Origin: Patescibacteria group bacterium
Lineage (GTDB): Bacteria; Patescibacteriota; Minisyncoccia; Phycocordibacterales; SIBU01
Reading direction: 5' to 3'
DNA: 64,000 bases
Assembly (NCBI GenBank): GCA_040390045.1
Contig: JAZJZC010000004.1
Coordinates: forward strand, 67,157-131,156
Part shown: positions 1 to 64,000 of the stretch, piece by piece
Position numbering within the stretch: the stretch's first letter is position 1
Layout of the letters: each line of letters starts with the position of its first letter
The notes under the pieces: generated by a model
The model's input: the letters and a program-made list of their open reading frames with translations, nothing else
Database searches by the model: none
What the model was told of the DNA's origin: nothing
Program-made: the position numbers and the translations under genes

Positions 1-285
1 GCAACAGCAGATAGTTTGAAGGCCGCCTTTTCAAAGGTTGGAACTGTGGTTTCAGCAAACGTTATCATCGACAAAATGACAGGACGCTCACGAGGTTTTG
101 GTTTCGTTGAAATGGAAGATGCAGATGCTGAAAAAGCAGTTGCAACTATGCACGGAACTGAGCTCGATGGTCGCACATTGACTGTCAACGAAGCTCGCCC
201 TATGTCAGATAAACCTCCACGACGAAGTGGCGGATTTGATAGAGGAGAGCGAAGTGGTGGTGATGATCGCCGATCAAACTACTAA
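1..285 (+). CDS. RRM-type RNA-binding protein, 5'-truncated by window edge
   Basis: RNP1-like RGFGFVEM motif plus a Gly/Arg-rich tail. The window starts at the RRM midpoint, so the true start lies upstream. Confidence 0.7.
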   Translation, partial: ATADSLKAAFSKVGTVVSANVIIDKMTGRSRGFGFVEMEDADAEKAVATMHGTELDGRTLTVNEARPMSDKPPRRSGGFDRGERSGGDDRRSNY

Positions 286-339
286 ATAGTAAATTAGATA
301 GTAGTAGGTTAGACATGAAGATGAATGTTTAACAAAAAG

Positions 340-375
340 AATGCCCCGCGCCTCTGGCGCGGGGCATTCTTTTTA
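340..375 (+). terminator. rho-independent terminator
   Basis: GC hairpin aatgccccgcgcc-tctg-gcgcggggcatt followed by a T-run. Confidence 0.75.
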
Positions 376-395
376 GAATTTGCTATAATAAAACC

Positions 396-1247
396 ATGAA
401 GAAAATCATCATAATAATACTTTTTATTCTTGTAGTAGCTGGAGCTGGAATTTTTCTCTGGCAGAGAGGTTCCTTATGGCAGGCAACTAATCCCGAACCA
501 GTCATGTGTACGATGGAAGCCAAACTATGTCCCGATGGTAGCTACGTTGGCCGTTCCGGACCAAAATGTGAGTTTGCAAAATGTCCTGTAACAACATCTG
601 GCAATTTTACAAAGGGTGAATTAACCCTAGGTGTTGGAGAGAGTAAAAAAATTGACGATCTCACTATTAAAATTAATAAAGTTTTGGAAGATAGTCGCTG
701 TCCCAGTGACGTGCAATGTATTCAGGCGGGGACGGTTAGACTCGAGACCCTTCTCACCTTGCCGGATAGCACCGAATCCGCTGTTTTTTCATTGAATGCT
801 AAGCAGCAGTTGTATGGTAGTTATTTAATTTCCTTGATCGCAGTGTTGCCCGGGAAAATTAGCACCAAAACCATTACCAACAAGGATTACGCAGTGACTT
901 TTTTAGTTGAAAAACAAAAACAAAATCCCACATCTCAAACTGGAAAAATTTCTGGAAAAGTAACTCTTTCACCCACATGCCCTGTTGAAAAATTTCCACC
1001 AGATCCCGCGTGTGCGCCCAAGCCTTACCAAACAACAATCCAGGCTTTTCTTCCTGACGGCTCTGAGTTAGTAGCGTCTGCCAAATCAAATGCCGATGGT
1101 ACGTTTACGATGAGTCTACCGGGGGGTGATTACAATCTTGAAACCAAAGGTGGTGAAGTCTATCCACGATGCGCTTCGCAAGGTGTCACCGTGAATGCAG
1201 GCAAAGAAGTTTCAGTTTCAATTTCATGCGATACGGGAATACGTTAA
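396..1247 (+). CDS. membrane-anchored or secreted hypothetical protein
   Basis: N-terminal TM helix, Cys-rich stretch, and a C-terminal segment resembling a carboxypeptidase-regulatory-like beta-sandwich (GKVTLSP...DGTFTM). Confidence 0.55.
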   Translation: MKKIIIIILFILVVAGAGIFLWQRGSLWQATNPEPVMCTMEAKLCPDGSYVGRSGPKCEFAKCPVTTSGNFTKGELTLGVGESKKIDDLTIKINKVLEDSRCPSDVQCIQAGTVRLETLLTLPDSTESAVFSLNAKQQLYGSYLISLIAVLPGKISTKTITNKDYAVTFLVEKQKQNPTSQTGKISGKVTLSPTCPVEKFPPDPACAPKPYQTTIQAFLPDGSELVASAKSNADGTFTMSLPGGDYNLETKGGEVYPRCASQGVTVNAGKEVSVSISCDTGIR

Positions 1248-1273
1248 TTTTGCCTTCAACTAATAATTCTTTT

Positions 1274-2266
1274 ATGAATCGTTATTTGAAAATTTTGATG
1301 GTCGGAGTTGTCATTGCTGGCATGGGGTATGTTTTTCGCGCACCGATTGAAAAAACCATTGGCCCGATTGTAACCCCAATATACGAGCGATCAGTGGAAA
1401 ATTTTAATTTCCTTTTTTCCCAAATTAGAAATTACTTCACGCCTTGTTCCTCTCCAATTGCCTACAAGCTCGATAGCTTCAGTACCAAGTTTGGAATTTC
1501 TAAAACCTATTTTTTAAGCGCCATGGCAGATGCTGAGGCCATTTGGGAAAAACCTTTCGGCCGACAATTATTTACCTATGCGCCAGAAGGAGGAGTACTC
1601 AAAGTAAATTTAATTTACGATTACCGCCAACAAACCACGGCCAATTTAAGCACACTCGATGTTGTTGTAAAAAACAACAAGGCTTCCTATGACGATTTGG
1701 TTGCCAAGTTAGCAACTTTAAAATCTCAGTATCAGACTAAGAAAGATGCATTTGACGCGGCAGTTAGTGCCTATGAAACTAATGCCGATGAATATCACCA
1801 GGAAGTTTCAATGTGGAATGCAAAAGGCGGTGCGCCGAAATCTGAATACGATAAGCTTCAGGCAACTCGCGTATCCTTACAAAATCAATCAGCGCAACTT
1901 CAGGTGATGCAAAACGCGGTTAATGAATTGGTCAACCAAATTAACTCTTTGGTGCTCACAATCAACAGGCTCGGCGCTAGTCTCAATTTAACCGTTGATC
2001 AATACAATACAGTTGGAGCAACGAGAGGCGAAACATTTGAGGAAGGTTTGTATCAAAGCAGTGCGGCCGGATCGGAAATTGATATTTACGAATTTAGTAG
2101 CCGAAATAAACTAGTGAGAGTTTTGGCGCACGAGCTTGGACACGCGCTTGGTCTTGATCATGTGAATGATCCCGAAGCCATTATGTATAAATTAAATAAT
2201 GGTTCGAGTTTGGCTTTAACTAAAGCGGATTTAGCGGCGCTCAATACAAGGTGTAGGGTGAAGTGA
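1274..2266 (+). CDS. zinc metalloprotease, matrixin/metzincin-like
   Basis: HELGHALGLDH = HExxHxxGxxH zinc-binding motif. N-terminal TM helix and a coiled-coil middle. Internal ATG at 1274 chosen over the overlapping upstream extension. Confidence 0.65.
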   Translation: MNRYLKILMVGVVIAGMGYVFRAPIEKTIGPIVTPIYERSVENFNFLFSQIRNYFTPCSSPIAYKLDSFSTKFGISKTYFLSAMADAEAIWEKPFGRQLFTYAPEGGVLKVNLIYDYRQQTTANLSTLDVVVKNNKASYDDLVAKLATLKSQYQTKKDAFDAAVSAYETNADEYHQEVSMWNAKGGAPKSEYDKLQATRVSLQNQSAQLQVMQNAVNELVNQINSLVLTINRLGASLNLTVDQYNTVGATRGETFEEGLYQSSAAGSEIDIYEFSSRNKLVRVLAHELGHALGLDHVNDPEAIMYKLNNGSSLALTKADLAALNTRCRVK

Positions 2267-2310
2267 AAGGAGGGGAAGGTTTTAGGGGTTAGGGTTTAGT
2301 AAACAAAAGT

Positions 2311-2350
2311 AAAAAGCCCGCAAAATTTTTCCGAAAAATTTTGCGGGCTC
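2311..2350. terminator. bidirectional terminator hairpin
   Basis: gcccgcaaaattttt / aaaaattttgcgggc inverted repeat between convergent genes. Confidence 0.7.
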
Positions 2351-2361
2351 ACTCGAAAAGG

Positions 2362-2811
2362 TCAATTGAACACGAACTTATAGATGGGGAAAAGTCTCCA
2401 AATGATTTGGACAACCTGCCCCGTTGCCCTGTGCCGGAACATGCAGTGTTTTAGGTCCCTCGTGTCTTTGAGCTCGGTAACTTGCTCGAAGGCGCTGCAA
2501 TCCTCCGAAAGATCCTCGGTGAGGTGGGCGTAAAGATTTCCGAAGCCTGTTGCGGTAGACGTCGCCCATGCTTCATGCTCCTGAGTGTTCCTTGGAATAA
2601 GTTCAATTCGAGAATTATCCCTTTGGATCCAGGCGATCTCGTCGGTTGTCTTAAGCACGGTGTAGCCCAGTTTTTCATAACAGGCGAGATCCGCCTTGAG
2701 AGAATCATGTACCCAAAAAGCGCTGTGTTCGTGTTGAATGGTGGTGCTTTTGCCGGCACCCTCGAGTGTGCTTAGTGCAAGAAGGAGGTCTTCCCAAACT
2801 GCGGTTTTCAT
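2362..2811 (-). CDS. VOC/glyoxalase-family-like protein
   Basis: Pattern EHSAFWVHD...YEKLGYTV...IELIP resembles a vicinal-oxygen-chelate fold. ATG start confirmed at 2809-2811. Confidence 0.4.
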   Translation of the reverse strand: MKTAVWEDLLLALSTLEGAGKSTTIQHEHSAFWVHDSLKADLACYEKLGYTVLKTTDEIAWIQRDNSRIELIPRNTQEHEAWATSTATGFGNLYAHLTEDLSEDCSAFEQVTELKDTRDLKHCMFRHRATGQVVQIIWRLFPIYKFVFN

Positions 2812-2880
2812 AATTTCGTGTGTGCTGTGTTTGCTCGCAAAACCTTATCACAAAATATATGAAATTCGCAAATGGAAATA

Positions 2881-3594
2881 CTAATTAATTTTTTTCTGAG
2901 CGTAAACCGAAATACTCCGTCTCTTAAACGCATGGCCTTGGCGAAGATGGCCGTGGGATTTAGTTACTTTTTCAATAGTGAAAAATTCCGAAAGTGAGGC
3001 CTCAATTTCAGCTTCGGTGAAGACGTGTTCGGCTTGGCCAATTTTTGGATGAATGTAGGAGCCTTTTTCCTCAGCGGGATTTTCCTTAAGTAGTCGCTCG
3101 GCATTTACATCGTCATCTCGAAGAAAAGTTTTTAAAAATAACCAACCACCAGGTCGGAGCACTCGATCAATTTCAGAAATTAATTTTTTTCGTTGTTCCT
3201 GATTCAAAAAATGTGAAGTCATCATGTCGAGAACGAAGGATTGAGATCGGTCGGGGACAGGAAGGACATCACTAATTGAACCAACTTTATATTCCAAATT
3301 TAAATCAGTGCTCAATTTTTTTGCCTGCTCAACGGCTTCACGAGAAATGTCCAAACCCAAACCTTTCAAACCATAATTTTGAGCAAGAAAAATTAAATTG
3401 CGCCCGTTGCCACATCCTAGGTCAAGAACCGTGGAGGTTTGATTCAAAAATTCTCTACCGTGCTCGCGCTCTAGCCAGCGGGCGAATTTTTGTAGGTCTT
3501 CACTTGGATTAGTTGAAATCGCCAGGTGTGTTCCGGTTTTATATTCCTTATTCCAAAAGTCTTGTCCTTTGCCCGCAAATCTCTTTCTTTTCAT
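2881..3594 (-). CDS. class I SAM-dependent methyltransferase
   Basis: Motif I VLDLGCGNGRN. Confidence 0.7.
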   Translation of the reverse strand: MKRKRFAGKGQDFWNKEYKTGTHLAISTNPSEDLQKFARWLEREHGREFLNQTSTVLDLGCGNGRNLIFLAQNYGLKGLGLDISREAVEQAKKLSTDLNLEYKVGSISDVLPVPDRSQSFVLDMMTSHFLNQEQRKKLISEIDRVLRPGGWLFLKTFLRDDDVNAERLLKENPAEEKGSYIHPKIGQAEHVFTEAEIEASLSEFFTIEKVTKSHGHLRQGHAFKRRSISVYAQKKIN

Positions 3595-3661
3595 AGCCGT
3601 ATACTACAACAAAGATGCACTTCTCGCATCATTTCTCAATTTCGGCTATACTGTCAAAATT

Positions 3662-4429
3662 ATGGCACCAGCGCATCACAACAAAATTTACATTTACGGC
3701 AAACACGCCTTAGCCGAAGCCTTGACGAACACTCCAAAGGTTATTGAAGAAATTTTCATGACTTCTACATTTGATGATTCTGCTATTCGAGCGCAGGTCA
3801 AAAAGCTTGGTCTCGCCACCTCAGTTTTGTTACCAAATAAATTACCAAAAGAAGTTGATTCACAAGCGGCTCACCAGGGAATTATTGGCGTGCTTTCTTT
3901 TGACAGACTGATCCAACCGTTCACACAATTTGCTGAAAATTTAAAAATTACTCCCGACACCTCGCTGATTCTTTTAGGTGAACTTTCCGACCCACAAAAT
4001 GTCGGCGCGGTGATTCGCAGTGCTGCCGCCTTTGGAATTTCTGCCGTTTTAATTCCTGAACACAATCAAGCTCAGATCACCGGTTCGGTGGTAAAAGTTT
4101 CGGCAGGAATGGTTTTCAGAATTCCGTTGGTCTCAGTGAGCAATGTTAATACCAGTTTACGTGAATTGAAGGATAGGGGATTTGCCGTGTACGGTCTTGA
4201 AGGTGGAGCAAAATACACTATGCCGAAGGAGGAATTTGAATTACCGACAATTTTTGTACTTGGCAACGAGTCAGAAGGCATTCGCGAAAAAACTCGCGAG
4301 CTCTGTGATAAATTAATTTCCATTCCCATTAGTCCAAATTGCGAATCATTGAACGCTGGTGTCTCCGCCGCCGTTGCATTTTACGCATGGAGCGCGAAAC
4401 ATCCGAAGGCTGTAAGATCAAGCAAATAA
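3662..4429 (+). CDS. TrmH/SpoU-family RNA 2'-O-methyltransferase (RlmB-like)
   Basis: IYGKHALAEAL N-terminal domain and SpoU motifs (DPQNVGAVIRSAAAFG, LGNESEGI). ATG at 3662 chosen; the 3569 extension is untypical. Confidence 0.75.
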   Translation: MAPAHHNKIYIYGKHALAEALTNTPKVIEEIFMTSTFDDSAIRAQVKKLGLATSVLLPNKLPKEVDSQAAHQGIIGVLSFDRLIQPFTQFAENLKITPDTSLILLGELSDPQNVGAVIRSAAAFGISAVLIPEHNQAQITGSVVKVSAGMVFRIPLVSVSNVNTSLRELKDRGFAVYGLEGGAKYTMPKEEFELPTIFVLGNESEGIREKTRELCDKLISIPISPNCESLNAGVSAAVAFYAWSAKHPKAVRSSK

Positions 4430-4469
4430 AAACCACACTTTGCAGTGTGGTGCGAATTCTTTTTCCTGC

Positions 4470-5828
4470 TCACTCGCATAGCACGAGGTCACTGGTTTCA
4501 GGTAATTCCGGCAACTTCCAACTCAAGGCCTGCTGGATAACTCTTTCCGCGCCAACCAAGGCACGTTCGCTGACGCGGTTGACCGGTTGCCAGGACCAGG
4601 TTTTGGGATGTTCAATGCTGTTGTGATCAAGCAAGGTCTTTCGAAGTGCCCAATTGGCCGCCGCTGCAAGCTCAATGCCTCGCATGAACTGGATGGCGCC
4701 ACCAAGCATTATCATCGATACATCCCAATGCTCCTGTTGGCTTCGGAAATTGCTAACCTTCCGAAACTCCGATTGTTCAAACTCCACGCTGAAGGTGGTT
4801 TCCGATGGCACGAGCGAAAGGTACTCCCGTATCGCAATATGCCCACCAAGCCAATCAACTTGTTTACCGTCAGCAATTGCCAGCGAGTTATGTTGAGTGG
4901 CTCCGGGCGCGGGCTGGTCGCCGTTCATTTTTGACCACCCGCTATCACCAGCGATTCTCTGGCCAAGGAAGCCACTCATGGCAATCAAGCCATCCTGCCG
5001 ACTGAGATCTTTTCCGTGAAAGCGACCAATAAACCATTCGTAACCGGCCATCTTGAGGACGAGAAATGACCACTCGGGCCGCATTCCCTGCAGGATGTCG
5101 TGGCTAGCGTCGTAGTTGAGGAAGCACCATCCTTTTAGTCCGGCCGCCTCGACCATACGCGCGATGATGATCCAGTGAAGCGGATTGTTCGCGATGTTTT
5201 GGGTGAAAACTTCCCGACTCGACCAGCCGCACATTGGGCAATTTTCAATGAAGAGTTTTACCCGGTGTGCCTTGGCGTATCGAACGAGCGGAATCAAAAC
5301 CCTCCCTGCCAGACGCATATTTTGCTCGATGGTCAGGTTAAGATCGCGTCCGATGAAAATCGTAACGCCCTTCGTACCAAGGCCAGCTTTTTTGAGTGCG
5401 CCGGCAGTGCGAATCGCTCGCCGAAGATGTTCGATATTTTGAAGGCGGTTTTCAAGATTAAGGTCGAGCAGGTTGTCGAATGCTCCGAGGCTGCCGATTT
5501 TAACCTTACCTTGCGCAGCGTCCTCAAGTCGCTTAATGTCATCCTTGAGAATCTCCTCGCCGCTTCCATCACGGAACGTTCGAATGGGAGTGTGTTTTGC
5601 AACCGGATCCGCCATGCTTTCAGGCGGGACATTGGCATCTGCTGGCGCAAGTGCACAACCGAGTTCCAAGACGGTAACTCCGGTTTTTCGCGCATGCACG
5701 AGGTGTTTGGTTGCCGCTATCATCGACGCCTTTCGTGGGTCGCGGATAAACATATCCGAGTTGGTACCCGGTGGTGTTTGAACACTGGCTGTAAAATAGC
5801 CGATGTCCAACATATCTAATGTTGTCAT
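4470..5828 (-). CDS. sugar phosphate isomerase/epimerase (xylose-isomerase-like TIM barrel) family protein
   Basis: TIM-barrel-like pattern (FIENCPM, NYDASHD). The track ORF begins with an alternative TTG. The first ATG is at 5826-5828 (MTTLDM). Confidence 0.45.
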   Translation of the reverse strand: MTTLDMLDIGYFTASVQTPPGTNSDMFIRDPRKASMIAATKHLVHARKTGVTVLELGCALAPADANVPPESMADPVAKHTPIRTFRDGSGEEILKDDIKRLEDAAQGKVKIGSLGAFDNLLDLNLENRLQNIEHLRRAIRTAGALKKAGLGTKGVTIFIGRDLNLTIEQNMRLAGRVLIPLVRYAKAHRVKLFIENCPMCGWSSREVFTQNIANNPLHWIIIARMVEAAGLKGWCFLNYDASHDILQGMRPEWSFLVLKMAGYEWFIGRFHGKDLSRQDGLIAMSGFLGQRIAGDSGWSKMNGDQPAPGATQHNSLAIADGKQVDWLGGHIAIREYLSLVPSETTFSVEFEQSEFRKVSNFRSQQEHWDVSMIMLGGAIQFMRGIELAAAANWALRKTLLDHNSIEHPKTWSWQPVNRVSERALVGAERVIQQALSWKLPELPETSDLVLCE

Positions 5829-5965
5829 AGATTTTATGTGTACTGGTGAATCCAAACGCTTCCATACCGACACTCGTCGGCTTGGCCGTTTAGGTTGTTG
5901 AGAGAATATCCCAATCGGGTTCAATACTACAAAGATAGGAGGAGTTGTCAATCTTAAAATTTAAT

Positions 5966-5997
5966 TAAAAAAACCGCCGACGCAAAGCGTTGGCGGG
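5966..5997 (-). terminator. terminator for purB
   Basis: Minus strand reads cccgccaacgctttgcgtcggcgg followed by a T-run. Confidence 0.65.
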
Positions 5998-6015
5998 ATT
6001 AGGTGATACGCTGCG

Positions 6016-7515
6016 TCAGCGGAACGAACGCGCTTTTGCAAGGACGTTATCGATTTGGATCGCTTCACCCCTGAGGTTATACGAGAAACTGAAAATTTCT
6101 TCCCATCGTGCCTTTGTGTTAGCCAGACAGAAAATTTTTCCAAGGGCCGAGTTCCAAGTATCAGTTTGGACGGTAGTAAACGCCAACTCTTCGGAAGGTC
6201 GCAGAATACATCTTGGAATATGATCCTGAATCGATGTTGTCGGGGTTCGCCACTTGGCGACATGAGCTGCCGCCTCCTGAGCCTCTGCGTAGGATGTACA
6301 CTCATTTGTGCGAATGAGTTTAGTCACGGCGTTTGGCTCCAACACACCAAAAGCCGCCAACTGGACAATGGAATAGCCAGCGCCTGGACTGAGGCCGCAT
6401 TCAAGGCCGACCTCTTCCAAAAAGTCTGCAACTTTGCTGGCGGCGTACACCCCCGCGCAGTCGAGAACTTCGCACAGCATCTGATCCGGATAGACCTGAA
6501 GATTTTCCAGCACTTTGGTCATTTGCGTCAGCGTGTGTGTGGTGACAAAAAACAAATCCGGCCAGGCCACGCGTTCGACGCAAGACTGCTCGATACCTCG
6601 TTCATGCCAGGTCTGGATGTTTTGTACAATCATCTGAACGTAACCTTCGGCCATGCGAAGCATGCCCCCCATTTGCTCGAGAGTGATCGTGTTGCGTTTG
6701 TGCGGCATACGAGAAGAACCGCGCTGACTTTTGCCAAATGGCTCACGCATCAGAGTCCTCCCACTTCGAGCGTTGAGACGGATGTCGGTGGCGATTTTTA
6801 CGATCGTCGCAACCAGTTGTCCAAGTGCGGAAGCAACCGGCGCGTAGACTTCGCGAGGAATGATTTGAGTAGCGCCGTAAAATGGCAGGAAACCCAAACT
6901 CGCGAGTGCCACTCTTTGAATCTCATCCGAAAGGTCGGGTGAGTTGCCTATAGCTCCGGAGAGCTTTGAGCGGTCGAGACCGCTTTTGGCGCGTTTCAAA
7001 TTCTCAACGCTAATCAAGATGGCCTTGAGCCACGTGGCGACACGTTTTCCAAAAGTCTGGAGTTCCGCCCACTGACCATGAGTTTCGCCAAGCATGACTG
7101 TGAAGCGATGGTGCTCAGCCTGCTTGATCAACACATCAATTAGAATGCCGGCCAACTTTTCAACTTCTCCGAGAGAAGCCAAAAGCATTTTGGCAAAGGC
7201 CGGTTCCTCAGTATCATAGGAAGTCATTTTTCCGTGAAAATACCGCTTTAGTGTCGAGTGTAAGTGCCGTTGTCTTTCCTCAACGAAGGCGATCAGATCG
7301 TGCCCGACTTCGGTATCTTTCTTTTTCCACCACTCAAGATCGATAGGAATACTCTCAAGCATTTGACGGATCGTCTCTGCTTCTTCGCGCAGAATTTCTC
7401 CGCAGGTTCCTCGAGCGTCGATCACTGCCAGTTCGGTTGCTTGCCAAAGCCGTAATTTGTTTTCATCCGTCCAGATTTCTTTTATAACAGGGTTTCGGGC
7501 GTATCGTGGGTGCAT
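6016..7515 (-). CDS. purB: adenylosuccinate lyase
   Basis: Fumarate-lyase signature GSSRMPHKRN. N-terminus ERY..IWTDENK matches PurB. Confidence 0.9.
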   Translation of the reverse strand: MHPRYARNPVIKEIWTDENKLRLWQATELAVIDARGTCGEILREEAETIRQMLESIPIDLEWWKKKDTEVGHDLIAFVEERQRHLHSTLKRYFHGKMTSYDTEEPAFAKMLLASLGEVEKLAGILIDVLIKQAEHHRFTVMLGETHGQWAELQTFGKRVATWLKAILISVENLKRAKSGLDRSKLSGAIGNSPDLSDEIQRVALASLGFLPFYGATQIIPREVYAPVASALGQLVATIVKIATDIRLNARSGRTLMREPFGKSQRGSSRMPHKRNTITLEQMGGMLRMAEGYVQMIVQNIQTWHERGIEQSCVERVAWPDLFFVTTHTLTQMTKVLENLQVYPDQMLCEVLDCAGVYAASKVADFLEEVGLECGLSPGAGYSIVQLAAFGVLEPNAVTKLIRTNECTSYAEAQEAAAHVAKWRTPTTSIQDHIPRCILRPSEELAFTTVQTDTWNSALGKIFCLANTKARWEEIFSFSYNLRGEAIQIDNVLAKARSFR

Positions 7516-7662
7516 AAGTTCTACTGGTTGCAGTTTCGTTTCAAGGCCGGTGCGTCAATGCATTCGGCTGTCTAACTCTGCGTCAATTCAAGCATTATGG
7601 AAAAGCCGTGTCAATTTTTTCTCTGTGCATAAAATTTTCTGTTGTTCTGCTATAATTATCAA

Positions 7663-8055
7663 ATGCTCTCCGAAGATAAAATTGATTACCTACTCCAAAT
7701 TCGGGATTCGAAACCGGGATTGAGACCTGAGACCGTGAAAGTTATTTTGCGTGCGTTACGATGGGACGAAGATGAAATTGCAAGGGGATTGGAATTTTTG
7801 AAAAGGCCAGCGCCATCTGTAGCTGCGGCAGTTCCGACTCCCGTGGAACTTGCTGAGTCTGATGAGGAAGTTCCCGATGAACCGAAACCCATTGTCATTA
7901 AACAAAACCCATTTCCACTTGGCGCACCGCACCATAAATTAGTAGCACAAAGAAAAGAAAACCGTCACAATCATCATGTGTTGGCCGGATTTGTTTTTGG
8001 AGCAATTGTCATAACTTCGTTTTTGATTTGGTACGGGTACTATTATGCCAACTAA
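7663..8055 (+). CDS. hypothetical protein with C-terminal TM anchor
   Basis: ORF with acidic/Pro-rich middle and a hydrophobic C-terminus. Confidence 0.4.
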   Translation: MLSEDKIDYLLQIRDSKPGLRPETVKVILRALRWDEDEIARGLEFLKRPAPSVAAAVPTPVELAESDEEVPDEPKPIVIKQNPFPLGAPHHKLVAQRKENRHNHHVLAGFVFGAIVITSFLIWYGYYYAN

Positions 8056-8890
8056 AGATAAGTACAGCGCCGTTTGGGTTTCGCATTCCTCAATGGGGGA
8101 TTTTTTGAAATGCCCGCGAGCCTATTATTTGCATAATGTTTTTAAGCATCCGAAAACTGGCAAGAAAATAAATATTATTAATCCCGCGCTGGCGCTCGGC
8201 CAGATTGTCCACGAGATTGTTGAAGGTTTGGGAGAATTTAAAGTTGAAGAGCGTTTTAATCGGCCGCTTCTTGAAATGTATGACAAGGCATGGGAAAAAA
8301 TTTCTGGAAAACGCGGTGGATTTAAAAGTGTAGAAGAGGAGAAAGAAGCCAAAGCTCGTGGCAGAGCGATGGTAGAGAGGGTTATTAAAAATCCTGGGCC
8401 ACTAGCAAATAAAACTGTTCATATTAAACCAGGCGCAAATGGCATGCCTCCAAATTTTTATTTATCAGAAGATGACAATATTATTCTGTGCGGAAAAATC
8501 GACTGGCTTGAGTACATTCCCGAAACTGACTCGGTTCGCTTAATTGATTTTAAAACAGGCAAACATGATGAAAGTGGTGACTCGCTACAACTTCCCATTT
8601 ATCATTTACTATTGAAACATTGCCAAAAGCGCCCGCTCGCCGGAGCAGCGTATTGGTATTTAGATCGCGATGATGTTCCGACGCCGGTTGACCTGCCTGA
8701 TTTAGAGAAAGGCAGAGAAGCGGTGCTCAAGGTTGCGCGCGAGGTCAAGGCGGCGCGTGATAAAAAAGAATTTAATTGTCCACGTGGTGAGAAGGGTTGT
8801 TTTGCCTGTCAGCCATTCGAAAAAATTGTGCGAGGTGAGGCGGAATTTATTGGGACTGGAGAATACAATCAGGATATCTACGTTGTGTAG
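8045..8890 (+). CDS. PD-(D/E)XK nuclease, Cas4/AddB-like with 4-Cys cluster
   Basis: N-terminal Cys (FLKCPRAYY), D...IDFKTGK (D/ExK) core, C-terminal CPRGEKGCFAC. Confidence 0.7.
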   Translation: MPTKDKYSAVWVSHSSMGDFLKCPRAYYLHNVFKHPKTGKKINIINPALALGQIVHEIVEGLGEFKVEERFNRPLLEMYDKAWEKISGKRGGFKSVEEEKEAKARGRAMVERVIKNPGPLANKTVHIKPGANGMPPNFYLSEDDNIILCGKIDWLEYIPETDSVRLIDFKTGKHDESGDSLQLPIYHLLLKHCQKRPLAGAAYWYLDRDDVPTPVDLPDLEKGREAVLKVAREVKAARDKKEFNCPRGEKGCFACQPFEKIVRGEAEFIGTGEYNQDIYVV

Positions 8891-8952
8891 ACCTGCCCGC
8901 TTTACCTGCCGGCAATCGGGCGGCCAAACAGGTTTAAGATTTCAAGAGTCCA

Positions 8953-8979
8953 TTTAACCATTCGCTCGAAAGGTTAAAT
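8953..8979. repeat. 27-bp palindromic element tttaaccattcgctcgaaaggttaaat, solo copy
   Basis: Identical to 26365-26391. Inverted partial copy at 26049-26068. Confidence 0.8.
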
Positions 8980-9124
8980 AGGAATTTATTCTACTATTTA
9001 TGGTAAGGAACCAATAAAAGTTAGATTTTGACATTTTTTACAGAAACGCTAAGCTTCATTTTAGAAAGATACCAAGTGTACTTGGTTTGAAACGAAGTAA
9101 ACAAAACTCAGTAAGGATCACTGT

Positions 9125-10486
9125 ATGAATAAAAATGAAAGCCTCAGCGTATTTGTTGTTGGCAAAGGTGGACGTGAGCATGCCCTGGTGCATGCTCTTG
9201 CGCAGTCGCCACTCGTTGGTAAGCTTTGGTGCGCGAACGGAAATCCCGGAATAGCCGCAACCAAGTTGACGACAGGTAGGTTAGTTTATTGTCCGACGAT
9301 CGAGGAGCACGGAGAGCTTCTTGCGACTGCAGTCAGAGAACGGATGGATTTAACGATCTTCGGTGGCGAGGAGCATTTAATGGCCGGATTGGGTGACGCA
9401 TTTCGAATTCACGGACTCAACGTTTTTGGTCCAGGCTATCGAGGCGCCAACCTTGAAGGGTCGAAAATGTACGCTCAGCGGTTTGCTGAGCGACATGGTT
9501 TACCCTTCGCGGTCGGTGAATGTTTTGTCAGCAATATGCACGATGCATTTGAGTACGCAGAGTCACTCGATTATCGGTGTGTCGTTAAGGCCTCGGGACC
9601 TTGCCTCGGAAAGGGCGTGAAGGTTTGTCACAACGTGTCAGAAGTCGAGGAGGCCTTGCGGTTGATGATCGTGGATCGTAAGTTTGGCACGGCCGGTCAA
9701 AACATTGTCATCCAGGAACTACTGGAAGGACAGGAACTTTCGTTGCACATTCTGAGCGACGGAGTGAACTGGAGGTTACTTCCCATCGCGCAAGATCATA
9801 AGCGCCTCCTCGGTGACAATCTCGGCGACATGACCGGTGGCATGGGAACGTATTCTCCGCATCCGACAATCACCACTTCTGATCTGGAAAAAATTGCGGC
9901 TGAAATCATGCCGAAATTTCTCGAGGGTTGCAGGAGGGACAGCATTGTCTTTCAGGGCGTGTTGTTTTTTGGGCTCATGGTTACCGCGGATGGCGTTAAG
10001 ATTTTAGAGATCAACGTCCGTTTCGGAGATCCAGAAGCCCAAGCGATTCTTCCGAGAATTAAAACTGACATGGTAGAGCTTTTGCTGGCCACGGCGACAG
10101 GGCGGCTTGCCGAAGTGCCGCTTGAGGTGTACGAGGACCTCGCAACGGTCAACGTTGTCATGGTATCGGCGGGATACCCGGGAAACTACAACAAAGGTTT
10201 TCAAATTACGGGAATTGAAAGCGCAGAAAAAATTCTTGGAATCAAAGTTTACCATGCCGGTACGGCGATCGAGCGAGGAGTTCTGGTGACAAACGGTGGG
10301 CGAGTGCTGAGCGTGTGCTCATGCGCGCGCGATCTCAAAACTGCGCATGAACGCGCATACCATGCCGTCGAACTTATTAAGTTTTCCGGCGCGTACTATC
10401 GCCGAGATATTGGCAGGCAGGTTCGTAAGGCGACCTACGATGGTTATACTCCGCAGTTGGCACCCTATCGGTTGCAGCACGAGTAG
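9125..10486 (+). CDS. purD: phosphoribosylamine--glycine ligase
   Basis: VFVVGKGGREHAL N-terminus and an ATP-grasp core. Confidence 0.9.
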   Translation: MNKNESLSVFVVGKGGREHALVHALAQSPLVGKLWCANGNPGIAATKLTTGRLVYCPTIEEHGELLATAVRERMDLTIFGGEEHLMAGLGDAFRIHGLNVFGPGYRGANLEGSKMYAQRFAERHGLPFAVGECFVSNMHDAFEYAESLDYRCVVKASGPCLGKGVKVCHNVSEVEEALRLMIVDRKFGTAGQNIVIQELLEGQELSLHILSDGVNWRLLPIAQDHKRLLGDNLGDMTGGMGTYSPHPTITTSDLEKIAAEIMPKFLEGCRRDSIVFQGVLFFGLMVTADGVKILEINVRFGDPEAQAILPRIKTDMVELLLATATGRLAEVPLEVYEDLATVNVVMVSAGYPGNYNKGFQITGIESAEKILGIKVYHAGTAIERGVLVTNGGRVLSVCSCARDLKTAHERAYHAVELIKFSGAYYRRDIGRQVRKATYDGYTPQLAPYRLQHE

Positions 10487-10499
10487 TTATTATTTTATC

Positions 10500-10527
10500 A
10501 GCCGGTTCCATTTTGGAACCGGCTTTT
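10500..10527 (+). terminator. rho-independent terminator after purD
   Basis: agccggttcca-tttt-ggaaccggc followed by tttt. Confidence 0.75.
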
Positions 10528-10750
10528 GTTATTTGCCCACAAAATCCGAATTTTGAGGATTTTGTGGTTTGCAAATAACAACCCCGCACCAACCCCAGGG
10601 CGTACCCCTCCGGGTATCACGAAGCGTGAAGTGCGCGTCCCCTTACCTTGTAGGGCTCCATTGTTTCCTTGCGAGTTTCTGAACGAGTTAGGAAACAAGC
10701 AGTACCCTTGTGGTACGAAGCGCGAGCCCGTATGTCCTCTGGTGCTGGGG

Positions 10751-13700
10751 TTATTTAAGCTCTTTAATTTTTTCCGCAATCAAACTAATTTCGTCATTTC
10801 GATTCGAGATTTTGCCTTTGATGGCGACACATTTTTCCGCAACAAGAAGCGCTTTAAATTCTTCATAGACTTTTGGAAAAACCACCGCTTCAATAGTTCC
10901 GCTTAAATCAGCAAGGCGGAGGAACATCATCTGATCGTTTTTCTTAGTGAAAATTGGTTTGGCTTCCTCGATGATGCCGCCGAGAACTACGACCATTCCT
11001 TCCTTCATTTCCGCTTTGCATTTCACAATGTTCATGTCCCTTTTTTCTAAAACATTTTTAAATTTATCAAGCGGATGTCCCGAAATGTATAAGCCAAGGA
11101 GCTCTTTTTCCCAAATTAATTTTTCAGATGCTGTGGCAGGAGATCCTTGCGTGAGTACCAAGCCTTCATTTTCCGAAACAGTTAGTGTGTTGCCGAATAA
11201 AGAATCCTGATTTTCTATTTTTTGAGATTTTTCTTTATTGAATTGCAAAAGATTGTCCATGTTCGCCATCATCATCCCACGTTCGCCAAAGTCGTCGAGT
11301 GCGCCGGATTTAATCAAGGCTTCAATTGATTTTTTGTTAAGACTTCGGTCATGCACACGGGTCAAAAAATCTCCAAGGGATTTAAACGCACCGTTTTTCA
11401 CGCGCTCAGCAATAATGACATCGGCAATGCCTTCTCCAAAGTTTTTAATGGTTGTTAACCCAAACCTGATGCGGTCTACCGCATCAGGAGCTGTAAGCTG
11501 TAAGCTGTCAGCTTTTAGCTTCACCACCGTAAAACCTGAGTAGCTTTCATTAATCGATGGAGGCAATACCGGAATTTTCATTCGTTTACATTCCGAAATA
11601 ATTTCAGAAATTTTTTCAACGTCGCCCGAGTCGGCGGTGAGTACGGCAGACATATAGATCGCGGGGAAGTTGGCTTTCATGTAGGCAGTTTGATATGCCA
11701 CACGTCCGTAACTTGCAGCGTGGGCCTTACCGAAGCCGTATGCAGCAAAAGGCTCGATCAGTTTCCAAAGTTCATCGGCCTTTTTCTCGCTCATGCCATT
11801 TTTTACCAGACCTTTCAACAGTTTTTCTTTTTGCGCGTCCATCTCAGCGACAATTTTCTTTCCCATGGCTTTGCGGAGTTTGTCTGCTTCGAGCCACGAG
11901 TATCCTGCGAGTTCAATAGCGATTAACATAACATCTTCCTGGTAGGTAATAACTCCATACGACGCCGAAAGAATATTTTTCATGCGTGGGTCGAGATATT
12001 TAACCAGCGATGGATTATGTTTTCGCTCAATATACTGAGGGATCGATTCCATAGGACCCGGACGATAGAGAGCCACCATGGCGTTGATATCATGAATGCT
12101 TGTAGGTCGCAGATCTTTAAGATAGTGAGTCATACCTGAACCACTGAGTTGAAAAAGTCCACCGGTAATTCCAAGCGCGAGCATCGCAAAAGTTTTTTTG
12201 TCATCAATCGGAATGGTGTCAATATCAATATCTACATTTTCTAATTTTTTAGCCAGCAAAACTGCATCAGCAAGAATGGAAAGATTTTTAATTCCAAGAA
12301 AGTCGAATTTCAAAAGCCCGACATCCTCCATAACATACATATCGTATTGAGTAATAATTTTTCCTTCGCCTTTAGGATCAAACTGCAGTGGGGTAAAATC
12401 TGTTAAAGGTCTAGGGGAAATAACCACACCAGCCGCATGTACCGAAATGTGTCGGGCGCAACCCTCAATTTTTTTAGCTAAATCAATAATTTCCGTGACC
12501 TCGGGTTCATTTTTGTATCTTTTTTTCAGCTCAGGAACTAACTCCATAGCTCGATCGATTGACATGGGAAAACCTTGCGAACCCATTGGGATCATTTTTG
12601 AAATACCATCACCCAAACTATACGGATGCCCGAGCGCTCGCGCCACATCTCTCACGGACCCACGCGCCATCATAGTTCCAAAAGTTCCCACCTGCGCCAC
12701 TTTATCCTCGCCGTACTTTTTTCGCGCATATGTAATCAGTTCATCGCGTCGCGAATCGGCAATGTCCATGTCAATATCGGGAGCAGAAGGTCGTTCGGGA
12801 TTGAGAAATCTCTCGAAGGGCAATTTATATTCAATGGGATTTACGGTACTAATGTAGGCGAGGTAGGAAACCATCGATCCAGCGGCCGAACCTCTCGTGG
12901 TACTAAAAATTTTCTCACTTCTGGCGTGACGAAGAAGGTCAGACACCACTAAAAAATATGGAGAGTAGCCTTTATCGCGAATGATTTTCAATTCATACTC
13001 AACACGATCAGTTACTTCTTTTGTCGCTTCAATGCTTCGAGTTTTGATACCGTCGTACACTAACGCCTTCAACTCCTCATCAAGAGTTCTTCCGGAGGCA
13101 ACTTTGTAGTCGGGGAAAACCCATTTGCCGAGCTCGATTTCCAGGTTGCACATATCAGCAATCTTGGCGTTGTTTTCAAGGGCTTCGGGCAACTTTTTAA
13201 AAAATTTTTGCGCGTCCTTGTCAGATATGAAAGAAAAATCGCCGGTGTTTTCAGCTTGACCGGCCCGCTCGCTCAATTCAGCGTTGCTGTTTACAAGGGT
13301 TAATGTATTCCGCGCTGTCTTGTCTTTTTCAGAAAGGTAGTAGACATCGTGGCAGGCTACAATATTCGTTTGAGTTTGTTTGGCAAAATCGATCAACATT
13401 TCCATTCTCTTGTCGTGTCCTTCAACCTCGGGGAAATGAGTGATTTCCAAAAAGAAATTATCGTTGCCATACATTTTTTTATACCAGTCAGCAATTTTTG
13501 TGGCGTTTTCAATATCGCCAGACTTAAGCGCCTCCAAAATTTGACTATTAAATGATGGCGCGATTGCCACTAAACCTTCAGAATATTTTTCGATAAGTTC
13601 TGCGTCGATTCTCGGCTTGTAATAGAAGCCGTCAAAATGCGATTCGGTTACCAGTTTAATTAAATTTTTGTAACCAATAAGATTTTTGGCAAGCAAAACC

Positions 13701-13966
13701 AATCGTGTGCGTCTATTGTCGACACCGGCTTGTTTGTCTTGTCGCTTTCGAGCCGCGACATAGGCGTCAATGCCGATGATTGGTTTGATGCCCTGAGCTT
13801 TACATTCTTTGTAAAATTCAATGGCACCGTACATGTTACCGTTGTCAGTAAGAGCCAGAGACGTCATTTCAGACTTTTTTGCAGCCGCAACGAGCTCGTC
13901 AATCTTTGGAAGTGCAGACAGTAAGCTGTAGTGACTATGGACGTGTAAATGTGTAAACTTTGTCAT
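10751..13966 (-). CDS. dnaE: DNA polymerase III alpha subunit
   Basis: PHP domain start HLHVHSHYSLL; 1071 aa. Confidence 0.92.
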   Translation of the reverse strand: MTKFTHLHVHSHYSLLSALPKIDELVAAAKKSEMTSLALTDNGNMYGAIEFYKECKAQGIKPIIGIDAYVAARKRQDKQAGVDNRRTRLVLLAKNLIGYKNLIKLVTESHFDGFYYKPRIDAELIEKYSEGLVAIAPSFNSQILEALKSGDIENATKIADWYKKMYGNDNFFLEITHFPEVEGHDKRMEMLIDFAKQTQTNIVACHDVYYLSEKDKTARNTLTLVNSNAELSERAGQAENTGDFSFISDKDAQKFFKKLPEALENNAKIADMCNLEIELGKWVFPDYKVASGRTLDEELKALVYDGIKTRSIEATKEVTDRVEYELKIIRDKGYSPYFLVVSDLLRHARSEKIFSTTRGSAAGSMVSYLAYISTVNPIEYKLPFERFLNPERPSAPDIDMDIADSRRDELITYARKKYGEDKVAQVGTFGTMMARGSVRDVARALGHPYSLGDGISKMIPMGSQGFPMSIDRAMELVPELKKRYKNEPEVTEIIDLAKKIEGCARHISVHAAGVVISPRPLTDFTPLQFDPKGEGKIITQYDMYVMEDVGLLKFDFLGIKNLSILADAVLLAKKLENVDIDIDTIPIDDKKTFAMLALGITGGLFQLSGSGMTHYLKDLRPTSIHDINAMVALYRPGPMESIPQYIERKHNPSLVKYLDPRMKNILSASYGVITYQEDVMLIAIELAGYSWLEADKLRKAMGKKIVAEMDAQKEKLLKGLVKNGMSEKKADELWKLIEPFAAYGFGKAHAASYGRVAYQTAYMKANFPAIYMSAVLTADSGDVEKISEIISECKRMKIPVLPPSINESYSGFTVVKLKADSLQLTAPDAVDRIRFGLTTIKNFGEGIADVIIAERVKNGAFKSLGDFLTRVHDRSLNKKSIEALIKSGALDDFGERGMMMANMDNLLQFNKEKSQKIENQDSLFGNTLTVSENEGLVLTQGSPATASEKLIWEKELLGLYISGHPLDKFKNVLEKRDMNIVKCKAEMKEGMVVVLGGIIEEAKPIFTKKNDQMMFLRLADLSGTIEAVVFPKVYEEFKALLVAEKCVAIKGKISNRNDEISLIAEKIKELK

Positions 13967-13984
13967 GCAGAGTGATTATACTAT

Positions 13985-14611
13985 ATGAGTAAGCCGCGAC
14001 AATCTAAAATTAAATTTCTAATTGGAATTGATGAAGTGGGAAGGGGACCAATTGCTGGGCCGGTTGCGGTCGGAGCTTTTTGTGTCCCGGTAAAATTTCA
14101 AGACGAATTATTGAAATTTTTCCCTAAAAATCAAATTCGCGATTCCAAAAAATTGAAACCGCTTGTCCGCGAGGAAATCTACGAAAGACTGAGCCTTGCC
14201 AAAAAGAGTGGACAAATAGAATTTACCGTTATTTTTTCCAGTTCAAAAATTATCGATACGCGTGGTCTTTCTTTTGCTATTAAAAACGCTCTTGCTCAGA
14301 CGCTTTCCATAATTGGTAAAAAAGCTCATGAGTGCCAAATTTTCCTCGACGGTAGTCTTAAAGCGCCGATTGAGTTCGTAAATCAAAAGACGATTATTAA
14401 AGGTGACGAAAAGGAGGCAGTGATTGCGCTCGCTTCAATTGTCGCCAAGGTCACCCGCGATCGGGCTATGAAGGTTTTAGCAAAGAAGTACCCGCACTAT
14501 GGATTTGAAATTCACAAGGGCTACGGTACAGCGATGCATTACAAGAACCTTAAAAAGCGCGGGATGTCTCCAATTCACCGGCGCTCGTTTTTGAAAAATT
14601 TCGCGGGTTAA
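13985..14611 (+). CDS. rnhB: ribonuclease HII
   Basis: GIDEVGRGPIAGPV motif. Confidence 0.88.
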   Translation: MSKPRQSKIKFLIGIDEVGRGPIAGPVAVGAFCVPVKFQDELLKFFPKNQIRDSKKLKPLVREEIYERLSLAKKSGQIEFTVIFSSSKIIDTRGLSFAIKNALAQTLSIIGKKAHECQIFLDGSLKAPIEFVNQKTIIKGDEKEAVIALASIVAKVTRDRAMKVLAKKYPHYGFEIHKGYGTAMHYKNLKKRGMSPIHRRSFLKNFAG

Positions 14612-14642
14612 CTCGCTCATTTTCTGTGGATAACACCCGCTA

Positions 14643-14671
14643 TTGACACTTATTTAAATCTGTGATAACTT
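14643..14671 (+). promoter_or_regulatory. sigma70-like promoter candidate with two DnaA-box-like sites nearby
   Basis: TTGACA-17-TAACTT. TGTGGATAA at 14625-14633 and TGTGATAAC at 14661-14669. Confidence 0.35.
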
Positions 14672-14765
14672 CCTCCTCAGCGATCTTTGAGTAACTTAGG
14701 CGCGTAGCCTGGCTTATTGTCGCACCAATTCATCAGAGGGAATCAATTGATCCCGAAAGGAATTC

Positions 14766-15443
14766 GTGGAAACTGAAAAAAAAGTTACATCGCACGCAAT
14801 CGGAACGATTTTCGTTAAGGTTCGTGCTGACGGTGAGGTTGAGGCTGCCGCGATGCATTACACAAAACGTGAGAAGAGAACCAAGCAACTCCGTACGACC
14901 TTGAGGCTCCCGATGGGTAAAGGGAAGAAGGTAGAGAGGGAATCTCTAACCGAGACTCAGGTCCGTGAGGCGGTTCAGGAATGCGCAAAAATACCTGCTG
15001 ACTTTGATTATGAGTTCGAGTTCCGCGGTCTCGTGTATTATGCCGTGGTGCCTGACGATGACAACGGCGACAGCGAACTGCATCTGAAAGCCTTTATGGT
15101 TGCGCGGCTGAAAAAGGGTGAGTTGCGGGATTACCAGGCCAACGAACAGGAGTACGATCCTGACACCGGTAAACCTATCCCTGACGAGGTTGAAATTCTT
15201 GGGCCTTTGAAGTGGTACGAGATTCGCGAGGTTCTCAACGAAATGGCAAGACAGGGAAACGGCCTGTATGTTCACACTACTGCTGTTCTTGCTACACTCG
15301 TTGCTCTTGCGGGAAAGTACCCGAAGGTTGAAGCTCGTTACGGTGGCATCGTTAATCGGCCTGACGTGCAGCAGCGAGTCGCCATTTCAGCAAATTACAG
15401 GGACGAGGTCAAAGCCTACGTCGGCTCGCTCCAGGCCACTTGA
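14766..15443 (+). CDS. hypothetical protein (GTG start, locally GC-rich)
   Basis: Long ORF. AAAGGA lies 5 nt before GTG. GC clearly above neighbours. No recognisable domain. Confidence 0.5.
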   Translation: METEKKVTSHAIGTIFVKVRADGEVEAAAMHYTKREKRTKQLRTTLRLPMGKGKKVERESLTETQVREAVQECAKIPADFDYEFEFRGLVYYAVVPDDDNGDSELHLKAFMVARLKKGELRDYQANEQEYDPDTGKPIPDEVEILGPLKWYEIREVLNEMARQGNGLYVHTTAVLATLVALAGKYPKVEARYGGIVNRPDVQQRVAISANYRDEVKAYVGSLQAT

Positions 15444-15494
15444 GAGTTTCGTTTTTTTCACACCGCTCCGGTATCCTGGGCGGTTTTTTCTTGT

Positions 15495-15529
15495 AATGTT
15501 GCCCCGCCCGCAGCGGGCGGGGCAACATT
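15495..15529. repeat. GC-rich hairpin ccccgcccg-cag-cgggcgggg (member of a repeat family)
   Basis: Perfect hairpin aatgttgccccgcccgcagcgggcggggcaacatt. Related cores at 53278-53319 and 62620-62690. Confidence 0.6.
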
Positions 15530-15573
15530 CTGGGAGATTGCAAATTTTCTAATAAGTGTTAAGCTTTCAAACC

Positions 15574-15798
15574 ATGGTAGTACGAATGCGCGCCAATCGG
15601 TCTCATAGGGATAATCGACGAAGTCACTTCGCGTTAGGTGAACCTCGATTTTCAACGTGTAAAGATTGCGGAGCATCGCATTTGCGACATCGAGTGTGTA
15701 CCACCTGTGGTAAGTACAAAGGCATGCAAGTGCTCAACGTACATGCCAAAGTAGAGAAGAAAGCGAAGAAGTTGAAAGAGAAAGCGGCAGTAAAATAA
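15574..15798 (+). CDS. rpmF: 50S ribosomal protein L32
   Basis: MVVRMRANRSHRDNRRSHFAL plus CxxC..CxxC zinc ribbon. Confidence 0.85.
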   Translation: MVVRMRANRSHRDNRRSHFALGEPRFSTCKDCGASHLRHRVCTTCGKYKGMQVLNVHAKVEKKAKKLKEKAAVK

Positions 15799-15910
15799 GC
15801 ACGAAATTTTAAGCACGAAATCCGAAAGAATATCTAAATTAGAATTTAAAAATTTTAATTTGGGATTTGTTTCGAGTTTCGAATTTGAGATTTCGGATTT
15901 GTCTTCATTT

Positions 15911-16813
15911 ATGGCTAACAGGCACCTTGCAAGATCGACAGTTCTACAAACCCTCTTCGAGTGGGATTTTAATGGTCAGCGAAAGACTGACGATGTAGAA
16001 ACGATTCTCAAGAGAGATATCGCCGAATTTGCTCCTGGCGTTAGTGATTCGTCGTTCATGACTGAGCTCCTCCGTTCTATTTGCGACAAGATGTCGGACA
16101 TTGATACGATTATTGAAAAGGCTGCTCCAGATTGGCCAATCAATAAAATTTCTATTATCGATCGCAACATCTTGCGCATCGGTCTTTACGAATTGCTTTT
16201 TGCGGACAAAACTGAAGTGCCGGAAAAAGTGGCGATCAATGAAGCGATTGAGTTGGCGAAAACATTCGGCGGCGAAAATAGCGGCAAATTTGTAAACGGC
16301 GTTCTTGGTTCAGTCTACAAAGAACTTGGAGAGCCCGGCAAAGATGCTGTTTCCCAGAAGAGTAAACGCAAAGCTGAAGTTCCGTACGAAAAAATGCCTA
16401 TCCAAAAATTGGGAGGCGCAGTGGTCTATGCTAAGGATGGTGGTGAAATTTATCTCGCGCTTGTCCACGATATTTTCGGTCATTGGACGCTCTCAAAAGG
16501 AAAAATTGAAGTTGATGAGGACGTTAAGCAAGGTACGACGAGAGAAATGAAGGAAGAACTTGGCCTCGATGTTTCGATTCAAACAGATCTTGGAAAAAAT
16601 GAATACATCGCATCCGATCCAACTCTTGGTAAAATTCGCAAACAAGTAAATTACTTTTTGGCAGAAGCCAAGTATGAAAATTTAACTCTTGGTACTTCAG
16701 GTGGACTCGACGACGCACGATGGTACAAAATGGCGGATATTGTTTCTCTTAATTTGTACAATGACATTTTGCCAATCGTCACCAAAGCGGTCAATATATT
16801 ACTTAAAAAGTAG
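15911..16813 (+). CDS. nusB: NusB antitermination factor fused to C-terminal NUDIX hydrolase domain
   Basis: NusB motifs DRNILRIGLYELLF and INEAIELAKTFGGENSGKFVNGVLG. Canonical Nudix box GKIEVDEDVKQGTTREMKEELGL. Confidence 0.8.
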   Translation: MANRHLARSTVLQTLFEWDFNGQRKTDDVETILKRDIAEFAPGVSDSSFMTELLRSICDKMSDIDTIIEKAAPDWPINKISIIDRNILRIGLYELLFADKTEVPEKVAINEAIELAKTFGGENSGKFVNGVLGSVYKELGEPGKDAVSQKSKRKAEVPYEKMPIQKLGGAVVYAKDGGEIYLALVHDIFGHWTLSKGKIEVDEDVKQGTTREMKEELGLDVSIQTDLGKNEYIASDPTLGKIRKQVNYFLAEAKYENLTLGTSGGLDDARWYKMADIVSLNLYNDILPIVTKAVNILLKK

Positions 16814-16894
16814 ATAGTCGGTAGTCAGTAGTTTGTAGAAAATCCGTTTTTCCTTACTACCAACTACCCACTACAATACTAACCTACTACTCCA
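16814..16894. repeat. GTAG/CTAC-rich palindromic intergenic repeat
   Basis: tagatagtcggtagtcagtagtttgtag ... ctaccaactacccactac forms a long imperfect inverted repeat. Same family at 287-320 and 28817-28935. Confidence 0.6.
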
Positions 16895-17584
16895 ATGGAT
16901 TTTTCAAAATTCGAAGACCAACTCGGTATTTATTTCAAAAACAAAAGTCTTTTACAGACGGCTTTTACGCATAGATCATATATCAACGAAAACCGAAAAG
17001 GTGCGCTTGAACACAACGAACGCCTGGAGTTTTTGGGCGACGCTGTCTTAGAGTTGATCGCGACGCATTTTTTGTATAACAAATATCCTGACAAAGCAGA
17101 AGGGGATTTGACGTCCTACCGTTCTGCGCTTGTTAACGCCGTGACACTTTCTGAAATTGCCACGAAACTCGGCATGAATGAATTTCTTCTTTTATCAAAA
17201 GGGGAAACCAAGGATACTGGCCGCGCTCGACAATATATTTTGGCAAACACTATGGAATCTTTTATTGGCGCCCTGTTTCTCGATCAAGGATATGACGCGG
17301 CACAAGTATTTATAAAACAATACATTCTCTCGCTCATCGACAACATTGTTGCCAAAAAAAGTTGGCTTGACGCAAAAAGTTTTTTTCAGGAAAAAGCTCA
17401 GGAAGAAGAGGGAATTACTCCGTCTTATGTAGTACTTAAAGAAACTGGTCCCGATCACGATAAACAATTTACGGTTGCAGTAGAAATTGGTCGCGAACGT
17501 GTTGCCACAGGCGAGGGAAAATCAAAACAAGAAGCTGAACAGAGTGCGGCACAGGAGGGACTGAAAGCCAAGAGTTGGAATTAG
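16895..17584 (+). CDS. rnc: ribonuclease III
   Basis: ERLEFLGDAVLE signature and a C-terminal dsRBD. Confidence 0.9.
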   Translation: MDFSKFEDQLGIYFKNKSLLQTAFTHRSYINENRKGALEHNERLEFLGDAVLELIATHFLYNKYPDKAEGDLTSYRSALVNAVTLSEIATKLGMNEFLLLSKGETKDTGRARQYILANTMESFIGALFLDQGYDAAQVFIKQYILSLIDNIVAKKSWLDAKSFFQEKAQEEEGITPSYVVLKETGPDHDKQFTVAVEIGRERVATGEGKSKQEAEQSAAQEGLKAKSWN

Positions 17585-17614
17585 GAATCAAGAATTAGGA
17601 ATTATGGGAAAGAA

Positions 17615-17637
17615 AAAACCGATCAATGATCGGTTTT
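17615..17637. terminator. bidirectional terminator
   Basis: aaaaccgatcaatgatcggtttt. Confidence 0.7.
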
Positions 17638-17643
17638 GCAATT

Positions 17644-18156
17644 TTATACTGTAGCGCGAGGAATTGACGTCGTTAATCGACGTTTTCCGTCAAGCATCAG
17701 TCCATAGGCGAAATTACAAAGTGGAATTTTTTCAAAACCCGCGGTATTGTCCCAATTAGTAATTAGCCAGCCTTTGGGCAGAGTCTCGCCAATTAACAGC
17801 TCTCTTTTTTGAGGTGTGCCGAAAGGTCGATCTGGAACTTCAAAAATTTCGGTTTTTGGGCATGCCGTAGGAATGTGAAGAAGCGGATAATTTGGCGCAA
17901 GCTCAAGTCGCCGCAAACACCTTTTGTCTACCGTTGCGGTTGTTCCCGGAAATCTGATCTGGACAGTACTGTGGCCAGGAAAAGCCTCCAAAACGGTTGT
18001 GAGCAAATTCTTAAAGCCCGTCGGTTCGGTGTCATTGAAAATTACAATGTCACCTTTGTGAAGAGCCGATCGGCTTTTGTGCAACCCTAATCTCCAGAGT
18101 AAAAGTAGAATTACGGTGGTTTCGACGAGAATCAATATCGATGAAAGATTTTTCAT
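17644..18156 (-). CDS. hypothetical membrane-anchored protein
   Basis: ATG at 18154-18156, N-terminal TM helix, no recognised motif. Confidence 0.4.
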   Translation of the reverse strand: MKNLSSILILVETTVILLLLWRLGLHKSRSALHKGDIVIFNDTEPTGFKNLLTTVLEAFPGHSTVQIRFPGTTATVDKRCLRRLELAPNYPLLHIPTACPKTEIFEVPDRPFGTPQKRELLIGETLPKGWLITNWDNTAGFEKIPLCNFAYGLMLDGKRRLTTSIPRATV

Positions 18157-18256
18157 TGCATGGTACGTTTTTCTGCTTTCATACTATCTGTTAAAGCTTC
18201 TATGTCAACACAAATTAGAATTCCCTTTATTTTTAATAAAAGCTATAATTCTCCTC

Positions 18257-20548
18257 ATGTATCTGAAGGGCTTAGAAATCTCTGGCTTTAAATCTTTTGC
18301 CAAAAAAACGGTATTGCAATTTAGCACGCCGATTACTGCTGTGGTTGGACCGAATGGTTCCGGTAAATCAAATACTGCCGAGGCTTTTCGTTTTGTGCTT
18401 GGCGAACAATCGATCAAATCGATGCGCGGAAAGCGCACGGAAGATTTAATTTGGAATGGGGGTGGCGATACTGCCCGCGCCAACCGCGCTTCGGTAAAAG
18501 TAGTTTTCGACAATCATCAGAGAATGCTTAATGTTGATTTTGATGAAGTATCCCTTGAGCGTGTGATTTATCGTGACTCTTCCAGTGAATATTTTATCAA
18601 TGGTACTCAGGTGAGGCTCAAAGACATTATCGAACTTTTGGCCGGCGCTCACATTGGCTCATCGGGACATCATATTATTTCTCAAGGTGAAGCTGATAAA
18701 ATTCTAAATGCCAACAGTAAGGAACGTCGTGACATGCTTGAAGACGCGCTTGGTTTAAAAATTTATCAATATAAGCGTTTGGAAAGCGAGCGGAAGTTGG
18801 AAAAAACTGATGAAAACATGAAGTCGGTTGAATCTTTGCGAAAGGAGATTGCGCCGCATTTGAAATTTCTAAAAAAGCAGGTTGAGAAAGTGGAAAAAAC
18901 TCTCGAGTTGAAGGAGGAATTACGAACAGTTTCTAAGAATTATTTTAAACGTGAAGAGGTATATATTACATTTCAAAGACAAGCGATTGAAAGTGATAGA
19001 AAAAAACCGACGGATGACCTTGCGCAACTGCAAAGTGATCTTGCTAAAGCAAAGGCGGTTTTGGAAATTTCAGCTGGGGTGAATGCCAAAAATAACGAAA
19101 CAATTAAATTAGAAAGTGATTTGAGCGCGGTGAGAAATGAAAAAGATCGGTTAGCGCGAGAGCTCGGCCGAATCGAAGGTGCAATTGGTAGTGAAGAAAG
19201 AATTGTTCGACGTGAGAAGGAAATGATGGCTCAAGAGGGGAATCAACAGGTTTTATTAAAAGACGTAGAAGCTGTAAGGACTACGATTGAACAGAAAATA
19301 GTAGAGGTGGAAAAATTTAAAGACGAAAATTCTTTGCAGAATTTTTTTGATTTCATTCGAGCTACGTTTGATGAATTTATAAAACGCCACAAGCGTGGAG
19401 ATACAACACAACTGCTCAATCAATCACTTTCAGAAATTGAACGATTAAAATCTGAACGCCAAACTTGTGAGGCTGCACTCGCTGATTCTAATAAAAAAGA
19501 GGAAGATTTGCGCGCCACGCTTTTGCATATGCAGAAATTGATTGAAAAAGATAAGGATTCAACTCGAGATGCTGAGCGAGAGATGTTTAGGATTATGAAC
19601 GAGGAAAATCTTGTTCGCAATATTTTGGCGTCATTAAAAGCCCGCGAGGAAAGGTTGAATCTTCTCGATGAAAGCTTCAAGAGAGATGTTCAGGAGGTAA
19701 TGATGTTGGTTGGGCGTGAGGTTTACAATTACACAAGTGAAGTAATTCTCGCGGAGAACGGAGCCGCGATTTCTGCGGCAGAAATCGCGGCTGAAGAACG
19801 TGTCCACCAAGAAGAGCGTCGTCGCTCAATGGAAAAAATGAAAATCCGTATCGAGGACGCAGGAACTGGTGGTGGCGAAGATGTTCTCAAGGAATACAAC
19901 GAAACACTCGAACGCGATCAATTTTTGGAACGAGAATTGGCAGACTTAGCTCAGTCGGCACTATCTCTTAAAAATATTATTGTTGAACTGGAGGAAAAGC
20001 TCGACACCGAATTCCGTGAGGGGGTGTTGAAAATTAATACTCAATTTCAAAATTTCTTTAATTTAATGTTCGGAGGTGGATCCGCATCACTTCAAGTGGT
20101 ACGCGAAACAAAAAAGAAAAAGAGTGATACTGATTTGGAAATTGACATGGATGCAGTACCAACTGAAGACGGCGAAGAAGACATGGAGGAAAAAGAGGGA
20201 ATTGAAATTGATGTCAGTTTGCCTCGTAAAAAAATCAAAGGCTTGATGATGCTCTCCGGTGGTGAACGTGCGCTTACTTCGATTGCGCTTTTGTTTGCCA
20301 TTTCTCAGGTCAATCCGCCGCCATTTGTCATTCTCGATGAGACTGACGCGGCACTCGACGAAGCCAACTCAAAAAAATACGGCGATATGATCGAAAATCT
20401 CTCCAAACTTTCACAACTGATTTTAATTACGCACAATCGCGAAACCATGTCCCGCGCAGGAGTACTCTACGGCGTCACCATGGGTTCTGGTGGAGTTTCT
20501 AAATTGCTCTCGATTGCATTTGAAGAAGCTGTTGCGGTGGCAAAATAG
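18257..20548 (+). CDS. smc: SMC-family chromosome segregation ATPase (short form, 763 aa)
   Basis: Walker A GPNGSGKSN, coiled coils, signature LSGGERALTSIALLFA, Walker B ILDETDAALD. Start taken at MYLKGLEISGF. The upstream track extension would overlap the convergent gene. Confidence 0.8.
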   Translation: MYLKGLEISGFKSFAKKTVLQFSTPITAVVGPNGSGKSNTAEAFRFVLGEQSIKSMRGKRTEDLIWNGGGDTARANRASVKVVFDNHQRMLNVDFDEVSLERVIYRDSSSEYFINGTQVRLKDIIELLAGAHIGSSGHHIISQGEADKILNANSKERRDMLEDALGLKIYQYKRLESERKLEKTDENMKSVESLRKEIAPHLKFLKKQVEKVEKTLELKEELRTVSKNYFKREEVYITFQRQAIESDRKKPTDDLAQLQSDLAKAKAVLEISAGVNAKNNETIKLESDLSAVRNEKDRLARELGRIEGAIGSEERIVRREKEMMAQEGNQQVLLKDVEAVRTTIEQKIVEVEKFKDENSLQNFFDFIRATFDEFIKRHKRGDTTQLLNQSLSEIERLKSERQTCEAALADSNKKEEDLRATLLHMQKLIEKDKDSTRDAEREMFRIMNEENLVRNILASLKAREERLNLLDESFKRDVQEVMMLVGREVYNYTSEVILAENGAAISAAEIAAEERVHQEERRRSMEKMKIRIEDAGTGGGEDVLKEYNETLERDQFLERELADLAQSALSLKNIIVELEEKLDTEFREGVLKINTQFQNFFNLMFGGGSASLQVVRETKKKKSDTDLEIDMDAVPTEDGEEDMEEKEGIEIDVSLPRKKIKGLMMLSGGERALTSIALLFAISQVNPPPFVILDETDAALDEANSKKYGDMIENLSKLSQLILITHNRETMSRAGVLYGVTMGSGGVSKLLSIAFEEAVAVAK

Positions 20549-20628
20549 CTATGCGCTTTTTTGATATTTCTCTCTCTTTGTACTACACTTCAGTAAGTTG
20601 ATTTTTAGGAGTCCATTATGAAGACCTT

Positions 20629-20808
20629 GAGAAAGCTGCCGAGATACAAGAGGACCCATGTTTTGCGTGATGCTGGCTTTTGGCAGGATCGCAGGATAGC
20701 CGACGGTGCTGCGGTGCCAATTCCAGGGGGAGTCAAAAAACCGACATATCGCGACGGCGGAATTGACTGGGAAGCATCCGGTCTCGGCAATTCATAATTT
20801 GCTTGCCT
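20629..20808 (+). CDS. small basic hypothetical protein (59 aa), not in ORF track
   Basis: Canonical SD AGGAG 6 nt before ATG. MKTLRKLPRYKRTHVLRDAGFWQDRRIADGAAVPIPGGVKKPTYRDGGIDWEASGLGNS. Locally GC-rich. Confidence 0.4.
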
Positions 20809-20881
20809 CGTTTTCACAACACACAACCGTGCATTTCTATGCGCGGTTTTTCTTTAAGACTTTATGTAAATTCATTACGTA

Positions 20882-22855
20882 CTATTTACTATCTATCAGC
20901 ACGTAATCCAACGTTTTTCTCTCCATATCAGCCAAAACAACTTTAAATCGGACAGAGTCACCCAAAGTATATTTCTTTTTAGTTTTTTCACCGATGAGAC
21001 AATAATTTTTTTGATCGAGTTTGTAAAAATCTCCCGCGAGATCGCGAAGTTTAACCATGCCTTCACAGCGAGTTTCTTTTTCTTCGATGTACATACCCCA
21101 CTCAGTCACACCGGAAATGATGCCGTTGAAACTTTGACCAACTTTAGTTTGCATGTACTCAACTTGTTTATATTTTTTCGAAGCGCGCTCAGCTTCAGCG
21201 GCGGCAATTTCTTGTTCAGAGTTGGCGCTGGCCATTTTTTCATAGGAATGCCATTCATGTTCAGGAATTTTAGTGCCATTTAAATGATGGAATAAAACTC
21301 GATGTACCAGAAGGTCAGCGTATCGGCGAATAGGGGATGTAAAGTGAGTGTAGTATTCGAAGGCCAAACCAAAGTGTCCAATGTTACCCGTCGAATAAAT
21401 AGCCTTGGCCATCGATCGTACTGCCGCAGTTTTAATCATCGATTCTTCGGCGCGTCCCTCAATCTGCTTGAACAGCATTTGCAAATCCTTTGCGGAAACT
21501 TTGCCATTCGTGTTTGGCAACTCGTGTCCAAGAGCCTTAAGAAAAATTCCAAGCTCGGCAATTTTCTCCTGATTTGGCGTATCGTGAATACGATAAATAA
21601 AAGGCTCTTTACTTTTGTGTTTCTCCCGAGCTTTAAAAATAAATTCGGCAACTTCCTTGTTGGCCAAAAGCATGTACTCCTCGACGAGCTTATGAGTATC
21701 AAGTCTCTCTTTTTTGTAAATTTTAACCGGTCTGCCCAGCACATCGAGTTCGAAGCGTACCTCGTCCTGCTCAAAGTCGATAGCACCAGCAGAAAACTTT
21801 CGTTTCTGCATTTTTTTAGCCATCTCATTGAGCGCTAGCAGTGCTTCCGTATGTTCTACTGATTTTCCATCGAGTACATCCTGTGCAGATTCGTACGTGA
21901 ATCGTTTTGCAGAATGAATGATTGTTTTTCCAAACCATTTTTCTTTTACGATTCCTTCTTTGTTTAAAATAAAAACGGCAGAAAATGTTAAACGATCCTC
22001 GTCAGGTTTCAAACTACAAACCTCGTTTGAAAGTGCCTCAGGAAGCATGGGAATTGTGCGATCAACAAGATAAACAGAAAATCCTCGGCGCAAGGCCTCA
22101 CGATCGAGCTCAGTTTTTTCCTTTACGTAATGAGAAACATCAGCAATGTGCACTCCAATTTCGTAACTATCCTCTGAAATCTTTTTATAGGAAATAGCAT
22201 CGTCAAAATCTTTGGCATCAATTGGGTCAATGGTGAAAGTTAATGTGTTTCTGAAATCACGACGCTTACTGAGTTCATCGGCAGATACGTGGACTCCAAG
22301 TTTAGAAATTTTTTCCGCCTCATGTTCGACACTGTGGGGAAATGAGGAATCAAAACCTTTTTCAAGCGCGATACCAAGCATTTCGGCGTTATTCTCTCCC
22401 TTTTTACCAATAATTTGGAGAAGTTCACCTGTTGGATTTTTATTTGGATCAGACCATTCGAGGAATTTTACAAGTACTTTCATGCCAACTGCTTTCTTGG
22501 CCATCTCGTTTGAGCCGACGTTAATCTCCTTGTAGACTTTTTTGTCATCAGGCAAGAGAAAAAAACGCCCCTTGTCCATTTGAAGGGTTCCGACAAATTG
22601 CAATTTAGCCCGTTTCAGAATTTTCAAAACCTTTCCCACTTTTCTACCGCGTACAGATTTTGGAAGTACGGCAATTTCCACCTCGTCGAAATGAAGTGCG
22701 GTGTTTAGATTTTCCGGTTCAATTAGAATATCGACATCTTCATTTTCGAGTTCAACAAAACCCATGCCTTTTCCAGCAATTCTGATTTTTCCGACATGTT
22801 TTTTTGATTCAACGTTCGATGGGTGAGGTTGGTCGTTTTTTTGACGTTTGTTCAT
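20882..22855 (-). CDS. rnr: ribonuclease R / RNase II family exoribonuclease
   Basis: N-terminal OB/cold-shock region, RNB domain, C-terminal S1. Confidence 0.85.
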   Translation of the reverse strand: MNKRQKNDQPHPSNVESKKHVGKIRIAGKGMGFVELENEDVDILIEPENLNTALHFDEVEIAVLPKSVRGRKVGKVLKILKRAKLQFVGTLQMDKGRFFLLPDDKKVYKEINVGSNEMAKKAVGMKVLVKFLEWSDPNKNPTGELLQIIGKKGENNAEMLGIALEKGFDSSFPHSVEHEAEKISKLGVHVSADELSKRRDFRNTLTFTIDPIDAKDFDDAISYKKISEDSYEIGVHIADVSHYVKEKTELDREALRRGFSVYLVDRTIPMLPEALSNEVCSLKPDEDRLTFSAVFILNKEGIVKEKWFGKTIIHSAKRFTYESAQDVLDGKSVEHTEALLALNEMAKKMQKRKFSAGAIDFEQDEVRFELDVLGRPVKIYKKERLDTHKLVEEYMLLANKEVAEFIFKAREKHKSKEPFIYRIHDTPNQEKIAELGIFLKALGHELPNTNGKVSAKDLQMLFKQIEGRAEESMIKTAAVRSMAKAIYSTGNIGHFGLAFEYYTHFTSPIRRYADLLVHRVLFHHLNGTKIPEHEWHSYEKMASANSEQEIAAAEAERASKKYKQVEYMQTKVGQSFNGIISGVTEWGMYIEEKETRCEGMVKLRDLAGDFYKLDQKNYCLIGEKTKKKYTLGDSVRFKVVLADMERKTLDYVLIDSK

Positions 22856-23007
22856 TACTGGGGCATTGTAGCAGAAAAGACGGTACTAAGCCATTTAAGC
22901 ATTTTACGATTGACATTGTCCCACTTCAGAACAAAATTGAAAGTTGAGCTTGCTTTGATTGCATTATTTTCCAAACCGGCGCTCTGTTCATTGCGACCGG
23001 TTTTCTT

Positions 23008-23036
23008 TTGACTTTTTTTGTCTGTACTGGTAAGCT
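23008..23036 (+). promoter_or_regulatory. promoter candidate for rpsP (possibly leaderless)
   Basis: TTGACT-17-TAAGCT ends 6 nt before ATG 23043. Confidence 0.35.
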
Positions 23037-23042
23037 ATGCGG

Positions 23043-23423
23043 ATGTTAAAAATCCGATTACAACGAGTGGGCAGAACGAATGTTCCGACTTTTCGCGTAG
23101 TTTTGACTGACTCAAAGAACAGCACTAAAAGTGGACGTTTTTTGGAGATCCTTGGTTCATACGATACTCGCAAGGATAGTGAGAAAAAAGTTAACGCAGA
23201 GCGTGTTAAATACTGGATTTCAAAAGGCGCACAGGTTTCAGGAACTCTTCACAACTTTTTAATACACACCAAAGTAATAACTGGTAAAAAAATTAACGTT
23301 TTGCCAAAGAAAACCCCAATTAAGAAAGAAGAAGTTGCGAAGGTAGAAAAGCCAGCTGAAGCCGCAGCTCCTACCGAAGTTGCTCCATCAGTCGAAGCCG
23401 CCTCTGAAGCAGTCAAATCATAA
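23043..23423 (+). CDS. rpsP: 30S ribosomal protein S16
   Basis: MLKIRLQRVGRTNVPTFRVVLTDSKN..GRFLEILG. Ala/Glu-rich C-terminal extension. Confidence 0.88.
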   Translation: MLKIRLQRVGRTNVPTFRVVLTDSKNSTKSGRFLEILGSYDTRKDSEKKVNAERVKYWISKGAQVSGTLHNFLIHTKVITGKKINVLPKKTPIKKEEVAKVEKPAEAAAPTEVAPSVEAASEAVKS

Positions 23424-23434
23424 ATTACGGTTTA

Positions 23435-23469
23435 AAACCCCCGCCGCGCCTTGAGCGGCGGGGGTTTTG
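23435..23469 (+). terminator. rho-independent terminator
   Basis: aaacccccgccgc-gccttga-gcggcgggggtttt. Confidence 0.8.
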
Positions 23470-23607
23470 TCAACTTTACACTTTTAACTTTACACTTTAT
23501 ACTGTCTCTAGCAGTACGTAGCGAGGCGGAATGAATTAACTAACCGCATACTCGGTCGAAACGACTGTCTATCGAGTTTAAAAAACACATAATAATAAAA
23601 TACTGAA

Positions 23608-23925
23608 ATGAAACAAGAAAGCGATGTAATCTTTTTAGAGTACGTAGTGAAGGCTTTAGTTGATAATCCAAACGATGTTAAAGTTGTCCGCACAGTCGAT
23701 GAGATGGGTGTTTTGTTAACCCTTTCTTTGAATCCTGCTGATATGGGAAAAATTATCGGCCGCATGGGCAATACCGCAAAGGCTATTCGAACCCTTCTTC
23801 GAGTTGTTGGAATGAAAAATAATGCCCGTGTTAATCTTAAAATCAACGAACCAGAAGGTGCCGCTCCACGAGAAATAAAGACAAACAAGACGGTGGATGA
23901 GGCGATGGAGGACCTCAAGATATAA
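23608..23925 (+). CDS. khpA: KH-domain RNA-binding protein (KhpA/YlqC-like)
   Basis: KH GxxG motif IIGRMGNTAKAIR. Conserved position after rpsP. Confidence 0.75.
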   Translation: MKQESDVIFLEYVVKALVDNPNDVKVVRTVDEMGVLLTLSLNPADMGKIIGRMGNTAKAIRTLLRVVGMKNNARVNLKINEPEGAAPREIKTNKTVDEAMEDLKI

Positions 23926-23955
23926 CCGGTAGATTCAAGAATAAAACCAAAAAAA

Positions 23956-23991
23956 ATACCGCCGCGACTCCGTCGCGGCGGTATTTTTTTT
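23956..23991 (+). terminator. rho-independent terminator
   Basis: aataccgccgcgac-tcc-gtcgcggcggtatt followed by T8. Confidence 0.8.
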
Positions 23992-24054
23992 GACAAAAAC
24001 AACTGATATGTTTAGTATTCGCGCTAGTTCGGTACAAATTCAAAAATTTAATGC

Positions 24055-24804
24055 ATGAACACTCCAAAGATCAATATTCTGATTAACGGCTGGACCGGCA
24101 AGATGGGCACCGCCTTACTCGCCTGCGTAGAAAAACATCCAGGGCTTGAGGTCGTCGGAAAAATCTGTCACTCGGATCAGGTGGACGGCAAACTTCTCGA
24201 TGTCGATGTTGTCGTGGATTTCGTCAATGATCCCGGGGTAAGCACCTCCATGGCAGTGACCTGCGCTGCAATTAAAAAATCAATCGTTATTGGCACTACC
24301 GGTCACACCGACGAACAGCGTCAGATCATTGAGGACATGGCAAGAATCACTCCCATTGTCATGACCTCAAATTTCTCGATCGGAGCCAACTTGCTTTTTT
24401 GGCTCAGTGGCGTCGTCACGGAAAAAGTTGGAATTGGCGTCGACATAGAAATTGTTGAGATGCATCACTGCCTCAAAAAGGATGCACCGAGTGGCACGGC
24501 GCTGACGTTGGCAGAAATTATTGCCGCGGCTCGAAGCAAACAACTTCATGATGTTGTCCAATTTGGCCGACACGGAACGACTGGACCGCGAAGCCAAGAT
24601 GAGATCGGGATTCACTCGATTCGCGGCGGCGATGTGGTCGGGGATCACACGGTACTGTTTGCCGCCATCGGCGAACGAATCGAATTGACGCACAAGGCTT
24701 CCAGCCGCAACACGTTCGCCGAAGGCGCACTACGTGCTGCAGAGTGGGTTGTAAAGCAAAAACCTGGTTTGTACGACATGCAGGACGTTCTCGGTCTCCG
24801 TTGA
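24055..24804 (+). CDS. dapB: 4-hydroxy-tetrahydrodipicolinate reductase
   Basis: EIVEMHHCLKKDAPSGTA signature. Confidence 0.88.
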   Translation: MNTPKINILINGWTGKMGTALLACVEKHPGLEVVGKICHSDQVDGKLLDVDVVVDFVNDPGVSTSMAVTCAAIKKSIVIGTTGHTDEQRQIIEDMARITPIVMTSNFSIGANLLFWLSGVVTEKVGIGVDIEIVEMHHCLKKDAPSGTALTLAEIIAAARSKQLHDVVQFGRHGTTGPRSQDEIGIHSIRGGDVVGDHTVLFAAIGERIELTHKASSRNTFAEGALRAAEWVVKQKPGLYDMQDVLGLR

Positions 24805-24898
24805 TTTCTCTACCCCAGCCTTTCGCTGGGTTTTTTCTTGACCAAAGTTTGGTTTCAGTTATTATGCCCTTAGTTCAAATTTTTGAAAGATTTTCTCA

Positions 24899-25210
24899 AT
24901 GAATGTAAGTATCAACGTTTTGGCACCGCCGGCTGGTGTGCGCCAAGGGTGTAAAAAATGCAAGCGCATTTTCGTTCAGGGAAAGGCCGTTATCGAAGTT
25001 TCCCTCAATGGCGTAATGTATTTTCTCGCTCCGCACGAGCCTTTCAGGTGTTGCGGTGAAGAGAGAAAATCAGCTATTGTTTTTCCATCAAAGGAAGCGG
25101 CGATTGCAACCGCAGAGGATCTTCGTGTCATTTACAATAGTGGTAATGGAGAAACGGTTATGCTCGTTGCCCAACCGAAAGATTTAACCGATCGTTGGCG
25201 CAGCAATTAA
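24899..25210 (+). CDS. hypothetical Cys-containing small protein
   Basis: 103-aa ORF downstream of a TTGACC-17-ATTATG promoter-like site. No known motif. Confidence 0.4.
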   Translation: MNVSINVLAPPAGVRQGCKKCKRIFVQGKAVIEVSLNGVMYFLAPHEPFRCCGEERKSAIVFPSKEAAIATAEDLRVIYNSGNGETVMLVAQPKDLTDRWRSN

Positions 25211-25266
25211 TTTTGCTGTTTTTTCTTGCCTTTTTTGCCTAAACCCTATACCCTAAACGTCACATC

Positions 25267-25995
25267 ATGACTTTCCACTTCATAACCCTATTCCCACACG
25301 CTTTCGACTCCTATCTCGGGGAGTCGATTTTGAAACGTGCAATTGAAGACAAAAAAATAAAAGTAAAGTTTTATAATCCTCGAGATTTTGCAGAAAACAA
25401 ACACGATCGAATAGACCGAAAACCATACGGTGGAGGCCCAGGTATGGTAATTCAAGCTGAACCGGTAATTCGCGCGATTGAAAAAGCGTTGATGACAGCA
25501 GGGTATAGGGTAGAGGGTAAAGGGTATAGACGAATTAAAAGTAGTAAAAAACTAAACCCTAAAACTTACACCCTTAACCCTGTGATAGTCTGGCTCAGTC
25601 CTTCCGGCAAACAATTTACCAATGAGTACGCTAAAAAAGTAGCGGGAAAGTTTGTGGACATTATTATTATCTGTGGCCGATATGAAGGAATCGATGCCCG
25701 AGTTAAAAAAGTTTTCAAAGTTGAAGAACTTTCAGTCGGACCATTTGTGCTCACTGGTGGGGAATTGCCGGCGATGCTTATGATCGATGTGATCTCACGA
25801 CAAATTCCAGGGATACTCGGTGATTTTAATTCTCTCGAGGAATCTCGCGTTGCCAGCCCAGATGTGTATACGCGGCCAGTAATTTTTAAATTTAAAGGAA
25901 AGAATTTTCGTGTTCCGAAAATTCTTCTTTCAGGTCACGCTGCCAAAATTAAGGAGTGGAAAGAATCAAAAATTAAAACAAAACCAAATAAGTAA
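25267..25995 (+). CDS. trmD: tRNA (guanine37-N1)-methyltransferase
   Basis: FITLFPHAF, RPYGGGPGMV, SPQG-like and GRYEGID motifs. Carries a roughly 20-aa in-frame insertion relative to E. coli TrmD. Confidence 0.9.
   Translation: MTFHFITLFPHAFDSYLGESILKRAIEDKKIKVKFYNPRDFAENKHDRIDRKPYGGGPGMVIQAEPVIRAIEKALMTAGYRVEGKGYRRIKSSKKLNPKTYTLNPVIVWLSPSGKQFTNEYAKKVAGKFVDIIIICGRYEGIDARVKKVFKVEELSVGPFVLTGGELPAMLMIDVISRQIPGILGDFNSLEESRVASPDVYTRPVIFKFKGKNFRVPKILLSGHAAKIKEWKESKIKTKPNK
25498..25583. repeat. TIR-bearing TAGGGT-repeat element inserted in-frame within trmD
   Basis: Left arm cagggtatagggtagagggtaaagggtat. Right arm aaaccctaaaacttacacccttaaccctg (terminal cagggt/accctg). Encodes an extra loop MTAGYRVEGKGYRRIKSSKKLNPKTYTLNP. 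Confidence 0.6.
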
Positions 25996-26045
25996 CCCCC
26001 CCCCCCCGTCTTTTTCGCCACACTACTTTAAAAATAAACAGTACC

Positions 26046-26073
26046 TTGTAACCTTTCGAGCGAATGGTATAAT
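26046..26073 (+). promoter_or_regulatory. sigma70-like promoter of arsR-family gene overlapped by inverted copy of the 27-bp element
   Basis: TTGTAA-16-TATAAT. Element copy taacctttcgagcgaatggt at 26049-26068 sits between -35 and -10. ATG follows 7 nt after -10. Confidence 0.5.
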
Positions 26074-26079
26074 GCTTTG

Positions 26080-26349
26080 ATGAGTGATTTTAAAAAATTG
26101 GAAAAGTTGCTAAAGGTTGCTGGCAACCAAAGACGACTCGCAATACTTGCGTACCTCAAAAAAGTAAGAGTGTCATCTGTTGGAAAAATTTCTGAAAATC
26201 TTAATATGTCATATCACGCCGCCTCGAAGCATTTGCGCTTGTTGCTGAACGCTGAGTTGCTCGATCGCGAACAGAAAAAATTTGAGGCTCACTATACACT
26301 TTCAAAAAATCAGCATAGACTCGTTAGTAATTTACTGGAGCTACTTTAG
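26080..26349 (+). CDS. ArsR/SmtB-family HTH transcriptional regulator
   Basis: RRLAILAYLKK...VGKISENLNMSYHAASKHLRLL winged-HTH pattern. Confidence 0.7.
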   Translation: MSDFKKLEKLLKVAGNQRRLAILAYLKKVRVSSVGKISENLNMSYHAASKHLRLLLNAELLDREQKKFEAHYTLSKNQHRLVSNLLELL

Positions 26350-26364
26350 ACCCAACCTCACTTA

Positions 26365-26391
26365 TTTAACCATTCGCTCGAAAGGTTAAAT
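26365..26391. repeat. 27-bp palindromic element tttaaccattcgctcgaaaggttaaat
   Basis: Identical to 8953-8979. Inverted relative to 26049-26068. Confidence 0.8.
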
Positions 26392-26431
26392 GAGAATAAA
26401 ACAACTTTTTAACTAAATCCGTACTTAATTT

Positions 26432-27118
26432 CTATCTGATTTCGTAAATCACATCTTTTCGCTCAACCACAATTTTCCAGCCATTCATTTTAGCAAAACG
26501 GTACAGCGCTTGGTTTGGATTAAAACAAATTGGATTTTCCACCAGTTCGAGCATTGGAATATCACCCTCGGTGTCACCAATTCCGTAAGAACCCTTCAAT
26601 GTTAAATTTTCCTTGGCAACTGCACGACGGACAATGTTGGCTTTGTTTGCAATAAGATGAAGGTCAACGACTTCACCGGTAAATTTATCTGACGGGCCAA
26701 GTTCATAAAATCTCCCGTACACTTTATTAAATCCCAGTCGTTTACAAAAAGCGTCGAGCAATCCTTTTGGTGACTGAGACACTGCAAGCAAAAAATAACC
26801 TTTTCGTTTTAATTTCTTAACGAGGTCGCGCGTATAGCGATACATTTTATTTTTATTGGCCTCAACCACCGCAAGACCGATTTTTTCAAACTCATGGTAG
26901 TCCACACCCTTGAGATATTTCATAAATGTGTCGATAATGGCCTGGATGTAGTCCTCATAACTTCCTTCTCGGTTAGTCCAGCGCTCAAATTGTAATTGAT
27001 ACAACGCCCGGCTTTTTTTGGGGAAAACGCCTTCGTCAATCAGGGCTTCAACCAATTCGATTAGTAAACTTGAACGAAAAATTGTTCCATCAATATCGAA
27101 AACTGCGACTTTTTTCAT
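26432..27118 (-). CDS. HAD-superfamily hydrolase
   Basis: Motif I VFDIDGTI and a C-terminal GDTEGD. Confidence 0.75.
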   Translation of the reverse strand: MKKVAVFDIDGTIFRSSLLIELVEALIDEGVFPKKSRALYQLQFERWTNREGSYEDYIQAIIDTFMKYLKGVDYHEFEKIGLAVVEANKNKMYRYTRDLVKKLKRKGYFLLAVSQSPKGLLDAFCKRLGFNKVYGRFYELGPSDKFTGEVVDLHLIANKANIVRRAVAKENLTLKGSYGIGDTEGDIPMLELVENPICFNPNQALYRFAKMNGWKIVVERKDVIYEIR

Positions 27119-27193
27119 GTTTCAATTGTACAAAGTTGTGAAGTAAAAAGCCACAATTAAAATTACGAATAAAAAACTCCGTTCGTACATAAG

Positions 27194-27478
27194 TTATATA
27201 CGTGACGGAGGGAGCAAAGAGGGGAATAATAGCAGGATTATAAATACGAAGTTAAAAGCTGCCAATATAATTTTAAAACCCCTCTGCAGGTTTCCGATCT
27301 TCATTACAATTTGCAATATCCACGCTGATGCAGCGTAAATGCAAGAAAAAAATAATGCTGTCGTAAGGGTTGCTCCCCCAGGCGTTTTCGTAGGTATGCC
27401 CGCGCCCATCATGACTAGTAAAAAAGTTATCAAACCCATAAACGGGGCTGAGAGAGCGAAAAGTCTCAAAAATCTCAT
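27194..27478 (-). CDS. small multi-pass membrane protein (hypothetical)
   Basis: 94 aa with about 3 hydrophobic helices, co-oriented upstream of the HAD gene. Confidence 0.35.
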   Translation of the reverse strand: MRFLRLFALSAPFMGLITFLLVMMGAGIPTKTPGGATLTTALFFSCIYAASAWILQIVMKIGNLQRGFKIILAAFNFVFIILLLFPSLLPPSRI

Positions 27479-27756
27479 AAATATCCAGTTCGTTTTTCTA
27501 AATAATTTATATCACAACCAAGCTATAAATCCAGTACTTGCTTTAGATAGGCCCTTTCTGTTAGACTTATGCCACAAATCAATAGTATCCAGAGGATGGT
27601 GAGAGTCATTGGCTTTAAGACCCATCCAGCAACTTGTCCCGAGCGTAGTCGAGGGATAAAGTGCTCAACCCAATCCCGTAAGGGAAAGATAACCGGTCAA
27701 ACTCTTTCCCAAACGGCGAAAGTTTTTTTTATAAATTTATTACGTTAATTCACTCA

Positions 27757-28815
27757 ATGAGTAAGAAAAATAATACATATACTGTAGAGAGTGTAACCTG
27801 CGGCCACCCTGACAAGGTCTGCGATCAGATTTCTGATGCAATTTTAGATGCATGTTTGGCGCAAGATCCAAAAAGCCGCGTTGCTGTGGAAACCTTCGGT
27901 AGTCACGGGCACTTAGTGCTCGGTGGAGAGGTCACAACCAAGGCCAAGGTCAATTACAAAAAAATCGCTGCGGACGTTTACAAAAAAATTGGATACACCA
28001 AAAAACTCGATATTCAGGTGTTCATTGTTCAGCAGTCACCTGACATTGCTCAGGGGGTTGATACTGGCGGAGCGGGAGATCAGGGAATTATGTACGGTTT
28101 TGCCACGAATGAAACTCCAGAGTATTTGCCACTTGGCGTAGTTTTGGTGCACAAACTTGCTAAGGGATTGGAAAAATTACGAACCAGCGGCGCAATTAAA
28201 TGGCTCAAACCCGACGGTAAAACTCAAGTGACGTTTCTCAATGGGAAAATTTGCACAGTTCTTGTCAGTACTCAGCATGATAAAAAAATTACCCACGCCG
28301 AAATTAAAAAAACTATAACTGAGAAACTTATCAAACCAATTTTGGGAAAGCTTGCCGATGGGGTGGAAATTCTTGTAAATCCAACCGGTTCATTCGTTCA
28401 GGGTGGATTTGAGGCTGACGCGGGACTTACAGGGCGAAAAATTATCGTTGATACCTACGGAGGCCTAGTGCCACACGGTGGAGGTTGTTTTTCCGGAAAA
28501 GATTTGACGAAAGTTGATCGTTCAGGAGCCTACATGTGCCGATTTGTTGCCAAAAATTTGGTTGCAAACGGCTATGCCAACGAAGCTATGGTTTCTGTGG
28601 CCTACGCCATCGGGCATATTGATCCGCTCATGGTCTATGCTGTAGATGAAAATGGAAAAGATTTGTCAGCTATTGTAAAAAAACATTTTGATTTTCGACC
28701 GCGAGCAATTATTGAAAAATTGGATTTGCTCAAACCGCAATATCAGCAAACTGCCGCCTATGGGCATTTTGGAAAATTGGGATTGCCGTGGGAGAAGATT
28801 GTGAAGATGAAATAA
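27757..28815 (+). CDS. metK: S-adenosylmethionine synthetase
   Basis: ESVTCGHPDKVCDQISDAILDA, GAGDQGIMYGFA, GRKIIVDTYGG. Confidence 0.92.
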   Translation: MSKKNNTYTVESVTCGHPDKVCDQISDAILDACLAQDPKSRVAVETFGSHGHLVLGGEVTTKAKVNYKKIAADVYKKIGYTKKLDIQVFIVQQSPDIAQGVDTGGAGDQGIMYGFATNETPEYLPLGVVLVHKLAKGLEKLRTSGAIKWLKPDGKTQVTFLNGKICTVLVSTQHDKKITHAEIKKTITEKLIKPILGKLADGVEILVNPTGSFVQGGFEADAGLTGRKIIVDTYGGLVPHGGGCFSGKDLTKVDRSGAYMCRFVAKNLVANGYANEAMVSVAYAIGHIDPLMVYAVDENGKDLSAIVKKHFDFRPRAIIEKLDLLKPQYQQTAAYGHFGKLGLPWEKIVKMK

Positions 28816-28816
28816 G

Positions 28817-28935
28817 GGGAGAGAGTAGATAGTCGGTAGATGGTAGTAGGTAGACCAGATTAAAGAAACCCCCGGCGCGCTTTGCGCGCCGGGGGTTTCA
28901 ACAAGTCTACCCACTACCCACTAATTACTACTTTC
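28817..28935. repeat. GTAG/CTAC palindromic repeat enclosing a terminator hairpin
   Basis: tagatagtcggtagatggtagtaggtagac ... terminator ... gtctacccactacccactaattactac. Inner hairpin aaacccccggcgcgc-tttg-cgcgccgggggttt at 28866-28898. Confidence 0.7.
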
Positions 28936-29444
28936 TATTTCACAATAATCACTCCGAGATACTTTGACGTTGGCATACCGGTGTTCAAGTTATAAAATGG
29001 CCACGCACCGGCTGTTGTGAAAGCAAAATAAAATTTACCACCTCTACCAAGAGGTCCAGACTCCTGGGAAAATCCTGGGTAGGTCGTTTCTGGTTTATCT
29101 GTTGAGCCGTGAATTACCATAGCCATACTACTGGAATTTCTAAATTCAACACTTTCACCACGCTTAATTTCAAGAGTCGATGGTACAAAGCCTTTATCGG
29201 TGAGCTCAACTACATTTCCAGTTGGTTTTGGCGTTGGGGTAATAACCTGAGTTGGTGTCTGAGTCATTGGTTTTTTTGTAACTGGCGCAGCTGTTTTAAC
29301 TACCGGCATCTCAGCCTGTGAGTTTGTAGTGTCAACGACTGGCGGAACTTCCGATTCATTCGTTTTGTTAGCAATAAGGATAATTCCGACAACGACAACT
29401 ACGGCAACTCCACCCCAAACCCACTTTGTATAATCTTTTTGCAT
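28935..29444 (-). CDS. membrane-anchored cupredoxin-like domain protein
   Basis: N-terminal TM helix, Pro/Thr linker, and VELTDKGFVPSTLEIKRGESVEF cupredoxin-like strand pattern. Metal ligands not evident. Confidence 0.45.
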   Translation of the reverse strand: MQKDYTKWVWGGVAVVVVVGIILIANKTNESEVPPVVDTTNSQAEMPVVKTAAPVTKKPMTQTPTQVITPTPKPTGNVVELTDKGFVPSTLEIKRGESVEFRNSSSMAMVIHGSTDKPETTYPGFSQESGPLGRGGKFYFAFTTAGAWPFYNLNTGMPTSKYLGVIIVK

Positions 29445-29593
29445 TTTAGATTAGCAATAATAAGAGTATTAATACGACGTGGCAAAATTATACCACAAAA
29501 CTTACAGTTTTGTGGTGGGTTGTGGATAATTGTTATGGTGGGACAGCAAAAATTTACATAAAAATACCTCAGAAAAATTCTGAGGTACACCGA

Positions 29594-30598
29594 TCAATAA
29601 ATGCACTCACCCGCGGACTGACTGATGCCGGCATCGAAAATTTCTCGTGCTCGGCAGGTGCTTCCGAGGATTCGATTCACTCCGGCCTCGTACATAGCTG
29701 CAAAATTACGGTACCGTCGACCGACCTCTCCAATTTCATCTTCGGTGAGAATCGGGTATTTAGGATTGGGTAATCCGTGCGAACGCGTAATGTCGAGCGC
29801 CTTCTTGAAACCTTTTTCGATCAGAAGTTGCCTTAGGTATTCCTTCGAGTAGTGCTCAACCTGTCCCGGCTTGAGCGTTTTGGTCAGAGCATAGCGATCC
29901 TCGTTAGGAGTTCCAAACGAGTCAATCACCACTGGGTGTCTCTTCCGCCCAGACAAGGCAATTTCTTTTTTGCCATCGAGCCTCGTAAAGCCCGCCGACC
30001 GCGCCGCAAGTGCAAGTGCGCCATTGAGGCGATTAATAACTCGCCAGACACTTCGCCATTCGGTCAGAGTAATTCCAGCATACGCCAAGGCTTCTTCTGT
30101 GGTCGCAATTGGGCGGTCGACATCTTCCCATTTCGTAGTCACTTCGTGGGAAGGAAAAGGCAACAGAGTTCCTTCAGTGGGAAGTTTGTCCGAGCCGTCA
30201 CTTTCAAAACCGAAATCAGTCGGTTTCCTTTTTCCCGATATGAAGTCACGGTTGAGGTTGCCCGAAACCGCTTCACGGTCAATCCACTCCAGTGATACCA
30301 TAACGTCGGTCTCACCAGGATTTAATGCCAGCCCCTTTAATGTATTGAACCGGCGCACCAATATCGTCCACTCATCCTCTTGCTCGAGAATGCAGGTCTG
30401 GACGCCGACTGCCGTGGCGATTCGATTTGATGCCATGGTGGCTCGAACCACAGCCTTTCCCATTTCCGGAATTGGCTGTGAGCAGCGGCCGATGTCGAAC
30501 GCAGACCAATTGTTGGTGTGCACGAAAGCGAGGGTTTGCGCGTCGACCTCGTAGATGTCTTTAACGCTACCTTGGTGGATAAGCTCTCTGCTTTTCAT
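29594..30598 (-). CDS. purC: phosphoribosylaminoimidazole-succinocarboxamide synthase
   Basis: GSVKDIYEVD...SAFDIG N-terminus typical of SAICAR synthetase. Locally GC-rich. Confidence 0.8.
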   Translation of the reverse strand: MKSRELIHQGSVKDIYEVDAQTLAFVHTNNWSAFDIGRCSQPIPEMGKAVVRATMASNRIATAVGVQTCILEQEDEWTILVRRFNTLKGLALNPGETDVMVSLEWIDREAVSGNLNRDFISGKRKPTDFGFESDGSDKLPTEGTLLPFPSHEVTTKWEDVDRPIATTEEALAYAGITLTEWRSVWRVINRLNGALALAARSAGFTRLDGKKEIALSGRKRHPVVIDSFGTPNEDRYALTKTLKPGQVEHYSKEYLRQLLIEKGFKKALDITRSHGLPNPKYPILTEDEIGEVGRRYRNFAAMYEAGVNRILGSTCRAREIFDAGISQSAGECIY

Positions 30599-30713
30599 GA
30601 GTTTTGTGTTTGTTGTGTGTTCAGTTGTTCTGTTGCAATACTAGGCTAGGCTCAAATTTTTTGCAAACACTTTTCAAATTTCACCAACTTGTGTATTATT
30701 GTCAGATAAACCT

Positions 30714-31442
30714 ATGCACAAAAATACAATTGTTTACATAATTTGGTCACTAGTCATTGTTGGAGTGTTCGGAATTGGAATTTTTATTTCTCAAAAAAAA
30801 TCTGCTCCTGCCGATCAGTCAAACGTTTCAGTCGACTCAACTGGCGGTACACTAAAAGTTACCGAATTACCAGTTAATCAATATTCAACTGAAAATCCAA
30901 CAGTAACGCCGAAGCCAGAAGAAAAACCAGCCACAAACACCTCTACTAATTCATCAACACAAACTAAAACCATGAACAAAGTTACTCTTGATACCAACTT
31001 CGGAAAAATTGTTTTGGAAATGTATCCAGCCGATGCGCCAAAAACTGTACAAAACTTTTTAACACTCGCACAGAAGGGTTTTTATAACGGAGTAATTTTT
31101 CACCGAGTAATTCCTGGATTTATGATTCAAGGAGGGGATCCAATGGGAACCGGTACAGGCGGCCCAGGATACAAATTTGATGATGAGTTGAATCCAAGCA
31201 CTCCATCATACAAAGCTGGTTACAAAAAAGGCGTGCTCGCCATGGCAAACGCTGGCCCAAACACCAACGGCAGTCAATTTTTCATTATGCTTGCTGATTA
31301 TCCTTTGCCAAACAATTACACCATCTTCGGTCATGTTGTTGTGGGTCAAGATGTCGTTGATGCAATCGGAAAAACTCCTACCGATGAGAGTGATCGACCC
31401 CTTTCGGAGGTGGTTATGAAGAGTGTCACCGTTAGTAACTAA
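30714..31442 (+). CDS. membrane-anchored cyclophilin-type peptidyl-prolyl isomerase
   Basis: FHRVIPGFMIQGGDP and GSQFFI motifs; N-terminal TM helix. Confidence 0.85.
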   Translation: MHKNTIVYIIWSLVIVGVFGIGIFISQKKSAPADQSNVSVDSTGGTLKVTELPVNQYSTENPTVTPKPEEKPATNTSTNSSTQTKTMNKVTLDTNFGKIVLEMYPADAPKTVQNFLTLAQKGFYNGVIFHRVIPGFMIQGGDPMGTGTGGPGYKFDDELNPSTPSYKAGYKKGVLAMANAGPNTNGSQFFIMLADYPLPNNYTIFGHVVVGQDVVDAIGKTPTDESDRPLSEVVMKSVTVSN

Positions 31443-31517
31443 ATTATCTTCAAATTTTCTTTGACATTCTTTCTGGTCTTGATATTATTTTGATAGTTCA
31501 CACAAGAAAGGATTGCT

Positions 31518-31715
31518 ATGCAAACCGCAGTAGTTGGCTGTTGTGACGATTGTCACCACTCTGTCAGTTTCCTGGTAACCGTTGGGTGGAAATTGTGCCA
31601 CCAAAATGAATTGGCGCCAATGATCTGTCTCAAATGCACTCACGATCGACAAAGGGAGAAAAATTCTTCCAATAGGCCGGTCGGAAGCCCGCACGAGACT
31701 ACCTTGCTCGCTTGA
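31518..31715 (+). CDS. small Cys/His-rich hypothetical protein (65 aa)
   Basis: AAAGGA SD 5 nt before ATG. Contains 6 Cys and 5 His (CCDDCHH..C..C..C.H). Could be spurious. Confidence 0.25.
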   Translation: MQTAVVGCCDDCHHSVSFLVTVGWKLCHQNELAPMICLKCTHDRQREKNSSNRPVGSPHETTLLA

Positions 31716-31812
31716 TTTCTCGAAAGATTTATATGGGTACCTGAATAAGGCGCCCTTTTCTTTCTCTTTCTTACCTGAAACCTTAGCTTTTGTTATACAC
31801 ATCCTCAGCTTG

Positions 31813-31841
31813 TTGACAAGGAAGTCCCTATAGTCTATACT
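31813..31841 (+). promoter_or_regulatory. near-consensus sigma70 promoter about 340 nt upstream of rpoB
   Basis: TTGACA-17-TATACT. Confidence 0.5.
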
Positions 31842-32179
31842 TCCGCCTATCTTCGCAAGATTGTGTTACGGGGGAAATTGAAGGGATTGCAAGGTTTATT
31901 GGTCCTTAATAAAATTCCAGATTTGGCACACTTCTTCGTTGCTCGCTCCGTTTGCTCCCGCGCAGTAGTTTACTACAGCTTGGTCGCAATACTCGCGAGC
32001 GCCTCGAATTGTATCCAAATCATGAAATTTTATAACCGCATTTTTCTTGCTTAATCTAACTAAATAACCAAAAATTTTTGGCTGCCTCTCATCCGAGGGA
32101 GTTTTTTGTCTGTATTTTTAAAAGTAAAGTTTAATAGATAAGGGGTGGGGAGATTATTAAAAGCTTTTTTATAAAAATT

Positions 32180-35100
32180 ATGAACACACGACAAATATTT
32201 CACAACGGAAAATTGGAAGAAATGGTTCCGTACGACACCGGCGGAAAACGTTCAAAAAAATATTTCGGAAAGTGGAAAAAGGCTCTCACCGACACCCCAA
32301 ACTTTGTCGCTCCTCAAATCAAGTCATTTGAATGGCTTGTAAAACATGGCCTTGAAGAAGTCTTTAAGGAATTTTCTTCTATTAAAGATTATGCTGGAAA
32401 GAAATTTGAATTGGACTTCACCGGTTTTAAACTCTCCGAACCAAAATTTGACGAATACTATGCCAAGGCCAACAAACTCTCCTACGAAGCGCCGCTCAAG
32501 GGAACCGTTAAGTTAAAAAATAAAGTTTTAGGAACTGTTAAAGAGCAGGAAATTTTCCTTGCCGATTTTCCACTCATGACCAATCACGGAACCTTTATTG
32601 TTTCCGGCATTGAACGAGTTATCGTGCCACAGCTCGCGCGATCATTCGGTATTTCCTTTACTGCGCAAGATATTAAAGGCGGCCGTTACTTCGGAGCTAA
32701 AATTATTCCTTCCCGTGGAGCTTGGATTGAAATTGAAAGTGATCCCGACGGCGCTATTTACGTTCGCATCGATCGAAAGAGAAAATTTGCTGTTACCTCA
32801 CTCCTTCGAATTTTAGGCGCCGCAACTGAAAAAGATATTTTCTCTCATTTTAAGGATAATGAATTTGCTAGAGCAGTACTTGAAACCACCCTCCTTAAAG
32901 ATCACGCCAAAACCGCTGACGATTCATTCCTCGAAGTTCACAAGCGATTGCGAGATGGCGATTTGGGAACAGTTGAAAACGCCAAAGAATTTATTCGCTC
33001 AATTTGGAGTGAAGAACGCTATGATATTTCAAAAGTAGGACGTTTTCGATTCAACAAGCGTTTCAATAAAAGTATGGATCCAAAGGCAATTGCCGTTCGA
33101 ACTATTACGCTTGATGACGTGGTGACTATTGTCTCTCACGTTATTAATCTTAATAACACCCCCGGCTCTATCGAAGACGATATTGATCACTTAGGATCAC
33201 GCCGCGTTCGTTTTGTCGGTGAACTCATGCAACAGAAAATTCGCGTTGGTATGTCTCAAATCAAACGAAACATTCAAGATCGAATGTCGACTGTTGATCC
33301 TGACGTCACCATGCCGGTACAATTTATTTCACCCAAACCTTTGCAGGCACGATTGAAAGAATTCTTCACCACCAACCAACTATCGCAATTCATGCTTCAG
33401 GAAAATATTCTTTCTGAACTCGAACACTTGCGAACGCTTTCTGCTCTTGGTCCCGGAGGTCTTACGCGCGAACGCGCAGGATTCGAAGTGCGCGACGTGC
33501 ATCCATCTCACTACGGCAGACTCTGTCCAATTCATACACCCGAAGGTCCAAACATCGGTTTGATTTTGCGTTTGTCTACCTACGCAACGCTGAATGATTT
33601 CGGCATGATTGAAACTCCATACGCCAAAGTTACCAAGGGTGTTGTTACCAAAGAAATTCACTACTTAGACGCACTCGCCGAAGAGACTTTTAAAATTGCT
33701 CACGCCGCAACTGAATATGACAAAGATGGACGAATCACCAACGATGAAGTTGAAGTGAGAATCAGCGGTAAACCAGGACTCGTCACTCGAGACCAGGTTG
33801 ATTATATCGACGTGGCCACCAACCAAGCCTTCTCGATCGCCACTTCGATGATCCCGTTCCTTAACCACGACGATGCCAACCGAGCGCTCATGGGTTCGAA
33901 CATGCAAAAACAAGCAACTCCATGTTTGGTTCCTGAAGCTCCACTTGTCGCTACCGGCATTGAAGAAAAAGCAGCATTTGATAGCGGACGAATTATTATT
34001 TCTGAGGAAGAAGGAACAGTTACGCATGTTGACGCTTCAAAAATTTCTGTCAAAAATTCAAAAGGTAAGGAACACGAATATCCACTTGTTAATTTTTCTC
34101 GAACCAACGGCTTTACCGCCTTCCATCAACGACCATCGGTTAACCTCGGTGATTCAGTAAAGAAGGGAGACGTGTTGGCTGATACATCATCAAGTTCAAA
34201 CGGCCAAGTAGCTCTCGGACAAAACATGCTCGTAGCCTTCATGTCATGGTCTGGATCAAACTACGAAGACGCTATTATTATTTCCGAACGATTGGTTAAA
34301 AATAGTAAATTCAGTTCAATTCACATTGAGGAATTTGTGGTCAACGTACGCGATACCAAACTTGGGCCCGAAATTACCACTCACGATATTCCAAACGTTG
34401 GCGAAGCTAAACTTAAAAATCTTGACGAAGATGGAGTAGTTCGCGTTGGAGCCGAGGTTCGTTCAGGAGACATCTTGGTTGGTAAAATTACGCCAAAAGG
34501 AGAGACACAACTTACTCCAGAAGAAAGACTCTTGCGATCACTCTTCGGTGAAAAAGCTCGTGACGTCAAAGATACATCAAAGAGAATGGAAGGAGGAAAG
34601 CGCGGCCGCATTATCGGTGTGAAAGTATTCTCTCGTGAAAAAGGAGACAAGCTCGATTCAGGAATCATCAAACGAATTCATATTGAAGTGGCAGAACTTC
34701 GAACGGTGTCTGTGGGAGACAAGCTCGCCGGCCGACACGGTAACAAAGGTGTTATTTCAAAAATTCTTCCAGAAGAAGATATGCCATACATGCCAGACGG
34801 CCGACCAGTGGATGTTATTTTGACTCCACTCGGCGTGCCTTCACGTATGAACCTCGGACAGATTTTGGAATTGCACTTGGGATTGGCCGCACAAATTCAA
34901 GGCTACCAAGCAATCGTTCCTCCTTTTGCCGGAGCAACTGAAACTGAAATCAAAGAAGAATTGGTAAAATCAGGTATTCCAGAATCTGGAAAAGTGAAAC
35001 TTTACGACGGCCGAACCGGTCAGGCGTTTGATCAAGACATTGCCATTGGGTACATGTACATTCTTAAACTGCACCACATGGTTGAAGATAAGATTCACAT

Positions 35101-35449
35101 GCGTTCAATTGGTCCGTACTCACTTATTACTCAGCAACCACTTGGAGGAAAAGCTCAAGGTGGAGGACAGCGATTCGGAGAAATGGAAGTCTGGGCACTT
35201 CTTGGACACGGCGCGGCACATACATTGCGTGAAATTCTGACAATCAAATCTGACGATATTATGGGACGAAGCGCGGCATTCGATTCAATTGTTAAGGGTG
35301 AAGAAATTTCCGAATCAAATGCTCCGGCATCGTTTAACGTTTTGCTCAACAACTTACGAGGATTAGCACTCGACGTTGATCTCAAAGGTCAACTTCCAGA
35401 AGTTCCTGATCAGAAAAGGTCGCGCACAAGAAGTGGAAGTGATCGATAG
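32180..35449 (+). CDS. rpoB: DNA-directed RNA polymerase subunit beta
   Basis: 1089 aa with conserved RpoB blocks (GNKGV, NMQRQA-like, LGGKAQ.GGQRFGEME). Confidence 0.95.
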   Translation: MNTRQIFHNGKLEEMVPYDTGGKRSKKYFGKWKKALTDTPNFVAPQIKSFEWLVKHGLEEVFKEFSSIKDYAGKKFELDFTGFKLSEPKFDEYYAKANKLSYEAPLKGTVKLKNKVLGTVKEQEIFLADFPLMTNHGTFIVSGIERVIVPQLARSFGISFTAQDIKGGRYFGAKIIPSRGAWIEIESDPDGAIYVRIDRKRKFAVTSLLRILGAATEKDIFSHFKDNEFARAVLETTLLKDHAKTADDSFLEVHKRLRDGDLGTVENAKEFIRSIWSEERYDISKVGRFRFNKRFNKSMDPKAIAVRTITLDDVVTIVSHVINLNNTPGSIEDDIDHLGSRRVRFVGELMQQKIRVGMSQIKRNIQDRMSTVDPDVTMPVQFISPKPLQARLKEFFTTNQLSQFMLQENILSELEHLRTLSALGPGGLTRERAGFEVRDVHPSHYGRLCPIHTPEGPNIGLILRLSTYATLNDFGMIETPYAKVTKGVVTKEIHYLDALAEETFKIAHAATEYDKDGRITNDEVEVRISGKPGLVTRDQVDYIDVATNQAFSIATSMIPFLNHDDANRALMGSNMQKQATPCLVPEAPLVATGIEEKAAFDSGRIIISEEEGTVTHVDASKISVKNSKGKEHEYPLVNFSRTNGFTAFHQRPSVNLGDSVKKGDVLADTSSSSNGQVALGQNMLVAFMSWSGSNYEDAIIISERLVKNSKFSSIHIEEFVVNVRDTKLGPEITTHDIPNVGEAKLKNLDEDGVVRVGAEVRSGDILVGKITPKGETQLTPEERLLRSLFGEKARDVKDTSKRMEGGKRGRIIGVKVFSREKGDKLDSGIIKRIHIEVAELRTVSVGDKLAGRHGNKGVISKILPEEDMPYMPDGRPVDVILTPLGVPSRMNLGQILELHLGLAAQIQGYQAIVPPFAGATETEIKEELVKSGIPESGKVKLYDGRTGQAFDQDIAIGYMYILKLHHMVEDKIHMRSIGPYSLITQQPLGGKAQGGGQRFGEMEVWALLGHGAAHTLREILTIKSDDIMGRSAAFDSIVKGEEISESNAPASFNVLLNNLRGLALDVDLKGQLPEVPDQKRSRTRSGSDR

Positions 35450-35467
35450 TTAAACTCAAAAAATACC

Positions 35468-38400
35468 ATGATAAAATCAAAAACCATTGGAAATTTAAAC
35501 ACTTTCGAGAGCATCGGCCTCAAAATTGCCTCTCCCGAGAGAATCAAGGAGTGGTCCTACGGCGAAATCACCAAGCCGGAAACCATTAACTATCGAACAC
35601 AGAGAAGTGAAAAATCTGGGCTATTCGACGAGAAAATTTTCGGCCCAGATCGAGATTACGAATGTTACTGTGGAAAATACCGCGGTATTCGCTATAAAGG
35701 AATTGTCTGTGAAAAATGTGGAGTGGAAATCACTCGCTCAATTGTTCGACGTGAACGAATGGGTCACATTGATCTCGCAACCCCAGTTTCTCACATCTGG
35801 TTTCTCCGAAGTATGCCATCTCGCTTGGGATTAATTCTTGGAATGGCAACGGGAGATTTGGAAAAAGTTATTTACTTCGCCGGTTACATCGTCACCAAGA
35901 TTTTTGAAGACGACCGCGCGCAAATTCTCAAAGATCTCGACGCCGAATACAAATCAAAAGTTAAATCTCTTCAAGACGAGAAATCTAAAGACGCCATTAA
36001 AGAGAAATGTGTCGCTGCTAAAAAAGAAATTGAGAGTGTTCAAGAGGGAACTGTGCTTGATGAAGTGGCCTACCACAACTTCTCCATGAAATACGGCACC
36101 CTTTTCGAAGCTTCAATTGGAGCCGAAGCCGTGTACAGTTTGTGCAAAAATATTGACCTCAAAAAACTTGAGAATAAACTTGAACAGGATTTTCAAGAAG
36201 CCAGCTCGCTCGAAAAAGATAAGATCAACAAACGATTGAGCCTCGTTCGCTCAATGATCAACTCAAACATTCGCCCAGAATGGATGTTTTTGACGCGAAT
36301 TCCTGTTATTCCACCAGCACTTCGACCAATGGTTCCATTAGACGGAGGCCGATATGCTACGTCAGATGTGAACGATTTGTACCGCCGCGTCATCAACCGC
36401 AACAATCGTTTGAAGAAATTGAAAGAAATCAATGCGCCGGATGTTATTTTGCGTAACGAAAAAAGAATTCTTCAGGAAGCCGTTGACTCACTTATTGATA
36501 ACTCAATTCGACACGGCAACACTCCTTCAGGTGCCTTGAATCAATCACAGCGCCGACCGTTAAAATCCCTTTCTGACAACCTTAAAGGTAAACGAGGTCT
36601 TTTCCGACAAAACCTTTTGGGTAAACGCGTTGACTACTCAGCTCGATCGGTTATCGTTGTCGGTCCTGAACTCAAACTCGACCAGTGTGGTTTGCCAAAA
36701 CACATGGCTCTTGAACTTTTCCGACCATTCGTTATCGGCGAACTTCTACGACGCGAATTAGCATTCAACATCCGCGGAGCCGGACGCCTTATCGACGAAG
36801 ATGTTCCGGAAGTTTGGGCTATTCTTGAAGAAATCACCAAAGATAAATACGTTCTTCTAAACCGCGCGCCTACGTTGCACCGATTGGGTATTCAAGCTTT
36901 CCGACCTGTACTTATCGAAGGTAACGCTATTCATGTCCACCCACTCGTTTGTACCGCCTTCAACGCTGACTTCGACGGAGACCAGATGGCTGTCCACCTT
37001 CCGCTTGGAGTTGAGGCTCAGCTCGAGGCCAAGGAAATCATGGCATCTGACAAAAACATTTTGAAACCTGGAAACGGCGATCCGATTGTTTCTGCAAAAA
37101 TGCTCGATATTGTTCTCGGTTGTTACTGGATGACCAAGATTATTCCAGGAGCTACAGGAGAAGGGAAATACTTCTCAAGTCCAAATGCCGCTATCACCGC
37201 GTTCAACTTCGACGCAGTGGAATTCCGCGCAAAGGTGAAAGTCATGGGAACCAGCAACCTCAAGTACAAGGAATTTGAAGGAGGGTTATTTGAAACATCT
37301 GTTGGACGATTGCTCTTCAATAGTGTGCTTCCATCTGACTACCCATACATCAACCAAGATATCGAACGAAAGAAAATGGCATGGCTCGTTGATGATCTCA
37401 TCAACCGCTACGGCATCAAAAATATTCCACCGATCATGGATAAGATAAAGTCCTTCGGTTTCAAATACGCAACCTACTCTGGCGTTACCTGGGGAATTGA
37501 CGATGTCAAAATTCCAGAAAAGAAACCTGAAGTGATTGACGCCGCTAAGAAAAAATCCGACCTCGTACTCAATCAATACAACGAAGGTTTGCTTTCAAAA
37601 GAAGAAAAACTTCGAAAAAATATTGAAATTTGGCACGGTGCTAAAAATGAAATTGAAAAATTAATCCCAGCAACACTTCCAGTAAACGGTTCAGTTCACG
37701 ACATGGTGTTCTCTGGTGCTCGAGGTTCATTTTCACAGATTACTCAGATGGCCGGTATGAAAGGTTTGATTCAAAACACTGCCGGAGAAACTATCGAATT
37801 TCCAATTCTTTCTTCAATGAAAGAAGGTTTGACTCCAATTGAATACTTCATTACCACTCACGGTTCTCGAAAAGGTTTGACTGACACGGCGCTCAACACT
37901 GCCAAAGCCGGATACCTCACTCGAAAATTGTTCGTCGCCGCGCAAGATACGATTGTTACGGAAGAAGATTGTGGAACCAAAGACACCCTAACCATCAAAC
38001 GAGTTGGCGCTCTTGGTGGAGATCCTACATTGGCGAAACACATCAAAGGACGAGTTCTCGGCGCTGACGCCATTGGCAAAAATGGCGAAGTTATTCTCAA
38101 GAAAGGAACCTTGTTGTCAAAAATTGACGCTTTGAAAATCCAGGATGAAGGGGCACTCGAAGCTAAAGTTCGATCACCACTGACCTGTAAATCAATCCAC
38201 GGCGTTTGCATCAAATGTTACGGTGTTGATCTCGGTAAATTTGAATCGGTGGGAATTGGCGAAGCAGTAGGAACCGTTGCCGCTCAAGCTATCGGTGAAC
38301 CAGGAACTCAGCTCACCATGCGTACTTTCCACGCCGGAGGAACCGCGTCTGTCGGAGGAGACATTACGCAAGGTTTGCCTCGCGTTGAAGAACTCTTCGA

Positions 38401-39145
38401 AAAACGAGCTCCAAAAAATCCAGCCGTTGTTTCTCGTGTAGATGGAGTTGTTACAGAAATTCGTGACATGGGTAAGGAAAAAATCATCATCGTTGTTCCC
38501 GACATTGCAGATAAATCAAAGACCAAGAAAAAGGCTGAGATTGAATACACGATGGGTTATGCTCGAATTTCATTTGTAAAGGTAGGAGATACGATTAAAA
38601 AGGGTGACGTTATTACCGACGGTTCAGTTGATATTGATGAACTCTTCAAATACGCTGGTCATGAAAAAACTGAAGACTACATCATCGCCGAAGTTACCAA
38701 GCCTTACGAGCTCCAAGGAGAAACTGTTTCTCGAAAACACATTGAAGTGATCGTCCGACAGATGTTCAGCCGACGAAAAGTTCTTGATGGTGGAGGCACT
38801 GCGCTTTCAACTGGAGAAATGATTGATCTCTACCAACTTCATCTAGAAAACGAAAAAGCTAAGGAAGCCGGACTTGAGGAAGCCAAGGTTGAACCAGTGA
38901 TCATGGGAATTTCAGAGGTATCACTTTCACGCAAAAGCTTCCTTTCAGCCGCTTCCTTCCAACACACCACTCGCGTACTTATCAATGCCGCTATTCGCGG
39001 TAACGAAGACAAACTACTCGGTCTCATGGAAAACGTTATTATCGGACGCTTGATCCCAGCTGGAACTGGAGTTGTTGGTGGAGCAAAAGCTAATCTCATT
39101 AAAGAAAAGAGAGCAGAAAAAGAAGCTGAAGCCGCTCGAAGCTAG
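35468..39145 (+). CDS. rpoC: DNA-directed RNA polymerase subunit beta'
   Basis: 1225 aa; NADFDGDQM catalytic motif and zinc-binding Cys. Confidence 0.95.
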   Translation: MIKSKTIGNLNTFESIGLKIASPERIKEWSYGEITKPETINYRTQRSEKSGLFDEKIFGPDRDYECYCGKYRGIRYKGIVCEKCGVEITRSIVRRERMGHIDLATPVSHIWFLRSMPSRLGLILGMATGDLEKVIYFAGYIVTKIFEDDRAQILKDLDAEYKSKVKSLQDEKSKDAIKEKCVAAKKEIESVQEGTVLDEVAYHNFSMKYGTLFEASIGAEAVYSLCKNIDLKKLENKLEQDFQEASSLEKDKINKRLSLVRSMINSNIRPEWMFLTRIPVIPPALRPMVPLDGGRYATSDVNDLYRRVINRNNRLKKLKEINAPDVILRNEKRILQEAVDSLIDNSIRHGNTPSGALNQSQRRPLKSLSDNLKGKRGLFRQNLLGKRVDYSARSVIVVGPELKLDQCGLPKHMALELFRPFVIGELLRRELAFNIRGAGRLIDEDVPEVWAILEEITKDKYVLLNRAPTLHRLGIQAFRPVLIEGNAIHVHPLVCTAFNADFDGDQMAVHLPLGVEAQLEAKEIMASDKNILKPGNGDPIVSAKMLDIVLGCYWMTKIIPGATGEGKYFSSPNAAITAFNFDAVEFRAKVKVMGTSNLKYKEFEGGLFETSVGRLLFNSVLPSDYPYINQDIERKKMAWLVDDLINRYGIKNIPPIMDKIKSFGFKYATYSGVTWGIDDVKIPEKKPEVIDAAKKKSDLVLNQYNEGLLSKEEKLRKNIEIWHGAKNEIEKLIPATLPVNGSVHDMVFSGARGSFSQITQMAGMKGLIQNTAGETIEFPILSSMKEGLTPIEYFITTHGSRKGLTDTALNTAKAGYLTRKLFVAAQDTIVTEEDCGTKDTLTIKRVGALGGDPTLAKHIKGRVLGADAIGKNGEVILKKGTLLSKIDALKIQDEGALEAKVRSPLTCKSIHGVCIKCYGVDLGKFESVGIGEAVGTVAAQAIGEPGTQLTMRTFHAGGTASVGGDITQGLPRVEELFEKRAPKNPAVVSRVDGVVTEIRDMGKEKIIIVVPDIADKSKTKKKAEIEYTMGYARISFVKVGDTIKKGDVITDGSVDIDELFKYAGHEKTEDYIIAEVTKPYELQGETVSRKHIEVIVRQMFSRRKVLDGGGTALSTGEMIDLYQLHLENEKAKEAGLEEAKVEPVIMGISEVSLSRKSFLSAASFQHTTRVLINAAIRGNEDKLLGLMENVIIGRLIPAGTGVVGGAKANLIKEKRAEKEAEAARS

Positions 39146-39154
39146 TTTTTCCGA

Positions 39155-39204
39155 TTGACGTCACAGAAACACTTGTATATACTTCTGTATATACAAGTGT
39201 TTCT
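39155..39204 (+). promoter_or_regulatory. promoter TTGACG-17-TATACT embedded in perfect 40-bp palindrome (candidate MazE/MazF operator)
   Basis: Arms agaaacacttgtatatac / gtatatacaagtgtttct at 39165-39204. ATG of antitoxin at 39215. Confidence 0.6.
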
Positions 39205-39214
39205 AGTAATTAAC

Positions 39215-39457
39215 ATGACAACGAAAATTCAAAAGTGGGGAAATAGTCTCGCTGTTCGCCTACCAAAAGAGGCGGCGGAAAACGCTGGTCTAAAACAAGG
39301 CTCAGTTGTATCTATCGTATCGAATGATGATTTGATTTCTATTAAACCGCTTTCGAAACCGAAAGAGACCCTTTCGCAACTTGTACGGAAAATTAGCGCC
39401 AAAAACAGACACGAGGAAATTGACTGGGGTAAAATGAAAGGCAAAGAAGTATGGTAA
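39215..39457 (+). CDS. mazE: MazE/AbrB-type antitoxin
   Basis: SpoVT/AbrB swapped-hairpin motif KWGNSLAVRLPKE. Confidence 0.75.
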   Translation: MTTKIQKWGNSLAVRLPKEAAENAGLKQGSVVSIVSNDDLISIKPLSKPKETLSQLVRKISAKNRHEEIDWGKMKGKEVW

Positions 39458-39792
39458 GACAAGCCTATATTCCCAATAGGGGCGACATCGTATGGATGAG
39501 CTTCGATCCTTCGTTTGGACATGAACAAGCAGGGAGAAGGCCGGCGTTAGTTGTATCGCCAAGGGTGTATAATAAAAAAACCAGCATGGCGATTTGTTGC
39601 CCAATTACGAGGTCAATCAAAGGTTACTCGTTTGAAGTTGAAATTTTGGTTGATGGTGTACAGAGTGTTGCACTAGCAGATCAAATCCGCGCACTCGATT
39701 GGTCAAAAAGAAAGTGCCAGTTCATAGGCAAGGTCTCTGAAGCGCAATTATCTGAGTTACAAAGCAAAATTAGTGAATTGATACAAGGATAA
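39451..39792 (+). CDS. mazF: MazF/PemK-family endoribonuclease toxin
   Basis: PNRGDIVWMSFDPSFGHEQAGRRPALVVS..PITRS. Overlaps mazE by 7 nt. Confidence 0.8.
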   Translation: MVRQAYIPNRGDIVWMSFDPSFGHEQAGRRPALVVSPRVYNKKTSMAICCPITRSIKGYSFEVEILVDGVQSVALADQIRALDWSKRKCQFIGKVSEAQLSELQSKISELIQG

Positions 39793-39794
39793 CT

Positions 39795-41561
39795 ATGTCA
39801 GGAAACGTAGATCAAATAAAAGAAAGGCTTAGCATAGTTGATGTTGTCGGTTCCTATGTTAAGCTCGAAAAAGCAGGTAGCAACTACAAAGCTCGGTGTC
39901 CATTTCATAATGAAAAGACGCCGTCCTTTTTCGTGTCGCCAGATAGAAATTCCTTTTACTGCTTCGGCTGCCAAGTGAAAGGTGATATTTTTTCCTTTGT
40001 CGAACAATTTGAAGGGTTGGATTTTGTCGGAGCACTAAAGGTTCTAGCTCAAAAAGCTGGAGTGACACTGGAACGAGAAAATCCTAAAGCTAAGAGCGAA
40101 AAAGACAGACTGTACTCAGTACTCGATGCTGCAACTAGCTTTTTCGAAAAATCATTGAGTTTGGATTCTGAGGCAAAAGAATATTTGGCCAAGAGGGGAG
40201 TAAAACCTGAAACTATTAAAGATTGGCGATTAGGTTTTGCGCCCGACTCTTGGAGGGCGCTGTACGATGATCTTACTGCCAAAGGCTTTACTACCGGAGA
40301 GATGATTTCTGCAGGACTTGTTAAGAAATCGGAGAAAGGTTTCTTCGATTTTTTCCGTGGCCGAATTATGTTTCCGATTTTTGACAGCTCAGAAAGAGTT
40401 ATCGGATTTTCCGGCAGAATTCTATCGCGACTTGATGACGGAAAAACTGGCAAATACGTCAATAGCCCTGAAACAATCCTGTTCAACAAGTCGCGAGTTC
40501 TGTACGGCTTGCACAAAGCGAAATACGACATTCGAAAACGTGATTATTCAATCATGGTGGAAGGCCAAATGGATCTGGTACTCTCACACCAGGCCGGCTT
40601 CAGCAACACTGTTGCCGTCTCAGGTACCGCACTTTCGCAAGACATTTTAAGTGATAATGGAGTGACTAATCTCGGACTGCTAACACGACTTTCAAAAAAC
40701 ATTATTCTTTCGTTCGATTCTGACGAGGCGGGTTTTAAGGCGTCCGCACGAAACGCTAAAACCGCGTTAATGCTTGGGATGGATGTAAAAGTTGCAAAGC
40801 TGCCACAGGGCGAGGATCCTGCTGATATTATCTTGAGAAATCCTGCCGAGTGGGCGGAAATTATTAAAAATTCCAAACACGTCATTGATTTTTCTCTCGA
40901 AACTCTGCTTGAGAAAAAACTTGAACCGCGAAAATTGGGTGTTGAGATTCAAAAACTCATACTGCCATACGTAAAATCGCTTCAAAGTGCTATCGATCAG
41001 TCACACTTTATAACAAAAATTTCCGCATTGGCTGGAATAAAAGAGGACGCGCTATGGGCTGAGTTTAAGAAAATTGAAGTGGAACCAGCGATTGAAACTT
41101 TGCAGTTTAAAACCTCCGAAACCGCTGAACCCAAAAAAGCCAACCGAAAAAATAATATCGAGAAAAAAGTTTTAGGGATTCTAGTCTGGCAAGAAGCCAA
41201 AAAGAGCGATCAGAAAATTAATGTTTCCGAACTTCGAAAAAACTTGGTAGCAATCTTAGGCAACGAACAGTTTAACCTTTTAGAAACCGCAAACAAAAAC
41301 AACCTTAATGATTTAATTTTTGAAGCCGAGCTGTCCTACGATAACTCCTTAAATCTCAAGCACACAATCGCAGAACTTTTACTTAATCTTGAAGAAGAAG
41401 TCATTGATCAAAAGTTGGCAGAAGCTATGAGCCTGTTGTATTCGAAGGAAAATAAAACCCATAGCGTGCATATGACCTCCGTTGACACTCTGTCACGAAG
41501 AAAGCAGGAATTACGTCTACTTAGAAGTAAATTGACCACAGAAAGTAGCAATAAATTATGA
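39795..41561 (+). CDS. dnaG: DNA primase
   Basis: Zinc-binding CPFHNEKTPSF...CFGC motif and a TOPRIM core. Confidence 0.9.
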   Translation: MSGNVDQIKERLSIVDVVGSYVKLEKAGSNYKARCPFHNEKTPSFFVSPDRNSFYCFGCQVKGDIFSFVEQFEGLDFVGALKVLAQKAGVTLERENPKAKSEKDRLYSVLDAATSFFEKSLSLDSEAKEYLAKRGVKPETIKDWRLGFAPDSWRALYDDLTAKGFTTGEMISAGLVKKSEKGFFDFFRGRIMFPIFDSSERVIGFSGRILSRLDDGKTGKYVNSPETILFNKSRVLYGLHKAKYDIRKRDYSIMVEGQMDLVLSHQAGFSNTVAVSGTALSQDILSDNGVTNLGLLTRLSKNIILSFDSDEAGFKASARNAKTALMLGMDVKVAKLPQGEDPADIILRNPAEWAEIIKNSKHVIDFSLETLLEKKLEPRKLGVEIQKLILPYVKSLQSAIDQSHFITKISALAGIKEDALWAEFKKIEVEPAIETLQFKTSETAEPKKANRKNNIEKKVLGILVWQEAKKSDQKINVSELRKNLVAILGNEQFNLLETANKNNLNDLIFEAELSYDNSLNLKHTIAELLLNLEEEVIDQKLAEAMSLLYSKENKTHSVHMTSVDTLSRRKQELRLLRSKLTTESSNKL

Positions 41562-41638
41562 GGTAGTTTTATAAAGAAAACCCTTGATAACCCTGCTAAA
41601 TAGTGTTAAAGTGCCTTCAAATAAACCTAAATTTTGAT

Positions 41639-42862
41639 ATGAAAAAAACCAAAAGCAAAAAGTCTAAAATCGTAAAAAAGCCAGTTTCCAAGGCAAAAAC
41701 CTCTAAGAAGTCCAAAGCTCAAAAGGCTCCTAAAAAGAAGCTAAAATCAAAAGCCAAGGCTCCAAAAGCCTTCGTTTCCAAGAAAGACAAGGAAATGAAT
41801 GACAAAGCGCAGAAACTTTTCCTCAAGGGTAAGGATCGCGGTTTCGTCACTCACGATGAAATCCTCAAAGAATTTCCTCACATCGAGGACGATATTTTTT
41901 TCCTGGATCAACTCTATGCCAAACTTCACGATGGTGGAATTGACATCCTAGAAAGTGGTGGAATGCTCGACCTCGGTGATGAGGTTGCGACAAAGAAAAA
42001 TGTTTACGAAGGACGCGCATCAGAGTCTTCCTACGACTCGATCCAGATGTATCTGAAAGAAATTGGTCAGTACCCTTTGATTTACGCACAAGAGGAAAAA
42101 GATTTAGCCAAGAGAATTCAGACTGGCGATGAAGAAGCAAAAAATCTTTTGGCTCGTGCCAACCTCAGACTCGTGGTTTCAATTGCCAAAAAATACGTCG
42201 GTCGCTCGCCCGACCTCACCCTTCTCGACCTCATTCAAGAAGGTAACCTCGGTCTTTTCAAAGCAGTCGATAAATTCGATTGGACCAAAGGTTTCAAATT
42301 TTCAACCTACGCCACCTGGTGGATCCGCCAGGCTATTACTCGCGCCTTGGCAGACCAATCTCGCACCATTCGCGTCCCAGTACACATGGTAGAAACTATT
42401 GCTAAATACAAACAAGTCGTCCGCCGACTTTCTCAAGACCTAGGCCGCGATCCGTTACCTGAAGAAATTGCCGTTGAAATGGGACTTGATGTTGAGAAAG
42501 TTTATAATATTGAAAAAATTGATCAGGATACTGTATCACTCGAAAGCCCAGTAGGGGACGAAGGTGATGATGGTAAATCAACTCTCGGGGATTTTATCGC
42601 TGATGACAAAATTCTTTCACCTGACCACGAATCATCTCGCCGCATTCTTTCCGATCAAGTCAAAGAAATTCTCAACGATCTTTCAGAAAAAGAACGACGA
42701 ATTTTGGAAATGCGTCATGGACTAAATGACGGCGTCACTCACACCCTCGAAGAAGTCGGTCAAAAATTCGGCGTCACACGCGAGCGTATCCGCCAAATTG
42801 AAGCTAAAGCTCACGAAAAAATAAGACAACACGATAAGGCTAAAAGACTCGAAAATTACTAA
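41639..42862 (+). CDS. rpoD: RNA polymerase sigma-70 factor RpoD with Lys-rich N-terminal extension
   Basis: Regions 2-4 present ([23 protein letters not shown]). ATG at 41639 preferred over GTG at 41603. Confidence 0.88.
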
Positions 42863-42866
42863 TTTT

Positions 42867-42900
42867 AAAACCGCCCCCGATGAACATCGCGGGCGGTTTT
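42867..42900 (+). terminator. rho-independent terminator after rpoD
   Basis: aaaaccgcccccgatgaacatcgcgggcggtttt. Confidence 0.75.
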
Positions 42901-42969
42901 GTATAAAGAAAAAACCCAATATCCGGAGATATTGGGTGCCTCGTTAAGTCGAGACTGACAGTGATACTG

Positions 42970-44382
42970 CTACTCAGTGGTGGCAGGCGGAACCGGAGTT
43001 CCCCGAAGCCAGTCGAAAAGGTTGCCCTCATCAAAAGCGGCAATAAGGTTGACCGCAACCTTCTTCAGATGATTTCCCAAATCCCTGCCTGCCCAGTTGG
43101 TGTTGTAATCGTAGGCAATGGGTTTATGGAAAATGTGCCAGTAGGGCCGATCGATGGCATTAAAACCCACTAGCCCTCCTTGATTAGCGCGGAGAAATGC
43201 AATCGTGTCCGCGACCATTTCATTGAACAATGGGAATGTCCCGGAATCCGAGAACCTTCCGATCACAAACATGTACGGGATTCCTTTTTTGAATCCTACA
43301 ACGTACGGATCAATTGATCGCAACCAGTTGGTGTTCTTCCAGTCGCCGCCAGCGACGTCATGATAAGGGGTCATTATCACGAGATAATCAAAAAGGCCAC
43401 GTGCCTCCCGAATTCGCCGCGAGATGGCTGGGGGAATCTGATCTCCTCCGTAGTGGCGAAGGGTCCGCGTGCGACGGTTGTACATCTGAAAAAAGTCCGC
43501 CCAGTTTTGATTGGGAAACAAGTTGCAGAAATACTTAGTCGATGAATGGACCTTCGGGTCCGGAACTTCCCAGATTTGATCCGCTTCGCGTGTCCCAGCC
43601 TCATCTGCCCAAAAATACCAAACTGGCACAGCGGTGAACAGGTCAGGTAGGTACTGGATCGGCAAGATCGTATCTCGCCGAACGAGATTCTCAGTGATCA
43701 TGAATCGAAGAGTCTCGCGAAACGATTTGAACCGGGCCACTTCGGCTCGGAGCGAATTGTTCTGCACATCCATGCCGAGCTCACTCTGGTTTTTAATGGC
43801 TTCATCAACTCCGGCATCAAGGGCGGTATCGTCCTCAGCCAGGCTAAATGTTGAGCCGAACTGGGCCAGCGCTGGGAACAGGTGCTCCAGGAAGAGCCGC
43901 ATCAGTTCGCCAACATTTTCCGGCACCGACGAGTCCCGAGGGACTTCCGATGCGGGTTGATTGGCAACCACCTGTGCGATCACCTCCGGCGGAATAGTTT
44001 TCACGCCCATGGCTTTCTGCCGAGCCGTCGGTTGTACCTCATTTGTAGCGAGTGCTCCTCCAGCGAATGGCGCCAGAGCAACAAAGCCCGGGATCGCTTG
44101 CGTGCCGGCGGGGATGAGCTCAATCTCAATGGTTTCAACAGCCCCGATGGCACGGTAGTACCCCGTTCCACGTTTCGGATCATTGGCCACATTAAACGAA
44201 ACCACCATACCCACGCGAGGTGGAGAGGAGCAGTCATCCTTATGCAGGAAGATGTCCGCGATGGTTTCGATGTTGTGTGGCCCACCATGGCTCATTGCCA
44301 CGGTCCTGATACCGATGAACGCGTATCCGTCATTACCCGGGACACTCACTACCCGGCCAGTGTATTTTCCAGCAGTTTGCAT
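42970..44382 (-). CDS. uncharacterized protein: N-terminal cold-shock/OB-like domain fused to large unknown C-terminal domain
   Basis: N-terminus GRVVSVPGNDGYAFIGI...DIFLHKDD resembles a CSD. C-terminal roughly 380 aa unrecognised, with possible HD-like H...HD...H.H.D spacing (RHYGG, YHDVAGG, WHIFHK). GC far above window average. SD-like AAAGG 7-10 nt upstream. Confidence 0.6.
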   Translation of the reverse strand: MQTAGKYTGRVVSVPGNDGYAFIGIRTVAMSHGGPHNIETIADIFLHKDDCSSPPRVGMVVSFNVANDPKRGTGYYRAIGAVETIEIELIPAGTQAIPGFVALAPFAGGALATNEVQPTARQKAMGVKTIPPEVIAQVVANQPASEVPRDSSVPENVGELMRLFLEHLFPALAQFGSTFSLAEDDTALDAGVDEAIKNQSELGMDVQNNSLRAEVARFKSFRETLRFMITENLVRRDTILPIQYLPDLFTAVPVWYFWADEAGTREADQIWEVPDPKVHSSTKYFCNLFPNQNWADFFQMYNRRTRTLRHYGGDQIPPAISRRIREARGLFDYLVIMTPYHDVAGGDWKNTNWLRSIDPYVVGFKKGIPYMFVIGRFSDSGTFPLFNEMVADTIAFLRANQGGLVGFNAIDRPYWHIFHKPIAYDYNTNWAGRDLGNHLKKVAVNLIAAFDEGNLFDWLRGTPVPPATTE

Positions 44383-44498
44383 TGTTACCTTTCAGTCAGT
44401 TGGACAGTCAGTCAGAATCTTTCAAAGGACCTATCCGTTTCCTTCAGAGATACTAAACACCACAGCGGCGTTCAGTAGACTGAAGGAAACCTCGACGC

Positions 44499-44528
44499 AT
44501 TATAATACATTTATACCTACTTTGTCAA
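44499..44528 (-). promoter_or_regulatory. near-consensus sigma70 promoter driving the CSD-fusion gene
   Basis: Minus strand reads TTGACA-17/18-TATAAT. The 5' UTR is about 115 nt and contains a 10-bp perfect inverted repeat tttccttcag/ctgaaggaaa (44438-44489). Confidence 0.55.
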
Positions 44529-44533
44529 CAATT

Positions 44534-44560
44534 AAAAAGACGCCTGAAAAGCGTCTAAAG
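44534..44560 (-). terminator. terminator after the small Rx4H protein gene
   Basis: Minus strand reads agacgc-ttttcag-gcgtct followed by ttttt. Confidence 0.6.
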
Positions 44561-44575
44561 ATGAGGGTGATTTAA

Positions 44576-44845
44576 TCAAATTGGAGAGACCAAGAAGGGG
44601 TATTTGTCTGGATTGAAACCGCTTTCCTTGAGCGCATCGCGAAGGTCGGCAAGTCCAGCCCAAACTTGGTCCTTCTTTTTGCTACCACTGGGAAGGCTGA
44701 TTGAAAGAAGCTGGTTGACGCTATCAATTCGGTGCTTCAGCATAAACCGGAATGTCGGACGCCTGATTTTGAACCCAGCGTGAACGGAAAACTGGCCGAT
44801 TGACATGGCTCCCAATTTCGCCAGCCTTGAATTTTTTCTTCCCAT
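44576..44845 (-). CDS. small hypothetical protein with Rx4H motif (possible HEPN-like)
   Basis: ATG at 44843-44845; the track start is TTG at 44869. Contains RFMLKH. Confidence 0.35.
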   Translation of the reverse strand: MGRKNSRLAKLGAMSIGQFSVHAGFKIRRPTFRFMLKHRIDSVNQLLSISLPSGSKKKDQVWAGLADLRDALKESGFNPDKYPFLVSPI

Positions 44846-44921
44846 AACATTAGAACAATAGCTTTTCAAAGCTTACCCCACGTATTAATTTTGTGCAATT
44901 AGTCATGCTATACTTTTTGGC

Positions 44922-47840
44922 ATGGATTCACAGGAATTTACCAGGGCTTATAAAAACCTAAATTTAAAGCAAAAGGAAGCAGTAGACGCCATTGAAGGGC
45001 CGATCATGGTCATTGCTGGGCCTGGAACTGGTAAAACAACCATTCTTACCTTGCGTATTGCTCAAATTCTCCGTAAAACTGACACCCCTGCTTCTGGAAT
45101 TTTGGCAATTACCTACACTGAAGCGGGAGTCAAGGCCATGCGACAAAAGTTGCGACAAATTATTGGCTCGAGAGCGGATGAAGTGCGAATTCACACCTTT
45201 CATAATTTTGCCTCGTCCGTTATCGGAGAATTTAGAGATCATTTTGTGCATTTAGATCGAACGACCCAACTTAGTGATATCGAAGCTGAAAGTCTAATCC
45301 GTGAACTTTTAGAAACAGGAAAATTTCGTGACCTACGACCGTTTGGTAATCCTGATTTTTATATTCAAAAAATTATTAGTGCTATTAGCGATTCCAAGCG
45401 CGAGGCCTACACACCTGAGATGATACGGGCTTTTGTGGCGGATGAAAAAAAGAGAATTGAGAATGATGAGGAATCTGTTTCAACGCGCGGGAGTTCAAAG
45501 GGGGAGTTGAAAGCCGAGGCCAAAAAAGAGATCGAGAAAGGCGAGCGTACACTGGTTTTCGCTGATCTATACGAAGCGTACGAAAATAAAAAACGAGAGG
45601 ACAGGAAGATGGATTTTGATGACTTGATTATTGAACTCCTTTTAGCGCTCAGAAAAGACGAACTATTGTTGAGAATGCTACAGGAAAAATTTCTTTATTT
45701 ATTGGTAGACGAACATCAGGATACCAACAACTCCCAAAACGAGATTATTAAACTTTTGGCAAACTTTTTTGATGTGCCAAACATTTTCATAGTAGGAGAC
45801 GAGAAGCAATCAATCTATCGATTTCAAGGAGCGTCAGTTGAAAATTTTTTGAAGTTTCAAAGCTTGTGGAAAGATCTAAAAATCATTAACCTTGAAGCCA
45901 ACTACCGTTCTCACCAAAAAATCTTGGATGCCAGTTTTTCCATGATAGAGAACAACTATGCAAACGGTGAACATGAAAATTTACGAATTAAACTTCAAGC
46001 TAGTGGCGAAGAAGAGTCCCGTCCTGTGGATATTGTCAGCGGAAAAAACACCGAAACAATTGAAGAATATTTGATATCAGAACTAAGAACTATTCTAAAA
46101 AAAGAGCCCAAAGCCTCAGTAGCTCTTATCACCAAAACCAACCGTGACCTTGAGCGAGTACTTCGATTGTGTGAGACAAACAACGTGCCTGTTTCATCTG
46201 AACGAAGTGTCGATATTTTTAGCCATCCTATCGGTTCTTTATTTTTCGATCTTGCTGAGTTTTTATATGACCCGTCTCAACTAGAATTATTTGCTAAAAC
46301 CCTTATCGCTGGCCTGTGGGGAGTCACCTTTGAAAATTCAGTTGAATTATTGAAACTAATTAAAGCAGGTAAAAAAATCGATTTTTCAAAATTTCCTGAA
46401 CTTAAAATATTACAAAAAGAAATTACAAGTAACGGTGCCTTTAATTTTATAATTCTTCTAGCAGAGAAAAGTGGCTACGCAGCCATAACTGCTCGCGAGC
46501 CGGAGTATGTCGAAGTTTGGCGTGGCATTACCACATTGGCGGAAAATTTAATCCGCGAAGCCGATCTCACTGATCCACGAGAACTACTGAAACGACTTAT
46601 AGCTTACAAAACCTCGGCTGAAAACCGTAGTATTAAAATTAGTGTTGGAACACCAGATACCTCGATCCGAGCAATGACTGCCCACGGAAGTAAGGGTCTT
46701 GAATTTGATTACGTGTACATTCCATACGCCACTGAAGAGTCGTGGATCGGAAGAAATTGGGGCTATTATTTTGTTCTGCCAAAAACCAGAACTGCCAATG
46801 AGGTACCTGATGTCAGACGACTGTTTTACGTCGCACTTACACGTGCTCGCAAACATGTCACGATTCTTTTTGGAGAGGAGGAGCACGGCGATGGACTTTT
46901 GCCGTTGCGATTTATCGACGAGCTTGACCCAGCGCACACCTCGCGCATATCCTTGCCGGCTGGCTCTGTGAAAAAAGTGTCAGAAACTAAAGTACGCTCG
47001 CTCAGCGATCACAGCAAAAAAACTCTCGAGTATGCTAAACATCTTTTGCAAACCTCAGGATTATCGGTCACCGCGCTTAATCACTTTCTTGAGTGCCCGA
47101 GTGCTTTTCTCTATCAAAGTATTCTAAAACTTCCTCAAGCACCTGCGGCAACAGCCGAAAAGGGTAACGCCATGCATCTCGCTTTCTCAAAAGTTTGGGG
47201 ATCAGTGGATAAGAGCAAGAAAAATATTGAAAAAATTCTCACCGATACTACCGAATATTATTTTTCGGAATCGCTTTTGCCATTATTTGAAAAAGAAGCA
47301 GTGAAAAAAGAATTACTGCGAGATATTCCTATTGTTGCTCGCGAACTTGAATTTCATTTTGCTCAAGAAGGAAAAATATTTTCCGAAACATGGAGTGAGT
47401 CAGAGTTCAAAGGTAAACACCAAAAACAAGAAGTCGTGATTCCCGTTCACGGCAAAATCGACGCCATTGTCGATTCAGGGAAGGAAGCAAAAGTGTTTGA
47501 CTACAAGACTAAGAAAGCCATGTCTGAAAACGAGATTCGCGGTAATACCAAAAATAGCAACGGGGATTATTTCCGCCAATTAGTATTTTACAGACTGCTC
47601 CTTGAGCATGATTCTCGTTTTACAGGCCGCTTAATCACACCATCGCTTGTCTTTGCCGTTCCAGATGACAAGGGCAGATGTCCAACAATTACCTTAGCTG
47701 TTGAAAAAACTGATCTCGAAAAAATAAAAGCTGAAATTCAATCTTTGATCGATTCTGTTTGGTCGGGATCCCTTCTTACAGACAGATGTGAAGATCCAAA
47801 ATGTGAATGGTGTAAGCTCAAAGCAATATTACTCGCGTAG
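44922..47840 (+). CDS. UvrD/PcrA-family helicase fused to C-terminal Cas4/AddB-like Fe-S PD-(D/E)XK nuclease
   Basis: Walker A AGPGTGKTT, DEHQDTN, and helicase motifs. C-terminal D...DYKTKK nuclease core with C...CEDPKCEWC cysteine cluster. Confidence 0.8.
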   Translation: MDSQEFTRAYKNLNLKQKEAVDAIEGPIMVIAGPGTGKTTILTLRIAQILRKTDTPASGILAITYTEAGVKAMRQKLRQIIGSRADEVRIHTFHNFASSVIGEFRDHFVHLDRTTQLSDIEAESLIRELLETGKFRDLRPFGNPDFYIQKIISAISDSKREAYTPEMIRAFVADEKKRIENDEESVSTRGSSKGELKAEAKKEIEKGERTLVFADLYEAYENKKREDRKMDFDDLIIELLLALRKDELLLRMLQEKFLYLLVDEHQDTNNSQNEIIKLLANFFDVPNIFIVGDEKQSIYRFQGASVENFLKFQSLWKDLKIINLEANYRSHQKILDASFSMIENNYANGEHENLRIKLQASGEEESRPVDIVSGKNTETIEEYLISELRTILKKEPKASVALITKTNRDLERVLRLCETNNVPVSSERSVDIFSHPIGSLFFDLAEFLYDPSQLELFAKTLIAGLWGVTFENSVELLKLIKAGKKIDFSKFPELKILQKEITSNGAFNFIILLAEKSGYAAITAREPEYVEVWRGITTLAENLIREADLTDPRELLKRLIAYKTSAENRSIKISVGTPDTSIRAMTAHGSKGLEFDYVYIPYATEESWIGRNWGYYFVLPKTRTANEVPDVRRLFYVALTRARKHVTILFGEEEHGDGLLPLRFIDELDPAHTSRISLPAGSVKKVSETKVRSLSDHSKKTLEYAKHLLQTSGLSVTALNHFLECPSAFLYQSILKLPQAPAATAEKGNAMHLAFSKVWGSVDKSKKNIEKILTDTTEYYFSESLLPLFEKEAVKKELLRDIPIVARELEFHFAQEGKIFSETWSESEFKGKHQKQEVVIPVHGKIDAIVDSGKEAKVFDYKTKKAMSENEIRGNTKNSNGDYFRQLVFYRLLLEHDSRFTGRLITPSLVFAVPDDKGRCPTITLAVEKTDLEKIKAEIQSLIDSVWSGSLLTDRCEDPKCEWCKLKAILLA

Positions 47841-47858
47841 GACTACTACACAATGTAA

Positions 47859-48683
47859 CTAGCTTTTCTTTAAGGCGAGATCGATAAATTGTTTTAGAGC
47901 CGCCATGTTCAAGTCACCGCTAATTTGAATTTTAGTTTTAGTTTTATCGATTACAAGAATGTTGGGAGTGCCGGGTGGACTCTGCCTCAAAAATGTTTGA
48001 TTGATTTCCAATAATTTAGCTTCAGATGATGCAATTAGTGGGGTGCTGAGGACGAAAACCGTATTTGGCGTTCCATTGACGTTTGCATTTAGGCCATCCT
48101 CAAAGTCTTTCTTAACGACATCGGCGTTGTCACCATTTGCCAGACAAGCATTAAATTTTGCAACATCCAATTTCATATCCCCAGCAATTTTTGGCAATTG
48201 CGCTGGATCAAGTCCGTTATTAGAAGGCGTGACTTTAAAAACTCGGGTCACAAAATCCCAGAAGGCTGGATCACCACCTTGATCGAAAGCGCACTCAGCG
48301 GCTTCAGATTCCTTGGGAGATTTTGGATGAATATCGAGAGGGAAGTGACGATAGACCCACGCCAAGTCACCATTTTTGCCATATTGATCCATCAATAGAT
48401 TAAGTTTAACATCATAGTCTTTACAAAACGGACATTCCAAATCTGAAAATTCAACCATGGTGATGCGCGCATTTGGATTGCCTAAAAGGTGATCGCTGCT
48501 GTCAATTTTTCGAATATTAATTTCTTGTGGTTCAGAATCGGCAACAACTGAGCTCGGGAGCAACGACGTATCTGCCATCTGGCCTCCACCTCTAGAAAAA
48601 AAGACTGCGCCGCCAATAATAATACCAGCGAGAACAATCGCCATCGGTAGTGATAATTGAGTTTTTTGTGGTTCTGTTTCCAT
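47859..48683 (-). CDS. DsbA-family thiol:disulfide oxidoreductase, membrane-anchored
   Basis: CPFC active site and an N-terminal TM helix. Confidence 0.8.
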   Translation of the reverse strand: METEPQKTQLSLPMAIVLAGIIIGGAVFFSRGGGQMADTSLLPSSVVADSEPQEINIRKIDSSDHLLGNPNARITMVEFSDLECPFCKDYDVKLNLLMDQYGKNGDLAWVYRHFPLDIHPKSPKESEAAECAFDQGGDPAFWDFVTRVFKVTPSNNGLDPAQLPKIAGDMKLDVAKFNACLANGDNADVVKKDFEDGLNANVNGTPNTVFVLSTPLIASSEAKLLEINQTFLRQSPPGTPNILVIDKTKTKIQISGDLNMAALKQFIDLALKKS

Positions 48684-48758
48684 ACTTTAAAATTATTTTA
48701 GAATTGTAACATATGGCCAAATAATAAAATAGCGTCAAGTAACACTCGACGCTACACA

Positions 48759-49181
48759 TTATGGGAAACGAGCACCCAATGAGTTGGGAACCAACCTGAA
48801 AGTCAGATTTGTGCCTACCCAATGAGCAAAATATCTATCACCTGGAGGAACGGGGCTCAGGAGCTTAAAAAAGCGCATCTCACCGGCTCTCATCCAATTT
48901 GAATCCTCGCCCACCAAATTCTGCTGTAGAATCGCAAAAAAATTGGTAGTAATCGCATGATTGGTGGGGTTCACCGACACTTGCCATAACGAGGCATCGC
49001 ACCAGTAGAAACCATCAGTTAAGAGAGCTTGGTTTGCGGCGAGGCCCTCACAGCTTCCTGCAATGGGAGACTCCAGGGTTTTGCTGTTCTGTGGCTCTAC
49101 AGGAAATAGAACTGCCTGTAGTGACGCGAGCATCAGAACTGTTAAAAAGTTCAAATTCAACCAGTACTTTTTTAGATTCAT
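48759..49181 (-). CDS. secreted hypothetical protein
   Basis: Signal-peptide-like N-terminus; no known motif. Confidence 0.4.
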   Translation of the reverse strand: MNLKKYWLNLNFLTVLMLASLQAVLFPVEPQNSKTLESPIAGSCEGLAANQALLTDGFYWCDASLWQVSVNPTNHAITTNFFAILQQNLVGEDSNWMRAGEMRFFKLLSPVPPGDRYFAHWVGTNLTFRLVPNSLGARFP

Positions 49182-49248
49182 AGTTGACTCCTTTGTTCTA
49201 CTGGGATCAACTATACAAAGCTACCTGAATTAGTCAATTGACACCAAT

Positions 49249-49914
49249 TTACTCGAGTACACGCTCGGTGTACACCACCAACCTTTTACTGTAACTATGC
49301 ACTTTTTGAATCCAAACTCCGTCACAGGTAATTAAATTTAATTTCGCAATTGATCCTGTGGTATCAAAAATTTCAGCGAGCGGTGCATTTGAGTCATCAT
49401 AAATTGCAGTATTCACAACCTGAAAAGTAATTTTTTGTCCTGCTGTGTCTGTTACATACACCTGATCCCCGCGCTTCAATTGATCGAGATGAATGAACAC
49501 GGCATTAGCATCTCGCGCAGTGTCTAGGTGACCGTCAATCACTGCACTACCAGCCTCGCCGGGTTTTGGACTTTTATTAAACCATGCAACATCGGTAAAA
49601 TTATTTGGAATTCCAACACGTCCTGCCGCAGTAAGACCAACATTCTGAATGTTGGCGTCTATATTTATTGTCGGAATCACGAGCCTACTCGGTAATCCAA
49701 CATTTTTAACTGGGCCAACTGGATAGATAGGATTCACAAAACCCGTGATGTTCGACAATCTGTACAAAACATATCCGCCAAAGCCAACAACGACGACAGC
49801 CACAACAAAGGCATAGAGTCCCGTATGAGTTCGCGATTTATGGCGCCAGTGTTTTTGTGGTTCTGGAGCATGCCCGCCGTGTTCGCTATTTGGTGAGTGT
49901 GATTCCATATTCAT
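49249..49914 (-). CDS. sortase-family cysteine transpeptidase
   Basis: TM anchor plus LITCDG catalytic motif (TLxTC). Confidence 0.75.
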   Translation of the reverse strand: MNMESHSPNSEHGGHAPEPQKHWRHKSRTHTGLYAFVVAVVVVGFGGYVLYRLSNITGFVNPIYPVGPVKNVGLPSRLVIPTINIDANIQNVGLTAAGRVGIPNNFTDVAWFNKSPKPGEAGSAVIDGHLDTARDANAVFIHLDQLKRGDQVYVTDTAGQKITFQVVNTAIYDDSNAPLAEIFDTTGSIAKLNLITCDGVWIQKVHSYSKRLVVYTERVLE

Positions 49915-49925
49915 TCAATCATAAC

Positions 49926-50501
49926 CTAGAAGGGCAATGTGTAGTTCATAACTTGGGTTGAAACGCTCTCCCAATTACTCGGATCAAGTTTTATTTCCTT
50001 AACAACATTTCCTTCTTTATATTTAACGTGCTTGTTTTTCATTGCGTATTCGTAAATCTCCTTTGTGATTTTAACATCCTCAAGACAGTATTTTACCACT
50101 TTGTCCTTCTCACCATTTCGCCACCAGACAACAGCCTCAAGCCCATGGCCGGATTTATTTTTTCCAAGTGTAGCTTCAGCAATATCATCGAGTTTAATTC
50201 GGCGACCTAAAGAGGCGCGAATTTCCTTAAGAAGATCGAGGCTTTTAATTTTTGACAAATCACCCGGGTAATATTTATTGAGTAGGGGAATGTCGAAATG
50301 ATCAGAATTGTAGCCAATCAGCACATCGGTTTTTTCCAAAATTGGCCACAAATTTTTAAGATCCTCTTGAAAATAGCTCGAGTATTTATTAGTTTCAGAA
50401 TCGTGAATACAAATAACCGAAAGGTTCAGTTTCGAAGGGTCATTTGAGCCAACTTCAGCAAAAAGGTCAGAAGTTTCAATGTCGAAAGTGATTTTGCGCA
50501 T
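49926..50501 (-). CDS. DEDD-family 3'-5' exonuclease
   Basis: Exo I ITFDIETS, Exo II YNSDHFDIPLL, Exo III YCLEDV. Confidence 0.7.
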   Translation of the reverse strand: MRKITFDIETSDLFAEVGSNDPSKLNLSVICIHDSETNKYSSYFQEDLKNLWPILEKTDVLIGYNSDHFDIPLLNKYYPGDLSKIKSLDLLKEIRASLGRRIKLDDIAEATLGKNKSGHGLEAVVWWRNGEKDKVVKYCLEDVKITKEIYEYAMKNKHVKYKEGNVVKEIKLDPSNWESVSTQVMNYTLPF

Positions 50502-50681
50502 CCCGTAGTGAAAATTGGCTTGGTTTGCTGTTAAGCCAACCTTGCCAAATTTAAATTAAACAATTTTTTATAATCTAAACTCTCGCATTACTCGTGCATT
50601 CGTTTCCGCAAACAGCGAAGCCAATTTCTACTATCGGGACGCATCGGATAATTCTACCAGATATCTGGATTGTCACTAACC

Positions 50682-50710
50682 TTGACGTAAAGCTATCTTT
50701 GTGCTAATTT
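50682..50710 (+). promoter_or_regulatory. promoter candidate
   Basis: TTGACG-17-TAATTT upstream of the 50741 ORF. Confidence 0.4.
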
Positions 50711-50740
50711 GCTGTCAGCTCGTAGAAAAAATTTGAAAGA

Positions 50741-51058
50741 ATGAAAAATCGAGATCCAGAGCAGGCTCCGGGCTTCCCCTTTACAACAGCGGGGTCAGTC
50801 ATCGCGCTACTACTCGTAGTTGCGGGTATCTCTGTGATGGGATCCCTATTTACTGTAACGCGAGTGCACCAGGACGCAATTGAGGCGGAATCACCTGCCG
50901 AGAAGGGCTATCGTGTCAAGCTCTACTCCGGAGAAAGTACCGTAAGCGAGTGGAACACTGCCAAACAACCAAGTTTTGGCGTTGCGGGAATAGAATTCAA
51001 AACTCTGGCCGGCAAAAAAGTGTACCTCGATGGTACATGGTCAATCGAGGAAAAATAA
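50741..51058 (+). CDS. small membrane-anchored hypothetical protein
   Basis: Hydrophobic helix after a charged N-terminus. Flanked by a promoter and a terminator (51071-51104). Confidence 0.5.
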   Translation: MKNRDPEQAPGFPFTTAGSVIALLLVVAGISVMGSLFTVTRVHQDAIEAESPAEKGYRVKLYSGESTVSEWNTAKQPSFGVAGIEFKTLAGKKVYLDGTWSIEEK

Positions 51059-51182
51059 AATCTCGATCGTCGGCAAGCAATTCAGTGCTTGCCGATTTTT
51101 CTTTCTAAATTTAGACAGTAGTAACAGCTTGTTTTACAAAATTAATCATGATAATTTATTTACAGATGAGATTTTTTCAAAC

Positions 51183-51542
51183 ATGTTTACGACACAAATT
51201 GACCACCAGGAACTTGGAATTGTGAGGTGTCCCGTTCCAGTTAAGCAGCTAACCTTCGAACGGTTCGGCTGTAGCGTTTCTGCAGGATTTAGAGAGATAC
51301 TCGAGTTTGAAAACCTGAAAACTAAGCCCTCTAATATCGTCATCTGTTCCCACTCCTGGGCAGACGATACTCCAAGCACATATCAGGTAAGTTGGTGGCT
51401 AAATAAACAAGCGGCAATTCGGGCTTTTTCAGCGCCACCAGATAGTGAATTTTTAAGGTTACTTGGTCCACTTATGGGACTCATTGAACATAGCGTTCTT
51501 TCCGATCTACATAGGCCGTGGTTTTATCAGGGTTGGCGATGA
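51183..51542 (+). CDS. hypothetical protein (weak call)
   Basis: 120-aa ORF from an internal ATG. Convergent with the hisS 3' end. No motif. Confidence 0.25.
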   Translation: MFTTQIDHQELGIVRCPVPVKQLTFERFGCSVSAGFREILEFENLKTKPSNIVICSHSWADDTPSTYQVSWWLNKQAAIRAFSAPPDSEFLRLLGPLMGLIEHSVLSDLHRPWFYQGWR

Positions 51543-51591
51543 ATGATCTTTCCAAAATACCACTTAAATTTGGTATTTTTATTTTAAAATT

Positions 51592-52896
51592 TTACCCTAA
51601 AATATTTGCCAGATTGTCCTCTCCAGACTCCTTCTCCTCTCCAGTCTCCAAATTTTTAATTTTGAATTTTCCACTTTTAATTTCTTCTTCACCAACGACA
51701 AGAATAAACTTGGCGCCATGTTTATCGGCACGTTTGATTTGATCACCAACTTTTTTACCCGAGTAATCGACAATCACGGATTTTCCTGATGCACGTACTT
51801 TTTGAGCAAGTTCTTGTGCGAACTCAACTGTGTCGCCAATGGTGCAGATTGCCAGAGAAACAGAATTTTTTAAAATTGGCAGAAGATTATAGGTTTCCAA
51901 CACATCGCGGATAGTAACATCTCCCATACCAAATCCAATTGTAGGAATTTTTTCTTCACCAAAAATTTCAAGTAGATTATCATATCGCCCACCACCAAAA
52001 AGCGCACGGCGGTTATCAGGATTAAGATCAAAGATTTCAAAAACAATTCCGGTGTAATAATCAAACCCGCGCATCAAGGTTTGATCGAAAACCACATTCG
52101 TAATGCCTAAGTTTTCAAGCGCAGCCATTAAGTTTCTAATTTCGGCAAGTGCTTCCTCAAGTACTGTTTCTTTTGGCAAACGAGAAATGAATTCCTCAAA
52201 ATTTTTTGAATTTAAAAGCGTCAACAAAAAATTATCTTTTTCACCGACGGTTTCCGTAATTAATTTTTCAAAATCAGCCTTTGGCAACTTTTCTTTTCTA
52301 TCTATAATCTTAGCCACTTTTCCAGATTCTGATTCGGAAAGCCCCATGAGAGTCTGCAAAATGTAGTTAACAATTCTTCGACTGTTGATTCGAATTTCAA
52401 ACTGATCGTTTTTAATACCGAAACCCGACATGATTTCTGAAGCCAGCGAAATAATTTCTACTTCTGCCTGAATGCCTTCAACTCCAAAAATATCAACATT
52501 GAGTTGCCAATGTTCGCGCAATCTTCCACGTTGCGGCTTTTCATATCGAAAAAGATTTGGTGTTGAAAACCAGCGAACAGGGAAGGTGAGTTCTCTTTTT
52601 TTGGCGGCGATCATACGCGCCAAGGTTGGCGTCATTTCGGGTCGTAAAGTTACCTCCCGGTCGCCACGATCTTTAAAAGTGTAGGTTTGTTCGTTCACAA
52701 TTTCCTCGCCTGACTTAGCGCGATACAATTCTGCTGACTCGAGTATTGATGCTCCGTACTCCTCATACCCAAATTTTTGCGCAACGTTTCTCCAAACACC
52801 AAAAATATAATTTTGTATTGCTTGATCAGCAGGATAAAAATCTCGCACACCTTTGTAGCTTTCAGTTGAAATACTAGGTTTATTTTCACTTGACAT
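51592..52896 (-). CDS. hisS: histidine--tRNA ligase
   Basis: GVRDFYP, class II motifs, C-terminal anticodon-binding domain. Start at ATG 52894-52896 (MSSENK); the track extension upstream is not HisS-like. Confidence 0.88.
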   Translation of the reverse strand: MSSENKPSISTESYKGVRDFYPADQAIQNYIFGVWRNVAQKFGYEEYGASILESAELYRAKSGEEIVNEQTYTFKDRGDREVTLRPEMTPTLARMIAAKKRELTFPVRWFSTPNLFRYEKPQRGRLREHWQLNVDIFGVEGIQAEVEIISLASEIMSGFGIKNDQFEIRINSRRIVNYILQTLMGLSESESGKVAKIIDRKEKLPKADFEKLITETVGEKDNFLLTLLNSKNFEEFISRLPKETVLEEALAEIRNLMAALENLGITNVVFDQTLMRGFDYYTGIVFEIFDLNPDNRRALFGGGRYDNLLEIFGEEKIPTIGFGMGDVTIRDVLETYNLLPILKNSVSLAICTIGDTVEFAQELAQKVRASGKSVIVDYSGKKVGDQIKRADKHGAKFILVVGEEEIKSGKFKIKNLETGEEKESGEDNLANILG

Positions 52897-52961
52897 AGGT
52901 TGTATTTTAGCCGAAAGGTTACTATTTAACAAGAAAAAATCTCCTGTGTTCAGGAGATAGG

Positions 52962-53243
52962 TTACAGGTGACGTTTGGTCGGCTTGTGTAAATTGGCTCT
53001 GTGAACTCGACCGCGCCACATTAAAACGAAGGCGGAACCAAAAAACGTAAGAGCGGCGGCCGGAATCATCGCGACCAAAATGAACAAGCCTTGTGCGAAG
53101 TGATACGTTGGACTGAAAATCAAAAAAAGTAACCACGCGCAGAGGCCCCATAAGACGCAAAAAAGAACCGAATAGCTTGTGAATTTCATAGCAGTAAACT
53201 TCGATCCGCTAAAACTATAGCAAATTTTTCCATTTTTTGTCAT
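52962..53243 (-). CDS. small membrane protein (weak call)
   Basis: 93 aa with two hydrophobic helices. Confidence 0.3.
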   Translation of the reverse strand: MTKNGKICYSFSGSKFTAMKFTSYSVLFCVLWGLCAWLLFLIFSPTYHFAQGLFILVAMIPAAALTFFGSAFVLMWRGRVHRANLHKPTKRHL

Positions 53244-53257
53244 AATGCTCCACGCAA

Positions 53258-53345
53258 GGGCCTATAGTTCAGTGGCACCCGCCCGAACGTACCGAAACGG
53301 TAGTTCGGTACGGGCGGGGAACAAGTGGGCATGAGGTAGAGTTTG
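53258..53345 (+). pseudogene. tRNA-Ala 5' fragment duplicate disrupted by a GC-rich hairpin repeat
   Basis: First 18 nt identical to the tRNA-Ala 5' end. Then hairpin cccgcccgaacgtaccgaaacggtagttcggtacgggcgggg (53278-53319), then a decayed anticodon/variable-arm remnant. No T-arm or acceptor 3' strand. Confidence 0.6.
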
Positions 53346-53368
53346 AAATATTATAAAAATTAAAGCAC

Positions 53369-53439
53369 GGGCCTATAGTTCAGTGGTAGAACGCATCCAT
53401 GGCATGGATGAGGTAGGGGTTCGATTCCCCTTAGGTCCA
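53369..53439 (+). tRNA. tRNA-Ala (anticodon GGC)
   Basis: Cloverleaf with G3:U70 identity pair, anticodon loop atGGCat, T-loop ttcgatt. CCA not encoded. Confidence 0.85.
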
Positions 53440-53486
53440 CAAATTTCGGGGACTCAATTTGTGGACCTAAGCAAAGCAACTACTTG

Positions 53487-53640
53487 CTTTGCGGAGGGGA
53501 ATCGAACAGCGGAGTCATGTTTTTTCATCAGAAAAAACGGACGAGCTGGTGCCCAGACAAATTCGAGCGACGGCAAGAATTTAGTCGCGGGCGATTCACC
53601 CATATAGGCGTCAACTTGAAAAAGTGTTACCATTTTAACT
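53487..53640 (+). promoter_or_regulatory. structured leader upstream of TerC-family gene; weak yybP-ykoY (Mn2+) riboswitch-like candidate
   Basis: Several hairpins. GGAGGGGAAUCG, GUCAUG and GGCAAGAAUUUAG loosely echo conserved yybP-ykoY blocks, but GAGAC is absent. The gene context (TerC) is the classical one. Confidence 0.3.
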
Positions 53641-53645
53641 CTCTT

Positions 53646-54578
53646 ATGTCTTTAATTCTCACAATTCTCGGCCTAGCACTTTTTGAAATCATCAACAGCG
53701 TGGATAACGCGGTAATTAACGCTGAAGTCCTTTCAAAAATGAGTCAAAAATCCAGAAAGTGGTTCCTACTTTGGGGAGTTCTGTTGGCCGTTTTTCTTGT
53801 TCGTGGACTTTTGCCCTGGATAATTATTTGGCTCACCAGTGGCGAACTAACACTCTGGCAAGCCCTCGTTGCCACATTAAGTTCCAGTCCTGAAATTCAC
53901 ACATTGATCGAGCAATCGGCCCCGCCACTTCTTGTTGGCTCCGGCATCTTTTTAATTTTTCTTTTTCTTTATTGGTTATTTTTGGAGCAGAAATCTTACG
54001 GACTTATTGGCGAACGATTTATTCACCGTCATGGTCTATGGTTTTATACCGTTGCCTCAATTGTACTGACAATAATCGTGTGGATTTGCATCAAAATCAA
54101 TCCAATAATGGCGCTTGGAGCCGTCATCGGATCAACAGGATTTTTCATGGTCCATGGTTTTAAAGAAAATGCCGAAGCCGCAGAAAAAGAAATGTTGAGC
54201 GGGCAGGGAAATCTTTCTGACTGGTCAAAAATTTTCTACCTTGAGGCCATTGATGCCTGTTTCTCGATCGATGGAGTGCTCGGTGCCTTCGCCTTTACCC
54301 TTTCCGTGCCACTTATTCTTATTGGCAATGGCATCGGAGCTATTGTAGTTCGTCAGCTCACGATCGGTAACATTGATCGCGTCAAACAATTTGTGTTCCT
54401 TAAAAATGGCGCGATGTACTCAATCCTAGTTTTAGGTATCATCATGATCCTCGATTCATTCGGATTTCAAATTCCAACGTGGCTATCTCCGCTCGTCACC
54501 TTTATAATCATCGGCTACTTTTTCTATAAATCTGTTAAGCAAATTTCAAAATTAAATAGCACTGTTCCTTCTCTCTAA
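53646..54578 (+). CDS. TerC-family integral membrane protein
   Basis: Multi-pass TM protein with INSVDNAVINAEVL and SIDGVLGAF TerC-like motifs. Confidence 0.7.
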   Translation: MSLILTILGLALFEIINSVDNAVINAEVLSKMSQKSRKWFLLWGVLLAVFLVRGLLPWIIIWLTSGELTLWQALVATLSSSPEIHTLIEQSAPPLLVGSGIFLIFLFLYWLFLEQKSYGLIGERFIHRHGLWFYTVASIVLTIIVWICIKINPIMALGAVIGSTGFFMVHGFKENAEAAEKEMLSGQGNLSDWSKIFYLEAIDACFSIDGVLGAFAFTLSVPLILIGNGIGAIVVRQLTIGNIDRVKQFVFLKNGAMYSILVLGIIMILDSFGFQIPTWLSPLVTFIIIGYFFYKSVKQISKLNSTVPSL

Positions 54579-54661
54579 TTTTTGCGATTTTGTGTAAAAA
54601 TGCTATGCTTTTTCTGTTCCGCAATGTTACGTGTTCCATGTTTCGTGATGCATGATTTCGA

Positions 54662-54700
54662 GGCCCTATCGTCTATCGGCTAGGACACGGCCTTCGAAAG
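54662..54700 (+). pseudogene. tRNA-Glu-like 5' fragment
   Basis: ggccctatcgtctatcggctaggac closely matches the 5' half of tRNA-Glu. The anticodon stem is decayed and no T-arm or acceptor 3' strand follows. Confidence 0.5.
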
Positions 54701-54823
54701 GTGAGCTTGGGATTGGGACCCGAGCGCAAGACCTTGAGCGATCTGTCCTCAGAATGCGAAGGGTGTACAGCTCCTGTAAGGAGGGAAATGCGGGGTGAGT
54801 GTTTTGTGTTAAAATTGAAATTA

Positions 54824-54895
54824 TGGCCCTATCGTCTAACGGTTAGGACGGAGGCTTCTCAAGCCTTAAATCCGGGTTCGATTCCCGGTAGGGTC
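54824..54895 (+). tRNA. tRNA-Glu (anticodon CUC)
   Basis: 72-nt cloverleaf, anticodon loop ttCTCaa, T-loop ttcgatt. Confidence 0.85.
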
Positions 54896-54910
54896 ACATT
54901 TTGAAACAAA

Positions 54911-55849
54911 ATGGTTTTCAAAAGCCTCAAATCCATTTTAACCTTTGGTAGCAAGTTATTTCAAGTTAGAAAGAGTTCTGAAATATATAATGGTGGTAGA
55001 ATAGCACCAATGACAACTGATGAAAATAAAATATTTATAGAATTATCCGAACTTCTCAAAAGGGCTGTTAATTTAATCGAGTTACGTATAGAACAAATTG
55101 AAAATAAACATCCAGAATCCACAACTTCAAAGGCAGAGAAAGAGGCAGATGCATGTATAAGAACATTTTATGTTAGATCACTAAAACCGTACCGGGATAC
55201 AATATTATTTCTTTCGGAAGAAATCGTCCGAGAAAATGAGAAATATCATTTCTTTTTAGTACCACATGCTCGAAAACTCTTTGATATATATGTTCGATTT
55301 TTACATCTACTTGAAAACTGCGCTTCAGAAAATCAACGCGGGCTAGCATGTATTGCATACCAATTACTAGCATATAAAGGATTGAGAAATGAGAGTGTAT
55401 ATAACGAATTATTATCCATCAATAAGAACTTGCTGGATGAAGAAAAACGTACTTTTCCAAATTTTATTGATTTTGATTATTTATGGTATTTAAGAACGAG
55501 TGGTCTGGCATTTAAGACGACACGAGATTTATTTAAAGTGGATATTATAAATAAATATTCAAATCCTCCAATAAAAATATTTAGGGGACAAAATATTGTT
55601 GAACTATATGGTTCTATATCTGAGCTCTGCCACGGTAACCCTTATTATCATTACGATTCTCCCTATACTGAGAGATTTTGGGTTGCGACAATAAGTTTTA
55701 TGGTGACATCTTATCTCATTAATTTGACTGATACTTACATTTTGAATAAAACTTTACCACGAGATTTTCATGATTGGCTAAGAGAAGTCGATAAGGCCAG
55801 TCGTTCGATGGTTGCAATATGGAAAACAAAAAGAAGAACTACTCTATGA
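54911..55849 (+). CDS. AT-rich orphan hypothetical protein adjacent to tRNA-Glu
   Basis: 312-aa ORF starting 16 nt after the tRNA, with an alternative ATG at 55010. Markedly lower GC than neighbours. Contains RENEKYH (Rx5H) but no confident domain. Confidence 0.55.
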   Translation: MVFKSLKSILTFGSKLFQVRKSSEIYNGGRIAPMTTDENKIFIELSELLKRAVNLIELRIEQIENKHPESTTSKAEKEADACIRTFYVRSLKPYRDTILFLSEEIVRENEKYHFFLVPHARKLFDIYVRFLHLLENCASENQRGLACIAYQLLAYKGLRNESVYNELLSINKNLLDEEKRTFPNFIDFDYLWYLRTSGLAFKTTRDLFKVDIINKYSNPPIKIFRGQNIVELYGSISELCHGNPYYHYDSPYTERFWVATISFMVTSYLINLTDTYILNKTLPRDFHDWLREVDKASRSMVAIWKTKRRTTL

Positions 55850-55935
55850 AAAACTTACTATATAGACTTTGACAGCTGGTCTTTGCCGATTCCCAAAAAT
55901 TTGCTAATTTCGCCACAAAAGCATAGACTTAGCAA

Positions 55936-56460
55936 ATGAATAACTACCAAGACAGAGGAAACCGAGGCGGGGGATTTAGAGGTGGAAACGGAGGTGGTGG
56001 CGCGCCATATCAGAAGAAGACCTGGGGAGCTGACCGAGGTGGCGAGCGAGACAAACCGATGTTTAAGGCAACCTGTGCTGAGTGTGGCAAGGCTTGCGAA
56101 GTACCATTCCGACCAACAGGTGACAAACCGGTCTATTGCCGCGATTGTTTTAATAGTAAACGAGAACCGAGTGATTCACGAGGTGGCTCACGACCAGATT
56201 TTAGTAACAGAGCTCCGAGGAGAGATTTCGGTGACAAAGCAAGTTTCCGACCCGACACACGACCTGATCCACGACTTTCACTCGCCAACGACGAGCTCAA
56301 AAAACAGCTATCCGAAATTAGTTCCAAACTCGATCGACTTTTGTCGGTAATGGAGAAGGGAAGCGTGGCTAAAAAAGAAACCTCTGAGTCAGTAAAGTCT
56401 TCCGAAGAAACTCCCAAACCTAAAATATCAAAAACTCGAACTGGAAAAGCGAAAAAATAA
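55936..56460 (+). CDS. RGG-rich zinc-ribbon protein
   Basis: Gly/Arg-rich N-terminus, CAECGKAC...CRDC zinc ribbon, Lys/Ser-rich coiled C-terminus. Confidence 0.6.
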   Translation: MNNYQDRGNRGGGFRGGNGGGGAPYQKKTWGADRGGERDKPMFKATCAECGKACEVPFRPTGDKPVYCRDCFNSKREPSDSRGGSRPDFSNRAPRRDFGDKASFRPDTRPDPRLSLANDELKKQLSEISSKLDRLLSVMEKGSVAKKETSESVKSSEETPKPKISKTRTGKAKK

Positions 56461-56484
56461 ATTCAATCCCACTCACATCTCTGT

Positions 56485-57273
56485 ATGGCGAAACTCAATC
56501 AAAAAACCTCTTTCGGCCTCATTGCAAAAGAATATCAAAAATATCGACGCTCCTACGACCCGAAATTATACAAATTGCTGTTCTCATTTCTACCATCTAA
56601 AAAATCAAATGAAAGTTTGAATATTTTAGATATTGGCTGTGGCACGGGGAAATCAACTGAACCGATCGTGAAGCTAGCAGGGAAACGAAAAGTTTCGGTT
56701 ACAGGAGTTGATCCTGACCCAAGAATGCTTCGAGAGGCACGTCTTTCGGCACGTAAGCAAAAATTATCGATTGTCTATGTCAAAGGATCTGCAGAGAAGC
56801 TTCCTTTTCAAAAAGAGGAATTTGACGGAGTAATTTCCGGCACTGCTTTTCATTGGTATGGAAATAAAAAAACAGTATCCAAAATCAAAAGTGCCGTAAA
56901 AGAGGGCGGCGTATTTTTTGTTTTTTGGACCCAGTACGTAAAATCAAACAAAAAGGCTGTCGGCCACAATCTATATCACAAGTACAACTGGCGAGGCATA
57001 GGTAAAAAATTTAGGGGTCAGGAGTCTCTAGGCAAACTTCTGTCGCAATCAGGTTTTAAAAAAGTTAAGTTTGCTAAAATATTATTTAGCGAAAAAAGAA
57101 CTGTTTCCCACATAATCAACAATTTGAAAACCAACTCCTCGTACCTGCTCATGTCACCAAAAAACAAGAATGATTTCATTCGGGAATTAACCGCTGCCTA
57201 CAAAAAAACTCTGGGAAATAAAAAATATTTTACGGAAAAACTAGAACTACTCGTTTGCTATGGATTTAAATAA
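56485..57273 (+). CDS. class I SAM-dependent methyltransferase
   Basis: LDIGCGTGKST motif I. Confidence 0.7.
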   Translation: MAKLNQKTSFGLIAKEYQKYRRSYDPKLYKLLFSFLPSKKSNESLNILDIGCGTGKSTEPIVKLAGKRKVSVTGVDPDPRMLREARLSARKQKLSIVYVKGSAEKLPFQKEEFDGVISGTAFHWYGNKKTVSKIKSAVKEGGVFFVFWTQYVKSNKKAVGHNLYHKYNWRGIGKKFRGQESLGKLLSQSGFKKVKFAKILFSEKRTVSHIINNLKTNSSYLLMSPKNKNDFIRELTAAYKKTLGNKKYFTEKLELLVCYGFK

Positions 57274-58156
57274 AAGTTATTCTCTTTCCATGAAAACAAT
57301 TGCCTCACAAATTAAAAATTTCATTCTGCACCTTCGTCTACACTATCAAATTTTTATTCTCAGCGGACCATATTTGCTTGGAGTCCTGCTATCGAACCAG
57401 CTGTCTTATCTGCAACTTGTGCAGTTTTTTTCAGTTCACATTTTACTTTTTGGTGGTGTAACAGCATACAACTCCTACTTCGATAAGGATGAGGGCCCGA
57501 TCGGTGGTCTTAAGAATCCGCCTAAAATGCAAAAATGGATGCTCGTTGCTTCTTGGATATTCCAAATCTTCGGTCTACTAATCGCGTTCTATAGCGGATT
57601 TTATTTTAAAATTATTTATATTATTTGCGCCCTGAGCTTTTGGATGTACAGCTCGCCGAGAGTAAGACTTAAAGGCCAACCAATTGCGAGCTTGGTTGCC
57701 ATTGGGGTTAGTGCTGCGGTTTGCGCCACGCTGCTCGGCTACTACGCAAACGGAAACACAGAGGCACCTTCACTTATTGTTTGGATAGCCGCACTTGGTT
57801 CAATTTTTCTTATCACAAGTATGTATCCAGTATCGCAGGTGTATCAAGTTGAGGAAGATAGATTGCGCGGAGATGTTACATTTGCAGTACGATATGGAAA
57901 ATCTGGCGTAAAAAATTTATTTTTTTCTTTATTTCCAATTGGAACTTTACTTGTAGCTTTTGCGTTAGCGTCAATAAACATTTTGTACTCCACACTTTTC
58001 ATTATTGGTGGCATTGTTGCAGGAATTATGGTGTCTCTTGTCATTAAGAAAATGACTATGACACCGAGTGACTACACGATGGTCATGAGAGTTAAATATG
58101 TTGGCGGACTATTATTTTCTCTTTGCATGTTACTTCTTATTTTTTTGAATTTCTAG
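57260..58156 (+). CDS. UbiA-family prenyltransferase
   Basis: Multi-pass TM protein with YNSYFDKDEG (Asp-rich motif). Confidence 0.65.
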   Translation: MDLNKSYSLSMKTIASQIKNFILHLRLHYQIFILSGPYLLGVLLSNQLSYLQLVQFFSVHILLFGGVTAYNSYFDKDEGPIGGLKNPPKMQKWMLVASWIFQIFGLLIAFYSGFYFKIIYIICALSFWMYSSPRVRLKGQPIASLVAIGVSAAVCATLLGYYANGNTEAPSLIVWIAALGSIFLITSMYPVSQVYQVEEDRLRGDVTFAVRYGKSGVKNLFFSLFPIGTLLVAFALASINILYSTLFIIGGIVAGIMVSLVIKKMTMTPSDYTMVMRVKYVGGLLFSLCMLLLIFLNF

Positions 58157-58188
58157 ATACTATTTTCTAAATACTATATACTATTCTG

Positions 58189-58797
58189 ATGCTCCCTTAT
58201 CTCTCCTTTCCTCATTGGCTCGTCGTCATCAGTGTGCTCATAAGTTTATTCAGAGCGAGCATCTACGTTAGAGATACGTTGACCGGAAAGACAAAACCAA
58301 ATCGCATCTCTCATGCCATGTGGGCCTTAGCGCCAGCCGTCGGAGTTATTTCTGCACTTTCTGCACATGCTGACATCTGGACAACAAGTAGAATTTTCAT
58401 GGCTGGCTTTGGTCCGTTTGTAATTTTACTTGCATCATTTTTTAACAGACAAAGCTACTGGAAATTAACGCCGTTTGATTTTCTGTGTGGGCTTTTTTCT
58501 GCGTTTGGATTAGTCGCCTTACTGTTCGCAAAATCTCCGGAACTTGCGATTTTATTCGCTGTGATAGGGGATTGTTTTGCCGCGATCCCAACAATTATAA
58601 AATCCTGGAAATATCCAGGAACTGAAACAGGGCTAAGTTACATTGCCGGCTTGATAGCCGCACTTCTAATTGTGCCTTCAATTCCAAAATGGGACATCAC
58701 AAATTCAGCATTCCAAATCTATCTCATTGTTGTTGAAATAATTTTTATTTCGGCCATTTATCGAAAACAAATTTCTCGCTGGTTTTCCACTAACTAA
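58189..58797 (+). CDS. integral membrane hypothetical protein
   Basis: About 6 hydrophobic helices. Confidence 0.5.
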   Translation: MLPYLSFPHWLVVISVLISLFRASIYVRDTLTGKTKPNRISHAMWALAPAVGVISALSAHADIWTTSRIFMAGFGPFVILLASFFNRQSYWKLTPFDFLCGLFSAFGLVALLFAKSPELAILFAVIGDCFAAIPTIIKSWKYPGTETGLSYIAGLIAALLIVPSIPKWDITNSAFQIYLIVVEIIFISAIYRKQISRWFSTN

Positions 58798-58801
58798 TCC
58801 T

Positions 58802-59182
58802 ATGTTTAAAAAACTTTTTCTTATTCTCCTCAGTTCATTTATTTTAAACGTCATCTGGGAAAATCTGCACGTAGTTTTGTATACAGACTTCGGCGGTCAA
58901 GCAATCACGGAATTCGTTCTTGTTCGCGCCTCAGCACGGGATGCAATAATTTTAACAATTCTTTCTCTACCATTTTTCTACTTCGTTTTTTTAAAAAAAC
59001 ACAAGTGGCTCATCATTCCAATCTGCGCGCTTGTAAGCATCGGACTTGAACTCCACGCAATCAAAACAGGCCGCTGGGGCTACAGCGAACTCATGCCACT
59101 CATTCCATTTGTTGGTGTTGGAATTTCTCCGGTCTTACAACTGGGACTGATTGGTTTCCTAGTTTTTTCCTTTGTTATTTAA
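58802..59182 (+). CDS. integral membrane hypothetical protein
   Basis: 4 hydrophobic helices. Confidence 0.5.
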   Translation: MFKKLFLILLSSFILNVIWENLHVVLYTDFGGQAITEFVLVRASARDAIILTILSLPFFYFVFLKKHKWLIIPICALVSIGLELHAIKTGRWGYSELMPLIPFVGVGISPVLQLGLIGFLVFSFVI

Positions 59183-59485
59183 ATAAAAAGACCGTCCGAA
59201 TTGGAAGGTCTTGGGTTTGATGTCGTATCAGCGACGAGAAACGTGAGCGTAGTTGCCCGGTGCGACCCTGATCGTAGGGGGCTTCGAATGCTTTTGCTGA
59301 GTGGGTTTTTCGTGGACGTAAGTTCCAGCACCTCCTGCGAAGCGAGGGCTCGCGGTACGCAGAATGCGGTGCGTGGTGGCGTCAACGTGGTAACGATGTC
59401 TCATGATGCAATTTGACTGACTTTGTGCGAACTGGGCTCGAGAAAATATATGAGATTTTAAACCTTAAGTCAAGTAAAAAGGTGC

Positions 59486-59526
59486 ATAACTAAAGCCCCG
59501 CGCCAAAGGCGCGGGGCTTTAGTTAT
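59486..59526. terminator. strong bidirectional terminator hairpin
   Basis: ataactaaagccccgcgcc-aaa-ggcgcggggctttagttat. Confidence 0.75.
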
Positions 59527-59543
59527 CACAAGCGGTCGAGTAT

Positions 59544-59999
59544 TTATTGAAACAGAGATTCAGCCACCACCTTCACATCTCCACCGTCAGCTTTTCCTTT
59601 GAGTTCTTTCATTAAAGTACCCACAAATTGTCCGAGTTTAGCTTTGTCAGTAATTCCCATTTCAGCTTTTTTGGCAACCGCAATTTTTTTAATTTCTTCA
59701 CGGCTCATGGTCTGAGGCAAATACTTTTCAAGAATGGCCAATTCAGCTTTTTCTGATTCCGCTAAATCCGCGCGGCCGCCGTTGGTAAACTGCTCAATTG
59801 AATCTTTTCGTTGCTTAACCGCGCGCTTGATCACAGCGAGTGCATCTTCATCTGAAAGTTCGTCAGTTGGCTTTTTTCCTTTGGCGACAGACTCGTTTAA
59901 AAATGCGGCAACTAATCCGCGAACCACGAGCAATCGAACCTGATCCTTGGCCATCATGGCTTCCTTAATTTCTGATTTGATATTTAATTGGAGGGGCAT
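59544..59999 (-). CDS. GatB/YqeY-domain protein
   Basis: MPLQLNIKSEIKEAMMAKDQVRL..V..IKRAVKQRKDS pattern. ATG at 59997-59999. Confidence 0.75.
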   Translation of the reverse strand: MPLQLNIKSEIKEAMMAKDQVRLLVVRGLVAAFLNESVAKGKKPTDELSDEDALAVIKRAVKQRKDSIEQFTNGGRADLAESEKAELAILEKYLPQTMSREEIKKIAVAKKAEMGITDKAKLGQFVGTLMKELKGKADGGDVKVVAESLFQ

Positions 60000-60087
60000 A
60001 AAATGCAAAGTTAAAAAGTAAAAACTAAAATTACCTGACAATTGTATCAAATTCGGCATCATTTAGGAATATGGTATACTTTTTGTC

Positions 60088-61146
60088 ATGTCTGAAGGAA
60101 TTCTAATAGTGATTCTTGCGCTACTTTTAATTGGAAATGGAGTTTTGGTGTGGTTGCTTTTAAAAAGTAAGAAACAGCCTGAAAAACCAGAAAACGACAC
60201 CGGACTTAAACTTATTCTCCAGCAAGTCAACGAATTGTCTCGAACAGTGGATGCCAAGATAGGGGAGTCAGCTAGACAAATGAATGATTCGGTGCGAAAT
60301 CAATTTGGCGAATCAGCGAAACTGATCCGTGAAGTGACTCAAGGTCTCACCAAACTCGACGAAACCAATCGCCAAGTGGTTTCTTTTGCTGATCAACTCC
60401 AAAACCTGCAAGATATTTTGAAAAACCCAAAACAACGTGGCATTTTAGGCGAATACTATCTTGAAACTCTTTTAAAAAATGTTTTGCCGCCAGGACACTA
60501 TCAGATGCAATATGCTTTTGCTAACGGAGAAATTGTTGACGCCGCCGTGTTTGTGAAAGAAAAAATTATTCCAATTGATTCCAAATTCAGTCTCGAAAAC
60601 TATAATCGGTTAACTGAAGCCAAAGATCCCAGCGAAAAAGATCGTTTGGAAAAAGTGTTCATGAACGACTTAAAAATGCGCATTCAGGAAACTTCAAAAT
60701 ATATCCGGCCTAGTGAGGGCACGATGGATTTCGCCTTTATGTTTATTCCCCATGAAGCGATCTACTATGATTTGCTGGTCAACAAGGTTGGTGCCGTGAG
60801 TGATGACACTGAAAATCTGATTCAACGCGCCGCCAGTAAATACAAAGTGATTATTGTTTCGCCAACATCTTTCTTGGCCTACTTGCAAACAGTGTTACAA
60901 GGTCTCAAAGCCATGCAAATTGAAGACACTGCAAAAGACATCGTGAAGCGCGTCGACGAGCTCGGCAAGCATTTAAAAAATTACGAGGAATACCACAACA
61001 AACTCGGTAATTCGATCGGAACCGTGGTCAATCATTTCAACAACGCCAGCAAAGAATTTAAAAAGGTTGATAAAGATGTCATGCGAATCAGCGGTAGCGC
61101 CGTAGGAATTGAAATTGAACTTTTGGAAAAAATTGAGGAAGAATAA
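60088..61146 (+). CDS. rmuC: DNA recombination protein RmuC
   Basis: N-terminal TM helix, coiled coil, and RmuC C-terminal domain (MFIPHEAIYYDLL). Confidence 0.8.
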   Translation: MSEGILIVILALLLIGNGVLVWLLLKSKKQPEKPENDTGLKLILQQVNELSRTVDAKIGESARQMNDSVRNQFGESAKLIREVTQGLTKLDETNRQVVSFADQLQNLQDILKNPKQRGILGEYYLETLLKNVLPPGHYQMQYAFANGEIVDAAVFVKEKIIPIDSKFSLENYNRLTEAKDPSEKDRLEKVFMNDLKMRIQETSKYIRPSEGTMDFAFMFIPHEAIYYDLLVNKVGAVSDDTENLIQRAASKYKVIIVSPTSFLAYLQTVLQGLKAMQIEDTAKDIVKRVDELGKHLKNYEEYHNKLGNSIGTVVNHFNNASKEFKKVDKDVMRISGSAVGIEIELLEKIEEE

Positions 61147-61168
61147 AAAAACACCTGAGCTGTATTAC

Positions 61169-61477
61169 CTAGGTGTTGTTCGGCAGACCCCAATAATCAT
61201 CCGCGTGTGATTGTCTGACAAAAGGCCACTTACTCTTTGGAAGTGACCGAGCAACGGATTTCCTACTTGGAAGCGGGATAGCAGCCTTTCGCATCCTGCG
61301 TCGCAAGTCAGCAAGATTAAGACCCCTCAATTTTGTCGCTCGAGCCTCTGCTTCAGCGTTCAAATTTTTCAATTCAGTGATCTCGACTTTTGATAAGGTT
61401 TCTCCGTTGGACTGTCGTACAATAAGATCCACTCGTCGCTCATTTCGCTTCTTCCAACTTCTAAGAGTTTTTCTCAT
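61169..61477 (-). CDS. basic hypothetical protein
   Basis: 102 aa, Lys/Arg-rich, ATG at 61475-61477. Confidence 0.4.
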   Translation of the reverse strand: MRKTLRSWKKRNERRVDLIVRQSNGETLSKVEITELKNLNAEAEARATKLRGLNLADLRRRMRKAAIPLPSRKSVARSLPKSKWPFVRQSHADDYWGLPNNT

Positions 61478-61560
61478 ACATTTTCCTTTCTTCTAAACTA
61501 GATAGTACCTTACAATTCCTAAAATAAAATTGCAAATTAAAAAATAAAAAACCCGCGCGG

Positions 61561-62070
61561 TCAGGCGAGGGTGGGGCGAAGAAGTGAGGAAACGGGTGGT
61601 TGCCTAATCGGCGCTCGGAGCGTCTCTGACGCGGCGTCGATTTCGGCGACTACAGCGCCGACCAAACTCAGTGCCAAGCCTTTCATGTCATTAGAATTTG
61701 GGTCGGAGGGATCAATGGCCTGAGTAATACCGAGGATACGTAGAGCCTCAGCAACTTTTTTGGGGTCGGCAAGCACGGCGTCGAGTTCGGGATCCATAAG
61801 CGTATCGACGCCCAGTTCAAGCGGAATTACCACCATGGCCAAAAAAAGGGCGTTCATGTTCGGAGGGTGAGAATTGACACTCCGAGAGGTCGGAAGATCT
61901 ATCATTTTCCCTAGTCCACAGGAACGATCCAAGTCACTGAACGATATGTCACGCATCTTCATTACATCGACAATTCTGTCAGCCAACACGCGCCGACAGC
62001 GGGGAAGACCCTCAAAAAGGAGAGTACTACAAGGGGCATTAGGTCGGTTAAACATAAAACGAGCTTTCAA
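61561..62070 (-). CDS. GC-rich hypothetical protein (weak call)
   Basis: ORF of 169 aa, or 131 aa from MRDIS. No motif. Confidence 0.3.
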   Translation of the reverse strand: MKARFMFNRPNAPCSTLLFEGLPRCRRVLADRIVDVMKMRDISFSDLDRSCGLGKMIDLPTSRSVNSHPPNMNALFLAMVVIPLELGVDTLMDPELDAVLADPKKVAEALRILGITQAIDPSDPNSNDMKGLALSLVGAVVAEIDAASETLRAPIRQPPVSSLLRPTLA

Positions 62071-62150
62071 ATCTGTCTATAATCCTATAGTTTTTAAGAT
62101 AAAGTGCAATACCAGCCAAGGCTTGCTTTTTTAACAAAATTCTGTAATAT

Positions 62151-62477
62151 ATGCCTATTATGGAATTTGCAGTAATACAAACAGGTGGCAAGCAATACAG
62201 GGTCTCCGTTGGAGATGTTGTAAAAATTGAGAAAATTATCGGCGACCACAAAGTGGGGGACGAGGTTGTTTTTGACAAGGTTTTACTTGTTGAAAATGGC
62301 AACGACACCACGATTGGTACCCCGTACATTTCCGGCGCTTCTGTTACTGCCACCCTCGCTGAAATCGGCCGAGATGCCAAAATCAACGTCATTAAATACA
62401 AACAAAAGAGTCGCTATTTCAAGAAAAATGGTCACCGCCAGCCTCATTTTAAAGTGAAGATTGAGTCGTTGAAATAA
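62151..62477 (+). CDS. rplU: 50S ribosomal protein L21
   Basis: EFAVIQTGGKQYRVSVGDVVKIEK. Alternative ATG at 62160. Confidence 0.88.
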   Translation: MPIMEFAVIQTGGKQYRVSVGDVVKIEKIIGDHKVGDEVVFDKVLLVENGNDTTIGTPYISGASVTATLAEIGRDAKINVIKYKQKSRYFKKNGHRQPHFKVKIESLK

Positions 62478-62582
62478 AGTTTGTCCTCGTCCTATCCCCG
62501 CCACAGCTAAGGGAACACTTATCCCTCGGAAGACCTCGGCGGGGTGTTAGGCGAGGAACCGGGGCAAACTTTGTTGTAGCAG

Positions 62583-62690
62583 AGTCAGCTCCGCTGACTC
62601 ATGTAGTCGTTGCGGATTCATCCTCGCCCCACCCGCCCGAACGTACCAGAGTACTCTCGGTACGGGCGGGGAGCGGGCGAGGTATTCTCC
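62583..62690. repeat. nested GC-rich palindromes including cccgcccgaacgtacc...ggtacgggcgggg family member
   Basis: Hairpin gagtcagc-tccg-ctgactc, then cctcgccccacccgcccgaacgtaccagagtactctcggtacgggcggggagcgggcgagg. Confidence 0.6.
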
Positions 62691-62755
62691 GCAGTTACAA
62701 TAAAACAAAAGAAAATCCCCCGATTCGCTCCGCGAATCGGGGGATTTTCAGTATT

Positions 62756-63373
62756 TTATGAGCGATTTTTCAACGCATTTTTAATCGTATCCGAATCAGA
62801 ATACTCAAGCTCAGTACCAGTTGAGAGACCGCGTCCTAAGATTGAAATTTTTAAACCAAATTGGGTTACGAAAGGCGAAAGAAACTTGATCAAAAAATCG
62901 GCCGTATTTTCTCCTTCAGGATTAACACTGGTGGCAACAATAATTTCCTCAAGACCATTTTTGGCACGTTCTTCCACTTTTGCAACTAATTCCTTCAATC
63001 GGATTTTTCTTTCCGGATCTTTCTCCAGAATTGGGACGGTACCACCTAAAATAAAATAATATCCGTTGTATGAGTGACTCTTTTCGATAGTTTCAAAATC
63101 AACATCTCGAGCCACCAACATGAGCGAGCTAGTATCGCGGTTGGAATCTCGGCAAATCGAGCAAAGCGAAGTTTTAGATTTATCGATAGGGAAAAAACGG
63201 AAACAACTTGGGCAATTTCTAATTTCTTTTTTCAATTCTAAAATCAGCTGAGCAACATTTTCCAAATGCCCATTGTTTCGTGACAATAAATAATAGACAA
63301 AACGCTTGGCTTGCCTCGGGCCGATACCAGGAAACTCTCGAAATATTTCTGTGAGCTTGTGTATTGAGTCCAT
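62756..63373 (-). CDS. recR: recombination protein RecR
   Basis: HhH FPGIGPRQAKR, C4 zinc finger CPSC..C..C, Toprim domain. Confidence 0.9.
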   Translation of the reverse strand: MDSIHKLTEIFREFPGIGPRQAKRFVYYLLSRNNGHLENVAQLILELKKEIRNCPSCFRFFPIDKSKTSLCSICRDSNRDTSSLMLVARDVDFETIEKSHSYNGYYFILGGTVPILEKDPERKIRLKELVAKVEERAKNGLEEIIVATSVNPEGENTADFLIKFLSPFVTQFGLKISILGRGLSTGTELEYSDSDTIKNALKNRS

Positions 63374-63481
63374 AATATACGAAAATTTAATACGAAAATA
63401 CTAAATAATACGAAAGCTGTTGCAATATCACTGAAGTTTTTGTAAATTTTCGTATTTTCGTATCCATTTCGTATGTTCGTA
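63374..63481. repeat. iteron-like array of ATACGAAA / TTTCGTAT octamers
   Basis: Three direct copies of atacgaaa, then four copies of tttcgtat-like in the opposite orientation. Confidence 0.6.
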
Positions 63482-64000
63482 TCAGAAATCAGCTTCTGAT
63501 TTATTAAAATCACCAAATTCGCCTTTTTCCATCGAAACAAACGTGGCTTTCTTATCATCAAAATAGAGATCAACCTTTCCGGTCGGACCGTTTCGATGCT
63601 TCTCGATCATAATTTCTGCAATATTCGGCCTGTCAGAATTTTCGTTATATTTATCTTCTCGATGAATAAACATTACCACATCAGCATCCTGTTCGATCGA
63701 ACCGGAATCTCGCAAGTCAGAAAGACGAGGTTTGCCTCCGCGACTCTCGACGGCACGCGAGAGCTGTGAAAGGGCAAGCACCGGCACGTCAAGCTCTCGG
63801 GCCAAATGTTTGAGCGAGCGGGAAATCTCAGTGACTTGCTGTACCAAGTTGTCATTATGACGCGCATTCGTCGGTACCATGAGTTGCAAGTAATCAACAA
63901 TAATAAGCCCGAGGCCTTTTTCACTTTTGAGTCTACGAGCAATCGAGCGCATCTTCAAAATATTATTTCCCGGTTGATCATCAATGTAAATTGGGGCTTT
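63482..64000 (-). CDS. dnaB: replicative DNA helicase DnaB, C-terminal part (runs off window)
   Basis: [45 protein letters not shown]. Confidence 0.88.

What the first reader, a model, noticed from the sequence alone, without database searches (positions are those of the whole stretch)
39155..39792. mazEF-type toxin-antitoxin pair inserted between rpoC and dnaG behind a perfect 40-bp palindromic promoter-operator
The genes are an AbrB/MazE-fold antitoxin and a MazF/PemK toxin that overlap by 7 nt. A perfect 18+18-bp palindrome (39165-39204) contains the TATACT -10 and abuts a TTGACG -35. This is the classic architecture of a TA promoter autoregulated by the antitoxin-toxin complex. The module sits inside the otherwise conserved rpoBC-dnaG-rpoD neighbourhood. 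The palindrome also replaces an obvious rpoC terminator.
Basis: partly seen in the sequence, partly recalled or inferred. Interest (0 to 1): 0.55.

Follow-up and report, generated by a model that had tools for sequence, protein, structure and literature searches.

The report
MazEF toxin-antitoxin operon before primase gene
This is an ordinary E. coli-type MazE/MazF toxin-antitoxin gene pair with a promoter it probably represses itself, wedged between the RNA-polymerase and primase genes of an uncultured Patescibacteria genome; related genomes show it has been inherited there for a long time, joined to the primase gene.

Summary
There is a perfect 18+18-bp inverted repeat (39165-39204). A TTGACG-17-TATACT promoter-like site overlaps it. 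mazE (39215-39457) and mazF (39451-39792) overlap by 7 nt, and dnaG starts 2 nt after the mazF stop.

Both proteins are clear E. coli-type MazE/MazF. MazF passes NCBIfam's MazF equivalog cut-off and keeps the catalytic Arg and Thr.

Seventeen related genomes have rpoB-rpoC-dnaG-rpoD without the module. At least six other lineages carry mazEF joined to dnaG by the same 2-nt junction. In those lineages dN/dS is about 0.1 for both genes, so this is an old, vertically inherited insertion.

The conserved operator is not the whole 40-bp palindrome. It is two copies of the self-complementary 8-mer GTATATAC, 12 bp apart, overlapping the -10. In 127 fetched loci this twin box occurs only just upstream of mazE homologues, in any genomic context. 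It resembles E. coli MazE site 'a'.

The outer 8 bp of each arm are unique to this genome and unexplained. The hairpin lacks a U-tract, so it is not a canonical terminator.

Verdict: a new member of a known kind. NCBI already names the toxin. The conserved linkage to dnaG is the only mildly unusual aspect.

The parts
35468..39145 (+). rpoC (RNA polymerase beta'), the upstream neighbour; its stop codon lies 9 nt before the -35 hexamer
   Evidence: ORF list; 60-87% identical to RpoC of related loci
39155..39160 (+). -35 hexamer TTGACG of the mazEF promoter
   Evidence: TTGAC is invariant in 8 aligned lineages and present in 4 further loci
39178..39183 (+). -10 hexamer TATACT, inside MazE box 1
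   Evidence: invariant in alignment A1; the E. coli mazEF operator site 'a' contains the same TATACT
39175..39182 (.). MazE box 1: self-complementary 8-mer GTATATAC (inferred binding site for one MazE dimer)
   Evidence: Only two copies in 64 kb; invariant in relatives; 8 of 10 positions match E. coli site 'a' GATATATACT
39187..39194 (.). MazE box 2: second GTATATAC, 12 bp centre-to-centre from box 1, over the expected transcription start
39165..39204 (.). Full 18+18-bp perfect inverted repeat with centre TTCT. The outer 8 bp per arm (39165-72 AGAAACAC and 39197-204 GTGTTTCT) are specific to this genome
   Evidence: RNA hairpin -25.7 kcal/mol, z = -8.4, against -10.5 to -14.1 in relatives. Outer arms are not conserved
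39215..39457 (+). mazE antitoxin, 80 aa: AbrB/SpoVT-type N-terminal DNA-binding domain and C-terminal MazF-binding tail (IDWGKMKGKEVW)
   Evidence: Pfam PF04014 2.8e-12; PDB 7d2n_E 5e-18 and E. coli MazE 5e-13; alignment A3
39451..39792 (+). mazF endoribonuclease toxin, 113 aa; overlaps mazE by 7 nt (ATGGTAA)
   Evidence: Pfam PF02452 3e-28; NCBIfam NF007386 equivalog 139 bits, cut-off 120; PDB E. coli MazF 1e-27; R30, T53 and E25 invariant; NCBI record MES2088157.1
39795..41561 (+). dnaG primase. Its ATG lies 2 nt after the mazF stop (TAACTATG), and an SD-like AAGGA sits in the last mazF codons. Inferred to be co-transcribed with and translationally coupled to mazF
   Evidence: the TAA-N-T-ATG junction is conserved in 7 lineages; no other strong, positionally conserved promoter lies between PmazE and dnaG
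41603..42862 (+). rpoD primary sigma factor (the likely true start is ATG 41639); weak promoter-like sites at 41532 and 41584
42866..42903 (+). Canonical intrinsic terminator (AAAACCGCCCCCG...CGGGCGGTTTTGT) ending the rpoB-...-rpoD gene string
   Evidence: -21.8 kcal/mol, z = -5.2

Best explanation
This is a functional chromosomal type II toxin-antitoxin operon of the E. coli MazEF subfamily.

Shown by homology: MazF is a sequence-specific endoribonuclease, and MazE neutralises it through its C-terminal tail.

Inferred from sequence: a sigma-70-type promoter (TTGACG-17-TATACT) drives mazE-mazF. Two copies of the self-complementary box GTATATAC lie 12 bp apart, one over the -10 and one over the start site. 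They are the operator, where MazE dimers bind and shut the promoter off. Binding is probably strengthened by MazF bridging the dimers, as in E. coli.

Shown by synteny: the cassette (promoter, operator and two genes, about 640 bp) entered the rpoC-dnaG gap of the ancestral rpoB-rpoC-dnaG-rpoD string in the ancestor of a small Patescibacteria clade. It has since been inherited vertically under purifying selection.

Inferred: dnaG begins 2 nt after mazF with no terminator or strong promoter in between. So dnaG, and probably rpoD, is transcribed from the mazEF promoter as well as by read-through from rpoBC, and is translationally coupled to mazF.

Not explained by MazE binding: the outer 8 bp of each palindrome arm are a peculiarity of this genome. 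Most likely they strengthen an RNA stem-loop at the end of rpoC read-through transcripts, or they are a neutral 'perfected palindrome'.
For: Proteins:
- Pfam hits for both.
- NCBIfam MazF equivalog passed.
- 46% identity to E. coli MazF, with R30, T53 and E25 invariant in 12 homologues.
- MazE keeps WGNSxAVR (including the equivalent of the E. coli DNA-contact Arg16) and the C-terminal DWG...E.W toxin-binding motif.

Selection: dN/dS is 0.05-0.17 for both genes in pairs where dS is not saturated. Lengths (80 and 113 aa) and the ATGGTAA overlap are identical in all intact lineages.

Operator:
- TTGAC, TGTATATACTT and GTATATACA are invariant in 8 lineages, while spacers, flanks and neighbouring synonymous sites are scrambled.
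- The same twin box is found upstream of more distant mazE genes (40-68% identity) in unrelated contexts.
- It occurs 15 times in 127 loci, all upstream of mazE.
- There are only two GTATATAC in the 64-kb window.
- E. coli MazE site 'a' TTGATATATACTGT, shown to bind MazE with MazF enhancing binding (PMC4333400), shares TATATACT including the -10.

Insertion and inheritance:
- 17 relatives without the module have rpoC next to dnaG.
- 7 lineages have the mazF-TAA-N-T-ATG-dnaG junction.
- Pairwise TA identity tracks DnaG identity only loosely (r = 0.49).

Operon end: a canonical terminator occurs only after rpoD.
Against: - Nothing was tested biochemically. MazE binding, promoter activity, the transcription start, toxicity and cleavage specificity are all inferred.
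- MazE scores below the NCBIfam MazE equivalog cut-off (51.9 against 113).
- There is no recognisable Shine-Dalgarno sequence before mazE.
- The box spacing (12 bp) and number (2) differ from the E. coli three-site 'cab' operator.
- If the toxin cuts ACA like its two characterised relatives, its own operon is not protected. ACA is not depleted in mazE, mazF, dnaG or rpoD (z = +1.3, +1.3, +0.5, -0.5).
- Co-transcription of dnaG rests only on the 2-nt gap and the absence of signals. A weak coding-constrained promoter-like site 54 nt before dnaG exists in some relatives.
- One lineage (L091) has lost mazF, so the toxin is dispensable there.
Confidence: 0.85

Rival explanations
1. The palindrome is mainly an RNA element: a terminator, insulator or 3'-end stabiliser hairpin for rpoBC transcripts. 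On this reading its overlap with a promoter-like sequence is incidental.
For: The window's hairpin is very stable (-25.7 kcal/mol, z = -8.4). It begins 20 nt after the rpoC stop. No other terminator-like site lies between rpoC and mazE. The outer 8-bp extension does not resemble a MazE box and exists only in the one lineage where rpoC abuts the promoter. Some relatives have a separate hairpin without a T-run upstream of the -35 (L088, L131, L005).
Against: No U-tract follows (AGUAAUUAAC), whereas this genome and its relatives use canonical hairpin-plus-T-run terminators. The conserved part is the AT-rich inner boxes, which fold weakly in relatives (-10.5 to -14 kcal/mol). Those boxes travel with mazEF into contexts with different upstream genes. 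Several relatives without the module have only 5-11 nt between rpoC and dnaG, so no terminator is needed there. This rival can therefore hold only as an added role for the outer arms, not as the explanation of the conserved core.
Confidence: 0.15
2. The module has been domesticated as a regulatory cassette. The MazE/MazEF-controlled promoter is the physiological promoter of dnaG (and rpoD), so primase and sigma-factor supply follows the toxin:antitoxin ratio. This is analogous to S. aureus, where the mazEF promoter feeds the sigB operon.
For: The 2-nt mazF-dnaG junction is conserved in 7 lineages. It persists in L125, where neither rpoC nor rpoD is adjacent. PmazE is the only strong, positionally conserved promoter-like site upstream of dnaG. 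In L091, where mazF is a pseudogene, a 150-nt insert with a TGTTATAAT promoter-like sequence has appeared in front of dnaG. There is precedent in S. aureus: mazEF is transcriptionally linked to the sigB operon and needed for full sigma-B activity (PMC3920265).
Against: The same cassette is wedged equally tightly (4-9 nt) in front of unrelated genes elsewhere: 6PGD and DUF5674. Tight packing may therefore just reflect compact Patescibacteria genomes. Relatives without the module express dnaG by rpoC read-through or from small promoters. ACA is not depleted in dnaG or rpoD. There are no expression data.
Confidence: 0.25
3. It is a selfish addiction cassette, or an anti-phage abortive-infection module, that happens to sit in a permissive gap. 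It has no relation to its neighbours and may be on its way to decay.
For: Close homologues (62-70% identity) with the same promoter and operator lie in at least four other contexts, so the cassette moves. The rpoC-dnaG gap is a hot spot that holds other variable genes in relatives (L005, L126, L023, L045). One lineage carries a broken mazF.
Against: dN/dS of about 0.1 for both genes across lineages whose synonymous sites are near saturation argues for long-term function, not decay. The position next to dnaG is retained through DnaG divergence to 68-86% identity. There are no PADLOC hits. No transposase, integrase or flanking repeats lie at the site.
Confidence: 0.15
4. The palindrome is a chance or generic repeat (for example a dispersed REP-like element) unrelated to the TA genes.
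For: The exact 22-nt twin-box pattern occurs twice in IMG/VR viral contigs with no mazEF nearby.
Against: It is unique in the window, with 0.01 matches expected for one arm. Only two GTATATAC occur in 64 kb. There are 15 occurrences in 127 loci, all just upstream of mazE, and none in the 80 dnaG loci from the genome scan, none of which carries mazEF.
Confidence: 0.02

Closest known systems
Escherichia coli MazE-MazF (chpA locus, downstream of relA)
   Same: Same gene order, with the antitoxin first and overlapping the toxin. MazF is 46% identical and MazE 41%. The catalytic Arg and Thr and the C-terminal Trp-rich MazE tail are kept. The module sits about 70 nt downstream of a large housekeeping gene with no terminator in between (relA in E. 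coli, rpoC here). The operator overlaps the -10 TATACT and is built from the same kind of half-site: E. coli site 'a' GATATATAC and site 'b' GTATCTAC, against GTATATAC here.
   Different: E. coli has three MazE sites ('c', 'a', 'b'; the 'alternating palindrome') over 47 bp. Here there are two identical perfect 8-mers 12 bp apart. E. coli mazEF is followed by mazG, here by dnaG-rpoD with a 2-nt junction. MazE here scores below NCBIfam's MazE equivalog cut-off.
PDB 7d2n/7d28 MazE-MazF complex, and Deinococcus radiodurans MazEF-dr
   Same: 7d2n_E is the closest solved MazE (5e-18, same 80-aa length). The 7d28 and 7dhp MazF chains score about as well as E. coli MazF (3e-27 to 5e-27). MazF-dr, like E. 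coli MazF, cuts RNA at ACA (PMC5526972). That makes ACA the default guess for this toxin.
   Different: The source organism of those PDB chains was not shown by the tool; linking them to D. radiodurans rests on my memory. Cleavage specificity here is untested, and residues around the substrate loop differ (ITRSIK against CTTQSK).
Staphylococcus aureus mazEF-rsbUVW-sigB operon (and, from my own knowledge, B. subtilis ndoAI-ndoA upstream of the sigB operon)
   Same: A mazEF pair lies directly upstream of, and is transcriptionally linked to, a sigma-factor operon. In S. aureus the mazEF promoter contributes to sigma-factor expression (PMC3920265).
   Different: The S. aureus pair belongs to a more distant MazF branch (PDB 4mzm, E = 2e-4 to the window's MazF). 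It is not autoregulated by MazE. It precedes an alternative sigma factor, with a weak terminator in between. Here the downstream genes are primase and the primary sigma factor, there is no terminator, and the operator looks like a classical autoregulatory one.
Kis-Kid (parD of plasmid R1) / PemI-PemK
   Same: Same Pfam families. The Kid toxin matches at 5e-12. The promoter-operator is palindromic and regulated by toxin:antitoxin stoichiometry (as cited in PMC4333400).
   Different: It is plasmid-borne and a more distant homologue. The operator sequences are unrelated.

Membership tests
MazF/PemK endoribonuclease toxins (E. coli MazF subfamily) | Sequence membership: Pfam PemK_toxin domain and the NCBIfam 'endoribonuclease MazF' equivalog model above its curated cut-off | tested here: met
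   PF02452 98.6 bits (cut-off 23.1). NF007386 139 bits (cut-off 120).
MazF/PemK endoribonuclease toxins (E. coli MazF subfamily) | Catalytic residues equivalent to E. coli MazF Arg29 and Thr52 (their roles are from my own knowledge of the MazF literature), plus Glu24 | tested here: met
   R30, T53 and E25 align with them and are invariant in 12 homologues.
MazF/PemK endoribonuclease toxins (E. coli MazF subfamily) | Sequence-specific, ribosome-independent RNA cleavage, and growth arrest relieved by the antitoxin | not testable with these tools
   Needs expression and cleavage assays. Characterised relatives cut ACA.
MazE antitoxins (AbrB/SpoVT swapped-hairpin fold) | N-terminal AbrB/MazE/SpoVT DNA-binding domain | tested here: met
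   PF04014 46.8 bits (cut-off 24.7). WGNSxAVR is invariant, including the equivalent of E. coli DNA-contact Arg16.
MazE antitoxins (AbrB/SpoVT swapped-hairpin fold) | C-terminal disordered tail that binds MazF (E. coli ...IDWGEPKDKEVW) | tested here: met
   The window has EIDWGKMKGKEVW. W71, G72, E78 and W80 are invariant in 10 homologues.
MazE antitoxins (AbrB/SpoVT swapped-hairpin fold) | NCBIfam 'antitoxin MazE' equivalog model above its cut-off | tested here: not met
   NF007312 is the best hit but scores 51.9 bits against a cut-off of 113. The protein is a MazE-family member by domain and partner, but not an 'equivalog' by NCBI's strict score.
Type II toxin-antitoxin operon with autoregulated promoter-operator | Antitoxin-first bicistron with overlapping or abutting genes | tested here: met
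   The 7-nt overlap ATGGTAA is conserved in all lineages.
Type II toxin-antitoxin operon with autoregulated promoter-operator | Palindromic operator overlapping the promoter's core elements and co-inherited with the antitoxin | tested here: met
   Two GTATATAC boxes lie over the -10 and the start region. They are invariant across lineages and contexts and are found only upstream of mazE.
Type II toxin-antitoxin operon with autoregulated promoter-operator | Antitoxin (with or without toxin) binds the operator and represses transcription; conditional cooperativity | not testable with these tools
   Needs EMSA, footprinting or reporter assays. Shown for E. coli MazE site 'a'.
Intrinsic (Rho-independent) terminator | G+C-rich stem-loop followed directly by a U-tract | tested here: not met
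   The stem is AT-rich in its core. The tail is AGUAAUUAAC, and the terminator scan does not call it. A canonical example exists after rpoD.

The most novel reading that the evidence does not exclude
In this Patescibacteria clade the mazEF cassette has been co-opted as the conditional promoter module of the primase/primary-sigma genes (mazE-mazF-dnaG-rpoD as one autoregulated transcription unit). Replication-priming and transcription-initiation capacity would then be set by the MazE:MazF ratio. The genome-specific 18-bp arms would add an RNA hairpin that insulates this unit from rpoBC read-through.
Probability: 0.2. Interest if true: 0.55.

Novelty: new member of a known kind. Interest (0 to 1): 0.3.

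Why it matters
As a gene pair it is routine. NCBI's pipeline already names the toxin 'endoribonuclease MazF' (MES2088157.1).

Three points go beyond the annotation:
1. The operator for this MazE subfamily is defined comparatively: twin GTATATAC boxes, related to E. coli site 'a'. This gives a ready-made EMSA or reporter target.
2. A mobile TA cassette can become fixed for a long evolutionary time inside one of the most conserved gene strings of a reduced genome, joined by 2 nt to an essential gene.
3. The clade offers a natural comparison set: intact module, dead-toxin variant (L091), relatives without the module, and the same cassette in other contexts. That set could be used to ask whether chromosomal TA promoters are recruited to drive neighbouring essential genes, as in the S. 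aureus mazEF-sigB case.

None of this overturns current understanding.

Tried and rejected
- ACA depletion. I tested whether the operon protects itself or dnaG/rpoD from an ACA-specific MazF, resampling codons from window-wide usage for 53 ORFs. There is no depletion (mazE +1.3, mazF +1.3, dnaG +0.5, rpoD -0.5 sd). The idea is dropped.
- Rfam. With gathering thresholds the whole window gives only two tRNAs. A permissive scan of 39100-39850 gives only meaningless sub-threshold miRNA-hairpin matches to the palindrome.
- PADLOC defence models: no hits for either protein.
- Exact-sequence look-up of the window's own MazF and its 98-aa variant in the contig index found nothing. The source record was identified through cluster membership instead.
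- Internal dnaG promoter. A scan of mazE-mazF in six lineages found no strong conserved site.
- Vertical inheritance from correlated distances. The TA against DnaG identity correlation is only moderate (r = 0.49, n = 15), so I rely on the conserved junction instead.
- Viral-contig scan for the twin box. It gave two hits with no TA genes. I treated them as background, not as evidence for a generic repeat.
- Literature searches for mazEF linked to dnaG/rpoD, or for MazF in Patescibacteria, found nothing relevant. This is absence in that library only.
- I did not run structure prediction. Sequence matches to solved MazE/MazF structures were already decisive.
Full report
**1. What is in the sequence**

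Reading 38900-40100 and the repeat finder confirm the inverted repeat. Its arms are 39165-39182 (AGAAACACTTGTATATAC) and 39187-39204 (GTATATACAAGTGTTTCT), perfectly complementary, around a 4-nt centre TTCT. With up to three mismatches allowed, the arm matches nothing else in the 64-kb window (0.01 expected).

The promoter scan gives TTGACG (39155), 17 nt, TATACT (39178-83). This matches 10 of 12 and is the best site in 38500-42000. Such consensus hits are no more frequent there than in shuffles, so the site alone proves nothing.

rpoC ends at 39145. The mechanical ORF 39155-39457 starts at a TTG inside the -35 hexamer. The biological mazE start is ATG 39215 (80 aa), as every homologue shows. 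mazF runs 39451-39792 and overlaps mazE by 7 nt (ATGGTAA). dnaG starts at 39795, two bases after the mazF stop, and rpoD follows. A textbook hairpin-plus-T-run terminator sits right after rpoD at about 42866-42903.

**2. The proteins**

Pfam gives MazE_antitoxin (2.8e-12) and PemK_toxin (3e-28).

Against solved structures, MazF matches E. coli MazF at 1e-27 over its whole length. MazE matches 7d2n_E at 5e-18 and E. coli MazE at 5e-13.

MazF exceeds NCBIfam's curated cut-off for the 'endoribonuclease MazF' equivalog (139 against 120 bits). MazE has the MazE equivalog as its best hit but stays below its cut-off (51.9 against 113).

In a 12-sequence alignment that includes E. coli MazF, the equivalents of E. 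coli Glu24, Arg29 and Thr52 (E25, R30, T53) are invariant. In MazE, the WGNSxAVR DNA-binding strand and the C-terminal DWG...E.W toxin-binding tail are invariant. The WGNSxAVR strand contains the equivalent of Arg16, which PMC4333400 names as a DNA contact.

NCBI already carries this protein as MES2088157.1, 'endoribonuclease MazF [Patescibacteria group bacterium]', on a 137,955-bp contig.

**3. Synteny**

A genome-collection scan with the window's DnaG returned 80 loci. tblastn of the window's six proteins against them shows 17 Patescibacteria (Paceibacteria-type) genomes with rpoB-rpoC-dnaG-rpoD and no mazEF.

In 14 of these the rpoC-dnaG gap is 5 to about 120 nt. Some gaps hold a canonical terminator (L008, L022). 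Others are too short for any signal (L017, L018, L021). L023 and L045 carry unrelated inserts of 0.8 and 4.7 kb. So rpoC next to dnaG is the ancestral arrangement, and the gap is a recurrent insertion site.

**4. The module is shared by a clade**

I combined a protein search, contig look-ups and a metagenome scan, analysed. These give seven lineages in which mazEF is followed by dnaG with the same junction (TAA, one variable base, T, ATG):
- the window
- L005/L006 (Candidatus Taylorbacteria)
- L087
- L088
- L090
- L125
- L126

Across these lineages MazF is 70-78% identical to the window's, DnaG 68-86% and RpoC 80-87%.

What lies upstream of mazE varies:
- rpoC directly: the window only
- rpoC plus one or two unknown ORFs: L005, L126
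- a spacer of about 290 nt: L091
- unrelated genes: L125

In L125 neither rpoC nor rpoD is adjacent, yet mazEF-dnaG stays together.

In L091 the mazF catalytic loop is replaced and the frame is broken, leaving a 28-aa stub. There mazE and the operator are intact, and a 150-nt insert with a TGTTATAAT promoter-like sequence separates the remnant from dnaG.

Pairwise Nei-Gojobori estimates give dN/dS of 0.05-0.17 for both genes wherever dS is not saturated. This indicates long-term purifying selection on toxin and antitoxin alike.

**5. The operator**

I aligned the 125 nt upstream of mazE from eight lineages (A1). TTGAC, TGTATATACTT and GTATATACA are invariant, while everything between and around them varies.

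GTATATAC is its own reverse complement. The conserved element is therefore two palindromic 8-mers, 12 bp centre to centre. The first contains the -10 TATACT. The second lies over the expected start site.

The same pair, 11-12 bp apart and behind a TTGACA, precedes more distant mazE genes (40-68% identity) in quite different neighbourhoods: between PEP-utilizer and 6PGD genes, before DUF5674, before flavokinase, and after EamA.

Every occurrence is immediately upstream of a mazE homologue. It never occurs in the 80 dnaG loci from the genome scan, none of which carries mazEF. The window contains just these two GTATATAC. This disposes of the 'generic repeat' refutation.

The E. coli K-12 mazEF upstream region reads ...GTATCTACAATGTAGATTGATATATACTGTATCTACATATGATAGC.... 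PMC4333400 defines sites c, a and b in it. It shows MazE binding to site 'a' (TTGATATATACTGT) through its N-terminal domain, with MazF enhancing binding near 1:1 and relieving it in excess. The window's box 1 (TTGTATATACTTCT) shares TATATACT with site 'a', including the -10.

The inference that MazE, with or without MazF, represses this promoter through the two boxes is thus well grounded. It remains an inference.

**6. The outer arms and the terminator idea**

Only the window extends the palindrome from 10 to 18 bp per arm. The extra AGAAACAC/GTGTTTCT is not conserved. It raises the stability of the RNA hairpin from between -10.5 and -14.1 kcal/mol in relatives to -25.7 kcal/mol.

Eight further perfectly complementary pairs are unlikely by chance (about 4^-8). 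The window is also the only lineage in which rpoC abuts the promoter.

No U-tract follows, while canonical terminators are used after rpoD here and after rpoC in relatives. So this is not an 'obvious' terminator.

A transcript started at PmazE (about 39190) would contain only the right arm. Only rpoC read-through RNA could form the hairpin.

I can offer two readings: a 3'-end stabiliser or partial insulator, or a neutral template-switch 'perfection' of a pre-existing palindrome. I cannot decide between them.

**7. How dnaG and rpoD are expressed**

Between PmazE and dnaG there is no terminator-like site on the + strand and no strong, positionally conserved promoter. The last mazF codons (…CAA GGA TAA) provide an SD-like AAGGA in front of the dnaG ATG.

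The simplest reading is one gene string, rpoB-rpoC-mazE-mazF-dnaG-rpoD, ending at the rpoD terminator, with PmazE as an internal, self-repressed promoter.

Whether PmazE matters for dnaG/rpoD is open. It would resemble S. aureus, where the mazEF promoter feeds the sigB operon (PMC3920265). The same cassette is packed just as tightly against unrelated genes elsewhere. ACA sites are not depleted in dnaG or rpoD.

**8. Verdict**

The operator is the inner twin box, not the whole 40 bp. The terminator remark is unsupported.

The system is a new member of a well-known kind, and the toxin is already named in GenBank. The conserved fusion to dnaG in a clade of reduced genomes, the dead-toxin variant and the genome-specific long hairpin are modestly interesting leads, not surprises.

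Literature searches for a mazEF-dnaG/rpoD link, or for MazF in Patescibacteria, found nothing relevant in the held library.

Noticed in passing
window 31443-32179: A 740-nt stretch with no convincing ORF lies between a cyclophilin-like gene and rpoB. It has two near-consensus promoter-like sites (TTGACA-16-TATTAT with TG at 31461-88; TTGACA-17-TATACT at 31813-41) and a hairpin plus T-run at 32086-32107. There is no Rfam match even at E<=1. rplJ and rplL are not upstream of rpoB here. It may be an unannotated RNA or a long regulated leader.
   Followed up: partly
window 42970-44382 (- strand): A 470-aa ORF convergent with rpoD has about 52% G+C against about 43% around it. It has no Pfam, NCBIfam or PADLOC hit. 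In the Taylorbacteria relative this slot holds an Amidase_3 gene on the other strand, so this is another variable spot, possibly foreign DNA.
   Followed up: partly
L091 5001-5480 (metagenome contig Ga0075978_107): In a close relative (RpoC 87%) mazF is a pseudogene. The catalytic-loop codons GHEQAGRRP are replaced and the frame is broken, leaving a 28-aa stub. mazE and the twin-box operator are intact. A 150-nt insert with a TGTTATAAT promoter-like sequence now separates the remnant from dnaG.
   Followed up: partly
L125 2625-5214: mazE-mazF-dnaG stay together with the 2-nt junction, although rpoC is not within 2.6 kb upstream. The 270 nt after dnaG are non-coding and full of long inverted repeats, instead of leading into rpoD.
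   Followed up: partly
L001-L004 and L089 (5765-6346 in L001); L130; L131; L133/L134: The same cassette (62-70% MazF identity, identical promoter and twin box) is wedged with 4-9-nt gaps into other gene strings: PEP-utilizer | mazEF | 6-phosphogluconate dehydrogenase, and PEP-utilizer | mazEF | DUF5674. In the EamA | mazEF and mazEF | flavokinase loci the downstream gap is about 120-190 nt. The cassette seems to insert, or be retained, directly in front of a gene start in some contexts.
   Followed up: partly
L128 11550-11571; L129 1925-1946 (IMG/VR viral contigs): The exact twin-box sequence TGTATATACTTTTGTATATACA occurs twice in the viral collection with no MazE or MazF detectable nearby. 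One copy lies between a terminator-like hairpin and a tRNA gene.
   Followed up: partly
L088 about 148-172; L131 about 470-511; L005 1826-1890: Several relatives carry a separate strong hairpin without a T-run upstream of the mazEF -35 (for example CGGCACCAA...TTGGTGCCG and CCCTACACTAAC...GTTAGTGTAGGG). This may be the counterpart of the window's extended palindrome arms.
   Followed up: no
window 4001-7000: A block of raised G+C (50-52% against about 42-44% elsewhere) covers two long minus-strand ORFs (4470-5951 and 6016-7515). I did not examine it.
   Followed up: no

What the first reader, a model, noticed from the sequence alone, without database searches (positions are those of the whole stretch)
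42970..44869. GC-rich two-gene unit: cold-shock/OB-like fusion protein with unknown C-terminal domain plus small Rx4H protein
The 470-aa protein begins with a cold-shock-like OB fold and continues into roughly 380 aa that I cannot assign to any family. Possible HD-like H/HD/H/H/D spacing is the only hint. The 89-97-aa upstream gene carries an Rx4H motif of the kind seen in HEPN RNases. GC content is far above the rest of the window. The large gene has a near-consensus TTGACA-17/18-TATAAT promoter, an SD, and a 115-nt 5' UTR with a perfect 10-bp stem; the small gene has its own terminator. The unit is wedged between the rpoD terminator and a helicase-nuclease gene. This looks like a horizontally acquired, independently transcribed module of unknown function, possibly nucleic-acid targeting or stress/defence related.
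Basis: partly seen in the sequence, partly recalled or inferred. Interest (0 to 1): 0.75.

Follow-up and report, generated by a model that had tools for sequence, protein, structure and literature searches.

The report
Cold-shock-domain fusion gene with switch-like leader
This is one self-contained gene, not a two-gene unit, for a protein found almost only in the tiny Patescibacteria: a cold-shock RNA-binding domain tethered to a domain of no known fold, expressed through a conserved, previously undescribed folded RNA leader.

Summary

- The small upstream ORF is an orphan. It has no homologue, it is absent from all related loci, and its Rx4H motif is expected by chance in 14-35% of shuffles.
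- No histidine is invariant in the C-domain, so the HD idea fails.
- The gene belongs to a compact family of about 190 clusters, essentially confined to Patescibacteria. It is always a stand-alone gene in unrelated contexts.
- The GC excess is a family trait: GC3 is about 17 points higher in 32 of 33 genomes. The nearest relative is only 57.5% identical. A simple recent transfer is therefore unlikely.

New finding: in about 25 loci the gene is preceded by a conserved structured leader that is not in Rfam. It has three covarying helices and a covarying, mutually exclusive alternative pairing. This resembles csp 5'UTR thermoswitches.

Best reading: a strongly expressed, leader-regulated stress or RNA-binding protein. 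The biochemical activity of its C-domain is unknown.

The parts
42970..44382 (-). CDS of the 470-aa protein. CSD = residues 1-86 (44125-44382). Low-confidence linker = residues 87-114 (44041-44124). C-terminal domain of unknown fold = residues 115-470 (42973-44040). Stop codon at 42970-42972.
44499..44528 (-). Sigma-70-type promoter: TTGACA (44528-44523), 18-nt spacer, TATAAT (44504-44499).
   Evidence: 12/12 match. It is the only perfect match in the 64-kb window, with 0.02 expected. Equivalent TTGACA-N16-19-TAnnnT sites lie upstream of the leader in about 20 of 25 related loci.
44383..44492 (-). 5' leader RNA of about 110 nt.
- P1: 44490-44480 pairs with 44447-44437.
- P2: 44477-44467 pairs with 44461-44451.
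- P3: 44436-44431 (GGAUAG) pairs with 44407-44402 (CUGUCC).
- Pyrimidine segment 3 (UCCUUUGAAAGAU): 44429-44416.
- CUGACUGA box plus SD: 44399-44387.
   Evidence: The motif is conserved upstream of the gene in about 25 loci (CM hits down to E=1e-19). Covariation for P1/P2/P3: 89.5% of cells paired against 42-54% in slid controls, and 26 of 28 pairs with compensatory changes. Alternative helix. Folds. No Rfam match.
42914..42937 (-). Intrinsic terminator of the large gene (10-bp stem followed by a T-run).
42867..42900 (.). GC-rich palindrome between the convergent rpoD and the large gene. It looks like a bidirectional terminator serving rpoD.
   Evidence: Inverted repeat I3, 16-nt arms, 94% complementary. 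Sequence.
44538..44556 (-). Terminator-like hairpin plus T-run just upstream of the -35 box. It ends whatever is transcribed from the small-ORF region and insulates the promoter.
44576..44869 (-). Orphan small ORF: 97 aa from a TTG start, or 76 aa from the ATG at 44806. It is not part of the conserved unit.
   Evidence: The only database hit is itself. No Pfam, NCBIfam, PADLOC or PHROG hit. No tblastn hit in 57 related loci, and the Rx4H motif is at chance level.

Best explanation
The region holds one conserved, monocistronic gene.

Protein. It has an atypical cold-shock domain with RNP1- and RNP2-like motifs kept and a roughly 18-aa insertion. A low-confidence (probably flexible) linker joins it to a 355-aa helical plus alpha/beta domain. 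That domain has no detectable relative outside this family and no match among solved or viral structures. The family is essentially restricted to Patescibacteria.

Expression. The gene is transcribed from a consensus promoter. Its roughly 110-nt leader folds into a long 5' hairpin (P1+P2) and a second hairpin (P3).

Proposed regulation (inferred). The purine-rich 3' arm of P1 can instead pair with a pyrimidine-rich segment in the P3 loop. That releases the anti-SD-like 5' arm (UUUCCUUCAGUC), which can then lock the CUGACUGA-SD region. This gives an open and a locked conformation, as in csp 5'UTR thermoswitches. The balance would be set by temperature and/or by the protein's own cold-shock domain binding the single-stranded pyrimidine segments.

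Proposed protein function (inferred). The protein is an abundant stress-type RNA-binding factor. The cold-shock domain tethers single-stranded RNA to the C-domain. The C-domain's conserved Asn, Arg, Thr, Tyr, Asp and Ser residues, many lying just after beta-strands in the predicted secondary structure, suggest a phosphate-bearing ligand such as RNA or a nucleotide. The activity itself is unknown.

Other points. The GC-rich, extra-structured coding region is a family trait held by selection on the mRNA, not a scar of recent transfer. The small upstream ORF is an unrelated orphan.
For: Shown:
- Family size and restriction. 144 homologues were found. Only 194 proteins reach E<=1e-3 in 1.84 billion representatives when searched with the C-domain profile. 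48 genome loci were recovered; most record titles name Patescibacteria-type lineages and a minority carry other, apparently automatic, labels.
- Stand-alone gene with unrelated neighbours.
- CSD fold and motifs.
- The C-domain can stand alone in about 20% of members.
- The consensus promoter is unique in the window.
- Leader helices covary.
- Alternative helix: 81% of cells paired against 44-60% in slid controls.
- Cognate versus non-cognate duplex test. Segment 2 with segment 3 gives -12.3 against -7.9 kcal/mol, p<2e-4. This is as strong as P1 itself.
- Window leader: 5' arm with the RBS region gives -14.1 kcal/mol, z=-3.6. The full alternative fold is 6 kcal/mol above the MFE.
- When P1 is penalised, 18 of 25 leaders form the 2:3 helix and 16 of 25 pair the 5' arm with the RBS region.
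- GC3 excess in 32 of 33 loci, confined to the CDS and leader.
- The nearest homologue is 57.5% identical.
- The CDS is more structured than shuffles, compared with neighbouring genes (Mann-Whitney p=0.006).

Published analogue: S. aureus cspB/cspC thermoswitches. These have 110-160-nt UTRs and a long 5' hairpin that sequesters an anti-RBS, with open and locked conformations (PMC8034633).
Against: - No experiment supports any of this. The temperature response and binding by the protein's own CSD are purely inferred.
- In the window's own leader the P1 state is favoured by 6-16 kcal/mol, and more so at 10 C. The switch may therefore need a factor, or may not operate in this copy.
- RBS sequestration has only weak family-wide support (mean z -0.66, p=0.013). 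The cognate test for it is negative.
- The leader was not detected in the more distant half of the family.
- Nothing indicates what the C-domain does. The ligand-site inference rests on the conservation pattern and predicted secondary structure only.
- The cause of the GC3 excess is not established.
Confidence: 0.5

Rival explanations
1. One reading: a recently acquired, mobile two-gene module for defence or nucleic-acid targeting, made of a HEPN-like small protein and a CSD-fusion effector.
For: - The gene sits in a different genomic context in every genome.
- It forms a GC island with its own promoter and terminator.
- One locus (L005) lies next to methyltransferase/MutH-like genes.
- In L003 a tRNA gene lies directly upstream.
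Against: - The small ORF is an orphan without partners.
- Neither protein has a PADLOC, Pfam or PHROG hit.
- No copy was found in IMG/VR or in phage genomes.
- No integrase or convincing flanking repeats are present.
- Most contexts are housekeeping genes such as FtsH, RecG, MraZ and PNPase.
- The GC excess is universal in the family, always in the same direction, and the nearest homologue is 57.5% identical.
Confidence: 0.08
2. The leader is only a 5'-terminal stabilising hairpin, with a second hairpin, that protects a highly expressed mRNA from 5'-end-dependent decay. There is no conformational switching. The apparent alternative pairing is a by-product of repeated SD-like and anti-SD-like sequences.
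For: - In about half of the loci the promoter places the transcription start within a few nucleotides of the base of P1.
- P1/P2 is the MFE in nearly all leaders and is much more stable than the alternative in the window copy.
Against: - Segment 3 co-evolves with the 3' arm of P1 as strongly as the 5' arm does. It shows compensatory changes in 6 of 8 pairs.
- The 5' arm is strongly complementary to the RBS region in the window and several other copies.
- The loop and pre-SD sequences are conserved.
Confidence: 0.25
3. The C-domain is a new RNA-directed enzyme, such as a nuclease or modifier that prefers A/U-rich single strands, delivered to its substrate by the cold-shock domain. The GC-rich, structured coding region exists to shield the gene's own mRNA from this activity.
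For: - CSDs feed single-stranded RNA to catalytic domains in RNase R/II and Rho (established knowledge).
- Polar residues N302, R304, R306, T338, Y340, D358, R376 and S378 are conserved even in the distant L054 homologue; R304 and R306 sit just after a predicted helix and T338/Y340, D358 and R376/S378 at the ends of predicted strands.
- The general GC3 rise affects both NNC and NNG codons.
- The CDS has extra structure.
Against: No catalytic motif of any known nuclease or transferase was found and there is no fold match. There is no toxin-antitoxin-like partner. Selection on the mRNA has other possible causes.
Confidence: 0.12
4. The GC excess simply reflects very high expression: selection for optimal codons, or stronger purifying selection against AT-biased mutation.
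For: Consensus promoter. Csp-type genes are typically among the most expressed (established knowledge).
Against: - The shift is equal for NNC and NNG codons rather than specific to C-ending optimal codons.
- rpoB/rpoC, rpoD and dnaG in the same window have ordinary GC3 of 0.38-0.41.
- Offsets of +30 to +45 GC3 points in some genomes are far larger than usual expression effects.
Confidence: 0.15

Closest known systems
Bacterial cold-shock proteins (CspA/CspB family, Pfam PF00313) and CSD-containing multidomain RNA proteins (RNase R/II, Rho, eukaryotic Unr/Lin28/YB-1)
   Different: The window protein does not reach any Pfam CSD score, and a PDB profile search gives only E about 0.4. There is a roughly 18-aa insertion between RNP1 and RNP2. 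The CSD is fused through a low-confidence (probably flexible) linker to a 355-aa domain found nowhere else.
csp 5'UTR RNA thermoswitches (E. coli and L. monocytogenes cspA; S. aureus cspB/cspC, PMC8034633)
   Same: Leader of about 110 nt. A long imperfect hairpin starts near the 5' end and sequesters an anti-RBS-like strand. A mutually exclusive alternative fold can lock the RBS. A single-stranded pyrimidine motif could serve as a Csp binding site (paper).
   Different: There is no sequence or Rfam similarity, and no hit to Rfam's cspA thermoregulator. Here the alternative uses four segments (1:2 against 2:3 plus 1:4) and an extra covarying hairpin, P3. The downstream gene is a 470-aa fusion protein rather than a 7-kDa Csp. 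The temperature response is untested.
HEPN RNases (proposed for the small ORF)
   Same: One Rx4H string (RFMLKH).
   Different: 76-97 aa, against the HEPN size given in the membership table. No homologues and no profile hits. The motif is expected by chance in 14-35% of shuffles.

Membership tests
Cold-shock domain (PF00313) | Five-stranded antiparallel beta-barrel (OB fold) of about 70 aa | tested here: met
Cold-shock domain (PF00313) | RNP1 (K/G-F-G-F-I) and RNP2 (V-F-V-H-F) nucleic-acid-binding motifs | tested here: met
   GY(A/G)F(I/V) with F22 invariant. DIF(L/V)H with F45 nearly invariant and H47 invariant, in 38 sequences. A divergent subfamily has GDVFCP instead.
Cold-shock domain (PF00313) | Score above the Pfam gathering threshold | tested here: not met
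   No PF00313 hit for the window protein at E<=1. Only 'faint' precomputed hits in some homologues. CspB in the PDB reaches E about 0.4 with the family profile.
HEPN RNase (small ORF) | Rx4-6H catalytic motif within an alpha-helical domain of about 110 aa or more, with recognisable relatives (size criterion from my own recall of the family, not checked against a source here) | tested here: not met
   The motif is present once but at chance level (P=0.14 and 0.35). The ORF is only 76-97 aa. There are no homologues and no Pfam or PADLOC hit.
HD phosphohydrolase (C-domain hint) | Invariant H...HD...D metal ligands | tested here: not met
   No invariant or near-invariant His in the C-domain in 38- and 22-sequence alignments. 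The H341-D342 pair of TPYHD varies (TPYTD, TPYLD, TPYHE, TPYLE). No Pfam HD hit.
csp-type 5'UTR thermoswitch (functional class) | Long leader (110-160 nt) with a long 5' hairpin | tested here: met
   Leader of about 110 nt. The P1+P2 hairpin has 22 covarying pairs.
csp-type 5'UTR thermoswitch (functional class) | Mutually exclusive alternative conformation | tested here: met
   The 2:3 helix covaries and passes the cognate versus non-cognate test. This evidence is computational only.
csp-type 5'UTR thermoswitch (functional class) | The alternative conformation sequesters the RBS | tested here: inconclusive
   Strong in the window copy (-14.1 kcal/mol, z -3.6) and in 16 of 25 alternative folds. 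The family-wide mean z is only -0.66 (p=0.013), and there is no cognate signal.
csp-type 5'UTR thermoswitch (functional class) | Temperature- or Csp-dependent shift that changes expression | not testable with these tools
   Needs structure probing, toeprinting and reporter assays.
Known anti-phage defence systems (PADLOC) | Profile match and defence-island or mobile-element context | tested here: not met
   No PADLOC hit. Contexts are mostly housekeeping genes. Absent from IMG/VR and INPHARED.
Recently transferred genomic island | Atypical composition together with a close relative elsewhere and/or mobility genes or flanking repeats | tested here: not met
   Composition is atypical but equally so in 32-33 of 33-35 genomes. 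The nearest homologue is 57.5% identical. No integrase, and no repeats beyond a 14-nt A/T-rich pair.

The most novel reading that the evidence does not exclude
The C-terminal domain is a new protein fold with an RNA- or nucleotide-directed activity specific to Patescibacteria. The whole transcript is a co-evolved RNA-protein regulatory device. It comprises a four-segment switch leader and a GC-rich, over-structured coding region maintained in every host genome regardless of its base composition. In this device the protein senses or remodels its own mRNA.
Probability: 0.15. Interest if true: 0.85.

Novelty: new variant of a known kind. Interest (0 to 1): 0.6.

Why it matters
Patescibacteria make up a large share of bacterial diversity, yet almost nothing is known about how they regulate genes or handle RNA. 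This locus provides four things.
- A phylum-restricted protein family that couples a recognisable RNA-binding domain to a confidently modelled domain with no structural relative. That makes it a good target for structure and function work.
- A new, strongly covarying cis-regulatory RNA that appears to work like the csp thermoswitches of Firmicutes and Proteobacteria. If so, that regulatory logic extends to the candidate phyla radiation.
- A gene whose synonymous sites are GC-enriched in every genome examined. This is a clean natural case for studying selection on mRNA composition and structure.
- A caution against reading a single-gene GC island as horizontal transfer.

Tried and rejected
- Pfam, NCBIfam, PADLOC and PHROG scans of both proteins gave nothing.
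- Pfam on 10 divergent members and on each of 22 C-domains at E<=5 gave no consistent family.
- A profile search against PDB sequences gave only weak CspB hits.
- Foldseek against BFVD gave nothing.
- The AFDB50 library was unavailable.
- IMG/VR and phage genomes gave no homologue.
- Rfam in E-value mode on the region, and at gathering threshold on the window and 12 loci, found no leader family.
- My metagenome pattern scan for the leader was too strict.
- Flanking-repeat search found nothing convincing.
- Pairing of segment 3 with the SD showed no signal.
- A hard-constraint attempt to forbid P1 blocked all pairing of those bases and was discarded. It was redone with a soft penalty.
- My first register for the alternative helix was off by one, which the slide control revealed. 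It was corrected.
- ART (R-S-E), nucleotidyltransferase (G[GS]...DxD), PD-(D/E)xK and SLOG-like readings of the C-domain motifs were considered from memory. They were dropped because the motif geometry does not fit the predicted secondary structure and there is no fold match.
Full report
**What is at the coordinates**

The minus strand carries a 470-aa ORF at 42970-44382 and a 97-aa ORF at 44576-44869. The small ORF starts at a TTG; read from its ATG at 44806 it is 76 aa.

The large ORF is flanked by clear signals.
- A perfect TTGACA-18-TATAAT promoter lies at 44528-44499. It is the only such site in the 64-kb window, where 0.02 are expected by chance.
- An AAAGG Shine-Dalgarno sequence sits 7 nt before the ATG, and the leader is about 110 nt long.
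- An intrinsic terminator lies at 42937-42914. A second terminator-like hairpin at 44556-44538 follows the small ORF and sits directly upstream of the -35 box.

The neighbours are dnaG (39795-41561) and rpoD (41603-42862), which converge on the gene. On the other side is a divergent UvrD/PD-(D/E)XK helicase-nuclease at 44922-47840.

**The large protein**

Neither protein hits Pfam, NCBIfam, PADLOC or PHROGs.

The large protein is identical to a hypothetical protein of a Patescibacteria MAG. A search found 144 homologues at E<=0.001; the 120 listed all have E<=1e-90, and their full-length members (about 440-560 aa) are 36-58% identical to the query. Most carry no name; the few sources that name the organism say Patescibacteria-group or Moraniibacteriota/Kaiserbacteria MAGs.

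A 38-sequence alignment shows an N-terminal region with GY(A/G)FI and DIF(L/V)H motifs, the equivalents of RNP1 and RNP2. F22 and H47 are invariant and F45 is nearly so. Next comes a variable linker, then a strongly conserved C-terminal region with these motifs: AxPVW, FNRRxR, TPY, W, DPYxxG, RFSxxGxFP, D, W and LFxWLR.

A family profile searched against PDB sequences finds only CspB, at E about 0.4. No histidine is invariant in the C-domain, and the H-D of TPYHD varies between members. The HD idea therefore fails.

**Family extent and architecture**

A profile of the C-domain alone was scored against 1.84 billion representative proteins. It found only 194 at E<=1e-3, of which 185 are at E<=1e-10. 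This is a compact family with no distant superfamily.

Of 202 members with a complete C-domain, 144 have the CSD by HMM. About 16 more have a divergent CSD (GYSFIG...GDVFCP). About 41 have only 0-74 residues before the C-domain. The C-domain is therefore an autonomous module and the CSD is an accessory tether.

Divergent members have no additional Pfam domains. Scanning each of 22 C-domains at E<=5 gives no consistent family.

**Genomic context**

In six long contigs the gene is always a stand-alone gene. Upstream gaps are 235-600 nt and the neighbours are unrelated. They include NUDIX and haloacid-dehalogenase-family hydrolase genes, FtsH and RecG, MerR next to a methyltransferase/MutH pair, MraZ, and MscL and MurJ.

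A genome scan returned 48 loci. Their titles include Nomurabacteria, Moraniibacteriota, Doudnabacteria, Kaiserbacteria, Taylorbacteria, Uhrbacteria, Falkowbacteria, Kuenenbacteria, Andersenbacteria and Paceibacteria. A few carry doubtful automatic labels.

No copy exists in IMG/VR or in phage genomes.

**The small ORF**

Its only match among 5.8 billion clustered proteins is itself. tblastn finds nothing in 57 related loci. No locus has an equivalent upstream partner.

The RFMLKH string is expected in 14% of composition-matched shuffles as Rx4H, and in 35% as Rx4-6H.

The ORF may be a real lineage-specific gene, since it is followed by a terminator. It is not part of a conserved unit, and nothing supports a HEPN assignment.

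**A conserved leader RNA**

Comparing the upstream regions of distant homologues revealed a conserved element. RNAalifold on six leaders, and then on 25, predicts three helices.
- P1 is a 9-11-bp helix. Its 5' arm is UUUCCUUCAG and its 3' arm is CUGAAGGAAA.
- P2 is a coaxial 12-bp helix with a variable loop.
- P3 is a downstream hairpin, GGAUAG:CUAUCC.

In the 25-leader prediction, every predicted pair shows a compensatory change in at least one sequence (13 of 24 pairs did so with six leaders).

The helices were tested on a structure-blind MAFFT alignment of 25 leaders. There, 89.5% of cells pair, against 42-54% when the partners are slid by 1-3 columns. Compensatory changes occur in 26 of 28 pairs, and 0 of 500 shuffles reach the observed values.

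Covariance models find the element once per locus, immediately upstream of the gene, in about 25 loci. E-values go down to 1e-19. It occurs nowhere else in the window or in about 0.5 Mb of related sequence. It was not detected in the more distant half of the family.

Rfam has no match. This holds in E-value mode on the region and at gathering threshold on the window and on 12 loci.

**Switch-like features**

The 3' arm of P1 is also complementary to a pyrimidine-rich segment (UCCUUU...) in the P3 loop. This alternative helix pairs in 81% of cells, against 44-60% in slid controls. Six of its eight pairs show double changes, and 0 of 500 shuffles reach the score.

A cognate versus non-cognate duplex test does not depend on the alignment register. 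It gives -12.3 against -7.9 kcal/mol for this pairing (p<2e-4). That is as strong as P1 itself, at -11.8 against -7.7.

Just before the SD lies a conserved CUGACUGA(A/C)UGGAG box. In the window copy the 5' arm of P1 pairs with this box and the SD at -14.1 kcal/mol, z=-3.6. The complete alternative fold combines the 5' arm with the RBS region, the 2:3 helix and P2. It lies 6 kcal/mol above the MFE at 37 C.

When P1 is penalised, 18 of 25 leaders form the 2:3 helix and 16 of 25 pair the 5' arm with the RBS region. The median cost is 6 kcal/mol.

Family-wide support for RBS locking is weak. The mean z is -0.66 (p=0.013) and there is no cognate signal. The P1 state is favoured in the window copy, and more so at 10 C.

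The layout closely parallels the S. aureus cspB/cspC thermoswitches. Those have a 110-160-nt UTR and a long 5' hairpin that sequesters an anti-RBS, with open and locked conformations. CspA binding to a U-rich loop shifts their balance (PMC8034633). I infer the same logic here. I have not shown it. The single-stranded pyrimidine segments are candidate binding sites for the protein's own CSD.

**The GC anomaly**

In the window the gene has the highest GC (0.537) and GC3 (0.589) of 44 long ORFs. Seven other ORFs also sit at GC 0.51-0.525. They are PurD, a PurB-like lyase, PurC, DapB, a TIM-barrel protein and two unknowns.

The excess is a property of the family.
- In 35 loci with flank GC between 0.30 and 0.61, the gene is GC-richer than its flanks in every one. 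The mean excess is +8.8 points.
- GC3 is higher by 17 points on average, in 32 of 33 loci. GC2 is unchanged.
- Examples of GC3 against neighbouring genes: 0.57 against 0.19-0.27, 0.75 against 0.29-0.45, and 0.67 against 0.24-0.32.
- The rise begins at the leader or start codon and ends at the stop codon.
- It affects NNC and NNG codons equally.
- A distant CSD-less homologue is a 72%-GC island in a roughly 50%-GC contig.

The nearest relative of the window protein is 57.5% identical, and the family median nearest-neighbour identity is 57%. An un-ameliorated recent transfer would need an unsampled donor in every case, always of higher GC.

I therefore favour a gene-specific force acting on the mRNA. 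In line with this, the coding regions are more structured than synonymous-codon shuffles. The mean z is -2.9, with -5.1 for the window copy. Normal-GC neighbours average about -0.8. The coding regions are also more structured than dinucleotide shuffles: -0.68 against -0.22, Mann-Whitney p=0.006. The cause remains unexplained.

**Verdict**

The large gene and its signals are real and more interesting than described. The small-ORF, HEPN and HD elements are not supported, and neither is the simple horizontal-transfer reading.

The best explanation is a strongly expressed, leader-regulated CSD-tethered protein of a Patescibacteria-restricted family. The biochemical role of its C-domain is unknown (confidence about 0.5).

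I class it as a new variant of a known kind: a csp-like gene and leader with a novel domain and a novel RNA motif. Interest is 0.6.

Noticed in passing
window 4470-5951(-), 6016-7515(-), 9125-10486(+), 14766-15443(+), 24055-24804(+), 29594-30598(-), 61561-62070(-): Gene GC in the window is bimodal. These seven ORFs plus the studied gene have GC about 0.52 and GC3 0.52-0.59, against about 0.41 for the rest. They are scattered singly among low-GC genes. They encode an AP_endonuc_2/TIM-barrel protein, a Lyase_1 (PurB-like) protein, PurD, DapB, PurC and two proteins without Pfam hits. Three of them also fold more stably than synonymous shuffles (z -1.5, -2.4, -4.6).
   Followed up: partly
L054 3800-5122 (contig CAVVDF010000007.1, labelled 'uncultured Actinomycetes'): A distant (28% identity), CSD-less homologue of the C-domain. 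It forms a 72%-GC island in a roughly 50%-GC contig and lies next to an SRAP-like gene (my reading of its MCGRFG... N-terminus; no profile search was run). Several motif residues differ (R303S, Y360F, D392A). The host label is uncertain.
   Followed up: partly
window 44387-44420 and equivalent positions in L009, L012, L013, L033 and others: Tandem CUGA repeats (CUGACUGACUG...) occur twice in the leader: on the 3' side of the P3 loop, and directly before the SD. In some loci they place UGA stop codons in all three frames just upstream of the start codon.
   Followed up: partly
alignment A1 columns about 326-372 (P0094, P0104, P0107, P0108, P0110, P0115, P0116): A subfamily carries a conserved insertion of about 47 aa (…GWxLPGARVSPAVIGSLV…) in the helical part of the C-domain. 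This gives proteins of 510-560 aa.
   Followed up: no
L003 5781-5854 and 2083-2509: In this locus a tRNA gene ends about 5 nt before the -35 box of the gene's promoter. A tmRNA gene and smpB lie nearby.
   Followed up: no
L005 1-5401: Here the gene sits beside a DUF3644 gene, a LexA-like/N6_N4 methyltransferase fusion, a MutH-like gene, a RadC-like gene and a MerR/HTH_17 gene. This is a restriction-modification or mobile-looking neighbourhood, unlike the housekeeping contexts of the other loci.
   Followed up: no
window 42906-42919 and 44827-44840: A 14-nt, 86% complementary A/T-rich inverted repeat brackets the whole unit, from the terminator of the large gene to the start of the small ORF. 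It is probably chance.
   Followed up: no
window 43634-44575 (+): Long antisense ORFs (198, 130 and 108 aa) overlap the gene. They are most likely a by-product of its high GC, which leaves few stop codons, rather than genes.
   Followed up: no
CSD-less members P0126, P0135, P0143, P0146 and the linker of fused members: A short linear motif, DPRxLYVPPTxxQ...MKxVPxExV, precedes the C-domain in both fused and CSD-less proteins. It may be a docking or regulatory segment.
   Followed up: no

What the first reader, a model, noticed from the sequence alone, without database searches (positions are those of the whole stretch)
53258..53345. GC-rich hairpin repeat family (cccgcccg...cgggcggg) including a copy that disrupts a duplicated tRNA-Ala 5' end
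Hairpins with the ccccgcccg/cgggcgggg core occur at 15495-15529, 53278-53319 and 62620-62690. The last two share the extended core cccgcccgaacgtacc...ggtacgggcgggg. In this AT-moderate genome these stand out strongly. The 53278 copy sits inside a partial duplicate of tRNA-Ala, 110 bp upstream of the intact gene. That suggests insertion into, or recombination at, a tRNA-derived sequence.
Basis: seen in the sequence. Interest (0 to 1): 0.5.

Follow-up and report, generated by a model that had tools for sequence, protein, structure and literature searches.

The report
Mobile GC hairpin plugging dead tRNA copy
The hairpin is one copy of a tiny (32-41 nt) GC-rich palindrome found letter-for-letter in very different uncultured bacteria; it sits precisely inside a dead partial copy of tRNA-Ala, an arrangement that elsewhere carries a small GIY-YIG nuclease gene, so it probably marks a so-far undescribed kind of selfish DNA that colonises tRNA genes.

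Summary
53278-53318 and 62632-62670 share a 16+12-nt core; 15495-15529 shares only 8 nt and is a plain hairpin. Copy 1 lies exactly between nt 20 and 22 (D-loop) of a decayed tRNA-Ala copy, 51 nt upstream of the live gene.

A metagenome scan found the same 28 specified bases in more than 120 unrelated contigs (GC 28-59%; CPR and a T9SS-bearing organism). Most carry the 32-mer CCCGCCCGAACGTACCGTTCGGTACGGGCGGG.

In 26 of 125 contexts, removing the hairpin restores a contiguous tRNA 5' fragment. That fragment always lies upstream of the intact cognate tRNA, and the hairpin occurs in either orientation. In about half of these, an ~80-aa GIY-YIG nuclease ORF fills the gap.

Five GIY-YIG homologues chosen by protein similarity alone all showed the same cassette, each with a hairpin of this superfamily at the same D-loop site. 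Relatives of the window organism have empty sites at both loci.

Best reading: a non-autonomous mobile palindrome tied to tRNA-targeting GIY-YIG cassettes, with the window locus an ORF-less relic. Who moves the hairpin, and why, is inferred only. No description was found in the searched literature.

The parts
53258..53277 (+). Dead tRNA-Ala copy, nt 1-20 (acceptor 5' strand, D-stem 5' strand, D-loop); starts exactly at tRNA +1
   Evidence: 19/20 identical to 53369-53388
53278..53318 (.). Hairpin copy 1 (41 nt): CCCGCCCGAACGTACC-GAAACGGTAGTTC-GGTACGGGCGGG, inserted between D-loop A and D-stem G22
   Evidence: DNA fold -16.7 kcal/mol, z = -4.1; similar loop variants (AACGGTAGTTC, TACGGTAGTTC) in L040 and L109
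53319..53349 (+). Remainder of the dead tRNA-Ala copy (nt 22 to about 58): 7-nt deletion in the anticodon arm, ATGAGGTAG conserved, T-arm decayed; no acceptor 3' strand
   Evidence: alignment; not called by ARAGORN or Rfam
53369..53440 (+). Intact tRNA-Ala(GGC)
   Evidence: ARAGORN; Rfam tRNA 68.8 bits
53461..53507 (-). Inverted copy of the tRNA-Ala 3' end (T-arm and acceptor 3' strand), split by an unrelated 20-nt hairpin at 53472-53491
   Evidence: BLAST of the tRNA against the window; sequence; fold
62632..62670 (.). Hairpin copy 2 (39 nt): same arms, loop AGAGTACTCTC; sits in the loop of another hairpin
   Evidence: similar loop variants (AGAGTACGCTC, AGAATACGTTC) in L035 and L055
62622..62682 (.). 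Host hairpin CCTCGCCC...GGGCGAGG that encloses copy 2
   Evidence: fold -25.4 kcal/mol, z = -5.9
62478..62700 (+). 220-nt cluster of nested GC-rich hairpins between rplU and the shared rplU/recR terminator; lineage-specific insertion
   Evidence: fold z = -12; relative L149 (L21 90% identical) has a 57-nt spacer holding only the homologous terminator
15495..15529 (.). Separate perfect hairpin sharing only the CCCGCCCG core; not shown to be a family member
54662..54700 (+). Second dead 5' tRNA copy (tRNA-Glu nt 1-39), 163 nt upstream of the intact tRNA-Glu; no hairpin of this family
   Evidence: (D10)

Best explanation
The 53278 and 62632 hairpins are copies of a very small (32-41 nt), non-coding, DNA-level palindromic insertion element. 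Its core is CCCGCCCGAACGTACC-loop-GGTACGGGCGGG, and it is spread across unrelated uncultured bacteria. It lands, without target duplication and in either orientation, in loop-coding positions of tRNA-like DNA, in loops of other hairpins and in short tandem repeats.

Copy 1 sits in the D-loop of a leftover 5' fragment of tRNA-Ala. Such leftovers are produced when a ~240-nt cassette encoding an ~80-aa GIY-YIG nuclease enters a tRNA gene near the anticodon loop and brings a replacement 5' part. The result is one live tRNA downstream and a dead 5' fragment upstream. The window locus is the ORF-less relic of such a cassette.

Shown: the precise insertion; empty sites in relatives and paralogues; the recurrent order [tRNA 1-21][hairpin][tRNA 22-~36][GIY-YIG ORF][intact tRNA]; and a hairpin present in every cassette examined.

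Inferred: the nuclease cuts conserved tRNA-gene sequence and recombination then duplicates part of the gene, as shown for phage SegB. The hairpin is kept in the leftover because it breaks up the repeated tRNA segment, so the leftover is no longer a nuclease target or a substrate for recombinational loss of the cassette. The hairpin is mobilised in trans, most plausibly with the help of the GIY-YIG nuclease.
For: (1) Family and spread. More than 120 metagenome contigs carry the exact 28 specified bases in unrelated flanks. Host GC ranges from 28 to 59%. Hosts include a Peribacteraceae (CPR) contig and a T9SS/FISUMP-bearing organism.

(2) Precise insertion. In 26 of 125 contexts the joined flanks are a contiguous tRNA 5' fragment, 92-100% identical to an intact tRNA in the data set, most often the neighbouring one. 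The junction is mostly after nt 21-23. L073 has one filled and two empty paralogous sites.

(3) Empty sites in relatives. hisS relatives L145 and L147 have tRNA-Ala(GGC) without the pseudo-copy or hairpin. rplU relative L149 lacks the whole hairpin cluster.

(4) Architecture. In all 20 resolvable cases the hairpin-bearing fragment lies upstream of the intact cognate tRNA on the same strand. Ten have spacers of about 245-292 nt and an eleventh 369 nt, and all eleven encode a GIY-YIG ORF (Pfam PF01541, E = 1e-15). Of 28 GIY-YIG matches, 22 lie within 400 nt of a hairpin, usually 18-57 nt away.

(5) Unbiased test. Five GIY-YIG homologues chosen by protein similarity alone all show the cassette, with a hairpin of the CCCGCC(C/A)GAAC superfamily at GGT(T)A|GAGC. 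Some are nested or multiple.

(6) Mirror-image cassettes carry the hairpin in the T-loop of a 3' leftover.

(7) Precedent. The GIY-YIG homing endonuclease SegB recognises the tRNA T-psi-C motif (PMC2330249). It also drives tandem amplification of tRNA-plus-segB segments (PMC13096335).
Against: No GIY-YIG ORF or recognisable remnant exists anywhere in the 64-kb window, so 'relic' rests on analogy with ORF-less short-spacer loci elsewhere.

About three quarters of the hairpin copies are far from any GIY-YIG gene or tRNA.

GIY-YIG nucleases only cut; no strand-transfer activity is known for them, and the 80-aa protein has no DNA-binding domain.

The intact tRNA next to the cassette would remain a target, so the immunity logic is incomplete.

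The metagenome sample was selected by exact arms, so sequence conservation is overstated.

The window's dead copy reaches about nt 58, whereas cassette leftovers end near nt 32-37.
Confidence: 0.55

Rival explanations
1. An independent selfish palindrome of the REP/REPIN or SDR kind, moved by an unidentified enzyme or through an RNA intermediate. Its link to GIY-YIG cassettes is indirect: dead tRNA fragments are the only tRNA-like targets where an insertion is tolerated.
For: About 75% of copies are nowhere near a GIY-YIG gene or tRNA. The window has none. Copies sit in tandem short repeats (15 of 119 with direct-repeat flanks against 3.4 expected) and in loops of other palindromes, as reported for cyanobacterial SDR elements. 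No hairpin is found in an intact tRNA, which fits purifying selection.
Against: 5 of 5 cassettes found without reference to hairpins carry one at the same D-loop site, several with nested or multiple hairpins. That frequency is too high for passive accumulation. No transposase family is enriched among 150 neighbouring ORFs. Copies occur as singlets, not as REPIN doublets.
Confidence: 0.25
2. A cis-acting RNA or transcription element: a leader structure that stabilises, processes or insulates the tRNA-Ala transcript and the rplU 3' UTR.
For: Both copies lie in transcribed-looking intergenic positions. One is between a promoter-like site and a tRNA; the other is between a stop codon and a terminator. 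Both fold strongly.
Against: The hairpin occurs in both orientations at the same tRNA site. There is no U-tract, and the terminator scan gives no call. No Rfam family matches. It is absent from relatives with the same genes. The identical sequence sits in dozens of unrelated contexts and phyla.
Confidence: 0.08
3. An ordinary local tandem duplication of tRNA-Ala, or an integrase att-site scar, followed by decay. The hairpin would be an unrelated later insertion, with no GIY-YIG cassette ever at this locus.
For: The window's dead copy extends to about nt 58, longer than cassette leftovers. No ORF remnant is present. tRNA-Glu has a dead 5' copy without this hairpin.
Against: Both dead copies start exactly at tRNA +1 with unrelated upstream flanks. 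No integrase is nearby. Integrase scars duplicate 3' parts (own knowledge: Williams 2002). Seven ORF-less short-spacer loci elsewhere have the same layout and grade into full cassettes.
Confidence: 0.1
4. Chance resemblance among unrelated GC-rich terminator hairpins.
For: True for the 15495 site, which shares only 8-9 nt; most other GC-rich hairpins in the window are A/T-flanked terminators.
Against: 33 shared flank-plus-arm bases between the two main copies. The 16-mer is expected 0.16 times even with 3 mismatches. More than 120 exact external matches exist.
Confidence: 0.02

Closest known systems
REP / REPIN elements with RAYT transposases (PMC3116915)
   Same: Short imperfect palindromes in extragenic DNA, non-autonomous and dispersed. 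A single protein gene is habitually flanked by copies. Insertions occur into or next to existing copies.
   Different: No Y1/RAYT gene was seen. Copies are singlets, not inverted doublets. The same sequence occurs across phyla rather than being species-specific. The associated gene is a GIY-YIG nuclease embedded in a tRNA gene.
Small dispersed repeats SDR4-6 of Nostocaceae (Elhai et al. 2008, Genome Res 18:1484; recalled from memory, paper not held; cited in PMC5861425 and PMC4390886)
   Same: Tens of nucleotides long, hairpin-forming, precisely inserted, nested in one another and embedded in tandem heptamer repeats. Proposed as the smallest mobile elements.
   Different: SDRs are reported as confined to one cyanobacterial lineage, with no tRNA-fragment or nuclease association reported. 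Sequence relation could not be tested.
SegB, the free-standing GIY-YIG homing endonuclease of T-even phages (PMC2330249, PMC13096335)
   Same: A GIY-YIG gene lodged among tRNA genes. It recognises conserved tRNA-gene sequence (T-psi-C motif). Its cuts lead to co-conversion and tandem segmental amplification of tRNA plus nuclease units, comparable to the tandem units in L040 and L060.
   Different: SegB is a phage protein described as a site-specific endonuclease recognising a 27-bp site. The cassette protein is ~80 aa, catalytic domain only (nearest solved structures are UPF0213 proteins 1ywl and 1zg2), and chromosomal in CPR. No hairpin partner is described for SegB.
Mobile GC clusters of yeast mitochondrial DNA and Rickettsia palindromic elements (own knowledge)
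   Same: GC-rich palindromes of a few tens of nt (GC clusters) in AT-richer genomes. They insert into intergenic DNA and structural-RNA genes, are optional between strains, and are linked to double-strand breaks and gene conversion.
   Different: Organellar or single-genus distribution; different sequences; no tRNA-fragment cassette.
Integrase-mediated integration into tRNA genes (own knowledge: Williams 2002)
   Same: The element enters a tRNA gene at a loop sublocation and carries a replacement part, so an intact tRNA survives beside a partial copy.
   Different: Here the 5' part is usually the replaced one. The element is about 0.3 kb and has a nuclease, not an integrase.

Membership tests
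Functional tRNA gene (for 53258-53349) | Complete cloverleaf with an acceptor 3' strand, detectable with or without the insert | tested here: not met
   ARAGORN and Rfam call only 53369-53440. Excising the hairpin from 130 copies never yields a tRNA across the junction. The alignment shows a decayed T-arm and no acceptor 3' strand.
Intrinsic (Rho-independent) terminator | GC-rich stem followed directly by a T-run | tested here: not met
   Nothing is called at 53278-53318. The sequences after the stems are GAACAAG and GAGCGGG. The true rplU/recR terminator lies at about 62707-62750 and is conserved in L149.
REP/REPIN-RAYT | Short imperfect extragenic palindrome, many copies | tested here: met
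REP/REPIN-RAYT | Copies organised as inverted doublets (REPINs) | tested here: not met
   115 of 120 loci have one copy. The only inverted pair (L089) is 1.6 kb apart and flanks an Era GTPase gene.
REP/REPIN-RAYT | A Y1 (RAYT) transposase gene flanked by copies | tested here: inconclusive
   150 neighbouring ORFs of at least 110 aa show no recurrent family. Only the top 25 families are listed, and whole genomes were not available.
SDR elements (Elhai 2008) | Embedded in short tandem repeats; nested insertions | tested here: met
   Direct-repeat flanks in 15 of 119 against 3.4 expected. A hairpin is nested in the hairpin loop in L153, and window copy 2 lies inside another hairpin.
SDR elements (Elhai 2008) | Sequence identity with SDR1-8; confinement to Nostocaceae | not testable with these tools
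   The paper and its sequences are not held. The hosts here include CPR and a T9SS organism.
Free-standing GIY-YIG homing endonuclease cassette (SegB-like) | GIY-YIG catalytic domain ORF next to tRNA genes | tested here: not met
   Not met in the window: no GIY-YIG match, best E = 2. Met in 17 hairpin loci and in 5 of 5 unbiased loci elsewhere.
Free-standing GIY-YIG homing endonuclease cassette (SegB-like) | Site-specific cleavage of the HEG-less allele and preferential inheritance | not testable with these tools
   Needs biochemistry or crosses. Only empty and filled alleles were seen.
Integrative element att scar | Tyrosine or serine recombinase gene adjacent; duplicated 3' tRNA part | tested here: not met
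   The neighbours are hisS, a small membrane ORF and DUF475. The duplicated part is the 5' end.

The most novel reading that the evidence does not exclude
The 32-nt hairpin and the ~80-aa GIY-YIG nuclease form a two-part selfish system comparable to REP/RAYT but built on a different enzyme. A minimal nuclease cassette lives inside tRNA genes. It cuts conserved tRNA-gene or hairpin DNA and thereby spreads itself and its partner palindrome. The palindrome is among the smallest mobile DNAs known and crosses phylum boundaries (CPR, FCB group). The hairpin in the leftover fragment protects the cassette from re-cleavage or recombinational loss.
Probability: 0.35. Interest if true: 0.85.

Novelty: new variant of a known kind. 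Interest (0 to 1): 0.68.

Why it matters
Stand-alone GIY-YIG proteins of about 80-100 aa (UPF0213-like) are common, and the two nearest solved structures are deposited only as hypothetical UPF0213 proteins. A fixed, testable genomic context (tRNA gene, dead fragment, defined hairpin) gives them a concrete hypothesis.

A 32-nt sequence shared exactly by organisms with 28-59% GC would be one of the smallest horizontally spreading DNA elements. It would also be a useful marker of genome plasticity in CPR bacteria, which are thought to have streamlined, repeat-poor genomes.

In practice, these hairpins break assemblies: the Logan contig ends 23 nt after rplU. They also create pseudo-tRNA fragments that can confuse annotation.

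Tried and rejected
- Rfam at gathering and permissive thresholds on both loci gave only the two tRNAs and chance-level hits.
- tRNA with an intron or insert is rejected, because excision never restores a tRNA.
- Synteny through the DUF475 gene failed: relatives lack the tRNAs, so the one genome-collection scan gave only taxonomy.
- The 32-mer has no match in the plasmid or phage collections or in viral contigs.
- Searching papers for the literal sequence, for GIY-YIG with tRNA or CPR, for UPF0213 and for mobile GC hairpins found no description.
- Elhai 2008 could not be read.
- Pfam enrichment among neighbours of at least 110 aa found nothing. This cut-off hid the ~80-aa GIY-YIG ORFs, which were found only by reading the spacers.
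- Strict adjacent flank stems of at least 6 bp are not clearly enriched (3 against 0.9), so 'always in hairpin loops' is not supported as a general rule.
- The tRNA-Glu spacer and the rplU hairpin cluster have no homologues among the fetched loci.
- Taxonomic naming by exact cluster look-up worked for only one contig.
- A k-turn, a group II intron domain V and an archaeal bulge-helix-bulge intron were considered from the sequence and dropped: no GA pairs, no surrounding intron, no consistent flanks.

Full report
**What is in the window**

The window is a chromosome segment of a Patescibacteria (CPR) bacterium. Its HisRS and L21 proteins are 100% identical to proteins of an NCBI MAG named 'Patescibacteria group bacterium'. 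Around the finding lie hisS (minus strand), a small membrane ORF, tRNA-Ala(GGC) at 53369-53440, a DUF475/TerC gene and tRNA-Glu(CTC).

CCCGCCCG occurs six times, as three hairpins, against 1.1 expected. Only 53278-53318 and 62632-62670 share the long core: the 16-mer CCCGCCCGAACGTACC has just these two matches even with three mismatches, against 0.16 expected. They also share two flanking bases on each side. The 15495-15529 hairpin is a perfect 17-bp palindrome behind a terminator and shares only the 8-9 nt core. I do not count it as a member.

**The tRNA context**

53258-53277 is tRNA-Ala nt 1-20 (19/20 identical) and starts exactly at +1. The 41-nt hairpin follows. Then come G22-A-A-C, a shortened anticodon arm, a conserved ATGAGGTAG and a decayed T-arm. 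There is no acceptor 3' strand. So the hairpin lies precisely between the last D-loop base and the D-stem 3' strand of a dead copy, 51 nt upstream of the live gene.

Two more tRNA scars are nearby. One is an inverted copy of the tRNA-Ala 3' end, split by an unrelated hairpin (53461-53507). The other is a dead 5' copy of tRNA-Glu, 163 nt upstream of that gene.

**The family outside the window**

Of 130 copies, 96 are 32 nt long, 84 of them the 32-mer CCCGCCCGAACGTACCGTTCGGTACGGGCGGG. Longer-loop variants similar to the two window copies also occur.

Flanks are unrelated and host GC runs from 28 to 59%. One contig clusters with Candidatus Peribacteraceae. Another encodes a T9SS sorting domain and a FISUMP protein. 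Nothing matches in the plasmid, phage or viral collections.

Neighbouring ORFs of at least 110 aa are ordinary housekeeping genes with no recurrent family. Because the scan required exact arms, the apparent conservation is inflated. Variants with substitutions exist: L060 has a third copy with a substitution, and L152-L156 carry related hairpins.

**Evidence that it is an insertion**

- In 26 of 125 distinct contexts, joining the flanks gives a contiguous tRNA 5' fragment, 92-100% identical to an intact tRNA in the data set, most often the neighbouring one. The junction is mostly after nt 21-23, with a few at nt 32/36, 8/9, 14 or 57. There is no target duplication, and both orientations occur at the same site.
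- Excision never restores a whole tRNA, so the hairpins sit only in dead fragments.
- L073 has one filled and two empty paralogous sites within 2.5 kb.
- L044 and L125 show a filled and an empty copy of another palindromic repeat.
- hisS relatives (76-77% HisRS identity) keep tRNA-Ala(GGC) beside hisS but lack the dead copy and the hairpin.
- A relative with 90% identical L21 has a 57-nt rplU-recR spacer holding only the shared terminator. The window has 278 nt, of which 220 nt are nested GC-rich hairpins including copy 2.

**The recurrent architecture**

In all 20 loci where it could be resolved, the hairpin-bearing fragment lies upstream of the intact cognate tRNA on the same strand. Spacers fall into two main groups.

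Ten are about 245-292 nt and an eleventh is 369 nt. All eleven encode an ~80-aa protein with a GIY-YIG catalytic domain (PF01541, E about 1e-15). Its nearest solved structures are the UPF0213 proteins 1ywl and 1zg2. Its ORF ends at or inside the tRNA.

A profile of these ORFs finds 28 matches in the fetched loci. Of these, 22 lie within 400 nt of a hairpin, typically 18-57 nt away. Mirror-image versions exist: intact tRNA, GIY-YIG ORF, then a 3' fragment with the hairpin in its T-loop. Tandem units also occur (L040, L060).

Eight loci, including the window, have short spacers of 17-94 nt and no ORF.

To remove the bias of selecting loci by hairpin, I took five GIY-YIG homologues found by protein similarity alone. 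All five show [tRNA 1-21][hairpin(s)][tRNA 22-~36][ORF][intact tRNA]. Each has a hairpin of the CCCGCC(C/A)GAAC superfamily at GGT(T)A|GAGC. One has a second hairpin nested in the first, and two have several hairpins.

The window itself has no GIY-YIG trace.

**Mechanism**

Shown: the insertion, the architecture and the association.

Inferred from precedent: the phage GIY-YIG homing endonuclease SegB recognises the tRNA T-psi-C motif (PMC2330249). Its cuts drive recombination-dependent tandem amplification of tRNA-plus-segB segments (PMC13096335). A similar cut-and-recombine process would explain the partial tRNA duplications and the tandem units.

Why every leftover carries a hairpin is not settled. 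My preferred reading is that interrupting the roughly 37-nt repeat removes it as a nuclease target and as a substrate for recombinational loss of the cassette. On this reading the palindrome is itself copy-pasted in trans, possibly through the nuclease.

The rival is a wholly independent palindrome that merely accumulates in neutral tRNA-like DNA. That fits the roughly 75% of solo copies, but it fits poorly with the 5 of 5 result.

An RNA-level role is unlikely, given both orientations, the absence of a U-tract, no Rfam match and absence from relatives.

**Comparison with known elements, and novelty**

The element behaves like REP/REPIN, cyanobacterial SDR elements or yeast mitochondrial GC clusters. 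It fails REPIN organisation, no RAYT was seen, and it is not lineage-restricted.

The cassette behaves like a free-standing GIY-YIG homing endonuclease gene. However, its protein is a bare catalytic domain and it resides in bacterial chromosomes.

Searches of the held literature found no description. Absence from that library is not proof of novelty.

Noticed in passing
window 54662-54824: tRNA-Glu(CTC) has its own dead 5' copy (nt 1-39, starting at +1, 23/25 identical at the start), 163 nt upstream. It is followed by a ~125-nt GC-rich spacer with no hairpin of this family, no GIY-YIG trace and no homologue among the fetched loci.
   Followed up: partly
window 53441-53507: An inverted copy of the tRNA-Ala 3' end is split by an unrelated 20-nt hairpin (caaagcaactacttgctttg, 53472-53491). 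Together with the tRNA 3' end it can form a long stem that may act as a terminator substitute. Relative L147 also has a hairpin involving the tRNA 3' end.
   Followed up: partly
window 62478-62700: A 220-nt block of nested GC-rich hairpins lies after rplU (fold z = -12), with arms such as CCTCGYCC/RGGCGAGG used twice. It is absent from a relative with 90% identical L21. A Logan assembly contig of the same organism breaks 23 nt after rplU.
   Followed up: partly
window 8951-8985, 26049-26074, 26364-26397: Another small hairpin repeat, ATTTAACCATTCGCTCGAAAGGTTAAAT, has two direct copies and one inverted copy at 92-94% identity.
   Followed up: no
window 16809-16839 and 28824-28854: Heptamer-like repeats (AGTAGAT AGTCGGT AGT...GTAGA) lie right after two ORF ends. 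Similar short tandem repeats host the hairpin in other genomes.
   Followed up: no
window 53637-54578: The DUF475/TerC gene between the two tRNAs has 60-68% identical homologues on contigs labelled DPANN or Methanosarcinales. It is not next to tRNA-Ala in hisS relatives, so the segment may be an acquired islet.
   Followed up: no
L152, L156, L040, L109 (cassette loci): The GIY-YIG ORF often runs into the tRNA, with its stop codon at tRNA nt 13-15 or later. RNase P cleavage of a co-transcript would therefore leave a non-stop nuclease mRNA, a possible built-in limiter of expression.
   Followed up: no
L063 1300-1560, L105 2480-2560, L132, L035, L109: A second hairpin family (CCYGCCYGAAYGAA...TTCRTTCRGGCRGG) occupies T-loops and D-loops of dead tRNA fragments, sometimes in arrays of four. 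Several metagenome contexts are also the familiar GTCATTCCGAGG...GGAATC palindromic repeats.
   Followed up: no
L075 and L144: In a T9SS-bearing organism the hairpin is embedded in a larger ~120-nt repeat present behind five different genes in 12.7 kb, all in one orientation.
   Followed up: partly
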